Assembly: GCA_009103225.1 (NCBI GenBank)
Contig: RHPI01003079.1
Span: 201,163-265,162 of the forward strand
Source: Chlorokybus atmophyticus
Lineage: Eukaryota > Plantae > Mesostigma and Chlorokybus algae
DNA length: 64,000 nt
Direction of reading: 5' to 3'
Each line of letters begins with the position of its first letter. Within the stretch, counting starts at the first letter, position 1. Under the pieces are notes generated by a model. It saw nothing but the letters and a program-made list of their open reading frames with translations. It did no database searches and was not told where the DNA came from. Below are positions 1-64,000 of the stretch, one piece after another. Both the position numbers and the translations under genes were made by a program.

Positions 1-831
1 GTGATAGAGCGTGACAGAGCAGCACGCACAATCAAGATCAGCCAAGAGCAGATGGTGAAGCAACTTGTCACCAAGTTCGGACTCAACGAAGCAAAGACCA
101 AGTCTACTCCATTGGCACTCGGCACCAACCTCGTCAAAGCGAAAGATGAGGAAGTACTCGACAAGGCTCAGTATCCCTATGGTGAGCTTGTTGGGAGTAT
201 GCTCTACCTAGCAGTGTGCACAAGACCCGACATCGCACATGCAGTTGGAGTGCTTGCGCGCTACATGTCTGCACCAAGCATGGAGCACTGGCGTGCAGCG
301 AAGGGAGTATTGCGCTACGTGGCTGGAAGCGCAAGTGTTGGCATCAAGTTTGGTTGCGGAAGCACAGAGATGGAGGGCTATTGCGACGCAGACTTTGCAG
401 GTGACCTCGATAGCAGGAGGTCCACCACGGCGTACGTCTTCAAGTTGAATGGAGGCGTGGTGAGCTGGAACAGTAGGCTGCAACCCACAACAGCTGCATC
501 TACTTCGGAAGCGGAGTACATGGCAGCATCGGCTGCAGTGAAGGAGGGGTTATGGCTTCGCAAGCTGATGGCAGATCTGGAGCAACCGATGGCGTGCATC
601 ACGATCAACTGCGACAACCAAGGCGCCATTAAGTTGCTGAAGCACCCCATCGCCTCGACAAGGACAAAGCACATTAATGTCATGCATCACTTTGTGCGAG
701 ACAGAGTCACACGCAAGGAGGTTGAGTTCCAATATTGCAATACGGAAGACATGCTCGCGGACTTCATGACGAAGCCACTGTCACCGCTGAAGTTCAAGGC
801 ATGTTGCAAGGGACTCGGCATATGTGCTTAG
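1..831 (+). CDS. Ty1/copia pol, C-terminal part (reverse transcriptase end + RNase H)
   Basis: Open frame with copia motifs YGELVGSMLYLAVCTRPDIAHAVGVLARY, GYCDADFAGD, STSEAEYMA, CDNQGAI, RTKHINV, DMLADFMTKPL; stop at 829-831. Confidence 0.96.
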   Translation: MIERDRAARTIKISQEQMVKQLVTKFGLNEAKTKSTPLALGTNLVKAKDEEVLDKAQYPYGELVGSMLYLAVCTRPDIAHAVGVLARYMSAPSMEHWRAAKGVLRYVAGSASVGIKFGCGSTEMEGYCDADFAGDLDSRRSTTAYVFKLNGGVVSWNSRLQPTTAASTSEAEYMAASAAVKEGLWLRKLMADLEQPMACITINCDNQGAIKLLKHPIASTRTKHINVMHHFVRDRVTRKEVEFQYCNTEDMLADFMTKPLSPLKFKACCKGLGICA

Positions 832-876
832 GTGAAAGAAGACCAAGCGTTGGAGGCCAAGCTGCCCGCGTGGGAG

Positions 877-1531
877 TGTTGAAGATATTCCTACATCCGG
901 TCAGCCTGTCCTGCATACAAGAGAGAAGAGAAGGGACCTCGATGGGAGGACCTCGAAGACTCCGGACATGAAGGTCCTGGCGCGGACTGCAGAGAAGGGT
1001 CCTAGGAGAATCGTCATATCTCCTAGAATACTCAGTCATTTGGGACGTGGCATAGCTTGTTGGAAAGCTTGTCAAGTTAGCTACGTGGCACATCTTACAG
1101 CGTAGGATTCGGTTCAGTAGATCGGACGCTGTTGCGTTTAGACCTACATCCGGTCAGCCTGTCCTGCATACAAGAGAGAAGAGAAGGGACCTCGATGGGA
1201 GGACCTCGAAGACTCCGGACATGAAGGTCCTGGCGCGGACTGCAGAGAAGGGTCCTAGGAGAATCGTCATATCTCCTAGAATACTCAGTCATTTGGGACG
1301 TGGCATAGCTTGTTGGAAAGCTTGTCAAGTTAGCTACGTGGCACATCTTACAGCGTAGGATTCGGTTCAGTAGATCGGACGCTGTTGCGTTTAGACCAGC
1401 AATGTGTACAAACTGTGTACTAACTGGCGGGTATATAACCCCGCAGTTTGTTGGTAATAAATCGGGAAGTGTGTTGCCTTCTCCTGTGTGTTATTGCTTG
1501 CCCTCTTCACTTGCATGCTTGCTTCTCAACA
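877..1531 (+). repeat. 3' LTR of the copia element
   Basis: Follows purine-rich tract GCGTGGGAG (868-876); begins TGTTGAAG and ends TCTCAACA; TATA-like GGTATATAA near 1430. Gypsy coding sequence resumes right after it. Confidence 0.8.
890..1397 (+). repeat. Tandem duplication (2 x 253 bp) inside the copia LTR
   Basis: CCTACATCCGGTCAGCC...GCGTTTAGACC starts at 890 and again at 1143; no differences seen between copies. Confidence 0.95.
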
Positions 1532-1768
1532 GCATCACCAGCTGAGCTGATGCTGTACCCATACGTACTCGACACAGCAACCGGCAGCCGAAACAAGGTG
1601 ATTGGCATCACCAAGCAAGCCCTCTGCATTCGCTTGACAGGAGTGGACCCTTCCCACAGCACCGAGGTCATACAGAAGTGTGTGGTCACCGACGCAGGAT
1701 TCTTCGACCTGTTGCTGGGACAGGACTTCAACTTCCCTGTTAGCATGGGGCTGAACTGCTGGACATAG
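1532..1768 (+). pseudogene. Retropepsin-like aspartic protease, C-terminal remnant (Gypsy-A)
   Basis: VLDTATGSRNKVIGIT...VVTDAGFFDLLLGQDF resembles the flap and hydrophobic-G-x-D-F end of gypsy proteases, and parallels KTSAGTVETVRGIT in Gypsy-B. Confidence 0.6.
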
Positions 1769-2224
1769 AAGGCATGGTTTCGTCCTCATTGGGATGAAGA
1801 GGATGGAGAGGTTCAAGAGTATCTGCCTCTCAAGCTGGTGGCTCGCACTCGCTCTCGCCAAAGGTCAGCTACAACAGCCACCTACAGGTCGTTGTCGACA
1901 ACCACTACCAGGTCAGCTGCGACAGCCACCCACAGGTCGGGTTCGACAACCACTGACAGATCATCTGCGGTGGTCACCCACAAATCTGACCAAGACTCTC
2001 CTATCCCATACGACGAGTCTCAGGAAGATGCCATTGAAGACGTGGCCCACCGGAAACCAGCGGAACGCCGCTGGCGCGCACATGTGGTCGCACATTTACT
2101 ACTGACCAGACCACGGCTTACTTTACGGTTCCCTCTTTACAAGGACCAAGCTGCGGTCTAGGAGCAACACCTAGTGGCTACTGGAGTAGTGGATGTGTTT
2201 CACGTATTCCGCTTACAACAAGGC

Positions 2225-3250
2225 ATCACCGTGTTGAAACTATTTGGAGGAATAGGTAGTGGCCTCGCCGCTGTCCTCAACACCGGCGCGACGGTCACCA
2301 AGTACTTCTACTGTGACCCTGATCCATACACATAGTTTGCCCTGGGCCACCACCTGCGCCACCTGCACAAATGCTACCCGCAGCAACTGCCGCTATCGGC
2401 ACTGCAAGGCAATCTGAAGGCATTGCCACAGGACATCCGTATAATCACTGCGGATCACCTTCTGGCGGTGGGCAACATCGACCTGCTAATAGTAGGTTGG
2501 GAGTGTTAAGAACACTCTGGAGCAGGCAGAGGCCAAGGACTCGCTGATCCTCGCTCGCGACTATTCTGAGAACTGATGCGTGTCATCAAAATCCTGCAGA
2601 GCAACCAGCTATCCAGGCCTTTGGGATACATCATCGAGAATGTGCACTCCGAGGACGATAAGCGCCATCACGTGGCCAACAGCTTTCAATAGGTGTTTTT
2701 TTTTTGGGGACATCCTCTCAGCATCAACGCAGCACAGCATGGCTCTCGTGCTCATTGCGTCCGCGCCAAGTGGACCAACCTGGCTACAGGCGAGAATCTC
2801 TTTGATGCTGCATATCTGCACAGCAGTCGTCCACGCGATCTCACCATTGACGCTATTATGGACCCTAGGCGCACAGCACAACCAGTCACCCGACACATCA
2901 CCAGCACTTCTACCAGTGCAGCCAGTCTGGTTAACCACGTCGTGCGCACCCCACTCTGGTATCTTATCCAGGATCATACGCCTTCCGCAACCACGGCGAA
3001 GACACGGTGTTGGATTCCAACACAGGCCAACTGGAGAAACCCAACGCACGTGAGCGCGAACGCGCTATGGGATTCTCTCCAAGCACTATCACAGGATTCA
3101 CGCTGACCGACAGTCAGCAATGTCAGCTGTTGGGACGCGCCATGAACCAGAACAAAATGGTATGCTTATTGAAAATATGCTTTGCTTCTCAAGGACCGCC
3201 ATGTGTCCTTCCATGAGCTTGAATACCTGGCGGGGGGGTGGGCTGATCGC
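2225..3250 (+). pseudogene. C5-cytosine methyltransferase domain within gypsy pol (Gypsy-A)
   Basis: Manual translation: motif I VLKLFGGIG (2231), motif IV DLLIVGWEC*EHS (~2480-2520), motif VI YIIENV (~2625-2643), GSRAHCVRAKWTN, and C-terminal ERERAMGF...QLLGRAMNQN. Several stops and a frameshift. Confidence 0.85.
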
Positions 3251-3329
3251 GTGCAAGATACCAAAGCGGCATACACCGCCCTCGAAATCGCCCATATGGA
3301 GGAGCAGGCAGCAGTCACTATGGAGGACA

Positions 3330-4790
3330 TCCTAGTAGTCGCCAACGCAACCTCTTGGTCCCATGCCATTGGACCACTGACTACAGGCCAGACGCGAGAA
3401 CAACTTGAGGCTCTCCTCAACAAGTGGAGGAGTCAGTTTAGCTTCAGCGTGAAGAAACTGGGCGTTTGCTCAGTTTACCAGATGGACATCGAGTTGGTGG
3501 ACACCGAACCGGTGTTGCGACGACAGTACCGCCTCTCCAAGTTGGAAAAAGACTTGGTGGAGCAGAGGTGCAAGGCTCTGCTAGATGCAGGCCTGATTGA
3601 GGAGTCCACATCGGACTTTGCGGCCGCGACCGTCATGGCCCTGAAGAAGGGATCAGCAGGCAACTGGACAGACCGGCGTATGTGCGGCGACTATCGCCCC
3701 CGCAACAACAAAACCCAATAAGACATGTATCCAATGCCTACTGCAGAGGGTATCTTTTATGATGTAAGAGAATGTACCGTCTTCAGCATCCTGGACATGC
3801 GACAAGGGTACAACCAGATCGTCATTAAGGAGGAGGACAAGCACAAGACAAGATTTTTTTGGCGCAACCGACAACTGTACTAGTGGAAGGTCATGCCCTT
3901 CGGTCTGAAGAATGCTCCTGTCAAGTTTCAGCGCGTCATGGACAAAGCCTTGAAGGGGCTGAACTTCGCGCAATGCTACATTGACAATATTCTCAAGTTC
4001 AGCCGCAGCAACGAAGAGCACCTACAGCACATCGAGGATGAACTGGAGAGACTCCAGGGGGTGGGGAGGACGGTGCACCCCGACAAGTGCACCTTTTTCA
4101 CTCGCAAGGTACCGTGCCTGGGGCACATGATTGTTCCCCACGGTGTGTACGTACAGCAGGCAAAGGTGAAGGCCTTGGCGGCTATCCCTGCTCCAACAAA
4201 CCTTACACGCCTTCGCGCCTTTCTGGGCCTTGCCAACTACTATTGCCGGTTTGTGAAGGACTTCGTAAAGATCGCGCGACCCCTCAACGAGCTTCTTAAG
4301 AAGGAAGTGGAGTTTGCGTGGAAGGAGCCACAACAGCAGGCGTTTGAGGAGCTAAAGGGCAGGCTCACCACCGCTCCCATCCTGCAACGCCCTGACTACA
4401 CCAAGCCCTTCATCCTCCACACCGACTGGAGCAAGCTTGGGATGGGGCTTGTGCTGGTGCAGCACGATTAGAACAAGAAGGAGCGGGTGTTGTTGTACGC
4501 CAGCCGAAGCAACAACAGCGCTGAGGCCAACTATAGCAGCTACGAGGGAGAGTGCCTCGCTGCAGTGTGGGCTATCTCCTTTTTCAGACCTTTCCTCTTT
4601 GGTCGCCAATTTCAGCTAATTATCGATCATCAGCCACTCAAGTGGTTGATGACCAACCAACATCTGATAGGGAAACTTGCTCGCTGGGCCTTGTTGTTGC
4701 AGGAGTATGACTTCGAGATCGACCACCGCGCCGGCCTCACCAACCAGGACGCTGATGGCCTCAGTCGCAACCCTCACCGCAGTACCAACG
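3330..4790 (+). pseudogene. Gypsy reverse transcriptase + RNase H (Gypsy-A)
   Basis: RMCGDYRP, FSILDMRQGYNQI, MPFGLKNAP, YIDNIL (YxDD degenerate), LRAFLGLANYY, FILHTDWS, YSSYEGECLAAVWAI, DHQPLKWL, ADGLSR; in-frame stops. Confidence 0.95.
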
Positions 4791-4966
4791 ATGCAACCAG
4801 AACTCGGCCCGAGCTCGGCCCTGCAACAGCAGCTCCCACCGTGGCGGCCTTGGTTGCTGTTGCCGCGTTATGATCAGGGTGCTAGATCAACACCACCCCC
4901 ACTACAACGGCAGAGGAGATATCTGCCCTTGAGTCTACCGGCCCCACAATGACCACACCCCCAGGG

Positions 4967-5470
4967 TGTTGAGGATATTCCTACATTCAGGTCAATAGGT
5001 CAGTCGGTCAGCTTTCCCTCTACATAGGAATAGCCGCCAGAAGACGAAGACTCGAGAAGGTCCAGGCGCGGACATGAGTTGAGAGAAGGTTCCCGGCGCG
5101 ACGCGGACATGAATCTGGAAGACTCAAGCGTGGTTAGAAGAATGATGACAGCTCGGTGGTTACTTGGCCATATGGCACGTATGGCGGCATGTTGGAAAGC
5201 TCTTGAAGTTAGCTACGTGGAGCAACTTAGAGCGCAGGTTAAGGTTGAGTGTGCTAGACGCAGTAGCTTTTAGAGTAGAAGCATGTGTAGCTGGCGGGTA
5301 TAAAAGCCCGGACTTGTACACTCTGAAACACTCTTGTTGGTGTAGAGTCGCTAGTCGCGATGTAGCATGTGCATATGCTAAGGTCCTGTAGTGCATGGTT
5401 TCCTCATGTTGGTGTTGCTGTTGGCGTGCGCACATGTGTATGTGTAGGCTTCTCATCGTCCATCTCAACA
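4967..5470 (+). mobile_element. Solo LTR (copia-type) inserted in Gypsy-A
   Basis: TGTTGAGGATATTCCTACA...CATCTCAACA, flanked by CAGGG/TAGGG (5-bp TSD with one C/T difference); start resembles the LTR at 877. Confidence 0.85.
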
Positions 5471-5589
5471 TAGGGGACGTCCACGCGGTCGACATTGAAT
5501 CGACGACACCGAGCTGGCACCCACCAACACCAGGCACGACATATGGCTGGACCAGCCATCACTCTCCTTCCTTTAAAGTGGCCAGCTTC

Positions 5590-6075
5590 CATTCAACATG
5601 AGTGCACGAGAAAAAGATCGTGTCAGTCAGCGCACCCGCCGCTATCGGTGGGCGGATGACAAGGTGTATCGCCGCGTCCATGGCGAGGACAAGGAGGTGC
5701 CAACACCAGCCATACGCGAGGGCATCATCGCTGCCCTCCACACTGAGCTTGGACACTTCGGTGTCAAGCGTACCGTCAGCCTCGTAAGGGCGCAATAATG
5801 GTGATATGGGCTGTCCAAACAGGTGCAGGGGTTTGTCAGTCGCTGTCAACAATGTGACATGGTACGCGCCAGCCTCAACACACGCAGCGCCACCTTGCAC
5901 CCTCTCCCCATCTCCAATCTATTCCATTGCTGAGGACTCGACATCTTGGGAGACTTCGCACCCTTGGCACGTGGCAACCGTTGCATCCTGGTCATGCTCG
6001 AGCACTTCTTCAAATGGGTGGAGCTGGTGCCACTACCCGACAAGAGCAGCAGGGGGGTGTCTCAAGCCTTACTCT
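5590..6075 (+). pseudogene. Integrase N-terminal half (HHCC zinc finger + start of core), Gypsy-A
   Basis: HTELGHFGVKRT...CQQC, then GNRCILVMLEHFFKWVELVPL; broken at 6075 and continues in frame at 11046 (reconstructed VSQALLSHVLNRFG). Confidence 0.9.
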
Positions 6076-6159
6076 TGTCGTGCCTTCACTCCGCGTTGCT
6101 TAAACTCGTTGTACAACCTTCTTGCCATGCATGTCAGCATGCTGTTGTACACCTCATCA

Positions 6160-6687
6160 TCACACAATTGAGAACACCTTTGCATCGCCAATGTCATCGA
6201 AGATTGCCTCCGGGATAGGCATGGGGTAGCGATCAGCCTTGGTCTTCTCATTCAATGGCCGATAGTCACCACACATCCTCCTTGAGGTCCAGTTTCCCTG
6301 CGCATCCTTCTTCAATGGCAGCACTGTCGCAGCTGCGAAGTCTGCAATCGACTTCTCAATGAGTCCGGCCTCCAACAAGTCAGCACACTTGTCCAACACG
6401 AACTCCGTCTCCACCTTACTCAGCCGATATTGCCGATGAAAGATGGGCTCAGGAGAGGTCAACTCAATGTCCATCGTGTAGAAGTTGCAGACTCCCAACT
6501 CCTTGATAGAGTAGGCGAAGCAATTGCGCTTGCGCGCCAATAATGCTTCGAGCCGCTCACGGTGCTCTGGTGTCACACACTCGCCCATACACCACTCCAT
6601 GGTCTGGTCGGTAGCCTTCTCAAGCTTCAAGGCACCATCTATAGCCGCTTTCTTGCCACTTGCAGCTGTCACAGGCGAACAAGACAC
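6160..6687 (-). pseudogene. Gypsy reverse transcriptase, N-terminal part (Gypsy-B)
   Basis: FAAATVLPLKKD, RRMCGDYRPLNEKT, DRYPMPIPEAIFD, KVFSI, then truncated. Confidence 0.92.
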
Positions 6688-6747
6688 CCCTTTACTCTCA
6701 CCATCATGTACACCATGCTCCCACCCTCTCGACAGAGGCGCAGGAGC

Positions 6748-7800
6748 CTAACGTGCTTGCTGTCGCACCGGCATGAAGGCTGATGCCAACTCTTGTACCG
6801 CCAAGCAGACAACCATCAGCCACACCATGCTGTTCTGGTCCATGGCTTGCCCTAGCAGCACTCGGCGTCGTTGTTCACTCAGTCCTGGCGCCGCCGTCGC
6901 ATCGGACAAGAACCCCATCGCTCGCTCGCGCTCTTCAGCTGTTGGCTCTTCCAACCTGCTGTGTCGTGAGTCTCACACCAGCCCTGGCCCACCGTTACGG
7001 AATGCATAAGAGCCTGGGTAGGTCACCTGCGTCGGCAACGCTGCCATGTCATGCTCGACCTGGTTCACCACCTCTTGAGGCGGCCGATCAGCCTTGCTGA
7101 CCTGTTGTGCTGTGCGCCCATGCTCCAGCACCTGGTTGACTGTCAAACCTTGCGGTCTTTTATACTCTTGCTGCACCGTGCGAAGTAACTCGATAGGCGC
7201 GAGGTTTGTCCACTTCACACGCAGCCGATGCGCGCGCGAACCATGCCGTGCCGCATCCATGACCAGCTCATGGCCTAGAACATGTCTCACCAGCTGATAG
7301 TCCTCTTTCACGCGCTTGCGCTTATCGTCTTCAGCCGGCACATTCTCCAAAATGTACGCCATGGGCTGCTCTTGTCTTTGCTGAATCATGTTGATAACAC
7401 GCACCAACTCCCAAAACAATGATGAGCGCGCATCCATCAATCCCTTCCGATGACCAGCCCGTGAATGCCCTTGGCATTCCCACCCCGCTACCAGCAAATC
7501 AACCTTGCCGATTGCCGCGAGATGATGTGGCCCCACCAAGCAAATGTCTTGAAGCCATGCACTTTGGAAGCCCTTCACCGCACTCTCACATAGCAGGTCC
7601 GGGTACTTCGTCAACAACACCCTCACATGATGTTGAGCACCTTGCTGTGCCGTTGGCAAAGGGTCCACATAGACGTAACGCCGCACCTTAATGCCGGCGT
7701 TCAACGCAGCCGCAAGCCTACTTGCAATGCCACCGAACAGCTCTACCATCACAACACCGTCCTCGAGGACCTTCCACTCAACGGTGTTGTAGTGATAGGC
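6748..7800 (-). pseudogene. C5-cytosine methyltransferase domain within gypsy pol (Gypsy-B)
   Basis: MVELFGGIAS (I), DLLVAGWECQGHSRAG (IV), AYILENV (VI), GSRAHRLRVKWTN (VIII), ERERAMGF...LLGQAMDQN (IX/X); a frameshift near 6960. Confidence 0.9.
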
Positions 7801-7881
7801 GGATGTACAGCTCGCACACCCTCGGGCAGCAACGGAGGCGCCAATGCCATCACATCTCGTGTCCACGCATGGCCAACCTTC

Positions 7882-8535
7882 TCATAAGCTCGTTGATGCC
7901 GCTGAGCACGGTGTTGTGCATCGAACCTTGAATGCTGTGGTAGCACCTCCCATTGCAGTCACACGGATCTCCACCGGCTGCACGGTGATGCCTCGCACCG
8001 TCTCGACGGTCCCCGCCGAGGTCTTGATCATGAACGAGCAACATGTCTCCCAATCCTTGGAGGTAAGTAGGCCTAGGCCTGCCACAGCTCTGGAACCTAA
8101 GATGACAGGTTGTGCGCCTGTATCTACCAAGACAACATCTGGTACAAAGCCGTCCAGGCTGACGTGACCACTCCGGTTGTCTACCATAGCCACATCGGGC
8201 GAAATTCTCTCTCTCAAGGCCGGCCGAGTGGCGGGAAGCTGTGCCAACATCGCTCCTATACTCCCCATACCTTCCTCCAGCTTGTCTCCAAGCTGAATGA
8301 GAGAACTCGACTCCGACGCGGGCCCTCCCGACGCCGCCAGCATTGCCCGCGCAGCCATACGGCCTACTTGCGCCATCATATCTCCTTGAGACTTGCTTAT
8401 CTGGTCATGAGACTTTGTGGAGGCACTCTTCATGGTGTCTAGAGCACTTTGCAACAGCCCTACCACCTGCTCCTTGGTGACTCCAAGGTCCTCCAAGCGA
8501 AGAAGAGGCAAACCCGACCAGCACCGCCGCGACAC
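7882..8535 (-). pseudogene. Aspartic protease region (Gypsy-B)
   Basis: VVLVDTGAQPVILG active-site motif (D-T-G). Confidence 0.8.
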
Positions 8536-9139
8536 CCTCCAACGGCGCCGTCAACTCCGAGTTTCCCTCATGGACTTGGGTTGGGGGCTGTTGGTAAAGC
8601 ATCTTTGACTCCTCTAGAAACTTTACACAAACTTGGAGCAGCTCCTCCACTCTCTTGTGCTCACCACCGCTACCGACGCCGACCTCACGTCGCGCCGTTG
8701 CCGTAGCAGTCGGCTGCACCTTCGCACCTTCCGGACGCGAACTCTTTTGCTCCAACGGGGTTGTTGGCAGCAACTCAAATGACTTTGGCATGCGGGCAGG
8801 TGGTGCACGCATCCTATCATGATCCACACCCTCCTCGCGGACGAGTGCGGCCTCCTCCTCGACCATCCTAGTCGGGGGAGCTGGTGCAGCCCCGCCGCGC
8901 GCCGACGCTCTCGTTGTAGCCGCCGCTGACACCTCCGTGCCTCCGTGGAGCGCACCAAATGCAAGGTAGCTTCCGGAGCTGCTAGGCACATCCCTCCCTC
9001 CGCTCTCGGGCCACTTCCCTCGCTCGAGCATGCTCTTCAACTATGCATACGCAGATTGCATAGCCGCTAGGGCTCTTGTCACCTCTAACATTAAAGGCTC
9101 TTCCTTCACACCCGAGTGAGCACCGGCTGCACCTCCTCG

Positions 9140-10214
9140 TGCTTGTGGACGCAGCTCTGGGTGCTTACTCCAACACTTGGCCTCGACGTGCCCTCCCTTC
9201 TTGCAATGAGAACACACGTCCTTCTTGCCACCCTTCCCACAATTCTTTGCGATGTGACCTTGCTCGCCGCACGACTAGCATTTGGCACCCGACACACCTT
9301 CTACACTCGCGTTGTTGGCGTGCTTGAGCTGCCCGGACTTGCCACCAGCTGCCTTGCTCGCTGCCACGGGCTTGGAAGAGCTCTTCTCCTCCGACGCTTC
9401 AAGCAACTTCAACCCACGACGCTGCCGGTCGATGTTCTTGAGGTACTCATGCTGAATCTCGGCCGTCGGCCACCTTGAACACATCCGCAAGCGTGTACGT
9501 ACCAAACTCTGACTGAGTGGTCAACATGGTCTCCACCTTCAGCCTCAAGTCCCCCTCAAGTTGTTGAAGGTACACCACCGCCGCGGTCAGATCCGTCATC
9601 ACCTTGTAGTCCGTGTCCGTCAAGAGCTTGAGCATACGCGTGTACATCATCCTCGCCGTCTCACCGGTGTGGTACTTGAAGTAGCTCAGCTCGCGAACCT
9701 TGGCAGGGGTTGATTGTGGGTAAGTCTTCCTCAGAAGCGCCTTGAACTCAGTCACGGGCTGCTCCTTCTTCCACTCTGCCTCAAACTCAGCCGGTGCACC
9801 CACGCGCAACGCCCTCTCTCGCATCTTCAGCTGCTCCTTGAACTCTCTCCACGTGCTCAAGGCTTCATCCTTAAAATATAGAGGCAGCATCTTGAAGGCC
9901 TTGTGCTCCTCCCACCCCGACTTGTCGCGGTACTCCCATTTGACCATCTCGCAGTCGAAGCGGTTGATGAAGTCGCGTAGGTCCACCGTGCCGGGCCTCC
10001 CACTGAACTTCGGTGTGCTATCCATGGCTGAAGCTGAGTCAAACATCACCCCACCCTCGTCTTCGAAGTCGGACTCCTCGTCACTCGAAGACTCCACCTC
10101 TTTAGCGACGCCCTCCACCACCAGAGTGATCGCCCTTCTCGGCGCTCTTCTCTTCGAAGCCGCCTTCGTGGGTCTCTCGTGCCAGTCCTCACCAGACCGT
10201 AGGGGCATGAACAC
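9140..10214 (-). pseudogene. Gag with two CCHC zinc knuckles (Gypsy-B)
   Basis: PKFSGRPGTVDLRDFINRF and LPLYFKDEALSTW capsid-like motifs; downstream C*SCGEQGHIAKNC and CSHCKKGGHVEAKC at ~9150-9290. Confidence 0.85.
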
Positions 10215-11045
10215 GCCTGCTCCTCACTTCAATTCGAGCAAACTCAGCTGATGGGCTGAATGCAAGTGAAAGATGCGTGTCTCCTTGCAAAAGGAAGGCA
10301 AGCTGACCCCAACTTGACTTGCAATCAGCCGTTTGCTTATGAAACTCAGTTCTCACCCATGCTCATACGGTGCATCAAGGTCGCAACAATGATACACACT
10401 CCTTCATGCAAGGCAACCAAGCAAGGCACACGCGCGCACACACGCAAGCACGCACACACGCGTACACTCAGCCAAGAACCTCTTCCCGAAGGCTTTGCTT
10501 GCACTCCAGTGAGCCAACTTGCATTCAACCAACTGTAACACAAGCTAGCTAAGGCTTATATACCACCGTTGAGTCCATGCCCAACCAACTCCTAAGCAAC
10601 TCTTCAACTTGTAATGACTTACAGGCTGCACCAGCTGCATAACAGTCATTATGAGGCCGATAAGTGGTCGTAAATGGATAGCAATAGCTCCCCAAAGCTT
10701 ATCCTCTTCAAGTACACACCAAGACGCATCTTTTAAGTCCATCCCCACGCCAAACCACCACTCCAACTGTCAGCTACATCTGTTACAAGTGATGACTCCA
10801 AAACAGCTGCGCGGGATACCATACTAACTCCATTACGCCAAGAACTTTGTATCTGGCTATGTATCTGGCTATGTATACACCTCGAATATGCCTCCCACTC
10901 GTAAATGACGACCCAAACTCGAGTCCCAAGTGAAAACCTAACATTAAGCCTCTATACTAGCTCAGGGCTCCAAAGTCATAGGGCCCATGTATGCTGCTAG
11001 CCCCGACGGCACCATGCACATGACATTATATGCTCGCGCATGACA

Positions 11046-11974
11046 CTCTCCCATGTCCTCAACCGGTTCGGCAGCTGCGCTGAGGTCATCACCGACCAGG
11101 GCACTGAGTTCAGAGGGGAGTTCGACACCCTGCTGGACAGATTCTACATCGATCATCGCCGCACTTCGCGTGACCACCCTCAAGCCGACGGTCTCGCCGA
11201 GCGGACAATACAGACCATCGAGAAGGCCCTCCGCAAGTACGTGCTGGAGTATGATAAGAACACCTGAGACGGCCACCTTCCGTGGGTGGCTCTTGGATAC
11301 CGATTGTCAAGCAGGCGGCTCTGCGCGAGTACAGCCCGTACTACCTGCTGTTCGGGCGTCTGCCATTGCTTCCCCTCCGTGCACAGCAGGAATTAGACCG
11401 CGTGGTGAACAACCTCGACAATCCTAACTAGATGCACCACGACATTACCACACGCGCCACGCTGTTCGAGCACACCGTCCTAATGGCCTTCAACAACCTG
11501 CGCATCGCACAGCACCGCGACACCCTGCGCTACAAGCGCATGCGGAGCGGTTTCTACAAGGAGCGCCAATGGCGGTTTCAAGCAGGGGACTTTGCCTAAC
11601 GCATGGCAGCCACCAAAGACACGCTCGACACCTCCGTGGGCCGCACTGTCTACAAGGTACTCAAGATGTACCCCATAGGAGTGCTGGACCTCCTCGGTCA
11701 GAACGGCGAGAGGTTGAAAGGCAACATGGTGAACTGCGCGCCATGTCACCTTCCTTACATAGCAAGCTTCGCGCGCATCCAGCACCCTCGCCCCGCCCGC
11801 AGCACACGCTGTAAATGCTGCGGCAGCGCCGTCGACGACACACTGATGATGCTCTGCGATGGCTGTAACAAAAGCCTGCATTGCTACTGTCTAGAGCCCC
11901 CATTGGACGCAATACCCATGGAGGAGTTTTGGTGCGACGATTGCCGCACCAACGGTCCTCCTCACCTGCGTTAA
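11046..11974 (+). pseudogene. Integrase core/C-terminus with PHD finger (Gypsy-A)
   Basis: VITDQGTEF, HPQADGLAERTIQT; C-terminal C4HC3 pattern CKCCG...MMLCDGCNKSLHCYCLEPPLDAIPMEEFWCDDC. Confidence 0.9.
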
Positions 11975-12019
11975 CAACTGAGCTCTGGAGCTGGAACCTC
12001 CTCAGAAGCTCAGGGGGGG

Positions 12020-12458
12020 TGGCTTGTTGACTGTGTGCTCTACAGCACAGCACGTACCCCAAGGAGGACACCGCCTCCGCATGTCCGTGTGACTCAGCGA
12101 AAGCGGAGCAGCTGCACCAAGCATTCCTTGCCACACGAGCTGGGTTATCTTTTACTTTTGCTACATATTATAATGTGTTGCAGCGACAGGGCTAGCAAGC
12201 ATGTCTCCTGTAGCGGCCCGAAACAGTGTGACCCTCGACTCTCCTCGACCCGACAGCTGTCATGCCTACTGCCCACGCATACCAGCCTTCATCGAGCATG
12301 TCTACATCGAAACCATCGCCCGGCCTACCAGCATACCGACGCGCGCGCGTCACTGACCAGTAGCTAGGTCATGACTCCAGAGTAGCTCACGACCATAGCC
12401 TACATAGGCACCGCGCGTAGCTGTTCGTTGTGAGTTTAGTTATAAGTTGTGTTATATA
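12020..12458 (+). repeat. 3' LTR of Gypsy-A (5' part), cut by the large DNA transposon; probably continues at 39972-~40340
   Basis: Follows the PPT CAGGGGGGG (12011-12019); a related copy lies at 40358-40600. Continuation after 39971 is inferred only from the ATA TSD. Confidence 0.6.
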
Positions 12459-12491
12459 CACACGGCTTAACGTTGAAGGACCATGCATGGT
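12459..12491 (+). repeat. Left terminal inverted repeat
   Basis: CACACGGCTTAACGTTGAAGGACCATGCATGGT, preceded by ATA (12456-12458). Confidence 0.85.
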
Positions 12492-12749
12492 GCATTCACG
12501 GACCCCGCGGACCATGCAGGATCCGTACCCCACGGGCCAGGACTGCCTGGTCCGCGGGGGACGGACCGTTCCTGGTCCATTTGGGGCCCCGCGGCCCGTG
12601 CATGGCTGGCGCGGCGACATGGTCCGTGCCGCACCATCCATGGTGCGGCACGGACCAGCAATGTATGCTGGCCCTTGAATGCGGACCAGGTGCGGTCCCG
12701 CAGTCCTGTGGCCCTACTAGCACGCACCGTACATAGTGCCGTACGGTCC
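12478..12749. repeat. Left subterminal GGWCC motif array
   Basis: 11 GGACC/GGTCC sites counted in ~270 bp. Confidence 0.8.
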
Positions 12750-12862
12750 GCGCCGCACTATGTACGGTGCAGCACAAACCCGTGACCGCGGCCCTGCCGC
12801 TATCATGAGTAGGTAGCAACAACCTACGTAAGGTACAATAGATTGCCTAAATGATTGCACAA

Positions 12863-12906
12863 GTGCACTTAACAGTCGGATCGCCCGACGGGTTCTCATC
12901 AAGCAA
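12863..12906 (+). repeat. Inner inverted repeat, left copy (partner 38501-38556)
   Basis: Perfect 20-bp core TTAACAGTCGGATCGCCCGA, plus flanking GTGCAC and TCATCAAGCAA, all inverted in the right arm. Confidence 0.8.
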
Positions 12907-13352
12907 AATGGGCCTGCAAGGTCCCCCGCGACTCGCTGTGTGTCAGCGTGAGTCGAGCTGGGACGCGGTGGCTGTGGCTTGTCTTGTCCGCTGGGATGTG
13001 CCGGTCATGTGCTCGTTATGTCATTATGCTGCGACGCGGATGTGACGAGCCGGTCGCATTGCGTGTCGGAGCTCTTCGGGGTCGGTCTGCGCTGACATTC
13101 CGTGCCGCTGGCTCTTTGGGAGTGCGACGTGCGGTGACATTCCGCGTTTCGCCGCGCTCGGTTAGCATACTATGTCGCGATGAGTCGGTTAGTGTTCACG
13201 GGGACCGTTGTGAACTAAGCGCCAGATTCAAATCGTTTGAAAACGTTTCGGTTGCTCTCCATGTTGAATGGAGTGTTGTTCGTGGGGGGCGGTGGCGGCG
13301 GTGGCGGCGGCGGCGGCGGCGGCGGCGGGTTCTGGGTTGTGGGTCCAGAGAC

Positions 13353-16318
13353 ATGTCCACGACGCCTAGTGTTTGGTCCAACCGCCCAGAAGTGGGTGGT
13401 TGTGTGTCACCTGATGGCACTCAGCATGACGACCTGCACAGGCAGAGGGGCGATGGTGATGCAGTGGGTGGAGGTGATGAGCGGGAGCAAGAGCATACCT
13501 CGCCGCCGCCAGGGGGGACTGCTCGCAAGCGCAAGGAGCCTGGTGAAAGGGTGGAAAGCGAAAGGGCCGAGGGGAAGAAGAAGTCAGCGAAGTCTGCACG
13601 TGAGAATCAAAAGGCCCAAATCGAGATATTGCGCCGTGACCTCAAGATTGAGGAGGTGCTGGGCGCAGCCAGAGTGTACACTCTAGCTCTCACCAGCGGC
13701 AGGTGCTGGGAGGTGGCGCCGGAGGGTCTGCGTATGCTGCCGGTGAGCAGTCTGGTTGGTAGCATCCATGCGTCAATGTATGGTTGAGACGTTGTGGGGC
13801 TGTGTGCATAAGTGACTGGCCATTGAATGAACGCTGATAGCGTGATGTGGTGGTTAGGGACTGCATCCTGCCAAGTTGGAGGTCTCTGTGTCGGCGGTTG
13901 CGCTGCTGAGCCCTCCTATCGCAGTCGGTGATGGCCGACTCTACCGCCCAACTGCATGCTGCTCGAGGCCCACATGTCAGGGATGTTGCTCATGGTTGGT
14001 GATTTAAACTTAATTCTTGACCCAACGCATGGTGATTGCGGGTAGAGTCAAAGGAGTAGCTGTGCGTGCCTAACTGCGTTGTCGTGTAGTCAGACGCATG
14101 TACGCCAGGCCCCGGTCTTTGATCAGGAGAATCAGTGCTATGTGGACCATGACGGCAACATGTTGCGGCCGACGAGACGCACTTCCAATGTTGGGCTGCA
14201 GCCACCTCGATAGCCCAACATCAACATGTCGCAGTTCGACTTCTGAACGCCGGCGGGCACGATGGGGACAGCCTGGAAGACTTACCCATCTGCGTCGGTG
14301 GGGGGTGCGTCCCTCAACTTTGGATAGTTCATGCGGTTATGTGAGAGCGAACAGAGTCAGAGTAGCCCGTTTGCATGCTGACTTTGGCTTAATCGAGAGA
14401 TGATTGGCAATGCAACAGGGTGGCCATTGCATGACTGCTTGATGCATGTGCGCATTATCTGATGAGGTGTGTCCCGTGTGTTGTAGGGCGTGTTTTAGGA
14501 CGTAGGTCGTGCGGAGGTGTGTGCAAAGCTGCATTGTCTCAGGTTGGTTGCCAGTGTGCATAAGTTCGAAACAGCATTGGGTACTCGGATGTGCGGGAAT
14601 TCTGAGTGTACTGTCCAGTATTGTGTTGTGCTGTGCGTGTGCCTGAGTGTACTGTGCGTGTGCCTGAGTGTACTGTGCATGTGCTGGGGTGTATTGTACT
14701 GTACCATAAGCTATGCTGCTACATATGCTCATGCACAAAAAAATTTAAAGACCGATGTTTTTTGTGCCAGATTCAAGCTGACTTAGCGACGCAAATGGCA
14801 CTGGTTGCTGAGCTGCAAGAGCAGCTGCTGCTGGCGGTGGAGTTGGTCAGTAAACAGTGTGGTCGGGCTGACGCAGCCGAGGAGGAGCTGAGGGTGTTGT
14901 CTGCAGCGAGGACTAAGGAGCGTGCTGAGCGAGCAGGTCATATTCAGCGACTGGAGGCTCGTTCCAGGGATCTGCATGCACAGCGCACGGCTGTGCAGAT
15001 CGGCATAGATGCGGCTGAGGGGAGCATTGTCACGATGTGCTAACAGGTGGAGAAATTAACCCACGAATGTCGCAGCCTACAAGGGAGTCTGGTGTCAGAG
15101 AGGCGCAGCGTTTCGGCATTGCAAGAGCGTGTGTTGGAGCTGGAGTCCTTGTGGGAGAGGTGCGATGCTCGTGCCTCTGAAGCGCAGCGCCTGCGTGCCG
15201 TGGTGGACGTGCAGTATATGGTAGTAGCTGAGGAAGCGCAGCAGTTGCGAGCACGTGCTGAAGTTCTGGAGGCGCGCCTGCGCACCGCTGAAGGCGACAG
15301 CGCTGAACACCAAGCAAATCTCTGGGATAGGCTGCTAGAAACTCAAGACGCCACAGCGCATGCACAGTCGGAGGTAGAGAGGGTTACCGCCCTATTTAGG
15401 GAGGCTGAGAGCGGAGCAGAGCAACTTGGCGAGCTGGTCGATGAGCAGCGGCAGCTGCTCAATGTCAGTCAAGAGTCAGCGCATTAGAGTCACGGGTGCG
15501 GTCATCTGATGCGGCCACAAGTGAGTTGCTGGCGAGGCATACGGCAGACATGCAGCGTGCGTCAGTGGCGAGAGAGCAAGCGCTGGTAGCTCTTTCCAGG
15601 GGGGTGGCCGCTGGTGGAAAAAGACTCCGCGTGCAGCGTGAAGACTTTGGTCAGTTGCTGTCAACAGCGCAGCAGGACCTTCGTGCATCAGTTACGGAGC
15701 TGGAGGCTAAGAGAAAACTGCTGCTGCAGTCACACGAGGCAACGCGTCAGCTGCAAGTGCATGCGCAAGGGTTGGAGGAGGAACTGGCGGAGGGCAAATG
15801 TGCTATGGCAGACCTGCAATTTTGCTGCAGTGATCTGGAGAGCAGGAAGTGTGCCTTGGAGGACGAGTTGGCCACTTGCACAAGGGCGAGGGAGGTCTCA
15901 ATGCGACTGCTGGACGCCGAAGTGTCAGCCAACGCGCAGCTGACGCAGCAGTGCAACGATCTGGATGAGCAGCACAGGTGGAAGGACTCTAAACTTTTGG
16001 AGTGGGGGCAGCGGTGCAGCTGCCTGGAATCTGATATCGAGGAGCTGAAAGAGTGCCTCGCACAACAGGCGCATCATCTTGAGCAGCAGGCTGAAGCATT
16101 GCGCAAGCACACAACCAGCAGCAACTCGGCAGAGCAGCAAGCGCAACGGGGGCAGCACGAGGATCACCTCAGAAGAGTGGCAGCCAGCGCAGGGTCTGGA
16201 CCTGTGCACAAGGCGTTGGTGGCGATAGCCAAGCAGTTGATGTCTCCCGACTGTGTGGTCAACCTCAACGTGATCTGCGAACAGCATGGAGTCAGAGATG
16301 TGCGCCAATTGTACAATG
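13353..16318 (+). pseudogene. Unit 1 gene 1, N-terminal part: basic region + long coiled coil
   Basis: Exon MSTTPS...RKRKE...KKKSAKSARENQKAQIEILRRDL; heptad-rich E/L/Q/A exon at 14770-16318 with two stops. Its end (AIAKQLMSPDCVVNLNVI) aligns with unit 2 (DVASQLLPRGAVVFLTAV). Confidence 0.6.
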
Positions 16319-16743
16319 TGTTGAAGGACTAGCATGCACATGTAGTTGAGACAAGCATAGACACACAGAGACAGAGCTACCGCCACCAGAGCATACACAA
16401 GTCACATCACATTCATCTATTACAAGTTGTCCACTGGTTCTTATACCAGCCAGTTACACACACGTCTACGTTTGCAAGCACTGCGTAAGCTATACTCAGC
16501 CTTTTAACGCGCTCTAAGCTGCGTTGTCTTCCTTACAACCAGAGCTTTCCAACAAGCTCTTACACGTCTAGTATGAGTAAGTATACGTGGAGATACAAAG
16601 CAGTTAGTAAGGCTCCAGTCTGGAGTCCGGAGTCTGGTCCGACGACGCCATCTTGCTAAGTCCGGACCTAGTGCTCGTCCTTACGACCTTCTACTCCGGT
16701 GTGGAGGGTCGATGCTGATTGTATTTAGGAATGACTCTCAACA
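16319..16743 (-). repeat. Copia 3' LTR
   Basis: TGTTGAAGGACTAGC...ACTCTCAACA; 11 differences counted versus 21269-21693 (~97% identity). Confidence 0.97.
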
Positions 16744-16785
16744 CTCCCACGCGAGCAGCTTGACCTCCAACGCTTGCTCCTGTAG

Positions 16786-18260
16786 TCAAACACAGATGCC
16801 AAGTCCTGCGCAACAAGTCTTGAACTTGAGCGGTGACAATGGCTTTGTCATGAAGTCCGCCAGCATGCCCTCAGTGTTGCAGTACTGAAACTCCACCTCC
16901 TTCCCTGTGACTCTGTCACGCACAAAGTGATGCATGACATCAATGTGCTTCGTCCTTGCTGAGGCGATAGGGTGCTTCAACAACTTGATGGCTCCTTGGT
17001 TGTCACAGTTGATGACGATGCACGCCATGGGGTGCTCTAAGTCTGCCATGAGCTTGCGAAGCCAGAGTGCCTCCTTCACTGCTGCTGCCGCTGCCATGTA
17101 CTCAGCCTCTGATGTAGATGCTGCTGTTGTTGGCTGCAGCCTGCTGTTCCAGCTCACCACGCCTCCGTCAGCTTGAAGACGTAGCCTGTATTGGACCTCT
17201 TGCTGTTGAGGTCACCAGCAAAGTCCGAGTCGCAGTAGCCCTCCAACTCAGTGCTCCCGCTCCCAAACTTGATGCCAACTGTTGCGCTCCCAGCAACATA
17301 GCGTAGTACTCCCTTTGCTGCGCTCCAGTGCTCCATGCTCGGTGCAGACATGTAGCGAGCAAGTACTCCCACAGCATGTGCAACATTGGGACGTGTGCAC
17401 ACTGCCAGATAGAGCATGCTGCCTACCAGCTCACCATATGGATACTGAGCCTTGTCGAGTACCTCCTCATCCTTTGCCTTGATGAGGGCAGTGCCAAGTG
17501 CCAACGGTGTGGTCTTGGTCTTCGCTTCAGTGAGCCCGAACTTGGTGACGAGTCTGTTCACTTTCTGCTCCTGACTGATCTTGATTGTGCGTGCAGCCTT
17601 GTCGCGCTCAATCACCATGCCAAGGAACCACTTGGCCTCTCCAAGATCACGAACTGAGAATGCTTGATGTAGAGCAAGTTTCGTCTCCTGCAGGTGGTGC
17701 ACCTGCAGGGCGGTGATGATGATATCATCAACATATACGAGTAGCCAGACCTTGTTGTCTGCATAGATGAAGAGCTCAGGGTCTGCAGAGGACGCGGTGA
17801 GGCCAAGTGCCTCCAGCTCCTTGGTGAGCTTGATGTGCCACATACGCGGTGCCTGTCGCAGCCCGTACAGTGCCTTGATCAGCTTGCACGCTGTGCCTCT
17901 CTCCCCTTCTTCATATCCAGGTGGTTGCTCGATGAAGATCTCCTCCTCCAGCTCTCCGTAGAGGAAGGCAGTCTTCACATCCAGGTGATGCAGCTCTAAG
18001 TCTTCAGCAGCAACCATAGCTAGCAGTGCACGGAAGGTGGTATGCTTACTTGCAGGTGCAAACCCTTCGTTGGAGTCCACACCTTCCTGCTGCAAGAAGC
18101 CCTTTGCCACCAGTCTTGCCTTGTAGCGCTCAACGTTGCCCTGATCATCACGCTTCACCTTGAAGACCCATTTCACTGGAATGGTCTTCATTCCTTACGG
18201 TAACTGCTCCAGTGACCAAGTGTTGTTGGCATGGAGTGACGCAATCTCCTCGTCCATAGC
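16786..18260 (-). pseudogene. Copia reverse transcriptase + RNase H
   Basis: KWVFKVK, RYKARLVAKGF, HLDVKTAFLYG, LYGLRQAPR, LLVYVDDI; frameshifts near 18195 and 17160. Confidence 0.96.
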
Positions 18261-18530
18261 ACGCTGCCATTACTCCGCATCTGGTGCTAACAATGCCTCC
18301 TCGTAGGTGCTTGGCTCCTCATTCTGCACACTGGCAACGAGTGCCTTGTGTAAGAAGTCAGGTGCCTTTCTCTCCCTCACTGGGTATCTCCGAGCTGCGT
18401 GCTTCTGCTGCAGGTGCGGCTCCTTCTGGCCTGCTACAACTGAATCTCGCTCACCCTTGTCATTGATGACTGCCTCGCCCTCAGCCTCCACTGTCTTAGG
18501 ATGCTCCTGTGGCTGTACTTCATCGTCATC

Positions 18531-20456
18531 TCAAGGAAAGAAGCCTGCTTCTGGTTGTGGTAATCCCTCGTGGAAAGCCACCTCTCTGCTCACAATGATC
18601 TTCTGAGTGTCCTCGAGCAAGATCCTGTAAGCCTTGAAACCCGGTTCATAGCCAACGAAGATGCCCTTTTTGTTGACCGGCTCCAGCTTGTGCCTGAGCT
18701 GTTTAGGCACTAGTGCATATGCCGTGCATCCAAGCACACGCATACCACTCACATCTGGTGTGGCTCCATAGAAGTGCTCCCACGGAGTCTTCTGCTCTGA
18801 GCTCACCGGAGACCTGTTGCGGATGTAGTTGGCAGTGAGTACCGCCTCCTTCCACAAACTGTCTTCCATTCTTGTGTCGTTGAGCATGGCTCGAACACGC
18901 TCTAAGAGTGTCCTGTTGAGGCGTTCTGCTGCTCCATTCTGCTGCGGGGTGTAGGGTGCCGTTGTCTCGTGGCGTATGCCCTTGCTGGCGAAGAACTCCT
19001 TCAACTCCTTGTTGATGTACTCCCCTCCTCGATCACTCCTCATTGCCTTCATCTTGTTGCCAAACTGGGTCTCCAACAAGGCCACAACTGTGCGCACAGC
19101 TCTAGCAACTTCTGACTTCAGTGTCAACGGAAAGATGACGGATAGCTTGCTGCAGTCGTCGAGGAATGTAGCAAAGTACCTGACCCCTCCCTTCGCCACA
19201 ATGCGCATAGGGCCACAGACATCCATGTGCACAAGCTCGCAAGGATGCTGACTGCTAGAAGTGTTGAAGGTATTACATGGGTGATGCTTGTATCCGGTCA
19301 GCTTGCCCTTCATACAGGAGTCGAGGGTCGAAGGTACCAGGAAGAAGCGCGTGGACTCCAGACTTAGCAAGACGGTCGAGTCATGACGGACTCCGGACCA
19401 GGCTGCTTGGTAGAGCCTTGGGAGAAATCGCGTAGCTTCGTGGATATGTAAGCTTAGCAAGCGTGGCTTAACTTGTTGGAAAGCTCTGGTTGTGAGCTAG
19501 ACAGCGTAGCTTACAGAACAGCAATCGGCTGAGTATAGCGCACGCGGTGCTTGCCAATGTAGACGTGTGTAGAGACTGGCGGGGTATAAAGCCCAGATTT
19601 GTTGCAATGAAGATAAGAGGTCACGATGTAGCATGTGTGCGGATGCTATGGCAGCAGTAGCAGTCATGCTCTTGTGTTGATGTTGTTGGCGTGTCACTTG
19701 CACGTGTGTATGTCAACAAGAAGAGGATGATGGGAATGGCATAGCATGCTGCTTTGCAACCAGGCATGGTTCACAAAGTGCACCTAATGCATTCTTGAGT
19801 TCTTCTGTGCTGAGATGGATGCCCTTGACCATCTTCTCAGCGACAAGGCGAGTGAGGTTGACGTAGCTGAGATGCCCGAACCTTCGATGCCACAATGTTG
19901 GCGACTCCTTGTCCTTCATCACCATGGCTTGAATGTCAATGTCCTGAGGGTGCTGCTCCACGTGATAGAGCCCTCCCGGATCAGCGATTCCAACCATGTG
20001 CACGACCCCATCAAGGATGACTGTGCAGCCACCCTTCCGAAATAGGATCTCCGCGCCTAAGCGCTCCGCAACCCTCACAGAGAATAGACTCGCAATAGCC
20101 TTAGGGACATGCATAACGTTGCGTAACAACACCTCGCGTAGTGTGTTACCAACCTTGCACTGGAGTCGTACGTTGCCAACTCCCTCGGCCACCAGTACTT
20201 CACCACCAAAGCCCGCCACCTTGATTGTGGACGTCAGCTTCCTGTAGCCCTCCATCACCTCTTGATTTGGTGTGAGATCGCAGCCAGAGTCCACCACCCA
20301 GAAAGCTGTGCCCGCCTTCGAACTGGATGCAGTAAAGGCGACATGTTTCTCCTTGTGTTGGTGCTCGCTGCCGCTGTTGCTGGTGCTTGCTCTACGTTGC
20401 CCCTGTTGTTTCTTCCTACAGTCCTTGACAATGTGCCCCAACCACACCAGTGGCAT
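18531..20456 (-). pseudogene. Copia protease, GAG-pre-integrase and integrase, split by a solo LTR
   Basis: FWVVDSGC, LWHRRFGHLS...CEPCLVAKQ, ELVHMDVCGP, RSDRGGEY, TPQQNGAAERLNRTL. Confidence 0.95.
19262..19718 (+). mobile_element. Solo LTR inserted into the copia integrase region
   Basis: TGTTGAAGGTATTAC...ATGTCAACA with a perfect AGAAG 5-bp TSD. Confidence 0.95.
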
Positions 20457-21139
20457 GTGAGGTCTTTGTGACGAGGATTGCCTGGCTTGTTGCCCTTGTA
20501 CTCCTCTTCATGGTTGCTCTTCTTTGCGTGCTTGCCTGCGTAGAAGGCGACGGCATCCGCTTGCTCGTCCTTCTTCACAACCCTCTGCTCTACGGTGAGC
20601 AGCTTCGGTAGCACATCGTCCAACGTCAACTCCGATGATGACGTCTGCAGCAAGGTTGCGACGACCTCGTGCTCTGCTGGTAGCCCTGCAACAATGGCCA
20701 ACACTACCGCCGTCTCCCCCATGTTGTGGCCGACGTTGATGAGGTCCGCCCACAACGCTCTCGCGCGCGCAGCATACTTTGTGATGGGTTCTGCTGCCTC
20801 CTTCCTGAGTGCGCTCAGCTGCTTGCGTAGCTGCAATTTTCTGGCGTTGTTCTTGGCTTTGAAAACGGCTGATAGCTTTTCCCAAGCTTGTCTACCATCT
20901 TCACATGCAGTGAGCATGGGAAAGTGATGCGGTTTGCTGTTCAACACAAGCAAAGAGTGTGCTTCCGCTGAATGCTCTGACCACACAGTGTTCGCTCCTG
21001 GTGTTGGTGGTGGTGCCTTCGGATCAACGTACTTCCGCACCTTCTTATGGATGAGCAAGGCCTTCATCTCCACGCACCATGTGTTGTAGTTGTCGGTGTC
21101 CAGCTTTGCAATCTGCCCCTTGTCGTAGGTCGCCTCCAT
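20255..21139 (-). pseudogene. Copia gag
   Basis: KLDTDNYNTWCVEMKALL, AWEKLSAVF...RKLQLRKQL; the CCHC knuckle (CHWCG/GHIVKDC) is split by a frameshift. Confidence 0.92.
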
Positions 21140-21256
21140 CTCTGTCGTGCCTGCCTTTTCTTGCAGTTGACACCCAAGGCTCTGCTACTAACAAGCTACC
21201 GTAGTGTAGAACTACTAATGCACACAAGCTAGTCTCACACTCTTCAAGCGTAGTGT

Positions 21257-21268
21257 GGGCCCATAACC
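21257..21268 (-). promoter_or_regulatory. Primer-binding site GGTTATGGGCCC (half-molecule initiator tRNA-Met type)
   Basis: Immediately inside the 5' LTR; matches the internal-tRNAiMet PBS known for Drosophila copia and Volvox Osser. Confidence 0.85.
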
Positions 21269-21693
21269 CGTTGAAGGACTAGCATGCACATGTAGTTGAG
21301 GCAAGCATAGACACACAGAGACAGAGCTACCGCCACCAGAGCATACACAAGTCACATCACATTCATCTATTACAAGTTGTCCGCTGGTTCTTATACCAGC
21401 CAGTTACACACACGTCTACGTTTGCAAGCACTGCGTAAGCTATACTCAGCCTTTTAACGCGCTCTAAGCTGCGTTGTCTTTCTTACAACCAGAGCATTCC
21501 AACAAGCTCTTACACGTCTAGTATGAGTAAGTATACGCGGAGATACAAAGCAGTTAGCAAGGCTCCAGTCTGGAGTCCGGAGTCTGGTCCAACGACGCCA
21601 TCTTGCTAAGTCCGGACCTAGTGCTCGTCCTTACGACCTTCTACTCCTGTGTGGAGGGTCGATGCTGATCGTATGTAGGAATGACTCTCAACA
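21269..21693 (-). repeat. Copia 5' LTR
   Basis: Direct repeat of 16319-16743. Confidence 0.97.
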
Positions 21694-24147
21694 GCGATCA
21701 CGCAGAAAGCCAAGAGTGCAACCCGTGCATACACGAAACGTATGAGGGAAAAGGTTAGTAGTGAGAGTGCCTGCTGATGTGCAAGATATTCATAACGTAA
21801 GCGCTGTACGCAGATTCAGCTGCTCAAAGCTTTGGCAAAGCAAGGAGCCAACGAGTCCGCTTGCACTGCGCAATACTCACCCATACCCTCTGCTCTGTTC
21901 ACCGACGATGGGTTGATGAGAAAGGGCAACAAGTCGGCATTCTTGGCAGCACTTGTGCGTGCAGCTGAAGGTGCTGAGCGCCGCAGCTTCCCCCCTGGCG
22001 GCGAGTGCCTGATCTTGGAGGTGCATGTTCTTGATCAACAAGAACCCTCTCCCTCATGTCGGCACTATACGTGAATATCTGGACCAGTTGCTCAAGACCT
22101 GCATCGTCCCTCGTCTACATAACCCGACACTACAGGCCCTGCATGTTGTCTTTGACGATCCTAAGCATTCCACAGCAGTCAAGGCTGCATTGCAGGCGAC
22201 CCGAGATGCAGGCTGTCAGAGGAGCAGCACAACTCTGGAACTCACCTCAGAAGTGCCAAAGGCATGGCGAAATCTGCTTGCTGATCGCAACCTGAAGCGG
22301 CGGCTATGCCACCTCTTTACTGCAGCCATCCCAGCGATGGCCGTCCCTCACATGCGTGAGGGACAAGAGGTCATCATTGCGGATGGTTCAGACACTGAGC
22401 CATGGGCGCATGCTGCGCGCAGAGTCCGCAGCGTGGATGGAAAGGCAGTCTACGACACTATGGACACATACAGATGCAACCATGCCGAGGCCGACTCAAG
22501 AGTGTGGTACCATGCCAAGACGTGTGAGCAGAAGACACTCCTGATCTACTCACCCGACACGGATGTGTCGATCATAGGGCTGGCAGCTCTCGAGATGTGG
22601 GGCGAGGGTGACAAACAAGTGCATGTGCAGCTCAGCAGCAACGGGAGTGCCTCAACCAGAGCGCCCTTCATCAGCCTCAACGTGGTGTATCGTCACATGC
22701 AGAACATGGCACATGTACGTTACACAGCAAGAAACCAAGTGGCGCTGCAAGTCCTCATATTTTACGCGGTCACCGGGTGTGATTACACCAGCTACACAAG
22801 CGGCATTACCAAATTGTTCTACTGGCAACATGCCATGGGGAGGCAGCCAGAGTTCATATCGCCCGGTGGGCAACTCACTCGAGACAAAATGGTGCCCATG
22901 TTGCTGCGCTTGATTGGGTGCGCCTACTTTCACAAACACAAATCATCCTTCAGTCCCACCACATCTGCATCAGCTCTGTTCTACGACCTGAACGGTACGC
23001 GCGCATGCAAGGATGACACGCCAGCGCTGGAGGCATGGCTCGCCCTCATCAGGAGCAGTGCCTGGCCACACACGTGGGTCAACCTTGAGGACATGGCGTC
23101 TACTCAAGCGCTCACTTACCATTGCCAACGTAGCTTACGTTGGCAATGGTACGCCTGTGGGTTGTCGACATGTGGCTTCAGTGTTGCAGATCAGAAATGC
23201 AGCTGCCCAACCTTGCAGACAACGGTTTTGACGTGGTAGACGGCGTTGCTCACGCCATCATGGACACCGCTGAGAACATGGCCGCTGCCAAGAGTCGCAC
23301 CAACCAGCTGCTGCACGGATGCAGCTGCAAGAAGAATCAGTGCACCACCAAGATATGCAAATGCCGCAAGGAAGGCCAGCGCTGTTGCAGCAGGTGCTCA
23401 TGCATAGGATGCACCAATTCAGCGGGCGGTCAGCCCACTCAAACACAACATCATGGTGCAGCACAGACGGGCGCAGATGCACACAACAATCAGGCAGACG
23501 ACCCTAGGTATGACTTACCAGCCAGCTCTGAATCTGACGACAGCGATGACGATGCCGACTGTAGTAACTCGGAGGATGATCTGACGGATGCATGTTGAAG
23601 GTATTACATGGGTGATGCTTGTATCCGGTCAGCTTGCCCTTCATACAGGAGTCGAGGGTCGAAGGTACCAGGAAGAAGCGCGTGGACTTCAGACTTAGCA
23701 AGACGGTCGAGTCATGACGGAGCAGGCTGCTTGGTAGATCCTTGGGAGAAATCGCGTAGCTTCGTGGATACGTAAGCTTAGCAGGCGTGGCTTAGCTTGT
23801 TGGAAAGCTCTGGTTGTGAGCTAGACAGCGTGGCTTACAGAACAGCAATCGGCTGAGTATAGCGCACGCGGTGCTTGCCAATGTAGACGTGTGTAGAGAC
23901 TGGAGGGGTATAAAGCCCAGACTTGTTGCAATGAAGATGAGAGGTCACGATGTAGCATGTGTGCGGATGCTATGGCGGCAGTAGTAGTCATGCTCTTGTG
24001 TTAATGTTGTTGGCGTGTCGCTTGCACGTGTGTATGTCAACAATGCATGCTCTGACAAGGAAGGCGATGAGGCCAACATTGTGGACGACAACAATATGGC
24101 TGATTGGTTGGACATAATCGAAGACTTGACTGTTCCTGAGGAGTAAA
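21694..24147 (+). pseudogene. Unit 1 gene 1, C-terminal part: XPG/FEN1-like nuclease + Cys-rich CXC-like finger + acidic tail
   Basis: LHVVFDDP, CNHAEADSRVWYHA, IYSPDTDVSIIG, AVTGCDYTS; HGCSCKKNQCTTKICKCRKEGQRCCSRCSCIGCTN. The tail continues past the solo LTR to TAA at 24145-24147. Confidence 0.85.
23593..24042 (+). mobile_element. Solo LTR, same family as 19262-19718
   Basis: Near-identical to 19262-19718; perfect ATGCA 5-bp TSD. Confidence 0.95.
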
Positions 24148-24413
24148 GCCATGAACAGCCCATGCCACGACTGCATGCGTCACCTGCTGGCATTCAAGCA
24201 CTGGCGCCCTCTTACTCCAGTCCGCCGCCGCCTTCGCCGCCGCCGCCCCTACCGCCGCCTGCAGCTGACATCTCGGACTATCAGAATGCACAAGTCCGGG
24301 AAGTGTAGTGTCAACCCGCGCATTATTAGGGTTGCGCTCGTAAAGTTAGGGCGGCGATAGGCCGCTGGTGCTCTTCTCTGTGTGTGCTCGGCTGGCATTA
24401 TTTACTGCATGCA

Positions 24414-26219
24414 ATGGCAGGTGGTGCACAGCCACGGCGCGCATCGGTCTGCGAAGTATGCAGGTCTTTCGTGGTGAACAACGGCCAGCGTGCACGTCTG
24501 GAGCAACATCAGAGGCAATGCAGCCAGTATGAGGTGATGTTCAGCTTCATCGCCTCATGCTGGCATCACCATTGTCAGGGGATGCATGTGCTTGAGTGCC
24601 GTGGCAAGCACAAGTGCACCTTGCCCAAGTTCTTCCAGCCTCAGTGCTTTTGCCCTGCATGCGCACGCTCTCCATTTGAGTGGCATGGGCTGCCCATGCG
24701 GTACATGCCGTATGCCTACCCGGGCACCATTGCAAATGGCCAAGCTTTCACGCTACTCAACGTAAGTGCAGCGCGTGCCATGCTGCATGATTGCACAGTC
24801 AAGGTTGGAGCTGTTGCATGAATGCACAGCCCTACACTCTCTCACGTGCGGCGTCGCAGAGGCAGCTTGCGCGTTGCGGACGCGGCCGAGTTGACGGCAC
24901 AGATGCGTTTGCGCTGGAGACAGACACCCAGCACACACTCACAGTGGAGGTCAGTGTGCGTGCTTGCAACCTGCTGTGCTGTGTACTGCTCAGCGTGTAT
25001 TGCATAGCACACACTCACAGCGCGCACTGAGAGCATGGTTGCCCTAGCAGAGCGTGCGCGTCAACTGCGTGCAAGACGCGTACAGACGGCGTTGCAGCAC
25101 AGGTGGGTCTGCACTAGTGGGCTGCGACGTCCAAGTGTACTGGCCTGCCGACAAGGCTTGGTATCCAGGACACATATACAAGTACAATACTACACAAGGT
25201 GATTCAAAACACCACACTATTTACCCTATGACCAGCCCGGGTGGAGGGTCTAACTTGTGCATGCTCACGCACACAGGACGTCACAGCGTGCGCTTCGTAG
25301 ATGGCGATACCCAGCATCTCCAGATCGACAAGCACAACGTTGTCGTCTGCCTCAGCTCACAAGGACATCACTATTGCATTCGTGTCGGCGGTTGCAGAGT
25401 CCCTACCACCCGGAAGGCCATACCTCCTTTGCCTTGTCTCCCACATTGGTCAGGAGCCCCCCCTATGCTCTTGACACACACGCCGCAACTCCCCAACGGG
25501 GCGCCGCATCGCCCCAAGTTGCTGGACTTGTTCTGCGGAGGGGGAGGCGCCAGCATGGGCTTGTACCGCGCCGGCTTTGACGTCACTGGTGTGGATATAC
25601 ATGCCCAGCCAGAATACCCCTTCCACTTAATCCATGCCGAGCGCTGACAGTCGACCTGGTTGAGTACGATGTGATCTGGGCAAGTCCCCCCTGCAAAGCC
25701 TTTGCGCGCTGCATACCCGACACACAACGGCGCAAGCACTCTGACAAATGGCAGCACAGCACGGTGCTACATGACATCAGACAGAAGTTACACGAGTCCG
25801 GCAAGCATTACATCTTGGAGAACATCCCCGACGCGTCCATACACATGCGTGCCGACATGGTCCTGTGCGGCACTATGTTCTCGCTCTCTACATTTCAACA
25901 CAGAGTGTTCGAGTCCAGCCCGCCTTTGTCTGTTGACAAGGTTTGTGACCATGCATTACACAGTCTGGATGCGTTGTCTTGACACCGCACTGCACACACC
26001 AACGCGCAGCAGCCCCTACAGCACCAGATGTATCCGATCTATGGGCAAGCGGCTTCACGCGGGACTGTAGCAGGGTGGCAGAAAGCGATGGGCATCGATT
26101 GGATCCATGCAGAGTCTACTCTGGTAGAGTGCATACCCCCGGCCTACTCTGAGTACATAGGCCGCCAGATGTTGAAGGCGCTAGGGTACACTCTGCACGA
26201 TTCATCTCTGTCGTGGTGA
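24414..26219 (+). pseudogene. Unit 1 cargo gene: Cys/His module + Tudor-like domain + bacterial/phage-type C5 DNA methyltransferase
   Basis: In-frame GT-AG exons ~24414-24761, 24830-24949, 25051-25198 and 25277-26219. Tudor VQVYWPADKAWYPGHIYKYN-GRHSVRFVDGD. MTase LLDLFCGGGGASMG (25519), VTGVDI, IWASPPCKAF (25671), YILENI, VLCGTMF, ECIPPAYSEYIG. One 1-bp frameshift (~25640) and one stop (25980). Confidence 0.88.
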
Positions 26220-26389
26220 TCCACTGCATTGTGGTTCATGCACTTATTGGTCTTAATCTTGCACACACATTGATAGCGCTGCAGTTGTTTAAAGTCACAA
26301 TCTCGCTATATGACCTAGTGCGATGAAGACACGAGTCGACCAACGCATTTTGCATCTTCAACAGATACAATCTGCAACAGCACACACCA

Positions 26390-27365
26390 TCACCCATTCA
26401 CAATCTGTACACGTCCCCACATGCACTGCAGCCTCCTGAATTGTGGCATTTTCCAGTTCTCACCATGCACAAGATCATTTACAACACCCAGGCCGCTGAT
26501 ACAATTCCAGCACAATGGCAAGTGGTCCAAGAGCCAGTGCACGTGCTGTAACTGCACCACTTTGTGTAATTTGCATTGCGCATGACAGCATGCATGGTTC
26601 AAGCTCTGCAAAAGCATTGCATTGCACACGCAAGTGTTCAAACTGCGCATGACCAATACACACACAGGCAAGGGTTCAAGGAGCCAGCTTACATGCTGCA
26701 ACTGCACATGCATTGCATTACTTGGCATAGCGCATCCCAATATGCACTTGCAAGCTCTGCACAAGTCCGGCATTGCACACACCGCTGCCAAGAGCCAGGT
26801 GCACAGGGTCATAACTTCAAGCCTCGCAGTGGGACCTGCTGGTAGCGTAGAGCGCCGAGGTCGACACGACCGATCCATCTAGGCTCAATCACACGACCCA
26901 CTTGAAACAAGGCGAATTGCAATGCCGTCGGCATGGGCAACGCTGCCTGGGCAAGCGGCAGCGCCGATGGCGGCGGCGGTCCATCTGCAGCGCTCACATC
27001 AGACGCACCATCGATAACAGGGACCGCAAGACTGCAATTAGAAGAATCCCCCGCAGACATAGCGCCAAGAAGCTTACTCTCTCTTTCTGGTCCAACCCGC
27101 CGCCGCCGCCAACAACCACACCGCCCTGCTCATCCACCTCGCTGCCCCGCCCACACTCTTTAAGTCGTGCATGGTCGCGCCCAAACCACGAACTGTGACG
27201 AGGGTTCGTCGTGCCAAGACTCGCCGACATAACGCGACACCTTCCGCCACCCAGAACGCGGACTTCCAACGAAAGATGTCGACCTTGTGAGACTCTCAGC
27301 CGATCCCCACAACCACCGGCCTGCAATGTCCGGGCGTTTCACGGCAAGGTCGCTGGACAAGCCAC
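26390..27365 (-). pseudogene. Unit 1 unknown antisense gene, 5'-truncated
   Basis: LSSDLAVKRPDIAGRW...GESWHDEPSSQF resembles LSSDLLVLEHVVGG...LEQWHDTDWSPF of unit 2; GT-AG signals on the minus strand. Confidence 0.4.
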
Positions 27366-27785
27366 ACCCAGTCAGAAAGCCAGAGGCCTTCCCTATGGCA
27401 GATTGCAGGAAATGGTTGGTCGAGATGGATGCTCGCGTCGTATGTAGGCCATGAGTAACGTGTGAGCATGGGTGAACTGGGGTAATCGACAGCCGTGGTC
27501 TCTGTAAGTTTATCGTTGATTGTCGGCGGTGTTGGTAAGGTGAACAGCGTAAGTTAACGACCGTTTATGAGCGGTGTTGCATCAACGATCGACTGTGTGC
27601 GTTGTTGGTTGTCGTTTGCGGTCGCCGTTGCTCACGGCAAAGTATATCACTGTCGTCGATGCGGAGGCGCCGGTGTACCCTGATATCAGCTTATGCCAAC
27701 GGTGGTAGTATTCGAATTTGCAAGTGCAGATGAGGCGGGGTGTTTGCAGTGTTGGCTGGGCTGTGTGTTGTGGGCGGTGGCGTCG

Positions 27786-30700
27786 ATGGCGGATGATGCT
27801 AGTCTAGCGTCGCTTTTTGAGGAGCAACGACAGAAGCTCGAGTTGATAGAGGCGGCGAGGAAGGGTCGCAATACAAGCCAGCGTGACTATGCCAGGCGTC
27901 GCCGTGAGGAAGATAAGAATTACATTCAGCAGCTGAAGGAAGAGTGTGGGCTGGTAAAGTCTTGGATGCACGCAACTGGCGTGTTTCTGCATGCATTGAC
28001 ATGTGGGAAGACTTGGAGATGGCAAGGAGATAACCTTGTTTTGGTTCAGGTGCGTGTGGAGGGTGCTTCGTGTGTTCATGCGTGTGTATTGTGTGTATCG
28101 TGCATTGTCTCCACCTGTGACTGCGGTTTGATATGGCAGCTGATATGGACGAGAAGTGTTATGTGCTCGACATACTGACTTTGATGTATTGTGTGAGCAG
28201 GATACCTTGCCGACGCTTGGTGGTGCACCTCTTGGACTATGTGCGCAGGTGAGGTGCGGTTGCATGCTGCATGCTGCGTAGCACTGTAGTTGGCTGCAAA
28301 CCCGTGCTCAATGGTGCATGTTGCAGGAGAATGATGTTGAATTGGCTCTGTCGTCGTCCGATGAGGAGGAAGATCAGGAGAACATCCATCAAGTACTTTC
28401 GCAGCGTAAGAAGCAGAAGCAGCATCATACGCCTCATCAGCAGCAAGTGCCACCAGCCTCTGCACTGCACCAGACACCGCATGGCAATGTGCGCCATGAT
28501 TTGAATGGCAACCGTGTCGTGTTGGGACCGGCCATGTCTCGGTTGAACACAGCGAGAGGCGTACCTAAAACGCCCAAGACACCACTTGGCACCTTGCCAG
28601 GTGGGCGCTTAGCTTAGCCTGATTTGCTTTGCTAGGCGGTACCCTGAAAGACTATGAATCATGTGTAGTAGATGAGACGATGTTGTATACCTATTGCCTA
28701 AATGTGGATTTGAGAACTAGTTTCCACAGCTTGATGCATGTGTGTTGTGTGCCGACCAGGTTCGTCGTGCCAGCGTGCATGCGGATGATGCGTACAGGCA
28801 GACCCGTGTGTTCAGCCAGCTGGAGGTATAATGGGAGTGGGGGGCACGCAAACAAGTAAACATGCTGTGTAGTTGATCCTTCAATGCACAGTCATCTTGT
28901 CAGCAGCTTGTGCTAGGTTCGATGTATTGGCGTTCGATGTAGAAAATGGGGATGTGGTCTGTAAATTTGCCAGGTATCCATACTCAAGTCACCATGTGGA
29001 ATGGCAGAGTGGTATGAACGGGTGTCATTATAGTCTACATCACTATGTATGTAAGCACTTTTTCAACGAGTCGGCAGATTGCGAAATAGGGGACTACAGC
29101 CATATGATAATATATGCTCTGAGCGCCCAACCACTGTGTCTATGCAGTCAGCGACTTTACAAGTTCAGAGTTTGAGGGCAGAGATGGCTTCAGTCAAGCA
29201 GGGGAGAGATCGTGTACAACGCGACTTGGATGCGGCGCTGGAGAGGCTGCGTGTCATGGAATCAAGCGGCAGCTCCAACACCAACAATGCCTTGCAGAAT
29301 GCCTTGCTGGAGGTTCTGCAGTTGCGCACACAATGCGAGGTTGGTGTTGCCTAATCCTGTTTGTATGATGTATGTGGTGTATGTTTGGGTTTGACTTACC
29401 TCTGGCTTGCATGGTGTAGAACTTGCGAGATCAGCTCACACGGAATGTATGTCAAGATGACCAACGTCGCGCAGAGTCTGCACGGGCTGTTGGGGAACTG
29501 GAAGAGGAGTTGGATGCAATGACCCTGCATGCCGAGGTGAGTGGGTGCACAACCTTGCATGCAATATTATATTGACTATCAGAGGCCTCTATGTCCAGAA
29601 GTCGAACATATCACCAGGTGTTAGAGACCAGGGTGGGCGAGGAAGCGGACGCTTATAACGCTGAGAGGAGACACTGGCTGCAGGTGGAGTGCAATCTGTC
29701 AGGATACCGTGGCAAGTTAGTGGAGCTGGAGGACGTGATCGCTAGTCTACGTGAGACTGTGCGCACAAACAGGGCGTGCCATCCATCGCAGCACGATGCA
29801 CGTGTGGCGGACGAGGTGCGCCAGCTCTATGAGGACGATGTGCAGCGAGCAGCCAATGAGGACTGTCACGAATCTTTGGCATGCGCGGTGAGAGATGTTG
29901 CCTCCCAGTTGCTGCCGAGGGGTGCCGTTGTATTCCTGACTGCAGTAGCAGTCAAGTACAATATTACACCTGCGCGTGTACTGCTGCGTGCTGTGAACCA
30001 GCGCTTACCGGGAGCGGGTGTGGTAGTGACCGGCGCCAGGCAACAGGGTACACTAATGATTGCTGCTTGGGCCGATCCTTTGGCATGCCTGTTGCGCCAT
30101 GGGATGAGGGTTACTGAGGTGCCTGCCAGCACACAGCCAACTCGTACGGGTACCAGCGCGGTTGATGGCGACCAACTGCCTGCTGCTGTACTTCGTCACC
30201 TGAACAGGGTTATGGAGGCGGAGAGGCAACGGCATGTCGAGCGCAACAGACAGGAGCCTGATCTGCGCTGCGTGAATTGGCAAGAGGAGTGGGAGAAATA
30301 ATGAAATGAAATGAAATGAAATGCGGACCTGTAGTGCGACAGTTGTTTGGCACACTGACTGGCTACAGTCAGATGGAGCGATTGCCATCTCCTGGTCCCG
30401 AACGGGCTCGTGCTTTAACAATCCTGCGCAATAAGACCGTGTTCCTGATGCACTGTGCATTGTATGCAAGGAGCAAGTTTGCATACTCTCTATTGCATCT
30501 GGCGGTCACGGACGAGGTGGACACACATTCTGAAGGGAACAAGTTAATCAGGACCCTCAACCGCCTGGGTGTGACAGTAAGCCGAAGCCACATCGATCGA
30601 CACATACACACCAGGGCGCTTCACAATATGAACAGCATCGCTCGATTGCAGCCCCGACGTGGTATACATGTGCTGGCATCGATTGATAATCTAAACATAA

Positions 30701-33700
30701 AGGCAGGCCACCAGGCACGCTACAAAGGCAGGAAAGCAGGAGACATCCATGCCACTTCAACTCAGCTTACCTCGACAGCCGCTCGGATGCCTCCAGAACA
30801 GCTGACTCTCGCAGGTGAGTTGTCAGCCCATGGTGATCAGGGAGACCAATTACTGCGAGTACAGGTCAGTCAAACCCGCATCTTGTGGGCAATCCATGTA
30901 CTCATTGTTGGTGTTGTTGCAGCCATCGAGGAATCGCATGCTGGCAGAGTCACTGGTGGCTGAGCCGTGCGTCTACAATATGCCTCCTCCTGCGCCCATG
31001 CAGAGAGCACCAATTGTTGTGCGGAGTGACCCAATCTTGAATTTAATGCCTGAAGAGGTTGCGGCACTGGAGAGTTCCAGAAATTGTTACACAATGCCGT
31101 GTTGATGCGCATGCAAGAGCCGGACCAAACAAGTTTGCCAACACTCAAGGAGGATTGGGCACGGTGGCTGCAACTGGCCACAGGCAGAAGCACTGAAGTT
31201 GCCAACGACATTGAATACCTGCTTGTGTTGCCTTTCTGCCCTGACAATATAGAGAACCTCAAGTTTGCGCTCTTGCAACTGCGCGCCAAGGTTGGCATCA
31301 CGGATTCAACAAGCAAGATCTATGTTACTAGGAACCTGAAGACGTTTGCCCTGATGCAAGCACTAAAAAAGGCAGAGCCGGGCTACTGGGACTGGGTGGT
31401 GCCTTTCCCTGGCGATTTCCATGTCCTGATGAACATGCAGCCCGTTATTATGAAGATGGCCTGGGACGCTGGTCTCGATGCTATGTCCTTGGAAGCCGGT
31501 TTTTCTGCAGCCATGGCACGCAATCATTTAGCAGACGGCTCTCATTGGAAGAAGATACACAATTTTCTGTGTAAAGTCTTGGAGGCACTGTACAGACATA
31601 TGTTCAAGTTGTGGCAGCAGGCAGAAACCGCAGAAATCAAGAACTTGTGCAGAGCTGACCTGGAGGAGAACGGGATCAATGCCCCAAAGTCTGCTTCCTT
31701 CTTCCGCGAATGGTGCGAGGGTCAGTGCAAGACCGATCGTACCTGGCAGTTCTGGTGGAACTTCGTGAGCCGTGATATGCTGCATTACTTTCGGCTATTT
31801 TGTGGTGTTTCCCAGAAGATCTGGCATCTCCGACTGGCCAGCTGGAAGGGTCTGAGCCCGCTTCCATTCGCCTGGGATCGCTACCATTATTAGAAAGTCA
31901 TGACGCTGCATCTTGCAGACCTGCAGAGCATGCCGCGCTCTTTGCTGGATATGCTAGCCGAAGGTGGCTTTGCAGTCAGTCTAACAGGATCGGCTGGCAG
32001 ACTGGTTGCTCTCGATGAAGCCCATGAGTGCCAGGTCAACAGAGATATGAAGATGTCACTGTGCAGGCCCACCACCGAGCAGCTCTGTCAGAAGTCATTG
32101 TACTTGGGGGAGCGCAGTCAAGCACACAAGCAACTAAAGCGTCAGCTACTGCTTGACAACAACCTGGTCAGCAACGAGCTGGATGATGACGCCGACGATG
32201 ACCACGAGAGGGTAATGCGGACATTGGCTACCGACGCCGCCAGGTGTGGCAGCGATCTAACGCATCTTGTTGAGCTGCTGGAGGATACACAAGCCTTGGC
32301 AAGGCCACACGCGCTGCTCTTGACGCATCTTACCACCGGGATACCAGCGGCGGCTGCTGCTTCAGCAGATCTTGCGCAACACTACCAGGTTGGTGTTGAG
32401 GCCATGAAGTCGTTTGTGGAGGTTGACGTCTGCCGCGAGGCACCTGCGTGCAAAGTCAGTCGCAGATTCAACTTGAAAACAATGGCACCTGCTAAGAAGC
32501 GCATGAGCAAACAGGCCACCGTGATCAAGCAGTACCGTCAAGAGATGTTGGTGGCCAAGCGCCTGGCTGCCAATGGTGCTAGTCAGGAGACCGTCACAGC
32601 AAGATACTGCGAGCATCCACGGGCGCTGTTTGAGGAGCTCACCGGCAAGATGCGGTCTAGCGACAAGGCCAAGTTGATGGCGCAGGTAGCTCCTCTCGAC
32701 AACACATGCTGGAGCCGCATGTCCCCGCAGGGCGTGGAGTGCATCATCCTGGAAGGCATGTTCCTGATTAATCAAGAATGCCACATGCTGCAAGGCACCA
32801 TCAAGGACTATATCCAACACCTGATGCGCACCTGCGTGCTCAGCCGGCTCGCCAATCAGACCGTGCGCAGCGTGCAAGTTGTGTTTGACACTCCACGACT
32901 CCAAACGGGGGTCAAGTCTTCACTGCAATGCGCACGTGACGGTGCGGCGCAATCCTCTGGTGGTCGTCTAACTCTGGACACTTAGCTGCCGAGATTGTGG
33001 CGGGATGTGCTAAGAGATCGTAGCTTGAAGCGATCGCTGTGTGAACTGATAACAGAGCACATGCCCAACATGATTGCGGAGTACCTGCACCCCGACCAAG
33101 AGGTTGTATTCGCTGGCGGTTCAGATATAGACGAAGTTGGAGACCTTGCGCGTGTCGTGGCACGCGATTCGGACAGCCCTGCACGCGTATATTTTGTAAA
33201 CGACTATGTTTGTAACCATGGAGAAGCTGACTCTCGCGTCTGGGTGCATGCGCACAAATGCCCCTACAACAACATCCTCATATACTCACCTGACCGATGT
33301 GACCATGATTGGCCTGGCGATCCCCGACGGGTGGGATGCAGTGTTGAAGGACGTCACAGTACAGGTGGCACATCACTCCAGTGGCTCCACTCGACCACCC
33401 TTCCTGCACTTGTCTACACTGGAACAACAAGTCAACAGCATGCACCAGGTGCAGAGCATCGCCACCGGGTTGCGTGGCTGGTGGCTTCTTCTGGTGTATG
33501 CAGAAACTGGTTGCGACTACACCTCATTCATTGGCGGCATCTCGAAACAGTTCATCTGGCGCAAGGTCCTGGCACAGCATGCAACATTCATCACCGGCAA
33601 TGTTAGTGTAGTGGAACATGAGATGTGTTTCGCTATACTGCGCCTCATTGGGTGCTCTTACTTCGAGAAGTACAGGTCCAGCTTCCACAGCGGCACTCTT

Positions 33701-34312
33701 GCATCTCTGTACTTCGAGTTGCACGGGCCTGAATCAACCACCAGCGATAAGGGACGATTGGCAGACTGGTTAGAGGCGATCCACAAAACAGTGTGGAAGA
33801 AGATTGCCACGCCACGAGATACCATGCCCACAGTCGATGCACTATGGCTGCATGCACTTCGCTCGGTGTATGCAGTGCAGATGTGGATGCAGAGCTGCAA
33901 TGGTGACATGCACATGCCTGACTTGTCTGATTATGGTTTCACTGAGGTCGATGGGTTATGGACTGCTGTCAAAAATCTGCCAGAAAACATGGTGGAGGCG
34001 AAAGCTAGGAGGCAATTGCTGATGAAGGGTTGTGGATGCAAGACTAAACAATGTATCAGCAAGAGATGCAAGTGTCGCAAGGCAGGACAAGCATGCACCG
34101 ACAGCTGTTCGTGTTTGGGATGTGACAACCACGGCAATCACGTGGACGAGGACGCTAGTGCAGCTCCTAGTTGCCACACAACACCCCCCCCGCCCGTGGT
34201 CAACCCAACAGCCAAACAGTCAACACAGGCAATGGACAACGATTATCCAGATTCTGTCAACTCAGACAGTGATGAGGAAGACCTCACCATGATGGATATG
34301 GACGACGTCTAG
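27786..34312 (+). pseudogene. Unit 2 gene 1: coiled coil + Academ-like DDE transposase + XPG/FEN1-like nuclease + Cys-rich finger
   Basis: Multi-exon coiled-coil N-terminus. Transposase motifs LASIDNL (30685), VTRNLKT (31333), PFPGDFHVLMN, WHLRLASWKGLSPLPFAWDRYHY, ALDEAHECQVNRDMK (32026). Nuclease motifs VVFDTP, CNHGEADSRVW, ETGCDYTS. Cys finger GCGCKTKQCISKRCKCRKAGQACTDSCSCLGCDN. Stops and frameshifts present. Confidence 0.82.
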
Positions 34313-34710
34313 GGCGGCCTGCTACTCTCGCAGAAGGCGACGCGAGCAGCAAGTTCTACCATAGCCACGCCCCACTGCACCTCACCCGACCCGCCCAACC
34401 TTCGGCAACCCAATGTACTGCACCTGTCAACGCCGCCGCCACCGGCAGCATCCTCTTCCGCAACCTCCTCCGCAACCGCCGCCGCCTCCGCCGGATGCCC
34501 AAACCGCAGACACACAACCACATCAACATAAGGTGCCGGCACCGCCGCCGCCACCGGCAGCTTGCTCCCCCGCCTCTGCCTACACCGCCGCCCCCGCCAG
34601 CCTCGAGAAGAAATCTGTGCTGGCTGGTATGTAGCAAGCGCATTTTTTTAGGGTTTGCAACGCGTGTTTCTAGGGTAGTGCAGCTCAGCAACATGTGTGT
34701 TACATTGCAA

Positions 34711-36401
34711 GGCGGCGGAGTTGGCGGAGTGCGGTGGCACCAACACGGAGACGGCGGGCACGGTCAAGAAGGTCATGGTTTGTGACGTGTGCCATTCCTA
34801 CGTCGTCAACAACGGTCAGCGTTCGCGCCTTCAGAAACATCAGGCTCAGTGCAAGGCGTACCAGGAGCGCTTTGAATACACTGCCGCATGCTGGCATCAC
34901 CACGCTGCAGGTCATCACATCCTGCACTGCCGAGTGAAGCTTAGGTGTGCGCAACCAGTGTTTTTTAATATGCAATGCGCATGCCATCAGTGCGAAAGCT
35001 CTCTGTTTGAATGGCACGGCCTACCCATGCGATACATGCCTTACGTCCGCCCCACCACCATGATCGAAGGGATGCAATGCCGCCTGCTGGCGGTGAGTGG
35101 CACAGATGGCACTGATAATACTGCACGCATTTGTGCCAACACTAATACTGTATATACAACTTGTGCGCCAGGGCCAGCGCGCGTGCGCTGCGGACGCGGT
35201 GACGCGGTGACCGTTGTCATGCTGCCAGAGATAACGGCTGTTGCATCAGAATTCCTCGAGGTTGGTGTTTCAACGTGAACGTGCATCACACCTAGTGCAT
35301 TACACAACAGCATTGTAATTGTGGACAACCAGACTGAACGAGAAGGAACCGATGCCGCCAGCGTGCTGCGCAAGCGTTGCGCGCGCGGGGATGATGCATT
35401 GGAGGGCCTCGATGTACTGGTGTACTGGCCGATGGACGAGACTTGGTATACCGGAGTCGTCTACATTTACAACCCACGCAATGGTGAGTTATCACGGTCA
35501 AGAGCATTCACACGTGACACCGGCCATGGACTCAACGTAGCGCACTGCAATTGCAGGGCGCCACAGTGTGCGCTTTGTCGACGGCGACAAGCAGCATATG
35601 AAAATCGACAAGCACAACATGGTGGTTGTGTTCTGGCACCAAGGAGCTCAGTGTTGCCACCGCGTTGGTGGTCAGCGCGTACCCACTCACCGCAAGATCC
35701 CTCCGCCTCTGCCGTGTCTCCCGCTGTGGTCGTCATCAGCGCCATTGCTCAACGTTACCGGCGTTGACATCAATCCACAGCCCGAGTACCCGTTCCCCTT
35801 CATACAAGCTGATGCCCTGGTAGTCGACCTGGCGCCATACGACCTGATTTGGGCTAGCCCCCCTTGCCAGGCATATGCCCGATGCATACCAGATTCACAA
35901 CGTCACCAGCATTCCACACGGTGGAAGCACAGCACACTGCTGCCATCGCTGCGATTGCGCCTTCATGAGTCAGGGAAGAACTACATCCTGGAGAACATAC
36001 CAGATGCTGCATGTCACATGCAGCACAACATGGTGCTGTGCGGCACCATGTTTGGACTGCCAACCTTCCGGCACAGGCTTTTTGAGACACATCCCAAGAT
36101 GGTAGCCGACCTGGTGTGCGACCATACGTCCAAGAGTCTAGGTCCACTGTCGGGTCATGTGTCCAGCACTGCCAGCCGCACACTGAACAGCACTACCCAG
36201 CAGATGTACCCCGTGTATGGCTCCGCTGCATCGCGCGGTACCATATCCGGCTGGCAGCAAGCATTAGGCATTGACTGGATTGATGCTGATGCCACACTCG
36301 TCGAATGCATTCCGCCTGCATACTCTGAGTATATTGGGCGGTGCATGTTGCAGGCAATGGGATACACATTGAACAGCGGCCCCATATCATGGGGCCGCTG
36401 A
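34711..36401 (+). pseudogene. Unit 2 cargo gene: Cys/His module + Tudor-like domain + C5 DNA methyltransferase lacking motif I
   Basis: Same exon layout and same intron position inside Tudor (NG|RHSVRF, 35482/35556). VTGVDINPQPEYPF, IWASPPCQAY, YILENI and ECIPPAYSEYIG are open, but the FxGxGG segment is missing. Confidence 0.88.
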
Positions 36402-36629
36402 GTATCAATCCGCATGTCTATTTGTGTTAGTTTACAAGTCAATTTGTACACTGGTGCACTTTGATTCTCAATGCACATTTCCAGGTCAATATATGGTTGC
36501 AACCTTGCATGACCACAACATTGCATTTGCGCTCAAACATCAACGTCAGTTTTCCACTGCCGCTCACACACAGCACCAGACATCCTATCTGCACGCCCAT
36601 GCCGGTCTAACTACACAATGTCACCGTCC

Positions 36630-37904
36630 AGTTGATGCGGAATAGGGGACATGCATACACTGCGCGCAGTCACCTAGCGAGCAGACACACACGTTATGTA
36701 CAAGTAGCTTGTTGCGTACAGTGCACACTGCCTAAGACAACACAGCTGCACTGGCATCCTCATTGCCCTCCTCGCTGGTGTCACACCCTGCCTGCGATGG
36801 AGTCTCTTTGTCGTATGCACCACACCACTGACCCCGTACTCGGACTGGTCAGAGTCAGAGTCAGTGTCGTCGTCCATGTCTCTGAACACCTGGGTGAGGT
36901 CGTCGTGAGCAAGCATCCATTCCACAGGCGTGAGTACATGTGACCCAGGCACACCATGATCAACATCACCCATTTAGAAGCGTCTGCGTGTTATATACCC
37001 TACCTGTCAAGCACCCTGATCCATATGCCTGGCAGACTGAATCACCACTGTAACCGCAGCTTGCACATCGCATGCGACTCGCAACCCAGGCCATGCGCAC
37101 GAGACAGATCACAACCCAGCTGGTCGGCATTCCAGTGCATATGCATACATCGATAAGGGGCAGAATACAACTGAGTCTCGTGACACAACACACACCCAAT
37201 CAATATATACACGCACCACATTAATTACAGTTGCAACACACATACGTGCGCACATACCAGGGTCTGCAGGCACGACAGGATCCCAACCTCCACCGACAAC
37301 TGCAGGGGGCGGGTGGGGCAAGTCAGGATTATCTGATTGGGCATCGTCGCCACCCTGCAATGGATGCATGCTCCACTAACCGATCTCAAACGGGCTCCAA
37401 TCAGTGTCATGCCACTGCTCAAGCCAATGCCGTCGCCTTCCAGGTCCCACATCACAATCAGTGGCGATCACCCAACGTGCCAGCACCACTCCACCCACCA
37501 CATGCTCCAACACCAGCAGATCACTACTCAAACGCATTGGCCTGCCGCCTGCTCGTCGAACCCTATGCAAGCTGTACCCAAACCCAAACCCACCCAAAAG
37601 CTCCACGTGCAGCTCCTTGACACCATCGCCAGACTGCACCCCTGATCTAGCAACCTGCAACGGCCAGCCTAGCAAAACCTACACAAGACCGGGGGACAAT
37701 ATCACATGCCACGCATCCGCCTATACAGAGACCAAAGCAGCACGAAGCTGCACAACGACAAATCATGCACATTACTTAACGCTGACTCACCTGCTCGTAT
37801 GCAGACTGGTAGAATGTGCTACTCCGATGTATATGAGGGAGTGCCCTGCTGTCAGCAATAGTAACTGCCAAGGGGATGTCGCCGCCCCCGCCGTCGACAT
37901 CCAT
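36630..37904 (-). pseudogene. Unit 2 unknown antisense gene
   Basis: Exons MDVDGGGG...SAYEQ| and |VARSGVQSGDGVKELHVELLGGFGFG...WHDTDWSPFEIG*, with GT-AG borders and an acidic segment DMDDDTDSDSD; no recognisable family. Confidence 0.4.
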
Positions 37905-38500
37905 CACACCCACCCACCCAACGCAATCGCCGACCCCGCCGCCCACCAGCACCACCCGCCAAGCAATGCCCCCATTCACGACCGATATATCAACGCCAAA
38001 CAGTAGTCAGCACGCTGATATCCACCGGACGGCGGCAACATTCACATCCGACCAACAGCGTCAACCGCCGTTTACTTAACAGCACCACACGCACCTTCCA
38101 CCATGCAACAGCGTTAAACATCGCATGAACATGCGTGGACAACAGCGTTGTGTCGACCACTCAACACGCTCAGCCGACGCTAATCGATCAGCGCAGACAC
38201 TAGACAATGCACCGTTGATCACCCGATCAACTACAACCAGGTCAGCGGTGTCAATAAACGTTGCAACACCGCCATCCCACGCGTCTCAGCAGACCAACAC
38301 CAACAGCAGCCGCGCGCACAGCGCTGCCAGGCCTGGCATAAGCTTTGCCCGCCGAGAGGCCTCTGGCTTTCTGACTGCACCCGGTCGGCACGACACGACG
38401 CGACGCGAAAGCCTCGGACACCTGACCCCTAAATTATGTCGTGTCCACGAGGACACAGCGCGATACACATAGGCATCAGGCGTCATCACGCGGCCAAGGC

Positions 38501-38556
38501 TTGCTTGATGAATAGCAGTATATGACCCCTCGGGCGATCCGACTGTTAACGTGCAC
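38501..38556 (-). repeat. Inner inverted repeat, right copy
   Basis: TTGCTTGATGA...CCCCTCGGGCGATCCGACTGTTAACGTGCAC is the reverse complement of 12863-12906 apart from small indels. Confidence 0.8.
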
Positions 38557-39463
38557 CGACTGTCGGGTATATACCCGTGGATAGCCGCAAATGGTCGGCG
38601 GCTGATTGACAGCCGGCCGGCTGTCAATGAAGCTGTAAGGGGCTTTGAATGCAATCAACATACTTCATAGTACCGTACGTGTATTTGCCAAAATTTGTGG
38701 ACATGCACCATTAACATGTTCTATGCGTTTATCTAAGTATCTACGTATACATGAACATTATATATTTGTATGCTTTAACGCAATATATATCACATATAAT
38801 ATATATATATATAATGTTAGCGTGTGCATAAATAAAATTAATTTATACGCATAGATGCGCAGGTTCAAATGGTTATATCAGTTTTAGGTTGAGCCGTATA
38901 CAAGGTATGTCTTATATAAAAATGGAAACAAGAAGTCACATAAATGACGTCACTTATTATAATTGCCTCTTATCAGACCGCAGAATGATTGACAGCCCCA
39001 ACCAATGCATTGTGTCCAACCAGTCAGTAAATACCTACGTTGGTGCCGCAATACAGTTTCAATATTTATATCATGTAAACGTATATATACGTTTACATAA
39101 CATAAATACTATAAACACGAATGTTTACATATATACACATGTAGGTTTGTGTATGCGCACGCAAGCAGGATGATGACAACCCCTAACAAGGTTACATACT
39201 CATGGACAGCCCCCAACAAAGCATTGTAGTTTACAAACCTTGGCAGCCGCCGAGTTGCGGCTGTCTGTGTCATCAATCATGACCTCAAATAACGTAATAC
39301 CGTTGATTAATACTGGTACAGCCTATGCACATTGATAGCGCATGCACTGCCTATGGGCCTGTCAATTCACAACGCCGACTTCCTGTGCAATTTACGCCGC
39401 CGACAGTCGCCAGCGGCCGTCGGTACGGTCTAACGCAATTACTACGCTGTTCTTACCGGAACG

Positions 39464-39537
39464 TGCACATGTAGCTTAGTGGTTAGGGTGTCGTGTTTGT
39501 ATTCCAAAGATCTTGAGTTCGACTCTCGGTGGACGCA
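39464..39537 (+). ncRNA. Degenerate tRNA-like sequence (Pol III A and B boxes); pseudo-tRNA or SINE head
   Basis: A box TAGCTTAGTGG (39472) and B box GAGTTCGACTC within a pairing T arm (TTGAG-TTCGACT-CTCGG). Acceptor and anticodon stems do not pair. Confidence 0.55.
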
Positions 39538-39682
39538 TATGTTCTTGACTAAGCATCTCTAAGACGCCGCGGCCTCGGAGCTGCAGCCTGCGGCCCCGCA
39601 GGCCGGGCGTCGGCTCAAGATAGAGCACTTTTCCGTCATTTGTAAAAACATCTGATGCTTATGAATAAATATTGCGGTCGAT

Positions 39683-39949
39683 GGTCCACTGGCCGGACCA
39701 GTAATGATTTAAGTACATTTGCATGGTTAATTAAGTCCCTAGTGCGCTGGCTGGCTCGTACCTGGTCCTGACGCGACCGTAAACCGGCCGGACCAGACAT
39801 GGTGCGACCCCAAAAAAACATGGGACCGTTCACGTGAGGTTTGGACCATGTATGGTCAGACTGTCAATGACAGCCGGACCATACATGATCCACCGATTTC
39901 ACAAAGCAGGGCAAAATCCCGGCCCGAAGGCACGGACCATTCATGGTCC
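39683..39949. repeat. Right subterminal GGWCC motif array
   Basis: 9 GGACC/GGTCC sites counted in ~270 bp. Confidence 0.8.
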
Positions 39950-39968
39950 TTCAACGGCAAGCGGTGTG
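39936..39968 (-). repeat. Right terminal inverted repeat
   Basis: Reverse complement CACACCGCTTGCCGTTGAAGGACCATGAATGGT, followed by ATA (39969-39971). Confidence 0.85.
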
Positions 39969-40357
39969 ATATCAAGTGACAATCGCTGTGGCAATAGCCT
40001 CGATATGACCGTTAGCTTATGTTCTGAATAGTCATGATTTGACGTGTATAAGTAGTCACAGTGTTCACCGGATCAGATGGTGACACTGTGAGAAAGCTAA
40101 CAGCTTGTGAAACGACTTGAATTGCGAACACGCCATACCGGTTACCAAGAACCCCCCTCACTGTGTGAGAGCCTGTGCATGCTCATGTGTGCATTGTGCT
40201 TGTCATCGCTATGAGCTTGGTGTGCCTGGTTGCAGTGTGTTTGTTGGCATCAGTTAGGGCATAGCATCCACGTGTTGCTTGCTCGTTTGCCTCACTTAAC
40301 AGTGTAACACATTTTCCGCTCATGCAAAGAACATTGTAAACAGCACTACCTATAGTA

Positions 40358-40600
40358 GTGGCTTGTTGATTGTGTGCTCTACATCACAGCACGTACACTG
40401 CAGAGGACACCGCCTCTACATGTCCGTGTGACTCAGCGACAGCGGAGCATTCACACACCAAGCACTCATCGCCGTACAAGCTGGGTTATCTTTTACTTTT
40501 GCTACATGTTATAACATGTTGCAGCGACAGGGCTAGCAAGCATGTCTCTTCCTGCAGCGGCCCGAGACAGTGTGACCCTCGACTCTCCTCGACCCGACAG
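40358..40600 (+). repeat. Truncated gypsy LTR fragment related to 12019-12256
   Basis: Direct repeat GTGGCTTGTTGA...CTCCTCGACCCGACAG with scattered substitutions. Confidence 0.85.
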
Positions 40601-42578
40601 AATGTACGCCTTGCCTTTTTTGACCTAGCCATGGCGCCACGTATCCAAATCACACCGACGACACCCCAGCCGTTGCCGCCGCTGCGGCGGACGGCGATCG
40701 GCTTGTTTCAAACCCAACATTGCGCAAAGTTCATACGCGGAAGCTGGCAGGGAAGTGCCCGCGAAAGCATATGAGCATTTCGCTAAGGTTTCTGGTTTCG
40801 CTACAGAAGCCAACGCAACTGTGTTTACTCGTGAACACAAGGTATTGCTGGAGTAAATGGAAAGTTAGTTTGCGAATTCACTCTGCGCTGCGATCTGGGC
40901 CGTTCCAATCCACTTCAAATAACATAGATTTATGGCATCTAAGTGAATTGGAGAGGCCCGAGCGGGTGCAGCGCATCATACTGTGGTTACTGTTCTTGGG
41001 CCAAGAGCTCGGCGCTGCCCGGAACCCCGTATCGAGAGGCGGGATCGGAGACGGTATGGCAAGAGGTATCGGGATGCGGCATCGAGAGTGGGTCATGAGA
41101 TACGGTCAACGGCGCGGTACGATACCAATTGTGCACAGTTAACTCCCGCTACATGTATAGGATTACTGTCCATCCTCATGGTATTTAATTTTATGACGTG
41201 GGTATTCCATTACTTATTCGGCTGAAGACCCTGCTTGGTGCCCCTTTTATTTTAGCGGTTAACCGTCGGTACTAAGTGGTTGGGTGTAAAACAGTTCAAG
41301 TGAGGGTTAGAAAGACGGCATGTGTTTGGGGTACGGGCCCCACTCCCTCGTACTGCCCAAAGTGCGCGCGTTTTAACCTCTAACTGTTGCCGATTTGGCG
41401 CCGAAACACCGACAATTGGACTGCACCGTTGAAATGTTGCTGCAGATATACCATTGAGCATTTGTGCAATGATTGGCATATCTATGCCTGTCTTGGGCAA
41501 CGGTGTGTAACACTTTCGCGATCCCGTTTAATCACAATTGTTCGTGATCAGATGATAGCTTAACGACGCAAATTTTTGTATAGTTGAATCTTAACGTTAA
41601 GGTGTGTAAGGTTAGTGTCAATCTACCAGTACTAACTATTGCGTAACTCAGGGGTAACTTCAAGTGTAACGTTACTACTTGATTTGCCACCTTGATAAGT
41701 GTGTTACATGGCATGTCATTGTGCGCATAGTGATTGGCATATATTTTAAGCAGTTGCATAATGTGGGGATGTGCTTTAGACGGTCGATTTGTTTCTTACA
41801 GATTGAACGGCTGATACTTGAAAGACGCCGCCTAGCCAATGAGCGGCAGGCGAGCCGCGCAGGGTGCCGTATGTGATGCCCTTTGCCCGGGTAAGGTGTT
41901 TGCGTGTGCCCTAATGCCGGGCGGCCCCGCCCAATCAGCCGCACCGCTCGTTTTTGGTGACTAGGTAGTGCGGACAATTGTCAACATCAAGAATTACCAC
42001 CAACAATATGACCTAGTGACAGAAGTTGATGGTGAGCACCCGGTTGGTCCCCACTTGCGCGCTGTTCCGCGCACCCTTTTCGTGGGTGGCTCTGGTGGCT
42101 GTTTTTCCCCGGCGCGCCCGACGACGCCACCTCACCTCGAGGGAGGGGGCCAAGCCGACGTGTCAACGCCGTAATCGACCCATCGCGAATCGCGAGACTC
42201 TTGATCGCAGTCACCTCTGACCCAAATTCATGCTTCAAAGATTTTGTAGTTTCCCTGTAGGTTTGCCCAGAGCCAGCCTGAGAAGTTTGTTCAGTGAAAC
42301 ACTTGCATGCAAGTTTCTCTCAGGTCAGTCGCCGAACCGTGCGACCAGTTGAACTGAACCGAACGCAGTCGTAACAAACCGTAGACTTTTGACAGCGGCG
42401 GCGGCGGCGGCGGTACAGGTCGGAGTCGGTGTGCGCGGCGGGCGTGTCGTCAGCAAGAGGTGTTTGTGTCAGTGATTGGGCGGTGCGTGTCGGTGCTTAA
42501 TTGTGGGTGGTTACTTTGCGTTGGTGAGCAAGCTTGAGGGTTTTGGTCTGTGTGGTCTGGGCGGCGAGGTAGGCACAC

Positions 42579-44268
42579 ATGGCGACCGCAGCATCCACCG
42601 CCGCCGCCGCCGGGAGCGTGCGGACGGCTACGGTGACGCCCCGGCTGGCAGTCCCCCGCAGCGAGCCCAGGGCGATTCCCTCGCCTTCCTCATCGTCGTC
42701 CGCCGCCTCCACTTCTTCCAGCAGACTCCGCCCGCTGGTCCAGCCGCTAGCGAGCCGCAGCAGTGCAGGCCGAACGGCAGTCCGCATGGCCGTGGCAGGC
42801 ACGCCTCGCCCACAAGCAAAGAAGGTAAATTTAACAACAAACAGATTTGCCTGTCTTCTGCTGCTGCTGCTGTTGTTGTTGTTGTTGTGTGTTTTGTGCT
42901 TAGGGTTTCTGATTGTCATGTCATTGGTCGCAGCCTTATGGTGGCAAGTACGAGATTGTGAAGGATGTGATGACGCGCGCTCCCCTGTCAGCCACACCTG
43001 AGATGACTGTTGAAGAAGGTCAGTTTCCTTTGCTGTTATTCACAATTCTCGCATCGATTGTGTTGTTGCTGCTGAAAGCGTGAAGATCGTTTCACACAGT
43101 TGGTTGGTGCTCAATGGTGATATGTTGTGCTCCGTTAAAGTGTGTAATCTTGTGCTCTGTGATACTCTGCCTGAGATCAGTAGCAATGCTTTCTTGAGAG
43201 CAGTAGCAGTGCTTTCTTGAGCATCTTACTTGGCCCCCATTGATGGTCGTCCAACTGGTCATGTCAATCAAAGCTTACTTATACACAATATTCTTGTTCA
43301 TGGCAGTAGCAGTACACCGTAACTTACAAATTTTTTGCATGCAAACAGCTCTTGAGTTGTTGGTGAAGTCCAAGATTACGGGCCTTCCTGTTGTTGATGA
43401 GAACCTGTGTGTCGTCGGCGTGGTATCCGATTATGATCTGCTCGCGCTGGATGAAATCTCAGGTGAGGAATGTTGCATTGTTCCTGCTTGGGCCGTGGTA
43501 ATGAACGATGCGCTGTTGCCCACGCACAGTTCCAATCAGTACTACGCTCGCACTGTTTGCGTTTTATGAGTTTTATGGTCGAAGAGTTGCGTGCTTTGCA
43601 GTGCACTCTTTGAACCTACACTACCATGCTTGCACTGTTGTCAAGCTTCGTAATGTGTTGGCGCAGGCACGCGGGAGGAAGACAGCTTTTTCTTCCCGCA
43701 AGCAGACAGCTCATGGGAAGTTTTCAAGCAATTGCAGGTACTTGGACCGTAACAAATAGCATTAGCTGACATGGGTTCGCACTGAATGCATATATTTGAC
43801 TGGTTGTGAACATGGGGGGTGTTGTGCAGTCTCTCCTGGCAAAAACGCAGGGCAAGACTGTGGGAGATGTGATGACAACGCAGCCAATTGTTGTGCGTGA
43901 ACAAACATCGCTGGACGCCGCTGCGCGAATGTTGCTTGAGTTGAAGATTAGACGACTTCCGGTTGTTGCCGAGGATGGCAAGCTGGTGAGCATGTCTTTT
44001 AAATCTTGCGCATACATGTGCGCACAAATGAGCGCGCTCCTACACATGCACACGCACATGTGTGAGAGTGTGCACACATGTGCAACCAGACAAACGAAGC
44101 AGTTGTGGGTGTGCGTGCACATATGTCTGTTCAGCATATAGTTGCCTTATGCGAGGGATGCTGAGTTGTTGTCTGTCTGTGTTGCAGGTTGGGATACTGA
44201 CCCGTGGCAACGTTGTCAAGGCTGCCCTAAATGCGCGGCGTGCTGCCAATGGCCAGTCTCTTTTGTAA
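42579..44268 (+). CDS. CBSX: Plastid-targeted CBS-domain protein, CBSX1/CBSX2-like (6 exons)
   Basis: Ser/Ala/Arg-rich transit peptide; exons YEIVKDVMT...TPEMTVEE|ALELLVKSKITGLPVVD...GVVSDYDLLALD, FFPQADSSWEVFKQLQ, KTQGKTVGDVMT...LPVV, VGILTRGNVVKAAL*. Confidence 0.9.
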
Positions 44269-45291
44269 CTTGTAATCCTATTTTCGTCAAAACATCTAGC
44301 AGTCTTAGCGTTGGTGAAAACATTCTTAGCTTGTCTGACTGCTGCCCTTTCTGGTCGCCCCTTGCATTCGCGGGCAGCCGCCAGGTCAAGCCACATTTGG
44401 TACAGTATTGATGATGCGCTGGTTTTCAATTGGCTCGCGTTTGGTGGTGCTGCTGTTAGAAATTGTGCACTTGTGCAAGTATTCTGCTGCTGTTCAATTG
44501 CCATGTAACTGAGTTGTACTGTATATGTACAGGTTATGCTGCCAGTAGTTGTAGACATTCATGACATCACTCACAACATGCCAAATAGCATGCAATGTGG
44601 TGGCGTGTCTGTTGGCACACACTGTGCGCAGAAGGCTGTAAGAAAGCTAGCAAAACGCAATTGCTGTATGGTACAGAGGTGGAAGGCGCACTGTGAGTGA
44701 ATTAAGCTACGCATGTCGATAAGCAATATGAACAAGCTCATGATGCACATTGAGTTGATTACCGTATCATACCCCATTGCAAAAAACAAGCATATGGTGG
44801 TACAATTAATAGCATCATGGCTATCACAATTACCATAACAGCTATAAATACACAAACACATGATCTCCATGCAAGATGTCAATGTAGCTGCACGCCGCCA
44901 CGATAGTATGTTGAGCCAAATGTAAGCTTTTGTGATGTTGTGAACAACACACACAATTGGTGTTCATGTACAGGTGTCCACACACTCGATGACGTCAAAA
45001 CTTCAAACTGCGCCATGAGTTGATTGCTCAACTCGGCATCCCAGTTAATAAGTTTAATATGTGTAAGTGCGTAAGAACTTGTTCTCACGACTTTTAAAAC
45101 TGATGATTGTATATTAAATTAATACAACTCAAACAAGGTTATATATGTTCAATGCGCATACCAATTTCAATTTGCGCAAGTCGTTAAGGGATATAAAGGA
45201 AGCCACGATAGTTGCTTGCGATCAATACTGCACGTGCATGATTTGTGCCAACGAACATTGCAACCTCATAATCTCGCAACATTATATTTTA

Positions 45292-45370
45292 CCCCCCCCC
45301 CCCCCCCCCCCCCCCNNNNNNNNNNNNNNNNNNNNNNNNNNNNNNNNNNCCCCCCCCCCCCCCCCCCCCC
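45292..45370. repeat. Poly-C tract spanning an assembly gap
   Basis: C runs on both sides of N (45316-45349). Confidence 0.9.
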
Positions 45371-45567
45371 GCCGCATACGAGTCATTTATTGATAGCTAT
45401 GACGCACCCCCCGGTCAGCTGATGTGGCGTGCGTCAGATCACCTTTTTTGCCCTGTCAGATCGCCCCATCGCGACTTTGCAGAAAGAGCAAAAAAGCGCC
45501 CAAACCCTAAAATCTCCTAACGAGAAACAGGCAGACCGTGCCGGCGCTGACGACGGCGACGACGCCG

Positions 45568-47354
45568 GCGATGATGTCGGCGATGACGTCTTGCTGCGCC
45601 ACCTCGACGTCGTCTTGCTGCTCGCCGTCCGCGTCGCTGCGGCCGCCGTCGTCGGGGCTGGGGCTGGGGCTGGGGCGGCGAGGCAGGGGTCTCCTTCAGG
45701 CAAAGCGTGCCAGCAGGTGTGTAACTTGGGGAAAGGATGATTATGATGGGCAGAGATGGTAAACTGTTTCTAGTAGATTGAACTGTGTTTTTTTGTCGTT
45801 CGACGCGCAAGTCTGTGCCATCATGTCGTTTCAATTGTCGCAGACATCAACCACCATGTTGACAGCTGCTGCCACCACAGGCTTTTTATGAACTTGCCCT
45901 GTTCGACAAAGCCTTTGGAATTGCTTGCTGCATATCCATCTCTGCGCTTCACGCGCTGGTTTCAGCACTATGCATGCAAATCTTTATAACTCGCGTCATG
46001 CGTGCACTCTCCCCTGGTTGTATCATCATACATTATTTCATGTATCACGTGCCCATTTGAGCCCATGGGAGTTTCATTGTTCCATCGTACGTTCAGTCTC
46101 GGTCATGCCCTTGGACATGGAACTGATTGTTCATCGCGCAGCTTGCGAGTACGCATCTCCACACATGGGACGTCTGAGCCATGCAAAGAAGGGACAAACA
46201 GCAACAAACCTGGTCCCAGCCCGCCGTTACCCCCGCGCAGACCGCCACCCCCACCCCGCACAACACTGAAGGTGAGACAACATACGCACATGTACGCGCA
46301 CACGCCAAGGGGTACATAACCCATGTGCATACACATACATGGGCGCACACACACATGCTCGTGCATACACATGTACAAACAATGCGCAACAGTATGTATA
46401 CACACACGTGCATGCGCGCAGATCTGCAGAGTAGCAAATTCACATGCATGTGTGTGCACAACAGGAGGTGTTGGCGAAGGTGGAGGCAGCGGTAATGCCA
46501 CAGACTGAGGGTGACGCCAAGGACGCATTTTGGATTGCGCTGTCAATAGCGGTGCTGCTGTGGGCCAGCCAGCGCGTCGTCTGCGCCGCAATGCACATCC
46601 AACACTACCTCCACCACCTTGACCAACTATAGTTCAATACCACACTACTGATATACACTGGCACATCCGAGGAGTAGCGTCCGGCGGAACGGCCGGGCGA
46701 TGTACATAGCATGTTTTGTGTATGTTGAGAGGTGGGCTGCTTGTATGAGAGCAGCTGGACGACCCCATTTGTACATGATACCCCCCAGTGGTTTTCAGCA
46801 CTGGGGAAAGAAAGACAATGAAAACATGACTGTAAGCTTAGCCTCTGCTGCCGGTTCACCTTGACTGTGCCACACAGCCACTAGCTGTATCTTGTAAAGA
46901 TGTTGCTACTGTTGCTTGGATTGAATGGGACAACCTGCGTATGAGATCACATGTAGTTGCTATTGTATAGACTACATGTCTGCCAATGTACACAAGGTGC
47001 AGTTGCAGAGGTCTCAATCGTATCCAGCCACGCGCGCTCTGGATCACATGTAGCATACCATGTCATTTTATCCTCGACGCCGAGACGCACAGCACCCTGG
47101 GCTGCAGTTTTCACGTCGTCATCGACATGTGCGCTAGGAGGGCGCTGGCTACGCGTGACTTGCCCTTGCGCAGGCTATCGAGCTACTTGGCTCTGTACCG
47201 GCAGCATGTGGCTTGCGCGCTGCAGCGTGCTCAGGGCATCACCATCCTAGAGCGTGGGGCGGCGGTCGTGGCGGCTGTATCAGGCTGGGGACCAGTTCAG
47301 ACGGCAGCGCCAACGTCGGAAGCGAACGGTGTGCTGGCGGCTGCAGCCGTTTAG
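45568..47354 (+). CDS. Hypothetical multi-exon protein (unknown)
   Basis: Coding-like exons with GT-AG borders (e.g. 46465 EVLAKVEAAVMPQTEGDAKDAFWIALSIAVLLWASQ; 47080-47354), and a telo-box AAACCCTAA at 45502. Exon joining not resolved. Confidence 0.35.
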
Positions 47355-47757
47355 ATGTGTAGGCGTGCTGGCGTGCGTGTGAGTTTACTGGTGCAGTGTG
47401 ATAGGCATGGCTGACAGTGCGTAGCTTCGTATGACGATGTTGCTGTACTAGTAATGTCATCTTTTAATCTGTCACACACGACTTGCACGCTGCTTGTCTA
47501 CATATTTGGCACAGGTGCACGTAGCCAGCACATGACTGCAGTCGCGTGCTCATACCTCGCAGCGTGCAGCTGTCATGATGGCAACAGCAGCACAGCTACT
47601 GTAAAATGGACTGGTTACACAACCAGCAACTAGAGTGTATGATGCAATATGCTGTGTACAGAATAAGCGCGCTGTGTGGCGCAACACAAGTGCAGTGCTC
47701 CCAGAACTTCTGTCAGCAAACGACATTCATGCATACGCATGCAACAATTGTATGTGT

Positions 47758-50627
47758 CTAGTGCAGCAGGCCCTGGTACATTGACATGAACAGAGACAGC
47801 CACAACGTGAGCGGCGGGATGCACAGCACGTAATCCCACAGCAACAGCCGTGCCACAGCCGGCGCCACCGGCTTGGTCTCCTCCCTCAACTGCACATGAC
47901 ACGCACACCACTCAGCGTTACGCAGGACATAAAGTACAGCTAATGTGTGTGTCTCTCACCTGAGGAATGAGTGCAAGGTTCTGCGCGGACGGCATGGCAG
48001 ATTGCGCTAACAACAGCAGGAAGCACACGGGATCGCGTGGGATTAGTGCATTCCGCCACAACGCCTGAACAACAAAGGGAAAGGTGTATCCAGTAAAGTG
48101 ACATGCATGTCAGCAGCGTGTGCGCATGTGCATGCATGTGAATGCCAGTGCCATGTACGCTTATGGACACACACACGCACACGCGCGCACGCATGCGTGT
48201 CTGCGCGCGCTCGCGCGTGCGTGCGTGCGTGCGCGCGCAAGTATGGGTGTGTTATTGCTGTACACTCACTGTGACAATGGCTAGCGCTGCGAGAGGGCTG
48301 AGCACGTGGCGCACGCCAAGCACTGCCCACAACACTCTGCGATCCAACCGCAGCACCTCAACCCTTCCTCCCTCACCTGCCAACAGCACACACACTCACA
48401 TACACACACCACGTGCTTGATGACTTGCTCTCAAACTACACCCTGCGCTCGCACCTTCTTTGTTGTTTTTTGGTATCAGCGAGGAAGCCAGCACAATGGT
48501 CTGCACAGGGAGGACGGCCTGGCCGAGAAGCGTGAGGCAATCGAACAGTGACTTTGAGAAAAATCGACCGAGGCTGGACAACAAGCTTGCATCGGATGAC
48601 GCAGGAGGTGCGTTCATGACGAGGGCCTTTAGTGGAGAGACGCCTATGATGAAGCCAACAATGACCTGCGCAAAGGAGATGACGGTCATGCGAGTGCCTT
48701 TGCAGATGCCATGAGCATATATGTCTGGGCCTCTGAAGCACACATGCTAGCACGCACAAGCGAGCATACACACACACGCGCACTTGCAAGCATGCAGACG
48801 CACACACCTTGCACATGGAGACGCATGCACACGCACATGCACGCAGCCACATGCATGCATGCACGCGCACATGCGCACACATGTTATGGGCGTGTGAGCG
48901 CTCACACACACAAAAGTATGTGCACGTAAGGCCTTCGCTCACCGCGACTAAAGGAGGGTTGACAACTCGTTGCAAGAACTGCACAAAGCCACTGATTTGG
49001 CTGCCCATGGAGCCTCCACTGGCTGGCGCTGAAGTCGAGCTGTTGCTGCTGGTGCTGTATCCTCCCAACAGCAGGTTGTAGCCCAGAGACCAGAGCCAAG
49101 GCGACCATCCCAGCAGGAACAGCGCCACGTACCCCACACACCTGTCCATTTCGGCTCCAGACAACAACGTCGTCATGTACACCTGGCGTCAAGAAGTTGC
49201 TTGGGAACTAGCAACATACGCGCACACATGCGTGCGCACGCGTGCGTATGTGTGGTGCGCGTGTCGTGTTCGTGTGCATGCCGCGAGACAGGCATTCCTT
49301 TTGCTCACCAGAGGGAGGGTCATGGAGTTGCCAAATGCGCAGGCCGCCGTGACTATCTTGGCTTGCATCTCGTCCGGCACGTATCCTGGCCTGATCAAAC
49401 CATGAGCAGCCCAAAATAGCAGCTAACGACATCATCGCAAGCATAAACATGAACGAATGGTTGGACTGGCAAGTAAGCACCTGGTTTGCGTGGCTTCGCC
49501 GAACAGGAGCTTAGCAGCAAGCTTCCCAAAGAAGAAGCCAACTACTATCTGCTTGACTGATGCAAAGTCAGTACTACTCAACCAACAAAGAAACAAGGAT
49601 ACAAGAAGAAGTATTCACTCAATCACCTGCGAGGTGGCAGCAAGCGGGAAAAACACAAGCTGGCGTGCATCTTGCGAAGCTAGTGTCGCTGCCACCTGAA
49701 AAGGAGACACTCTCACGAGCTTCGCAAAAGCTAGCGTTATGGCAACAGTGACTGATAGTATCACAGGCATCCACCTTGGAGAGTAAGAAGGCAGGTATGA
49801 ATGTCTTGAATGCAACTGCGCTGAGCACAGAAGGAGTGGCAGCCGGCAGGCGCTTGCTTTGCATGAGCCACGCCACCGTGCCTGCGCGCACGCAACTGTT
49901 CCACATTGTTCACGCCATCGATGCATGGTCCAGTTTCATATTGATTCAGGCACACAGGCACACACGCACGCATGCGCTCACATACCCACAACAGCGCATG
50001 CATAAAACTGTACCAATGGCAGCTTACCGCAGATAAGAAAGAGCTTTAAGGATGCCGAGCACGACGCCGACAACACCGCTGAGTTGTGGTTAAACAGCTC
50101 AATAATTCGATCACTCGCGCTCGCACTGCCTGCCCCACTGAGCAACCCCGAATACGAGCATGTTGTTGTTGAACAGGAGGCTTTCCTCCCACCGAATCTC
50201 CGCTTATGATGATGGTGGTGATGGTGCTTGTTTATCCTTATCGGGTGTGGCCTAAGCCCTGCCCTACCTGACATAACGACGCGTAAGTGCAAGTGTAACG
50301 CAACCTCAAGCCTCGCTTGCCAGGATGTATGGCATTGCCACTACGGTTCGTACCTGATGAGACTCGTGCATGAGTATGTGCTGCTATCCCTGCCACTCCC
50401 TTTGCAGCCTGCTGCTTGCTTCTAAGTGTGTTGTGGCCTGATGGCGCAGTCAGGCCAGGCCACAGCAGACTGCTGCCGCTGCTTGTGGCTAGACAGACCA
50501 ACATGGGTTGACCCATGTTGGCTGTAAGACAGTACTTGCTGTGTTGTGTTACAGTTGCCACCTGAGCAGCAACAGGGTAGGCTTCATTTGGTTGTTGTGC
50601 GATGTGCGCCATGACGAGCTCAAGCAT
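47758..50627 (-). CDS. PILS: PIN-LIKES / auxin efflux carrier family membrane transporter
   Basis: Exons SLKLFLICG, AFKTFIPAFLLSKV, IVTAACAFGNSMTLPL, RVVNPPLVA, LLGQAVLPVQTIVLASSL, PRDPVCFLLLLAQSAMPSAQNL, ending TAG at 47758-47760. The 5' end is uncertain. Confidence 0.85.
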
Positions 50628-51131
50628 GCAATAGAAGACTGAATCCAGACAGACGAACGATGTGGATCAAGCAAAAAGGCACAACAACATAGTGTTTGAA
50701 ACAACAGACAGCAACGCTGCTGACTTGCTTACCTGACTAACAGGCAGGATGAGCCACCGGCATGAAGCCGGGGGCTGCCAGGATGGGGTGAAGCCAGAGG
50801 CGGCAGCTGCCAGTCTTTGACATACTACGCTTCACCAATGAACCGCTGTCTCCTTCTTCCGCTCCCGCCGCCTCATGCATGCACACAGCTGAGCTTAGCG
50901 CACAGCAACAAGCAAGCAAGCCAGCAAGCTTACACACGAGACTGTGTTCAAGACGCACGTTAGCCTGGCCGCGTATTGTTCGCGGCTGCCCATATGAAAG
51001 CGATTCATTAACGTGGACAACGTTAGCTGACATGGGTTGTTTGCTGTTCCTCACTTCCGCGCATCGCATTGGCGTTGGTGTTGGTGTTGGTGTTGGCGGC
51101 GGCACGGGCGCCCTGCTACAAGGCAGGCGAG

Positions 51132-54100
51132 ATGGGTGAGCGGAGCAAGGACAAGGACAAAGACAGGGACAGAGATAGGGATAGAGAAAGGGAGCACAAG
51201 GAGGGGAGGAAGCACAGGCGGCGGGATCACGGCGGAGGCGGCAGCCGCAGCAGGAGCAGAGACAAGGACAGAGATAAGGAGAGGGGCAGGGACAGAGACA
51301 GGGAGGAGGAGGCTCGCAGCCGCAGCCGGAGTCGCAGCAGAGACAGGGGGCGGAGCGAGGCGGCCGCCAAGGAGGTGGAGAAGGAGAGGGAGAAGGAGAC
51401 CGAGAAGGAGAAGGAGAGGGAGCGGCGCAGGCGGAAGAGCGGCTGGGATGAGACGCCTGCCAATGCGGGAGGAGGTACTCTGCCTGCTTGCCTGTCGTCC
51501 TCTTTTCCTTTGTTCTTTGCACCTCACATTGCACCAGAGTAACAACAGTCTGTCGGTATTGTGGTGTAAAGAGGCCTGTTAGCTAGCCCACCTCGTAAAT
51601 AATGCATGTCACATTGACATATGACATGCGTCGCATTGTCTACGGCCCGCTGTTTGCACACAACCAACATACACATTGCTGGTAAGGCACTCGCAAACTT
51701 GCTCATGTGCAGCGCCAAGCACTACTGGGGTTGCCACACCCTCATACACGGGTCTATCCGGTGCGGCCGCCGCTCTGGCAGCCAACACCCACGTTGCCAT
51801 CCCGCCGTTGTTCCAGCTGAACCCCATGGTGAGTACCACACACATTACACACGCCAGGTGAGTCTGAGTGAGGACGTTTGAGTGATCTTGTTGTGGTTGT
51901 GTGTGCAGGCGCTGCTTGCGCAGCAGCAGGCGACTGCCATGCAGGCCGCCACACTCGCCAAAGCCGGTCAGCCTAAGTCAATGGGTGCGTTGCATGCTCA
52001 CATGGCGTGTATACAGTTGTGTTGATGTCACCAATCGAACAGTACTGACTAGTGCGTGCTCTTTGCGTGTGCAGCGTGCAGAATATATGTTGGCAGCATC
52101 AACTATGAAATCACCGAGGCTGATATGATTATGGCGTTCTCACCGTTCGGTGAGTAAATCTGCTTTGACGCAGCACTGACACTGCCTGAGACAAAGCCAC
52201 CATGCATGCAAGTTGTTGCCACAGACGGTATGGTTCAGCGAATCTGCCAATTTGTTTGTCTTTTCTGCAGGTCCCATTGGTCACATAGACATGCCAAAGG
52301 TATAGTGTGCATGCCATGCAGCTGGCACGGTTGCCATGTGGTGATCTTATGCATGCAACTCTTGTCAACATATCATAGTACTTGCACTATCAATCACGCT
52401 GTCATCATCAGGACTCGGCTACGGGCCGGCACAAAGGCTTTTGCTTCATCGAGTTCGCCACAGCTGAAGCGGCTCTGGCTGCAACTCAAACCATGGACGG
52501 CTTCGTTCTGGGCGGCAGGTAGCTGCTACATGCATTCGTGACATTTAAGTGTGGCACCCTACTACTCACACATTACACGCCACATGCCTGATCCTTTTGC
52601 TGTGTACTTTCTCCTTCTTCTGTGCGTGTACTTTGCATTTCTGTGCCCTCTCTTGCTTCCTCTCTCTTCAGCCGTATCGCGTGTCTCTGTTGGTGCGCCC
52701 GGCCAAGCCAGCCATCAGGCAACGCTCATCCCGCCGTTGCACATTACTCAGCATCTTACTGCACGCTGTGTGTTGCGACACATCAACCAGCAAGCAACAG
52801 ACAGACATCTTGTGTCAATGCACGAGTCAGATGTTTGGTTGTGTATCGGTCAACAAATACACTTGTGTGACGCAGACGAGTCAAGGTGGGGCGGCCAAAC
52901 AATGTGGTCAGCTCAACCCCAACTGCCGCACAAGCCAATGCGAGTAAGCAAACACATGGCCTTGCATGCTCAGTGCTGAAACAGTATAATGACTGATCAT
53001 TGCTTGTCTCCACAACAGTGTACAGCAACCCCTATTTGGCGACATTGGCAAGGGTACGACTTATTGCAGATGACATGGAAGCTTGAGTGGGGTTGCAATG
53101 ATGTTGTCTTGATAGTTACTGATGTGTCATGCAGAGCGGGCAGCTTCCGATCGGGCAGCTTCCTGGACTTTCAATGGGGCAGATTCCGGGCATTGCAATG
53201 CCTACACCTCAAGTGGTAGCGCCACCTGTTGTGCAGGTGATCTTGCTATTGCACTGCCCAACATGGCTGCCGGCTCTAGTGTGCTTCTTCTTACTAAGTG
53301 TCATCTGCTTTGCAGCCCTCGCCCATCCCAGCTGTTGTGACTGGCGACACAAGAAACACCAGGTATGTGCGCGTTTTATCTTCGTCATGTGCATTGTTTC
53401 GCCCATATGTTGAAATCAATGACAGCAAAGAATCCAATTGATGCATTTGGCCGTTTTCGTGTGCACAGTTTGTACTGCTGTCACTGTCACGTACCTGTTG
53501 TACCTATCACTTGTTACTTCAACCTCTCTGTTTCTGTTTTTCTCCGTTTGTTTCTGGTCTCCTCTCTCTTTTCTCTCTCTCTTTTGTGGCTTGTGTAGCT
53601 GTGTGTGAGTGCAGCAAAAGGAAAGGAAACCCCACCCTGGCAGGATTTATGTCGGCTCGTTGTTCTACGACATCTCCGAAGATGACGTGAAGGCCGTGTT
53701 TGGCCCGTTTGGCCCCGTGCGCTCGTGCCAACTCATCCCCAACCCGGAGACCGGCAAACACAAAGGCTACGGATTCATCGAGTTTGATAACCACACCTCA
53801 GCTGTGGCCGCCATAGAACAAATGAACGGGTTTCAGCTAGGCGGACGCCCTCTGAAGGTACACATAAACACGCAACCGTCACATAACCACGCAAGCAATG
53901 CTGCAAGCAATGCCAACAGCGCTCTCAACATGTCGTTGGTATTGTTGTTGTTGATCTCCTAGTCACTGTCCTCGTCTTTGTAGTAGTAGTTGTTGTGACA
54001 CTGATTCATGTTGCTTGCTGCATGTTAGGTTGGTTGGGCGGCTTCGGCTACGTCAAACGCCGTCCCAACCATCGCAGCGGGGGCGATCCCCAACATATCG

Positions 54101-54821
54101 CCCTCAATCAGCGCCAATCTTGCGCACATCGCTGCGCAGATATCGCAGAACATTGATCTCAAAAAGGCCGAAGAATCGCTTAGCGCCGATGAGAACCTCG
54201 CCATCGGATCCAACCAGCGCTTTGCTATCATGCAGAAACTCGCCAGGTGAGGCACAAGTGTAGTTGTTATGCCAAGCATGGTTGCCACTTGTTGTTGCAT
54301 TGACAGTGGATTGGAAATTGCTTGTAGGGCGGATGGCGCAGCGCCCGTGCAGCCTCCCCAAATGACTGTGCAGGTGCAACCCACATCGTCGCGCTGCGTC
54401 GTGCTGCGCAACATGGTGGGGCCGGAGGAGGTGGACGCTGAGCTCCAGAATGAGGTGCGTGATGGTTGTGCAGTTACAACATGTACTCACGCGCGTGTTT
54501 GTGTATGTGCACATGCGTGCGTGCAGAGTGTACAGCTCTCTACAAGAGTTACACGCATTCATTCGCGCTGCAACTGTTGTGCATTGGCAGGTCACCGAGG
54601 AGTGCGGCAAGTACGGCAACGTGGACCGTGTGACGATCTACAAGGAGCAGCAGTCGACGAACCCCTCGGACGTGATCGTGAAGATCTTCGTGCTGTTCTC
54701 GGCCGTGGCGGAAGCGCAGCTCGCCGTCAAAGCCCTCGACAAGAGGTGGTTTGGAGGACGCACCGTGCAGGCGCAGTTCTACGGAGAAGCGCGATACACG
54801 GGCGGAGACTACTCGGGGTAG
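51132..54821 (+). CDS. PUF60: Poly(U)-binding splicing factor PUF60 (RD/RE-rich N-terminus, 2 RRM + UHM)
   Basis: RRM1 CRIYVGSINYEI...HKGFCFIEF...GGRRVKVGRP; RRM2 GRIYVGSLFYDI...KHKGYGFIEF; UHM CVVLRNMV...EECGKYG...VKIFVLF...RWFGGRTV; consistent GT-AG introns. Confidence 0.93.
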
Positions 54822-56300
54822 TGCGTGCATGCTTTTGATTTGGCAGTCACACTGAGTCGCGTATGTCGCAAAGAGAGGTTCATGTGGGCTATGGTGCCAT
54901 GCCGGAACTGACACAGGCTGGGTGATGATGGTGCATGCAACACATGCAAACCACTGTATTACTCAGGGTTGTTTCATACCGTACACCAGCCAGTAGTACG
55001 TCACCGTAAGTTGTGCAGTTAACCATGGTGCGCCTATAAAAGGTTGTATTTATAGGCACAATCAGGCAGTGGTGTTGTGGTGGGCACGCGCAGGCATGTA
55101 CGCGTGCTTGAACAGTAGTTGCACTAAAGGGCACAAGCAGGCAATGTAGTATTCATGGCAACAAAGCTAGCAACTGCAAAAGCGATGATCACCAACCAAC
55201 AAAGGCTGTTTGTACGTTCTGCACACAGCCCTTCCTAAGTGCTCCCTTCCTCTAACTCACTCAGTCAGTCCACTCGTACACCTCTTGGACCAAACTCGCT
55301 GCACACGCCTGCATACAACACCAGTACCAGGTATAAGCACAACAGAACAACAATGACAACAATGAACAACCACAACAACAGTGAGTCGACAGCAGCAACG
55401 ACAACGACAACCGCCGCCGCCGCCGCCAGTGTGTGCTTCCACATGTGCATTGTGTTCGTGCGAGCAATGGGTGGGCGTTCTTGGTGAGGCGGCGGCGGTG
55501 GTGTCTGTCTTGATTGCGTCGTCGTCGTTGTTGTTGTGATCGTGTTGAGGTTGTTGCGGTCATCCGTGTCGGCCGCGCTGGCTGGTGGCTTGTTCACGGG
55601 CGGCGGCGGCGGCCGAGGCTGGCGTGGAGACGGAGGAGGAGGAGGAGGAGGCGAAGCTGGATCAGCTGTATTGGGTCAGTTGTTTTTGGTTTGGTTCTAT
55701 TGTCCACCAGTCAAGTTATGCGACTCATGCTAGTGTGTATTTTGTCAGCGACCGTTGGATGTCTGTTGTTCAGAAAGCTGTCGTAGGCTTGATACGGTTT
55801 TTCCCAGGTGGCATGGCATGCACCTGTGATATAGTTCGCAAGCAATGCTGTCTGTTTCCATGCCACGTGTGGATAACACACACATTGTCACACAGCATCC
55901 AGTGATGCTGGTGGCTCTTCTTTGCAGAGCGTCTTGTCATGTTGTGTTCTTTATTGTTTGTTAGAGATTTGTTGTTAGTACCCGTTTTCTTGTTGTGCAC
56001 CTTACAAGCCATGGTGCGCTCACAGGTTATACAATTGTCAACGCATGTGTCGTTGTAGTCATTTATGTGGAGGATTGTAACTGTTGCATGCATGATGGAT
56101 ATACAGTGACCGTTTCTCCCTCCCTATTTTTGTCTTTATAGTGTTTTACAATGACTTTTGTATTTTGTTTTTTGACACAGGTTATCTATATGTGGTTGAA
56201 TCACAGGACGGATGATTAAATGAGACGTTTTATTGTATAAACAACTTGTTACCGTACTGACATCAAGTCCCGGTGGAGAAAGAGGCGTAATCGACACAAG

Positions 56301-59300
56301 ATGTTGCTGCGGAGACTACTGGTGAGCAACACAATTGTGCATCCAAGACAACATCATCATCATCACACGCAACGGAGTGCTTGGTGCGTTTTGCCGATTG
56401 TTGGCACAACGATTCCTGTCATCGCACACGCTTGGCGTATTGGCGTGCGTGCGTGCGTGTGCATGCATGCATGTGCACGTTGTTGTGAGCACATGCATGC
56501 ATGTACGCATCCTTGCACGTGCATGCGCACGCATGCATACGTACTTGACCATGTGAATGCGTGTGGGCGTGTGCGCATGCGCGCGTATTTGCGCGCGCAC
56601 GTGTGCAGCACGTTTGCAACCACCACATCATCGCTCACGCACAACCTTCGTTGCAGCGGGAAGGCACGAGAGAGATCCACCACAGCTGCAACTTCTTCCG
56701 CACAACATTCCGCCTTAGTGGATACCAGCGCGCGTACTGGGCCACATCGTCGATATCACCGCGCGCGTCGTGGATATGGCCAGCTACCGAAACCACAAAC
56801 AGGCTACGGTAGAAAAAAACAACCTCACGCGACATGACACGTTGCATCGCAAACAGAGCTTGTTGTTGTCCTTGAGTTTTGTTGGAATGACAAGGTTGGC
56901 AACGTGGGACAGGTTGGAGTTGTTGGGAGGGAGGGAGTTGTGCACAGGGGTGGCGCATACAAGTGGCAGCAGCCATGAGGATGACGACGTTGTGGTCAGT
57001 ACCAGTGTCAGTAATGCTGCGGTGAGTTTGAAGAGTCACAAAGCGCCCGCTGGTGTTGCGGGCTGTGTGTTGCAGTGATTGTACACACATGTGTGTATAC
57101 AGGCACAGATAAGGGCACATGTTCGCGTGTGCGTGCGCGGGTACATGTGTGTCTGTGTGCGCGCACGCACACGCATGAAAGTGTGTGCATGTGCATTACG
57201 CTTACAAGCACACAAATGCACACGCTTCGTGTGATACATTGGCAGACTGCCAATGTATTACACGAAGCGTTTGTGTGCGCGCGTGCACATGTGTGAAGTG
57301 TGTACCAGCGTACACCCCCACAAGTGTTGCAACCCGCACACTTCAGCATCACAGCACCATAGCAACACACTCACGCATCCGCAGGAGGGCGCCAACACAG
57401 ACACCGACACCGACTGCACCAAAGCCACATCACTACCACCAACAACATCAACAACCACATCACCCCCCACCCAGGAGAGTACTGCCACCCTTCCTGAGAA
57501 GAAGAAGCGCGGCCGCCCCCGCAAACTCCCCCTCATCCCCATCGACAGTAGTAGCACTGCTGCTGCTACCCTCCCCCCCCTCCTCCCTCTCACTGACTCT
57601 CCCGTGGTACTCAAGAAGCCCGTGGGTCGTCCGAAGCGCCTCCCCCGCTGGTCCGAGGGCGAGCAGGCCTCCGTGCGCGCGTTCTGGGAGGGGCTCGGGG
57701 CCGGGCTCAGCGAGAGACAGGTGGACACGCTCATCAGGAGGGGGGAGACCAGCGCGTTCCATAGGGATCCGGAGAAGATCGAAGCGAGGCTCAAGGAGGT
57801 GAGAGGGGGGGGCGGGTGTGGTCGTCGTGCGCGTGCACGCGTATATGTGGACGCACATCCGCGCGCGTTTGTGGGTGTGGCAATGCGGGCGCGAGCGCGC
57901 ACGTATCTGTGTGTGAGTACGTGTGCGCGTATCTGTGTGTGCGTGCGCGCGCGTGTGTCACGTACGTATGTGCACGTACATGTGCGTATGCACTCTCTCA
58001 CGCACACACACGCGCATGTGCAGTTTGCCAACCACAGTAAGCAGAAGTGCAAAGTCCCCACTGATCCATATTTTTATGCATATGCTTTCGTTGTGGCAGC
58101 TGGCGAAGGCGTTCCCCATGGTCGACATCATGTCCTACCTCCGCAAGACCCCCGAGACCATCAAGATCAACCCCGAGAAGATCACCCGCAACGCGTTGGG
58201 TCTCAAAGCCCTCCTCAACCTCAACGACGACGAGTTCACCAAAGTGATCAACCGCGGGCCCAACATCATGGGCCAGACTCCGGAGCTACTGGCCAGGAAG
58301 CTGTTGGCGTTGAAAGCTCTGTTGAGTTTGACAGATGATCAGCTGAGGAAGCTTATCGTGCTGAGTCCGGGAGTGCTAACGAGGAAACCGGTGAAGGTGA
58401 GAGACAAGTTGGTGGCGCTCACGGAGGCGCTGCACAGGCATCGATGCGGGGATCAGGTGGGGGTGGTTGGGGTGTGTGCGCGCGCAACGTGTTGTTAGTG
58501 TGCACATGCACTGCATGTGTTTGTTCGCACATCGCTGGCATGAATGTGCATGCTGTTGTGTGCATCTGAGAGACGCGTTCCGTGTTAGGTATTCATTTGG
58601 CTCTTAACTCGCGCTCAATTCTCCCACATGCGCACGTGCAGTTATGCCCATGTACGCGCACACATACACCCCGTGGAATGCAGACTTGCAGGCATGTGTT
58701 CATGCTTGACATCAATATATGGGTGGCATCACACACGTATGTACCACTCGCCTTTGTACATGCACTATGCATACCATGTCTCTCTCACCTCAACGCATCA
58801 ACCTCAAGGCCACTCTCTTAGACTGGTGATTGTCCACACACTTTTATGCTTGCATGCCCACATTGCGCATGACACAACAACAACAACAACAACAACACAT
58901 ACCCACATGCATGCACGCGCAGGCGACCGCCCTGGGCATGGTGATCAGCGCGCCGATGCTGCTGAACTTCTCCGTTGAGAGGCTGGCGGGAACTATAGCG
59001 ACGCTCTGCCAGCGCGTGCCCCCGGCCGAGAGAGACCTCTGGTAAGGATGATTGAACCTGTCAACATACCACCACTGATAACAGTTTGCGATGGTGCAGC
59101 CATGACAATAGTAACTGCACGTGCGTCATGTGCGTGTGACTTGCATACACACCTGTAAAAGCAATGCGCGCGCACATGTACACATGCATGCAGACACACA
59201 CGCACGTGCGCACACCTACGCGCACACGCAGGGGTCCTTCCATCTGGGGTCACATGGCGCTTGTGAACGACCGCAAGCTTGCGCGTCTGGCGTACCGCGT

Positions 59301-59451
59301 GGAGAAGGGCGTGCGGCTTGCCCCCACCACGACCGTCGACATGAACATCGTCAAGTGGCTCGAACGCCACCCGGATTACGAAGACTGGTTGAAAGGGCAC
59401 CTGCTGAGTGAAGAAAACAAGCAGGCTCTGATCGTCTCACCACAGACATGA
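56301..59451 (+). CDS. mTERF: mTERF-like organellar protein with AT-hook-like motifs
   Basis: Targeting-peptide-like start; KKRGRPRK and KPVGRPKR; ~35-aa repeats ending in P-x-x-L/I (KTPETIKINPEKI, RGPNIMGQTPELL, LSPGVLTRKPVKV, SAPMLLNFSVERL); exons 57369-57798, 58100-58456, 58922-59042 and 59231-59451. Confidence 0.7.
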
Positions 59452-60536
59452 TACGCACACACAGGTACACATTGCGTTGCGTTCGCTAGTAGGTGTGCTA
59501 TGCTGGTTTATGCTGCATAACATCGTTGGAGAACAATAAACACTGTCTGTGGCAGGTTTTCGTGCCACACTATGCGTGTGAGCCCCAGTTTTGTCTCGTT
59601 GGTGTGGTGGTCTGTTGTTGGGTGGTGATCTGGCTGCTGAGCCTTCTGCAAGCAAGCTAGTGAGTTGAGATCTGTTCAACGTATCCAATACGTCGCTTTC
59701 ATCAATGTGCATCAGATTGCGCATCCAGATTGTTGTCATCTCTGAGTGTGTACGTCCGCAAAGCTTTAACTGCTATGACAACATGTGCCCTTGTCAAGCA
59801 GGCTTTGATGCATCCTCACCCTGCACGCAGTCACATTCATGCTGTTGACCAACAATTCTGGGTGAAGACTTTCTCACACAAGCCGGTGTTCCGTGCGCAG
59901 GTTCTTGACCCGAAGCACTTTGCTCTGTGGATACCACGCAGAGCACTGTTTGTAACAAAGAGTAACGGTTTGCTGCTGCTTACACTGTGTGTTGTGAATC
60001 GTGTGAAAAGCAGATGGTGCTATGCGTAGCAAGTAGTTTTGAGGTCTGCACTACGCAGTTGTAGCACTAATCATTGCTTCTCAACACATTCAACCACACA
60101 TGCAGCAGCAGCAATACCACCAGGTTTTGTATGATGTTTGCACACTCTGTACATGACTGCACCAACAGGAAGGTTGCCGCCAATGATTTCCGGTTAACGG
60201 CAACCACATGCAAGCACACAACATGAGCTGATCCAAGCTGCCACTGTTTGTCGATGTTAGTGTGTAGAGTCATTGAACATACGAGGTTTAGACCTTTCAC
60301 AAGCGAGCATTGGCTTCTAGCGCTTATTCCTTCTACCAGCGTAAAACTAACCCGTACTAGTGAAAACCCACCAGCTTGTACGTGATGAAGTGGTTAAGAA
60401 AACCCGGGGTGGAAGTCATTTAGCTCAATCTTTCATGAGCTTGGGTGCACCGAGGCAGGATGCAGCCGCCAACACCAACATTCCGGTGGCGAAATGCATT
60501 GTAGATGACGTGCACTGCATCATGCCACAGTGATAA

Positions 60537-60537
60537 G

Positions 60538-60596
<59 letters not shown>

Positions 60597-60676
60597 NNNN
60601 NNNNNNNNNNNNNNNNNNNNNNNNNNNNNNNNNNNNNNNNNNNNNNNNNNNNNNNNNNNNNNNNNNNNNNNNNNNN

Positions 60677-60742
<66 letters not shown>

Positions 60743-61009
60743 AGAGAGAGCGCGAGAGCGCGAGAGCGCGAGAGAGAGCGTGAGAGCGAGAGCGCGAGAG
60801 CGCGAGAGAGAGAGAGAGAGCGAGAGCGAGAGCGAGAGAGAGCGAGAGAGAGAGAGAGCGCGAGCGAGAGAGCGCGAGCGAGAGCGCGAGCGAGAGCGAG
60901 AGCGAGAGCGAGAGCGAGAGCGAGAGAGCGAGAGAGAGAGAGAGAGAGAGCGAGGGCGAGCGAGGGCGAGCGAGGGCGAGCGAGGGCGAGAGAGGGCGAG
61001 AGAGGGCGC

Positions 61010-61077
<68 letters not shown>
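60537..61077. repeat. Compound (GA)n microsatellite with GAGC/GAGGGC variant units and an assembly gap
   Basis: Visible directly; N run at ~60597-60676. Confidence 0.97.
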
Positions 61078-61078
<1 letters not shown>

Positions 61079-61265
61079 GCACACACACGTGCACGGACAT
61101 CGAGCCTGCGCCGCAGGTGATGGTCATAGTGTAGTCATTGCAGGGGACGACATCGATGTCCGCAACGACGCGTACAATCTCACGGACATACGGGTTGACA
61201 TTGCCCCGTCGTCGGGTCCACGCGCACAGCCAACAGGTTTGGCTTATTGTAAAAAATGAGGGAGA

Positions 61266-61560
61266 CACAGGGCTTTTTACGCGCGGACCAGTCGTACGCA
61301 GCCCGTAGACCACGTCTGGTACGTTGTAGCGTACCAGTGCCGCGACTGGTTCGGCATGATCGGACCACCGGTGGTCCGGCCCCGGAGCCCGCCGATATGG
61401 TCCGAATGACCGGACCAGGGCTGGTCGAGTGACCCGCGGGTACAGCACTGGTCCCGTTTGCGGTTCAACCGTCAGGACCAGGGCTGGTCGTGCCCCTCGT
61501 GGCCTCGAACCCGCGGAACACTGGTACAACAAGGTACAGATGCTGTGACCAAGTCTGGTC
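61266..61560 (+). mobile_element. Probable orphan end of a transposon related to the 27.5-kb element
   Basis: CACAGGGCTT...GGACCA resembles the TIR start CACACGGCTT...GGACCA and is followed by 8 GGWCC sites; no partner end found. Confidence 0.5.
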
Positions 61561-61638
61561 CTCATACGCCGACGTCGTCTAAAGAACCAGTCTTGGTGCG
61601 TACCACTTCCAAATTGCAGTCTTGGTTGCCGTGATCGC

Positions 61639-61813
61639 ATGGAGTCGGGCCGCGATCTTGCACACGTCAGCAGAGCGGTAAGTACGACACTGTACTTATC
61701 CCGTGCTGAAACCCTAATCGCAAGGTTCGCATGGAGGCACTGCTTGCGTCGTTCGTTGATGTTAGCGGCAAGCTACTGGAGTTGGAGGCGGCACCGGAGG
61801 CGGCAGTGCTGAG
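61639..61813 (+). CDS. Start exons of an unidentified gene
   Basis: ATG...GAGCG|GTAAGT, telo-box AAACCCTAA at ~61708, and MEALLASFVDVSGKLLELEAAPEAAVLR|GTATG; downstream exons not resolved. Confidence 0.3.
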
Positions 61814-63030
61814 GGTATGCCCACTAAATGCTTACTTACGGTGGTTTTACAGCTGCATCACATTCAAGCTTCATGCATTGTATGTTGCTGTTCAGTTTGT
61901 AGTCATTAGCATTTGTACAACAGCTGGTACAGTAGTTCTTGCTGGTGGCAGCGGCTCTTGCTGCCGGTGCTGATGCCGTTGATGCACTGTTATATTGTTC
62001 TGTGTTTGTGTTTGTCTTTGTGTTTGCGCCTGCTGCGTTTCTTCACAACAGCACAGTTTTGAGCAGCAGCCACGGCACTATAGAAGGCTGCTGTGTACTC
62101 TTGCTGTAACTCACGACTGGGCTAATTGCGTGCCTTTACTTGCTTCTTGTGCTTGCTTCTTTTGCTTGCGCATGATTCGCTAATCATGAGCGCGCAATCA
62201 ATCCAGCTGGATTGATTGTGCGCTCGTAATTTGTCAGCTTGCATGCTGGCTTGCTATTGCTTGCATGTTTACTTGCCCGCCTGTTTGTGCGTGCATGCCT
62301 GCTTTAGGGGTTGAAATTAATGCGGCTGCGGCATTCTTGGGCTCAACCCAACCTTGGCTTCCGCAAGCAAATATAATATATATATAATATATATATATAT
62401 AATGTTATTTGCACAGACTTTATTAGGCCTTTGCACTCTGCAATTCCGCGTGCGCGTGTGAGTGCGCGCATGCTCATGTGTATGCGCATGCGTGCGTGCG
62501 TGTGTGGCTGAATGACCACGTGTGCTTACGCATGTACGAGTGTGTACACTCATTTCTCAACCTGTTCTGCTTGAACTGGGCGAAGATGGTTGAGACATTG
62601 ACGCGAAGCACCCAGAATTCCAGCAGTACAAACTGGCATTGCTCAGTAAGTGCCGATTATGTAGCATTATGATGCCACGCACTCGTGTAAGTTGGCACCT
62701 TCGCGTGCTAAGACATGTGGCAAGGTAAGGGACTGTTGGCTGGAGTGTGGCACCGTAAGCAAGATGGTCACCGGTGGCAAGGACAGTCCTTGCCAGCGAT
62801 ATTGGAAAATTGAGTGTACTCGTGACCGAAGCAAGATGCTGCTGCCAGCAGTGAGCCCATGCAAATGCTGAACAGCAGGTGAGCAGATGGGCAAGGGGAG
62901 GGCCGCAGGGGAGGATACGTGGTTGCATACGCACACGCATGTGCAAGCGTGTATGTGCTTTTCAGAACGCAGGCATGCACGTCATGTCATGTGTGCACGG
63001 TACACACATGCACGCACATTGTTGCAATCA

Positions 63031-63066
63031 GCTCATAGACCGCACTGGACAGTGCGGCCTATGAGC
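63031..63066. repeat. 36-bp palindrome (hairpin)
   Basis: GCTCATAGACCGCACTG-GA-CAGTGCGGCCTATGAGC: 17-bp stem with one mismatch. Confidence 0.8.
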
Positions 63067-63786
63067 CAGTTGCTGACTGCCTCATAATTCGAATTGGATC
63101 GTTCATATGAGGGAGTTCTGCATGTACGCTATGCATGTGAACTGTGTAAGCCCCNNNNNNNNCCCTTCTCACCCTCACCCTCACCCACAGTTCCTCTGTT
63201 AGAAGATGCGCACACACACACACCAGCACGCTGTGGACACGTGCACGTGCATGCGCTTACATGCATGTGTGCAGGTATGCGAACTGCTTTCCAAGCTAGC
63301 AGTCAGAAAAGAGAACAGAGTAAAAATTTGTTGTGCACGGCTTTGCGTACATGGGCACTACCTTGCCCCCGCTGCCTGCACTCTCCACAATCTTCAAGGT
63401 ACGATGAGTGTGTGTTCGCATGCGCATGAGTGTGCTTGCGTTCATATGTTCTTGGTCAGCGTGTGCGTGTGCATGCGCTGCTGCGCGAGTCACTCTGACA
63501 TGTTGCATGTGTTGTTGTGCACGCATGAGTGTGTAGGTGCACATGATGTCGACATCAAGAATGAGCTGCTTGTGGGAATGACACAGAGGGGTTGGTGGTG
63601 AAGACCACCCCGCTCAACTTCCAGGTAGGCCTGCTGAGCTTGGAAGGATTGGGTGTGAGGATGGCACTGACCAACGCCCACGTGCACGCGCGTGTGGGCA
63701 TTGGTCCATGCGCAAGCATGCGCACGGGGACACGCACAGGCAGGCATTTGCGCAACCATGCACATCTAGTGCAGCCTATGAGGCTG

Positions 63787-63892
63787 GCTCATAGACACTG
63801 CCTTATAGGCCGCACTGAACTGTGCGGCTTATGAGGCAGTGTCTTCAGGCTGGCTCATAGGCCGAACTGACCAGTGTGGCCCATGAGCCAGC
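63787..63892. repeat. Two more palindromes of the same family
   Basis: AGACACTGCCTTATAGGCCGCAC...GTGCGGCTTATGAGGCAGTGTCT (63793-63844) and GCTGGCTCATAGGCC...GGCCCATGAGCCAGC (63849-63892). Confidence 0.75.
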
Positions 63893-64000
63893 GATGCTAG
63901 GTTATAGATTCCAACAGTCATAGGCGGCTGTATGTGAGCCCGTGTGTATGTGTGCATGAGGTCCACCCCACAACAACACAACACGGTTGAAGGCGCGCAA

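Follow-up and report, generated by a model that had tools for sequence, protein, structure and literature searches.

The 64,000-nucleotide stretch of the Chlorokybus atmophyticus genome analyzed here (the window; contig RHPI01003079.1) probably contains a two-gene module twice, both times old and in decay, in which an Academ-like transposon nuclease gene is accompanied by a spliced gene encoding a Cys/His module, a Tudor domain and a methyltransferase of phage/giant-virus ancestry. The two copies, units 1 and 2, share one orientation at a distance of 10.3 kb from each other, and their features are listed in Table 1. A Tudor-methyltransferase gene beside a transposon nuclease is an unusual pairing, and neither of the copies in the window is able to make an active enzyme.

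Table 1. Features of units 1 and 2 and of the neighboring copia sequences (positions are those of the window)
Feature	Position	Strand	Details
Ty1/copia LTR retrotransposon (RVT_2, rve)	16320-21693	-	LTRs 16320-16743 and 21270-21693, 98% alike
Unit 1 upstream gene remnant: XPG/FEN-type 5' nuclease and Tesmin/TSO1 CXC	21826-23598	+	5' side truncated beside copia LTR
Copia fragment	23593-24043		95% identical to 19262-19719; between the unit 1 nuclease and methyltransferase genes
Unit 1 ZnF-Tudor-methyltransferase pseudogene	24414-26219	+	Predicted exons 24414-24761, 25048-25198, 25277-26219
Unit 1 exon 1, Cys/His-rich module	24414-24761	+	No known family
Unit 1 Tudor domain	25114-25350	+	Split by 78-nt phase-1 intron
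Unit 1 C5 methyltransferase domain	25513-26219	+	Motifs I, IV (PPC) and VI (ENI) present
Unit 1 lesion, 1-nt deletion	about 25639-25640	+	Frameshift in conserved ...IHA-D-AL... stretch
Unit 1 lesion, in-frame TGA	25980-25982	+	Gly in unit 2 and in the paralog
Unit 2 upstream transposase-like gene: DUF6589 segment, XPG-type nuclease, CXC	30316-34312	+	
Unit 2 ZnF-Tudor-methyltransferase gene	34775-36401	+	Predicted exons 34775-35092, 35333-35483, 35557-36401
Unit 2 Tudor domain	35399-35630	+	Split by 73-nt phase-1 intron
Unit 2 lesion, junction of 108-nt in-frame deletion	35750/35751	+	Motif I (FCGGGG and flanks) lost

Gene layout, lesions and age of the two copies

Both units have the domain order Cys/His module, Tudor and short C5 DNA methyltransferase, as had been claimed in the original prediction, and are distributed over three exons in a splicing model predicted from GT-AG intron ends. 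The first intron occupies 24762-25047 in unit 1 and 35093-35332 in unit 2, and the second, which interrupts the Tudor domain, 25199-25276 and 35484-35556, respectively. Both introns have GT-AG ends and are located at the same codon position and in the same phase in the two units, in agreement with the proposed common placement of the Tudor intron. The further claim that the gene lies just 3' of a nuclease gene in each unit was likewise upheld, the upstream nuclease/CXC ORFs of the two units being homologous by tblastx. The conceptual product of unit 1 is about 480 aa long with two breaks, and the spliced ORF of unit 2 is open over 437 aa and lacks motif I.

The lesions differ between the units. 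Unit 1 carries, besides its frameshift and in-frame stop, changes at invariant sites (RHR to QHR, in QHRVFE, and PPCQ to PPCK); the first Arg of RHR, at least 90% conserved in 230 relatives, is thereby lost, whereas unit 2 reads RHRLFE. The stretch deleted from unit 2 amounts to 36 residues and matches 25471-25578 of unit 1. Methyltransferase motifs had been claimed for both copies, which is correct for ASPPC and ENI, although FCGGGG is found in unit 1 only. Because both copies are defective, the locus holds no working writer, and the view of a working writer with a histone reader is not supported for these two copies.

The products of units 1 and 2 share 60% amino acid identity. At the DNA level the methyltransferase parts are about 68% identical, and no alignment of the units is possible beyond their coding parts; they are old paralogs and not recent transposon copies. 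Synonymous sites are saturated (pS 0.77) with pN at 0.27, and the family has therefore been long under selection. A paralog of unit 1 that is 96-97% identical and free of its lesions was found in one DNA run (X1), which behaves as low-coverage genomic DNA and in which one contig runs unspliced through the exon 1 donor site; no RNA run was found to contain the locus. Contigs of this identity span the two genes, nuclease and methyltransferase, and the unit 1 lineage has therefore been copied recently. The value of the locus itself lies in comparison only, for family age, long purifying selection and conserved introns, and it is unsuited to functional tests.

Domains of the methyltransferase gene and their relatives

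The N-terminal module of unit 1 consists of a C-x2-C...H-x3-C finger followed by a CWHHH...C..C cluster that ends in FEWHGLPMRYMPY. A search within one length range among 5.8 billion proteins returned zero homologs, Pfam contains no family for the module apart from a weak LUC7 zinc-finger stretch, and its language-model neighbors are weak only. A BED-like reading of the first finger was considered and was not adopted.

The Tudor domains had been predicted to be of the plant PDS5-like, methyl-lysine type, and this was supported by the solved structures, among which 7DE9 is the top match of both (E 8.6e-5 and 6.9e-4), over the N-terminal half; the C-terminal half alone had no match among solved structures. 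In Pfam the only match was Tudor_KDM3B (E 0.002-0.004), and the language-model neighbors all belong to the Tudor/Agenet/MBT class (0.81-0.86). No protein in the representative library searched aligned to the Tudor part of the query. A single-sequence AlphaFold2 model of 25090-25395 with the intron retained was unusable (pLDDT 46.7). Structure 7DE9 is the Tudor of Arabidopsis RDM15 with H3K4me1, in which W616, Y623, Y641, D643 and D645 are the key residues (PMC8184781). These correspond to W, Y, F, D and D in both units, where the W and Y were aligned by HMMER and the F-V-D-G-D was set by register from Y641 (chain residue 46). The cage (W, Y and an aromatic residue) and both of the Asp by which the RDM15/PDS5C Tudor holds the monomethyl-ammonium group are thus kept, although the algal domain has Phe for Y641 and Gln for E647. 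RDM15 is a cohesin-associated and RdDM factor without enzyme fusion, whereas the algal Tudor is fused to a methyltransferase.

Pfam and NCBIfam gave only generic SAM-methyltransferase matches at motif I of the window methyltransferase pieces, and no PF00145, and the family was therefore assigned by PHROGs and homologs; a phmmer search of solved structures with the long ORF of unit 2 gave no match. The profile phrog_363 matches the unit 1 piece at E 1.2e-10 and unit 2 at E 1.8e-13. Relatives number 1141 proteins, more than 1000 of them 200-230 aa in length at about 40% identity, and many have PF00145. The family is represented in 323 phage records, chiefly from Mycobacterium, Streptomyces and Gordonia phages, and on 319 IMG/VR contigs. 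The algal domain has the same core as the short orphan C5 methyltransferases of phages, in the order FCGxGG, VTGVDI, ASPPCQ, ENV, LCG, RHRxFE, IPPAY, and is 33-44% identical over about 200 residues to those of Gordonia, Mycobacterium, Streptomyces and Rhodococcus phages, which are annotated as 'DNA methyltransferase'. The phage enzymes are stand-alone, intron-less proteins of about 200-230 aa, whereas the gene of the alga contains two introns and its methyltransferase is preceded by a Cys/His module and a Tudor.

In an unrooted tree, units 1 and 2 pair with a support of 100 within a clade (SH-aLRT 93) that also holds P0001, P0002, P0122, P0125 and P0170 and of which several members bear an MBD insert. 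The MBD-bearing methyltransferases (P0001, P0122, P0125 and P0002) are the nearest relatives, with 45-49% identity, and it is only with this clade, and not with the phage proteins, that the algal protein shares an extra segment following PPC and a tail (GYT.....) at its C-terminus. Their MBD (PF01429, E 2e-6 to 3e-8), located between motifs VIII and IX, is absent from the algal gene; conversely, they have no Tudor or Cys/His module and are found in intron-less gene arrays. The P0122 contig encodes topoisomerase II and RNR among dense intron-less ORFs and is giant-virus-like, and a second related methyltransferase clade is found on a 245-kb contig with Rpb1 RNA polymerase, PolB and SNF2. Pfam detected no capsid gene in the extra ORFs of the giant-virus-like contigs, and L004 is for this reason termed giant-virus-like and not a giant virus. 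The claim of a phage-type orphan methyltransferase thus holds for the family (phrog_363 and the phage records) but needs amending in its detail, the nearest relatives being MBD-bearing proteins and not directly those of actinophages. An ancestry of the phage/giant-virus type is suggested by these relationships.

The upstream nuclease gene, its surroundings and alternative explanations

The upstream gene of unit 2 carries five in-frame stops and one frame change. The motifs NAEE.DTR, SPDTD and GCDY..G.GK of the nuclease are conserved, as are its acidic and H3TH-like motifs. A model of the nuclease (pLDDT 77) matches EXO1, XRN1, T5 exonuclease, XPG, GEN1 and FEN1 with Z scores of 8.6-11.1, unrelated folds reaching 5.8 or less; EXO1 is the best match (Z 11.1), and XPG was matched with Z 9.2 and an rmsd of 3.3 over 204 residues. 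Homologs are multi-copy, unannotated genes on large eukaryotic contigs, with up to 41 members per 90% cluster. The conserved motifs, the fold match and the multi-copy homologs bear out the claim that the methyltransferase gene adjoins a transposon-like XPG-nuclease gene. No reverse transcriptase was found in this nuclease/transposase-like gene.

An XPG-type nuclease is expected in an Academ-like transposon; the large transposase-like gene of Academ (AcademX) elements reportedly includes one, as Kapitonov and Jurka in 2010 and Kojima in 2020 are said to have described. The algal gene resembles this gene in its XPG-type nuclease, its large transposase-like form and its multi-copy occurrence in eukaryotes, and we know of no described Academ element with a CXC domain or methyltransferase cargo. 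The upstream frame of unit 2 gave a single, borderline match to DUF6589 (E 1.6e-6), which at 27.6 bits barely passes the cutoff of 27; Pfam is without an Academ profile (PMC5751038). No TIRs or TSDs enclosing the units were found; apart from low-complexity matches, the search for element ends gave a single inverted match of 21 bp, between 27369-27389 and 38357-38377, without terminal character; the copies are old and broken, and the ends of the element may simply be lost. Of the proposed Academ-like DNA transposon, the linked XPG-type nuclease therefore stands, while the name Academ depends on that nuclease and the one DUF6589 match, and TIRs and TSDs were not found.

The copia element lies directly upstream of what remains of unit 1, and the copia fragment within unit 1 is very deep in the DNA run. 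Copia was rejected as carrier of the methyltransferase, being an unrelated insertion on the opposite strand. A gypsy-type DNMT is also present in the window and is of another kind than the Tudor methyltransferase. Direct repeats at 12019-12256 and 40358-40600 (88-90%), probably an unrelated small repeat, flank the whole region. No viral hallmark genes were seen in the surroundings, where the large ORFs are those of copia, the gypsy-type DNMT and the nuclease/transposase-like gene.

It might be argued that the units are a host gene pair, nuclease/CXC and Tudor-methyltransferase, which underwent an old tandem duplication and is decaying in a repeat-rich region without ever having been transposon cargo. 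The units are indeed adjacent and in the same orientation 10.3 kb apart, they combine saturation at synonymous sites with strong purifying selection, as for long-lived cellular genes, and TIRs and TSDs were not found. However, the contigs of 96-97% identity imply recent copying of both genes, the nuclease homologs are multi-copy across many eukaryotic genomes and the long frame at the upstream side of unit 2 includes a DUF6589 segment, and we consider a history confined to host genes unlikely. Very unlikely, in our judgment, is that the locus is what remains of a giant virus or virus-associated element after its integration, with the methyltransferase a viral gene in decay. The location of the nearest relatives in an MBD-bearing clade, one of them on a giant-virus-like contig, and of a second related clade on the contig with Rpb1, PolB and SNF2, would be in keeping with such an origin, but both copies contain two spliceosomal introns at conserved positions, the enzyme is fused to a streptophyte-type Tudor, no viral hallmark gene is nearby and the unrooted tree does not settle the direction of transfer.

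A different objection concerns activity. The protein may not be a DNA methyltransferase in vivo but an RNA m5C enzyme or a non-catalytic chromatin binder, its motif-I-less forms being regulatory, like DNMT3L. The target-recognition region is very short, and the 437-aa frame of unit 2 has remained open despite the loss of motif I next to a transposase frame with five stops; nevertheless, by our estimate a 1.3-kb frame would be free of lesions in about 1 in 4 cases at the lesion rate of the neighboring gene, and all of the C5 motifs that are invariant in the phage family (PPCQ, ENV/ENI, RHR.FE and IPPAY) are retained in the family, so that this explanation appears improbable. The reading of the units as decayed copies of a transposon-linked module is the one adopted below.

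Proposed function and comparison with known systems

In the transposon-linked module, the first gene would supply an XPG-type nuclease with CXC as part of an Academ-like DNA transposon, and the second a zinc-binding Cys/His module, an RDM15/PDS5C-type Tudor and a short C5 methyltransferase. In intact members, the most likely target of the Tudor would be methylated H3 tails (H3K4me1-like), and DNA in the vicinity would receive 5mC from the methyltransferase. The protein would thereby link a histone mark with DNA methylation in the service of the element. We regard as tentative, and on the whole doubtful, the further proposal that intact members function as cargo in one or more superfamilies of cut-and-paste transposons, with an H3K4me1-type mark read by a Tudor derived from the host, 5mC written and the enzyme obtained from phages via giant viruses; the motif-I-less forms such as unit 2 may in that case be non-catalytic partners.

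If this is true, a DNA transposon would set or mimic the host epigenetic state around itself, which could show transposons interfering with or borrowing host chromatin marking. It would further represent a new reader-writer design in an early-branching streptophyte alga, combining a plant-type Tudor with a phage/giant-virus methyltransferase, as well as a traceable route of a gene from phage to giant virus to eukaryote, and it would provide a compact natural enzyme, perhaps aimed by H3K4me1.

The methyltransferase-carrying elements known so far are retrotransposons and one transposon inside a giant virus, and our literature search found no published description of a Tudor-methyltransferase transposon gene. 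The idea in the original prediction, which knew of no DNMT capture in Academ-like DNA transposons, is anticipated in part by Mariner-1_OLpv (PMC3627910) and by the Tudor domains of DNMT5b (PMC9998398).

DNMT-carrying retrotransposons have been described in Symbiodinium and in the streptophyte alga Klebsormidium, and their DNMT groups with eukaryotic families (de Mendoza 2018, PMC5890265). They are similar to the proposed module in being eukaryotic mobile elements with their own cytosine methyltransferase, whereas the gene in C. atmophyticus is separate and spliced, of the phage/giant-virus type with a Tudor, and adjacent to a DNA-transposon nuclease. Mariner-1_OLpv, from a giant virus, is a DNA transposon with genes for an endonuclease and a C5 methyltransferase (Bao and Jurka 2013, PMC3627910). 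It resembles the proposed module as a cut-and-paste DNA transposon whose extra ORF encodes a C5 methyltransferase and whose setting is virus-associated, although the Mariner genes form a restriction-modification-like pair in a viral genome, without reader or introns, and belong with another transposase superfamily. Among microeukaryotes, DNMT5b proteins have a Tudor or an MBD at the N-terminus (Hoguin et al. 2023, PMC9998398), and a Tudor and a cytosine methyltransferase are likewise combined in one polypeptide; DNMT5 is, however, an unrelated, large, SNF2-coupled cellular lineage that is not linked to transposons.

Gene structure and the Tudor domain

The two blocks of the window, unit 1 (~21910-26219) and unit 2 (~32644-36401), each consist of a nuclease/CXC gene followed by a gene that joins a Cys/His module and a Tudor domain to a short C5 DNA methyltransferase. 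A translated self-comparison of the window found them collinear, with 40-48% amino acid identity between the nuclease/CXC ORFs and 55-73% identity, depending on the block, between the Tudor-methyltransferase genes. Similarity is confined to the coding parts, and alignment at the DNA level extends over the methyltransferase part only (68%). Three-frame reading combined with splice-site inspection yielded the same three-exon model for both units (see table). All four introns, two per unit, have GT-AG ends; intron 1 follows the same codon in both units (phase 0) and the Tudor intron interrupts the same Gly codon (phase 1), so that the central observation of the original prediction, including the conserved Tudor intron, holds.

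The Cys/His module is kept between the units; protein, Pfam and language-model searches found neither relatives nor a family for it. In Pfam the Tudor domain matched only Tudor_KDM3B, weakly (E 0.002-0.004), and its language-model neighbors are all of the Tudor/Agenet/MBT/Spin class. The best solved-structure match in both units (E 8.6e-5 and 6.9e-4) is 7DE9, the Tudor domain of Arabidopsis RDM15 in complex with H3K4me1, in which W616, Y623, and Y641 form the aromatic cage, D643 and D645 hold the monomethyl-ammonium group and E647 holds H3R2 (PMC8184781). In the HMMER alignment W616 and Y623 are matched by W and Y in both units, and the spliced F-V-D-G-D-x-Q motif places Phe at 641, Asp at 643 and 645, and Gln at 647 (counted from Y641, chain residue 46). 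At the level of sequence, the predicted resemblance to PDS5/MSH6-type Tudor domains is thus borne out.

Coordinates of the features (window positions unless a contig is named)
Feature	Position	Strand	Remarks
Unit 1 exons	24414-24761, 25048-25198, 25277-26219		
Unit 2 exons	34775-35092, 35333-35483, 35557-36401		
ORF, 297 aa	6976-7866	-	PF00145 (C5 DNA methylase), E 3.4e-12
Direct repeats, ~240 bp	12019-12256 and 40358-40600		88-90% identical; bracket 28-kb block with both units
Coiled-coil-like ORFs	13000-16332 and 29591-30301	+	No Pfam family; upstream of both units
Ty1/copia element	16320-21693	-	RVT_2 and rve domains; LTRs 98% alike
Copia fragment	23593-24043		Between the two genes of unit 1
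Inverted match, 21 bp, perfect	27369-27389 and 38357-38377		Brackets unit 2 (~11 kb)
GA/GCGA microsatellite, long	60496-61100		Contains assembly gap (122 N)
Paralog contigs vs unit 1	after 25640		T inserted; Asp codon restored
Paralog contigs vs unit 1	25695-25697		AAA to CAG; PPCQ restored
Paralog contigs vs unit 1	25980		TGA to GGA
Phage-type C5 methyltransferases on metagenomic contigs	L001 2028-3050; L003 447-1616; L004 10001-10843		PF01429 inside target-recognition region

A phage-type methyltransferase

The methyltransferase had been assigned a phage/actinobacterial orphan layout, correctly so, since it matches the phage family phrog_363 'DNA methyltransferase' (E 1.8e-13; PHROGs), a word-index search returned 1141 relatives, of which most are 200-230 aa long at ~40% identity and many have PF00145, tblastn detected 323 phage records, chiefly from phages of Mycobacterium, Streptomyces, Gordonia, Arthrobacter, and Paenibacillus, and relatives at 33-44% identity are encoded on 319 IMG/VR contigs. 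The nearest relatives (P0001, P0122, P0125, and P0002; 45-49% identity) share with the algal gene both an insertion following PPC and a tail at the C-terminus. Most of these four carry a methyl-CpG-binding domain (MBD) inserted between motifs VIII and IX, an arrangement that could possibly constitute a self-reinforcing reader-writer, and at least one of the MBD-bearing proteins is encoded on a giant-virus-like contig.

An unrooted maximum-likelihood tree built from 74 proteins groups units 1 and 2 as a pair (support 100) inside a clade with these four relatives (SH-aLRT 93). The 29-kb contig of P0122 encodes topoisomerase II, an RNR small subunit, aquaporin and many intron-less orphan ORFs, and the 245-kb contig of P0137, from the neighboring clade, RNA polymerase Rpb1 with an intein, PolB and SNF2. 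The reading adopted here is that the methyltransferase, of phage type, circulates in giant-virus-like elements as well; the tree, being unrooted, is compatible with transfer either into the alga or out of it.

Decay of both copies and a younger sister

Within the window the gene family is represented by two dead copies. Unit 1 lacks one base at ~25639-25640, in a stretch that is uninterrupted in unit 2 and all relatives, has a TGA at 25980 where unit 2 encodes Gly, and has changed PPCQ to PPCK and RHR to QHR, each at a position conserved at 90% or more among 230 relatives. The spliced frame of unit 2 is open (437 aa), and a 108-nt deletion at 35750/35751, which preserves the frame, has removed 36 residues from it, the FCGGGG SAM-binding loop among them. 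Neither unit can code for an active enzyme. The neighboring nuclease/transposase-like genes are likewise decayed: the long upstream frame of unit 2 (30316-33606) is interrupted by five in-frame stops, followed by a change of frame, and that of the unit 1 nuclease gene is truncated beside a copia LTR, with no trace of the missing part before 16320.

The conceptual proteins of the two units are 60% identical. Given a pS of 0.77 (saturation), a pN of 0.27 and a dN/dS of ~0.09 in the Tudor domain, the units diverged over a long period as working genes and acquired their lesions late. The sole public run with this sequence, X1, resembles low-coverage genomic DNA from the same strain; several of its contigs show 0-1 differences to the window, and one runs through the exon 1 donor site without splicing. 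Others, at 96-97% identity, depart from unit 1 precisely where its lesions lie (see table); one of these lacks a base at 25734 (depth 4), which may be an error or a further lesion. A contig with 6 differences also spans the nuclease gene (22964-23228). As such contigs cover both genes, unit 1 as a whole has a younger sister elsewhere in the genome.

The putative surrounding element and its precedents

Homologs of the upstream nuclease protein are multi-copy, unannotated and located on large eukaryotic contigs. The gene has conserved acidic motifs and a GCDY..G.GK motif reminiscent of the Rad2/XPG family, and its AlphaFold2 model (pLDDT 77) matched EXO1, XRN1, T5 exonuclease, XPG, GEN1, and FEN1 at Z 8.6-11.1, versus 5.8 or below for unrelated folds. 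A Tesmin/TSO1 CXC domain follows the nuclease part, and the upstream part of unit 2 has a DUF6589 match barely over threshold. The combination fits an Academ-like element of XPG type, with the DUF6589 match as the single candidate for its DDE core; a search for element ends found no TIRs or TSDs.

The units lie in a repeat-rich region (12 to 41 kb). The direct repeats around them may be copies of a small, unrelated repeat or may mark the edges of something larger, the inverted match around unit 2 has no clear terminal character and no target-site duplication, and the coiled-coil-like ORFs show no detectable mutual similarity. The copia fragment within unit 1 reaches a depth of 100-340 in the DNA run versus 3-6 elsewhere, and its family is therefore highly repeated in the genome. 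The 297-aa ORF was ascribed to a gypsy-type retrotransposon, so the window holds two unrelated kinds of element-borne DNMT.

Tudor-guided methylation of cytosines, carried out on a DNA transposon's behalf, is the mechanism proposed for intact relatives, and for these only. A literature search found no description of the Tudor-methyltransferase gene of the two units. Partial precedents are each provided by retrotransposons with DNMTs, among them those of one charophyte (PMC5890265), by Mariner-1_OLpv, which lies inside a giant virus and carries a C5 methyltransferase (PMC3627910), and by DNMT5b, which contains Tudor domains (PMC9998398). The algal ZnF-Tudor-methyltransferases form a genuine, unusual gene family, probably a variant of the DNA methyltransferases that transposons carry.
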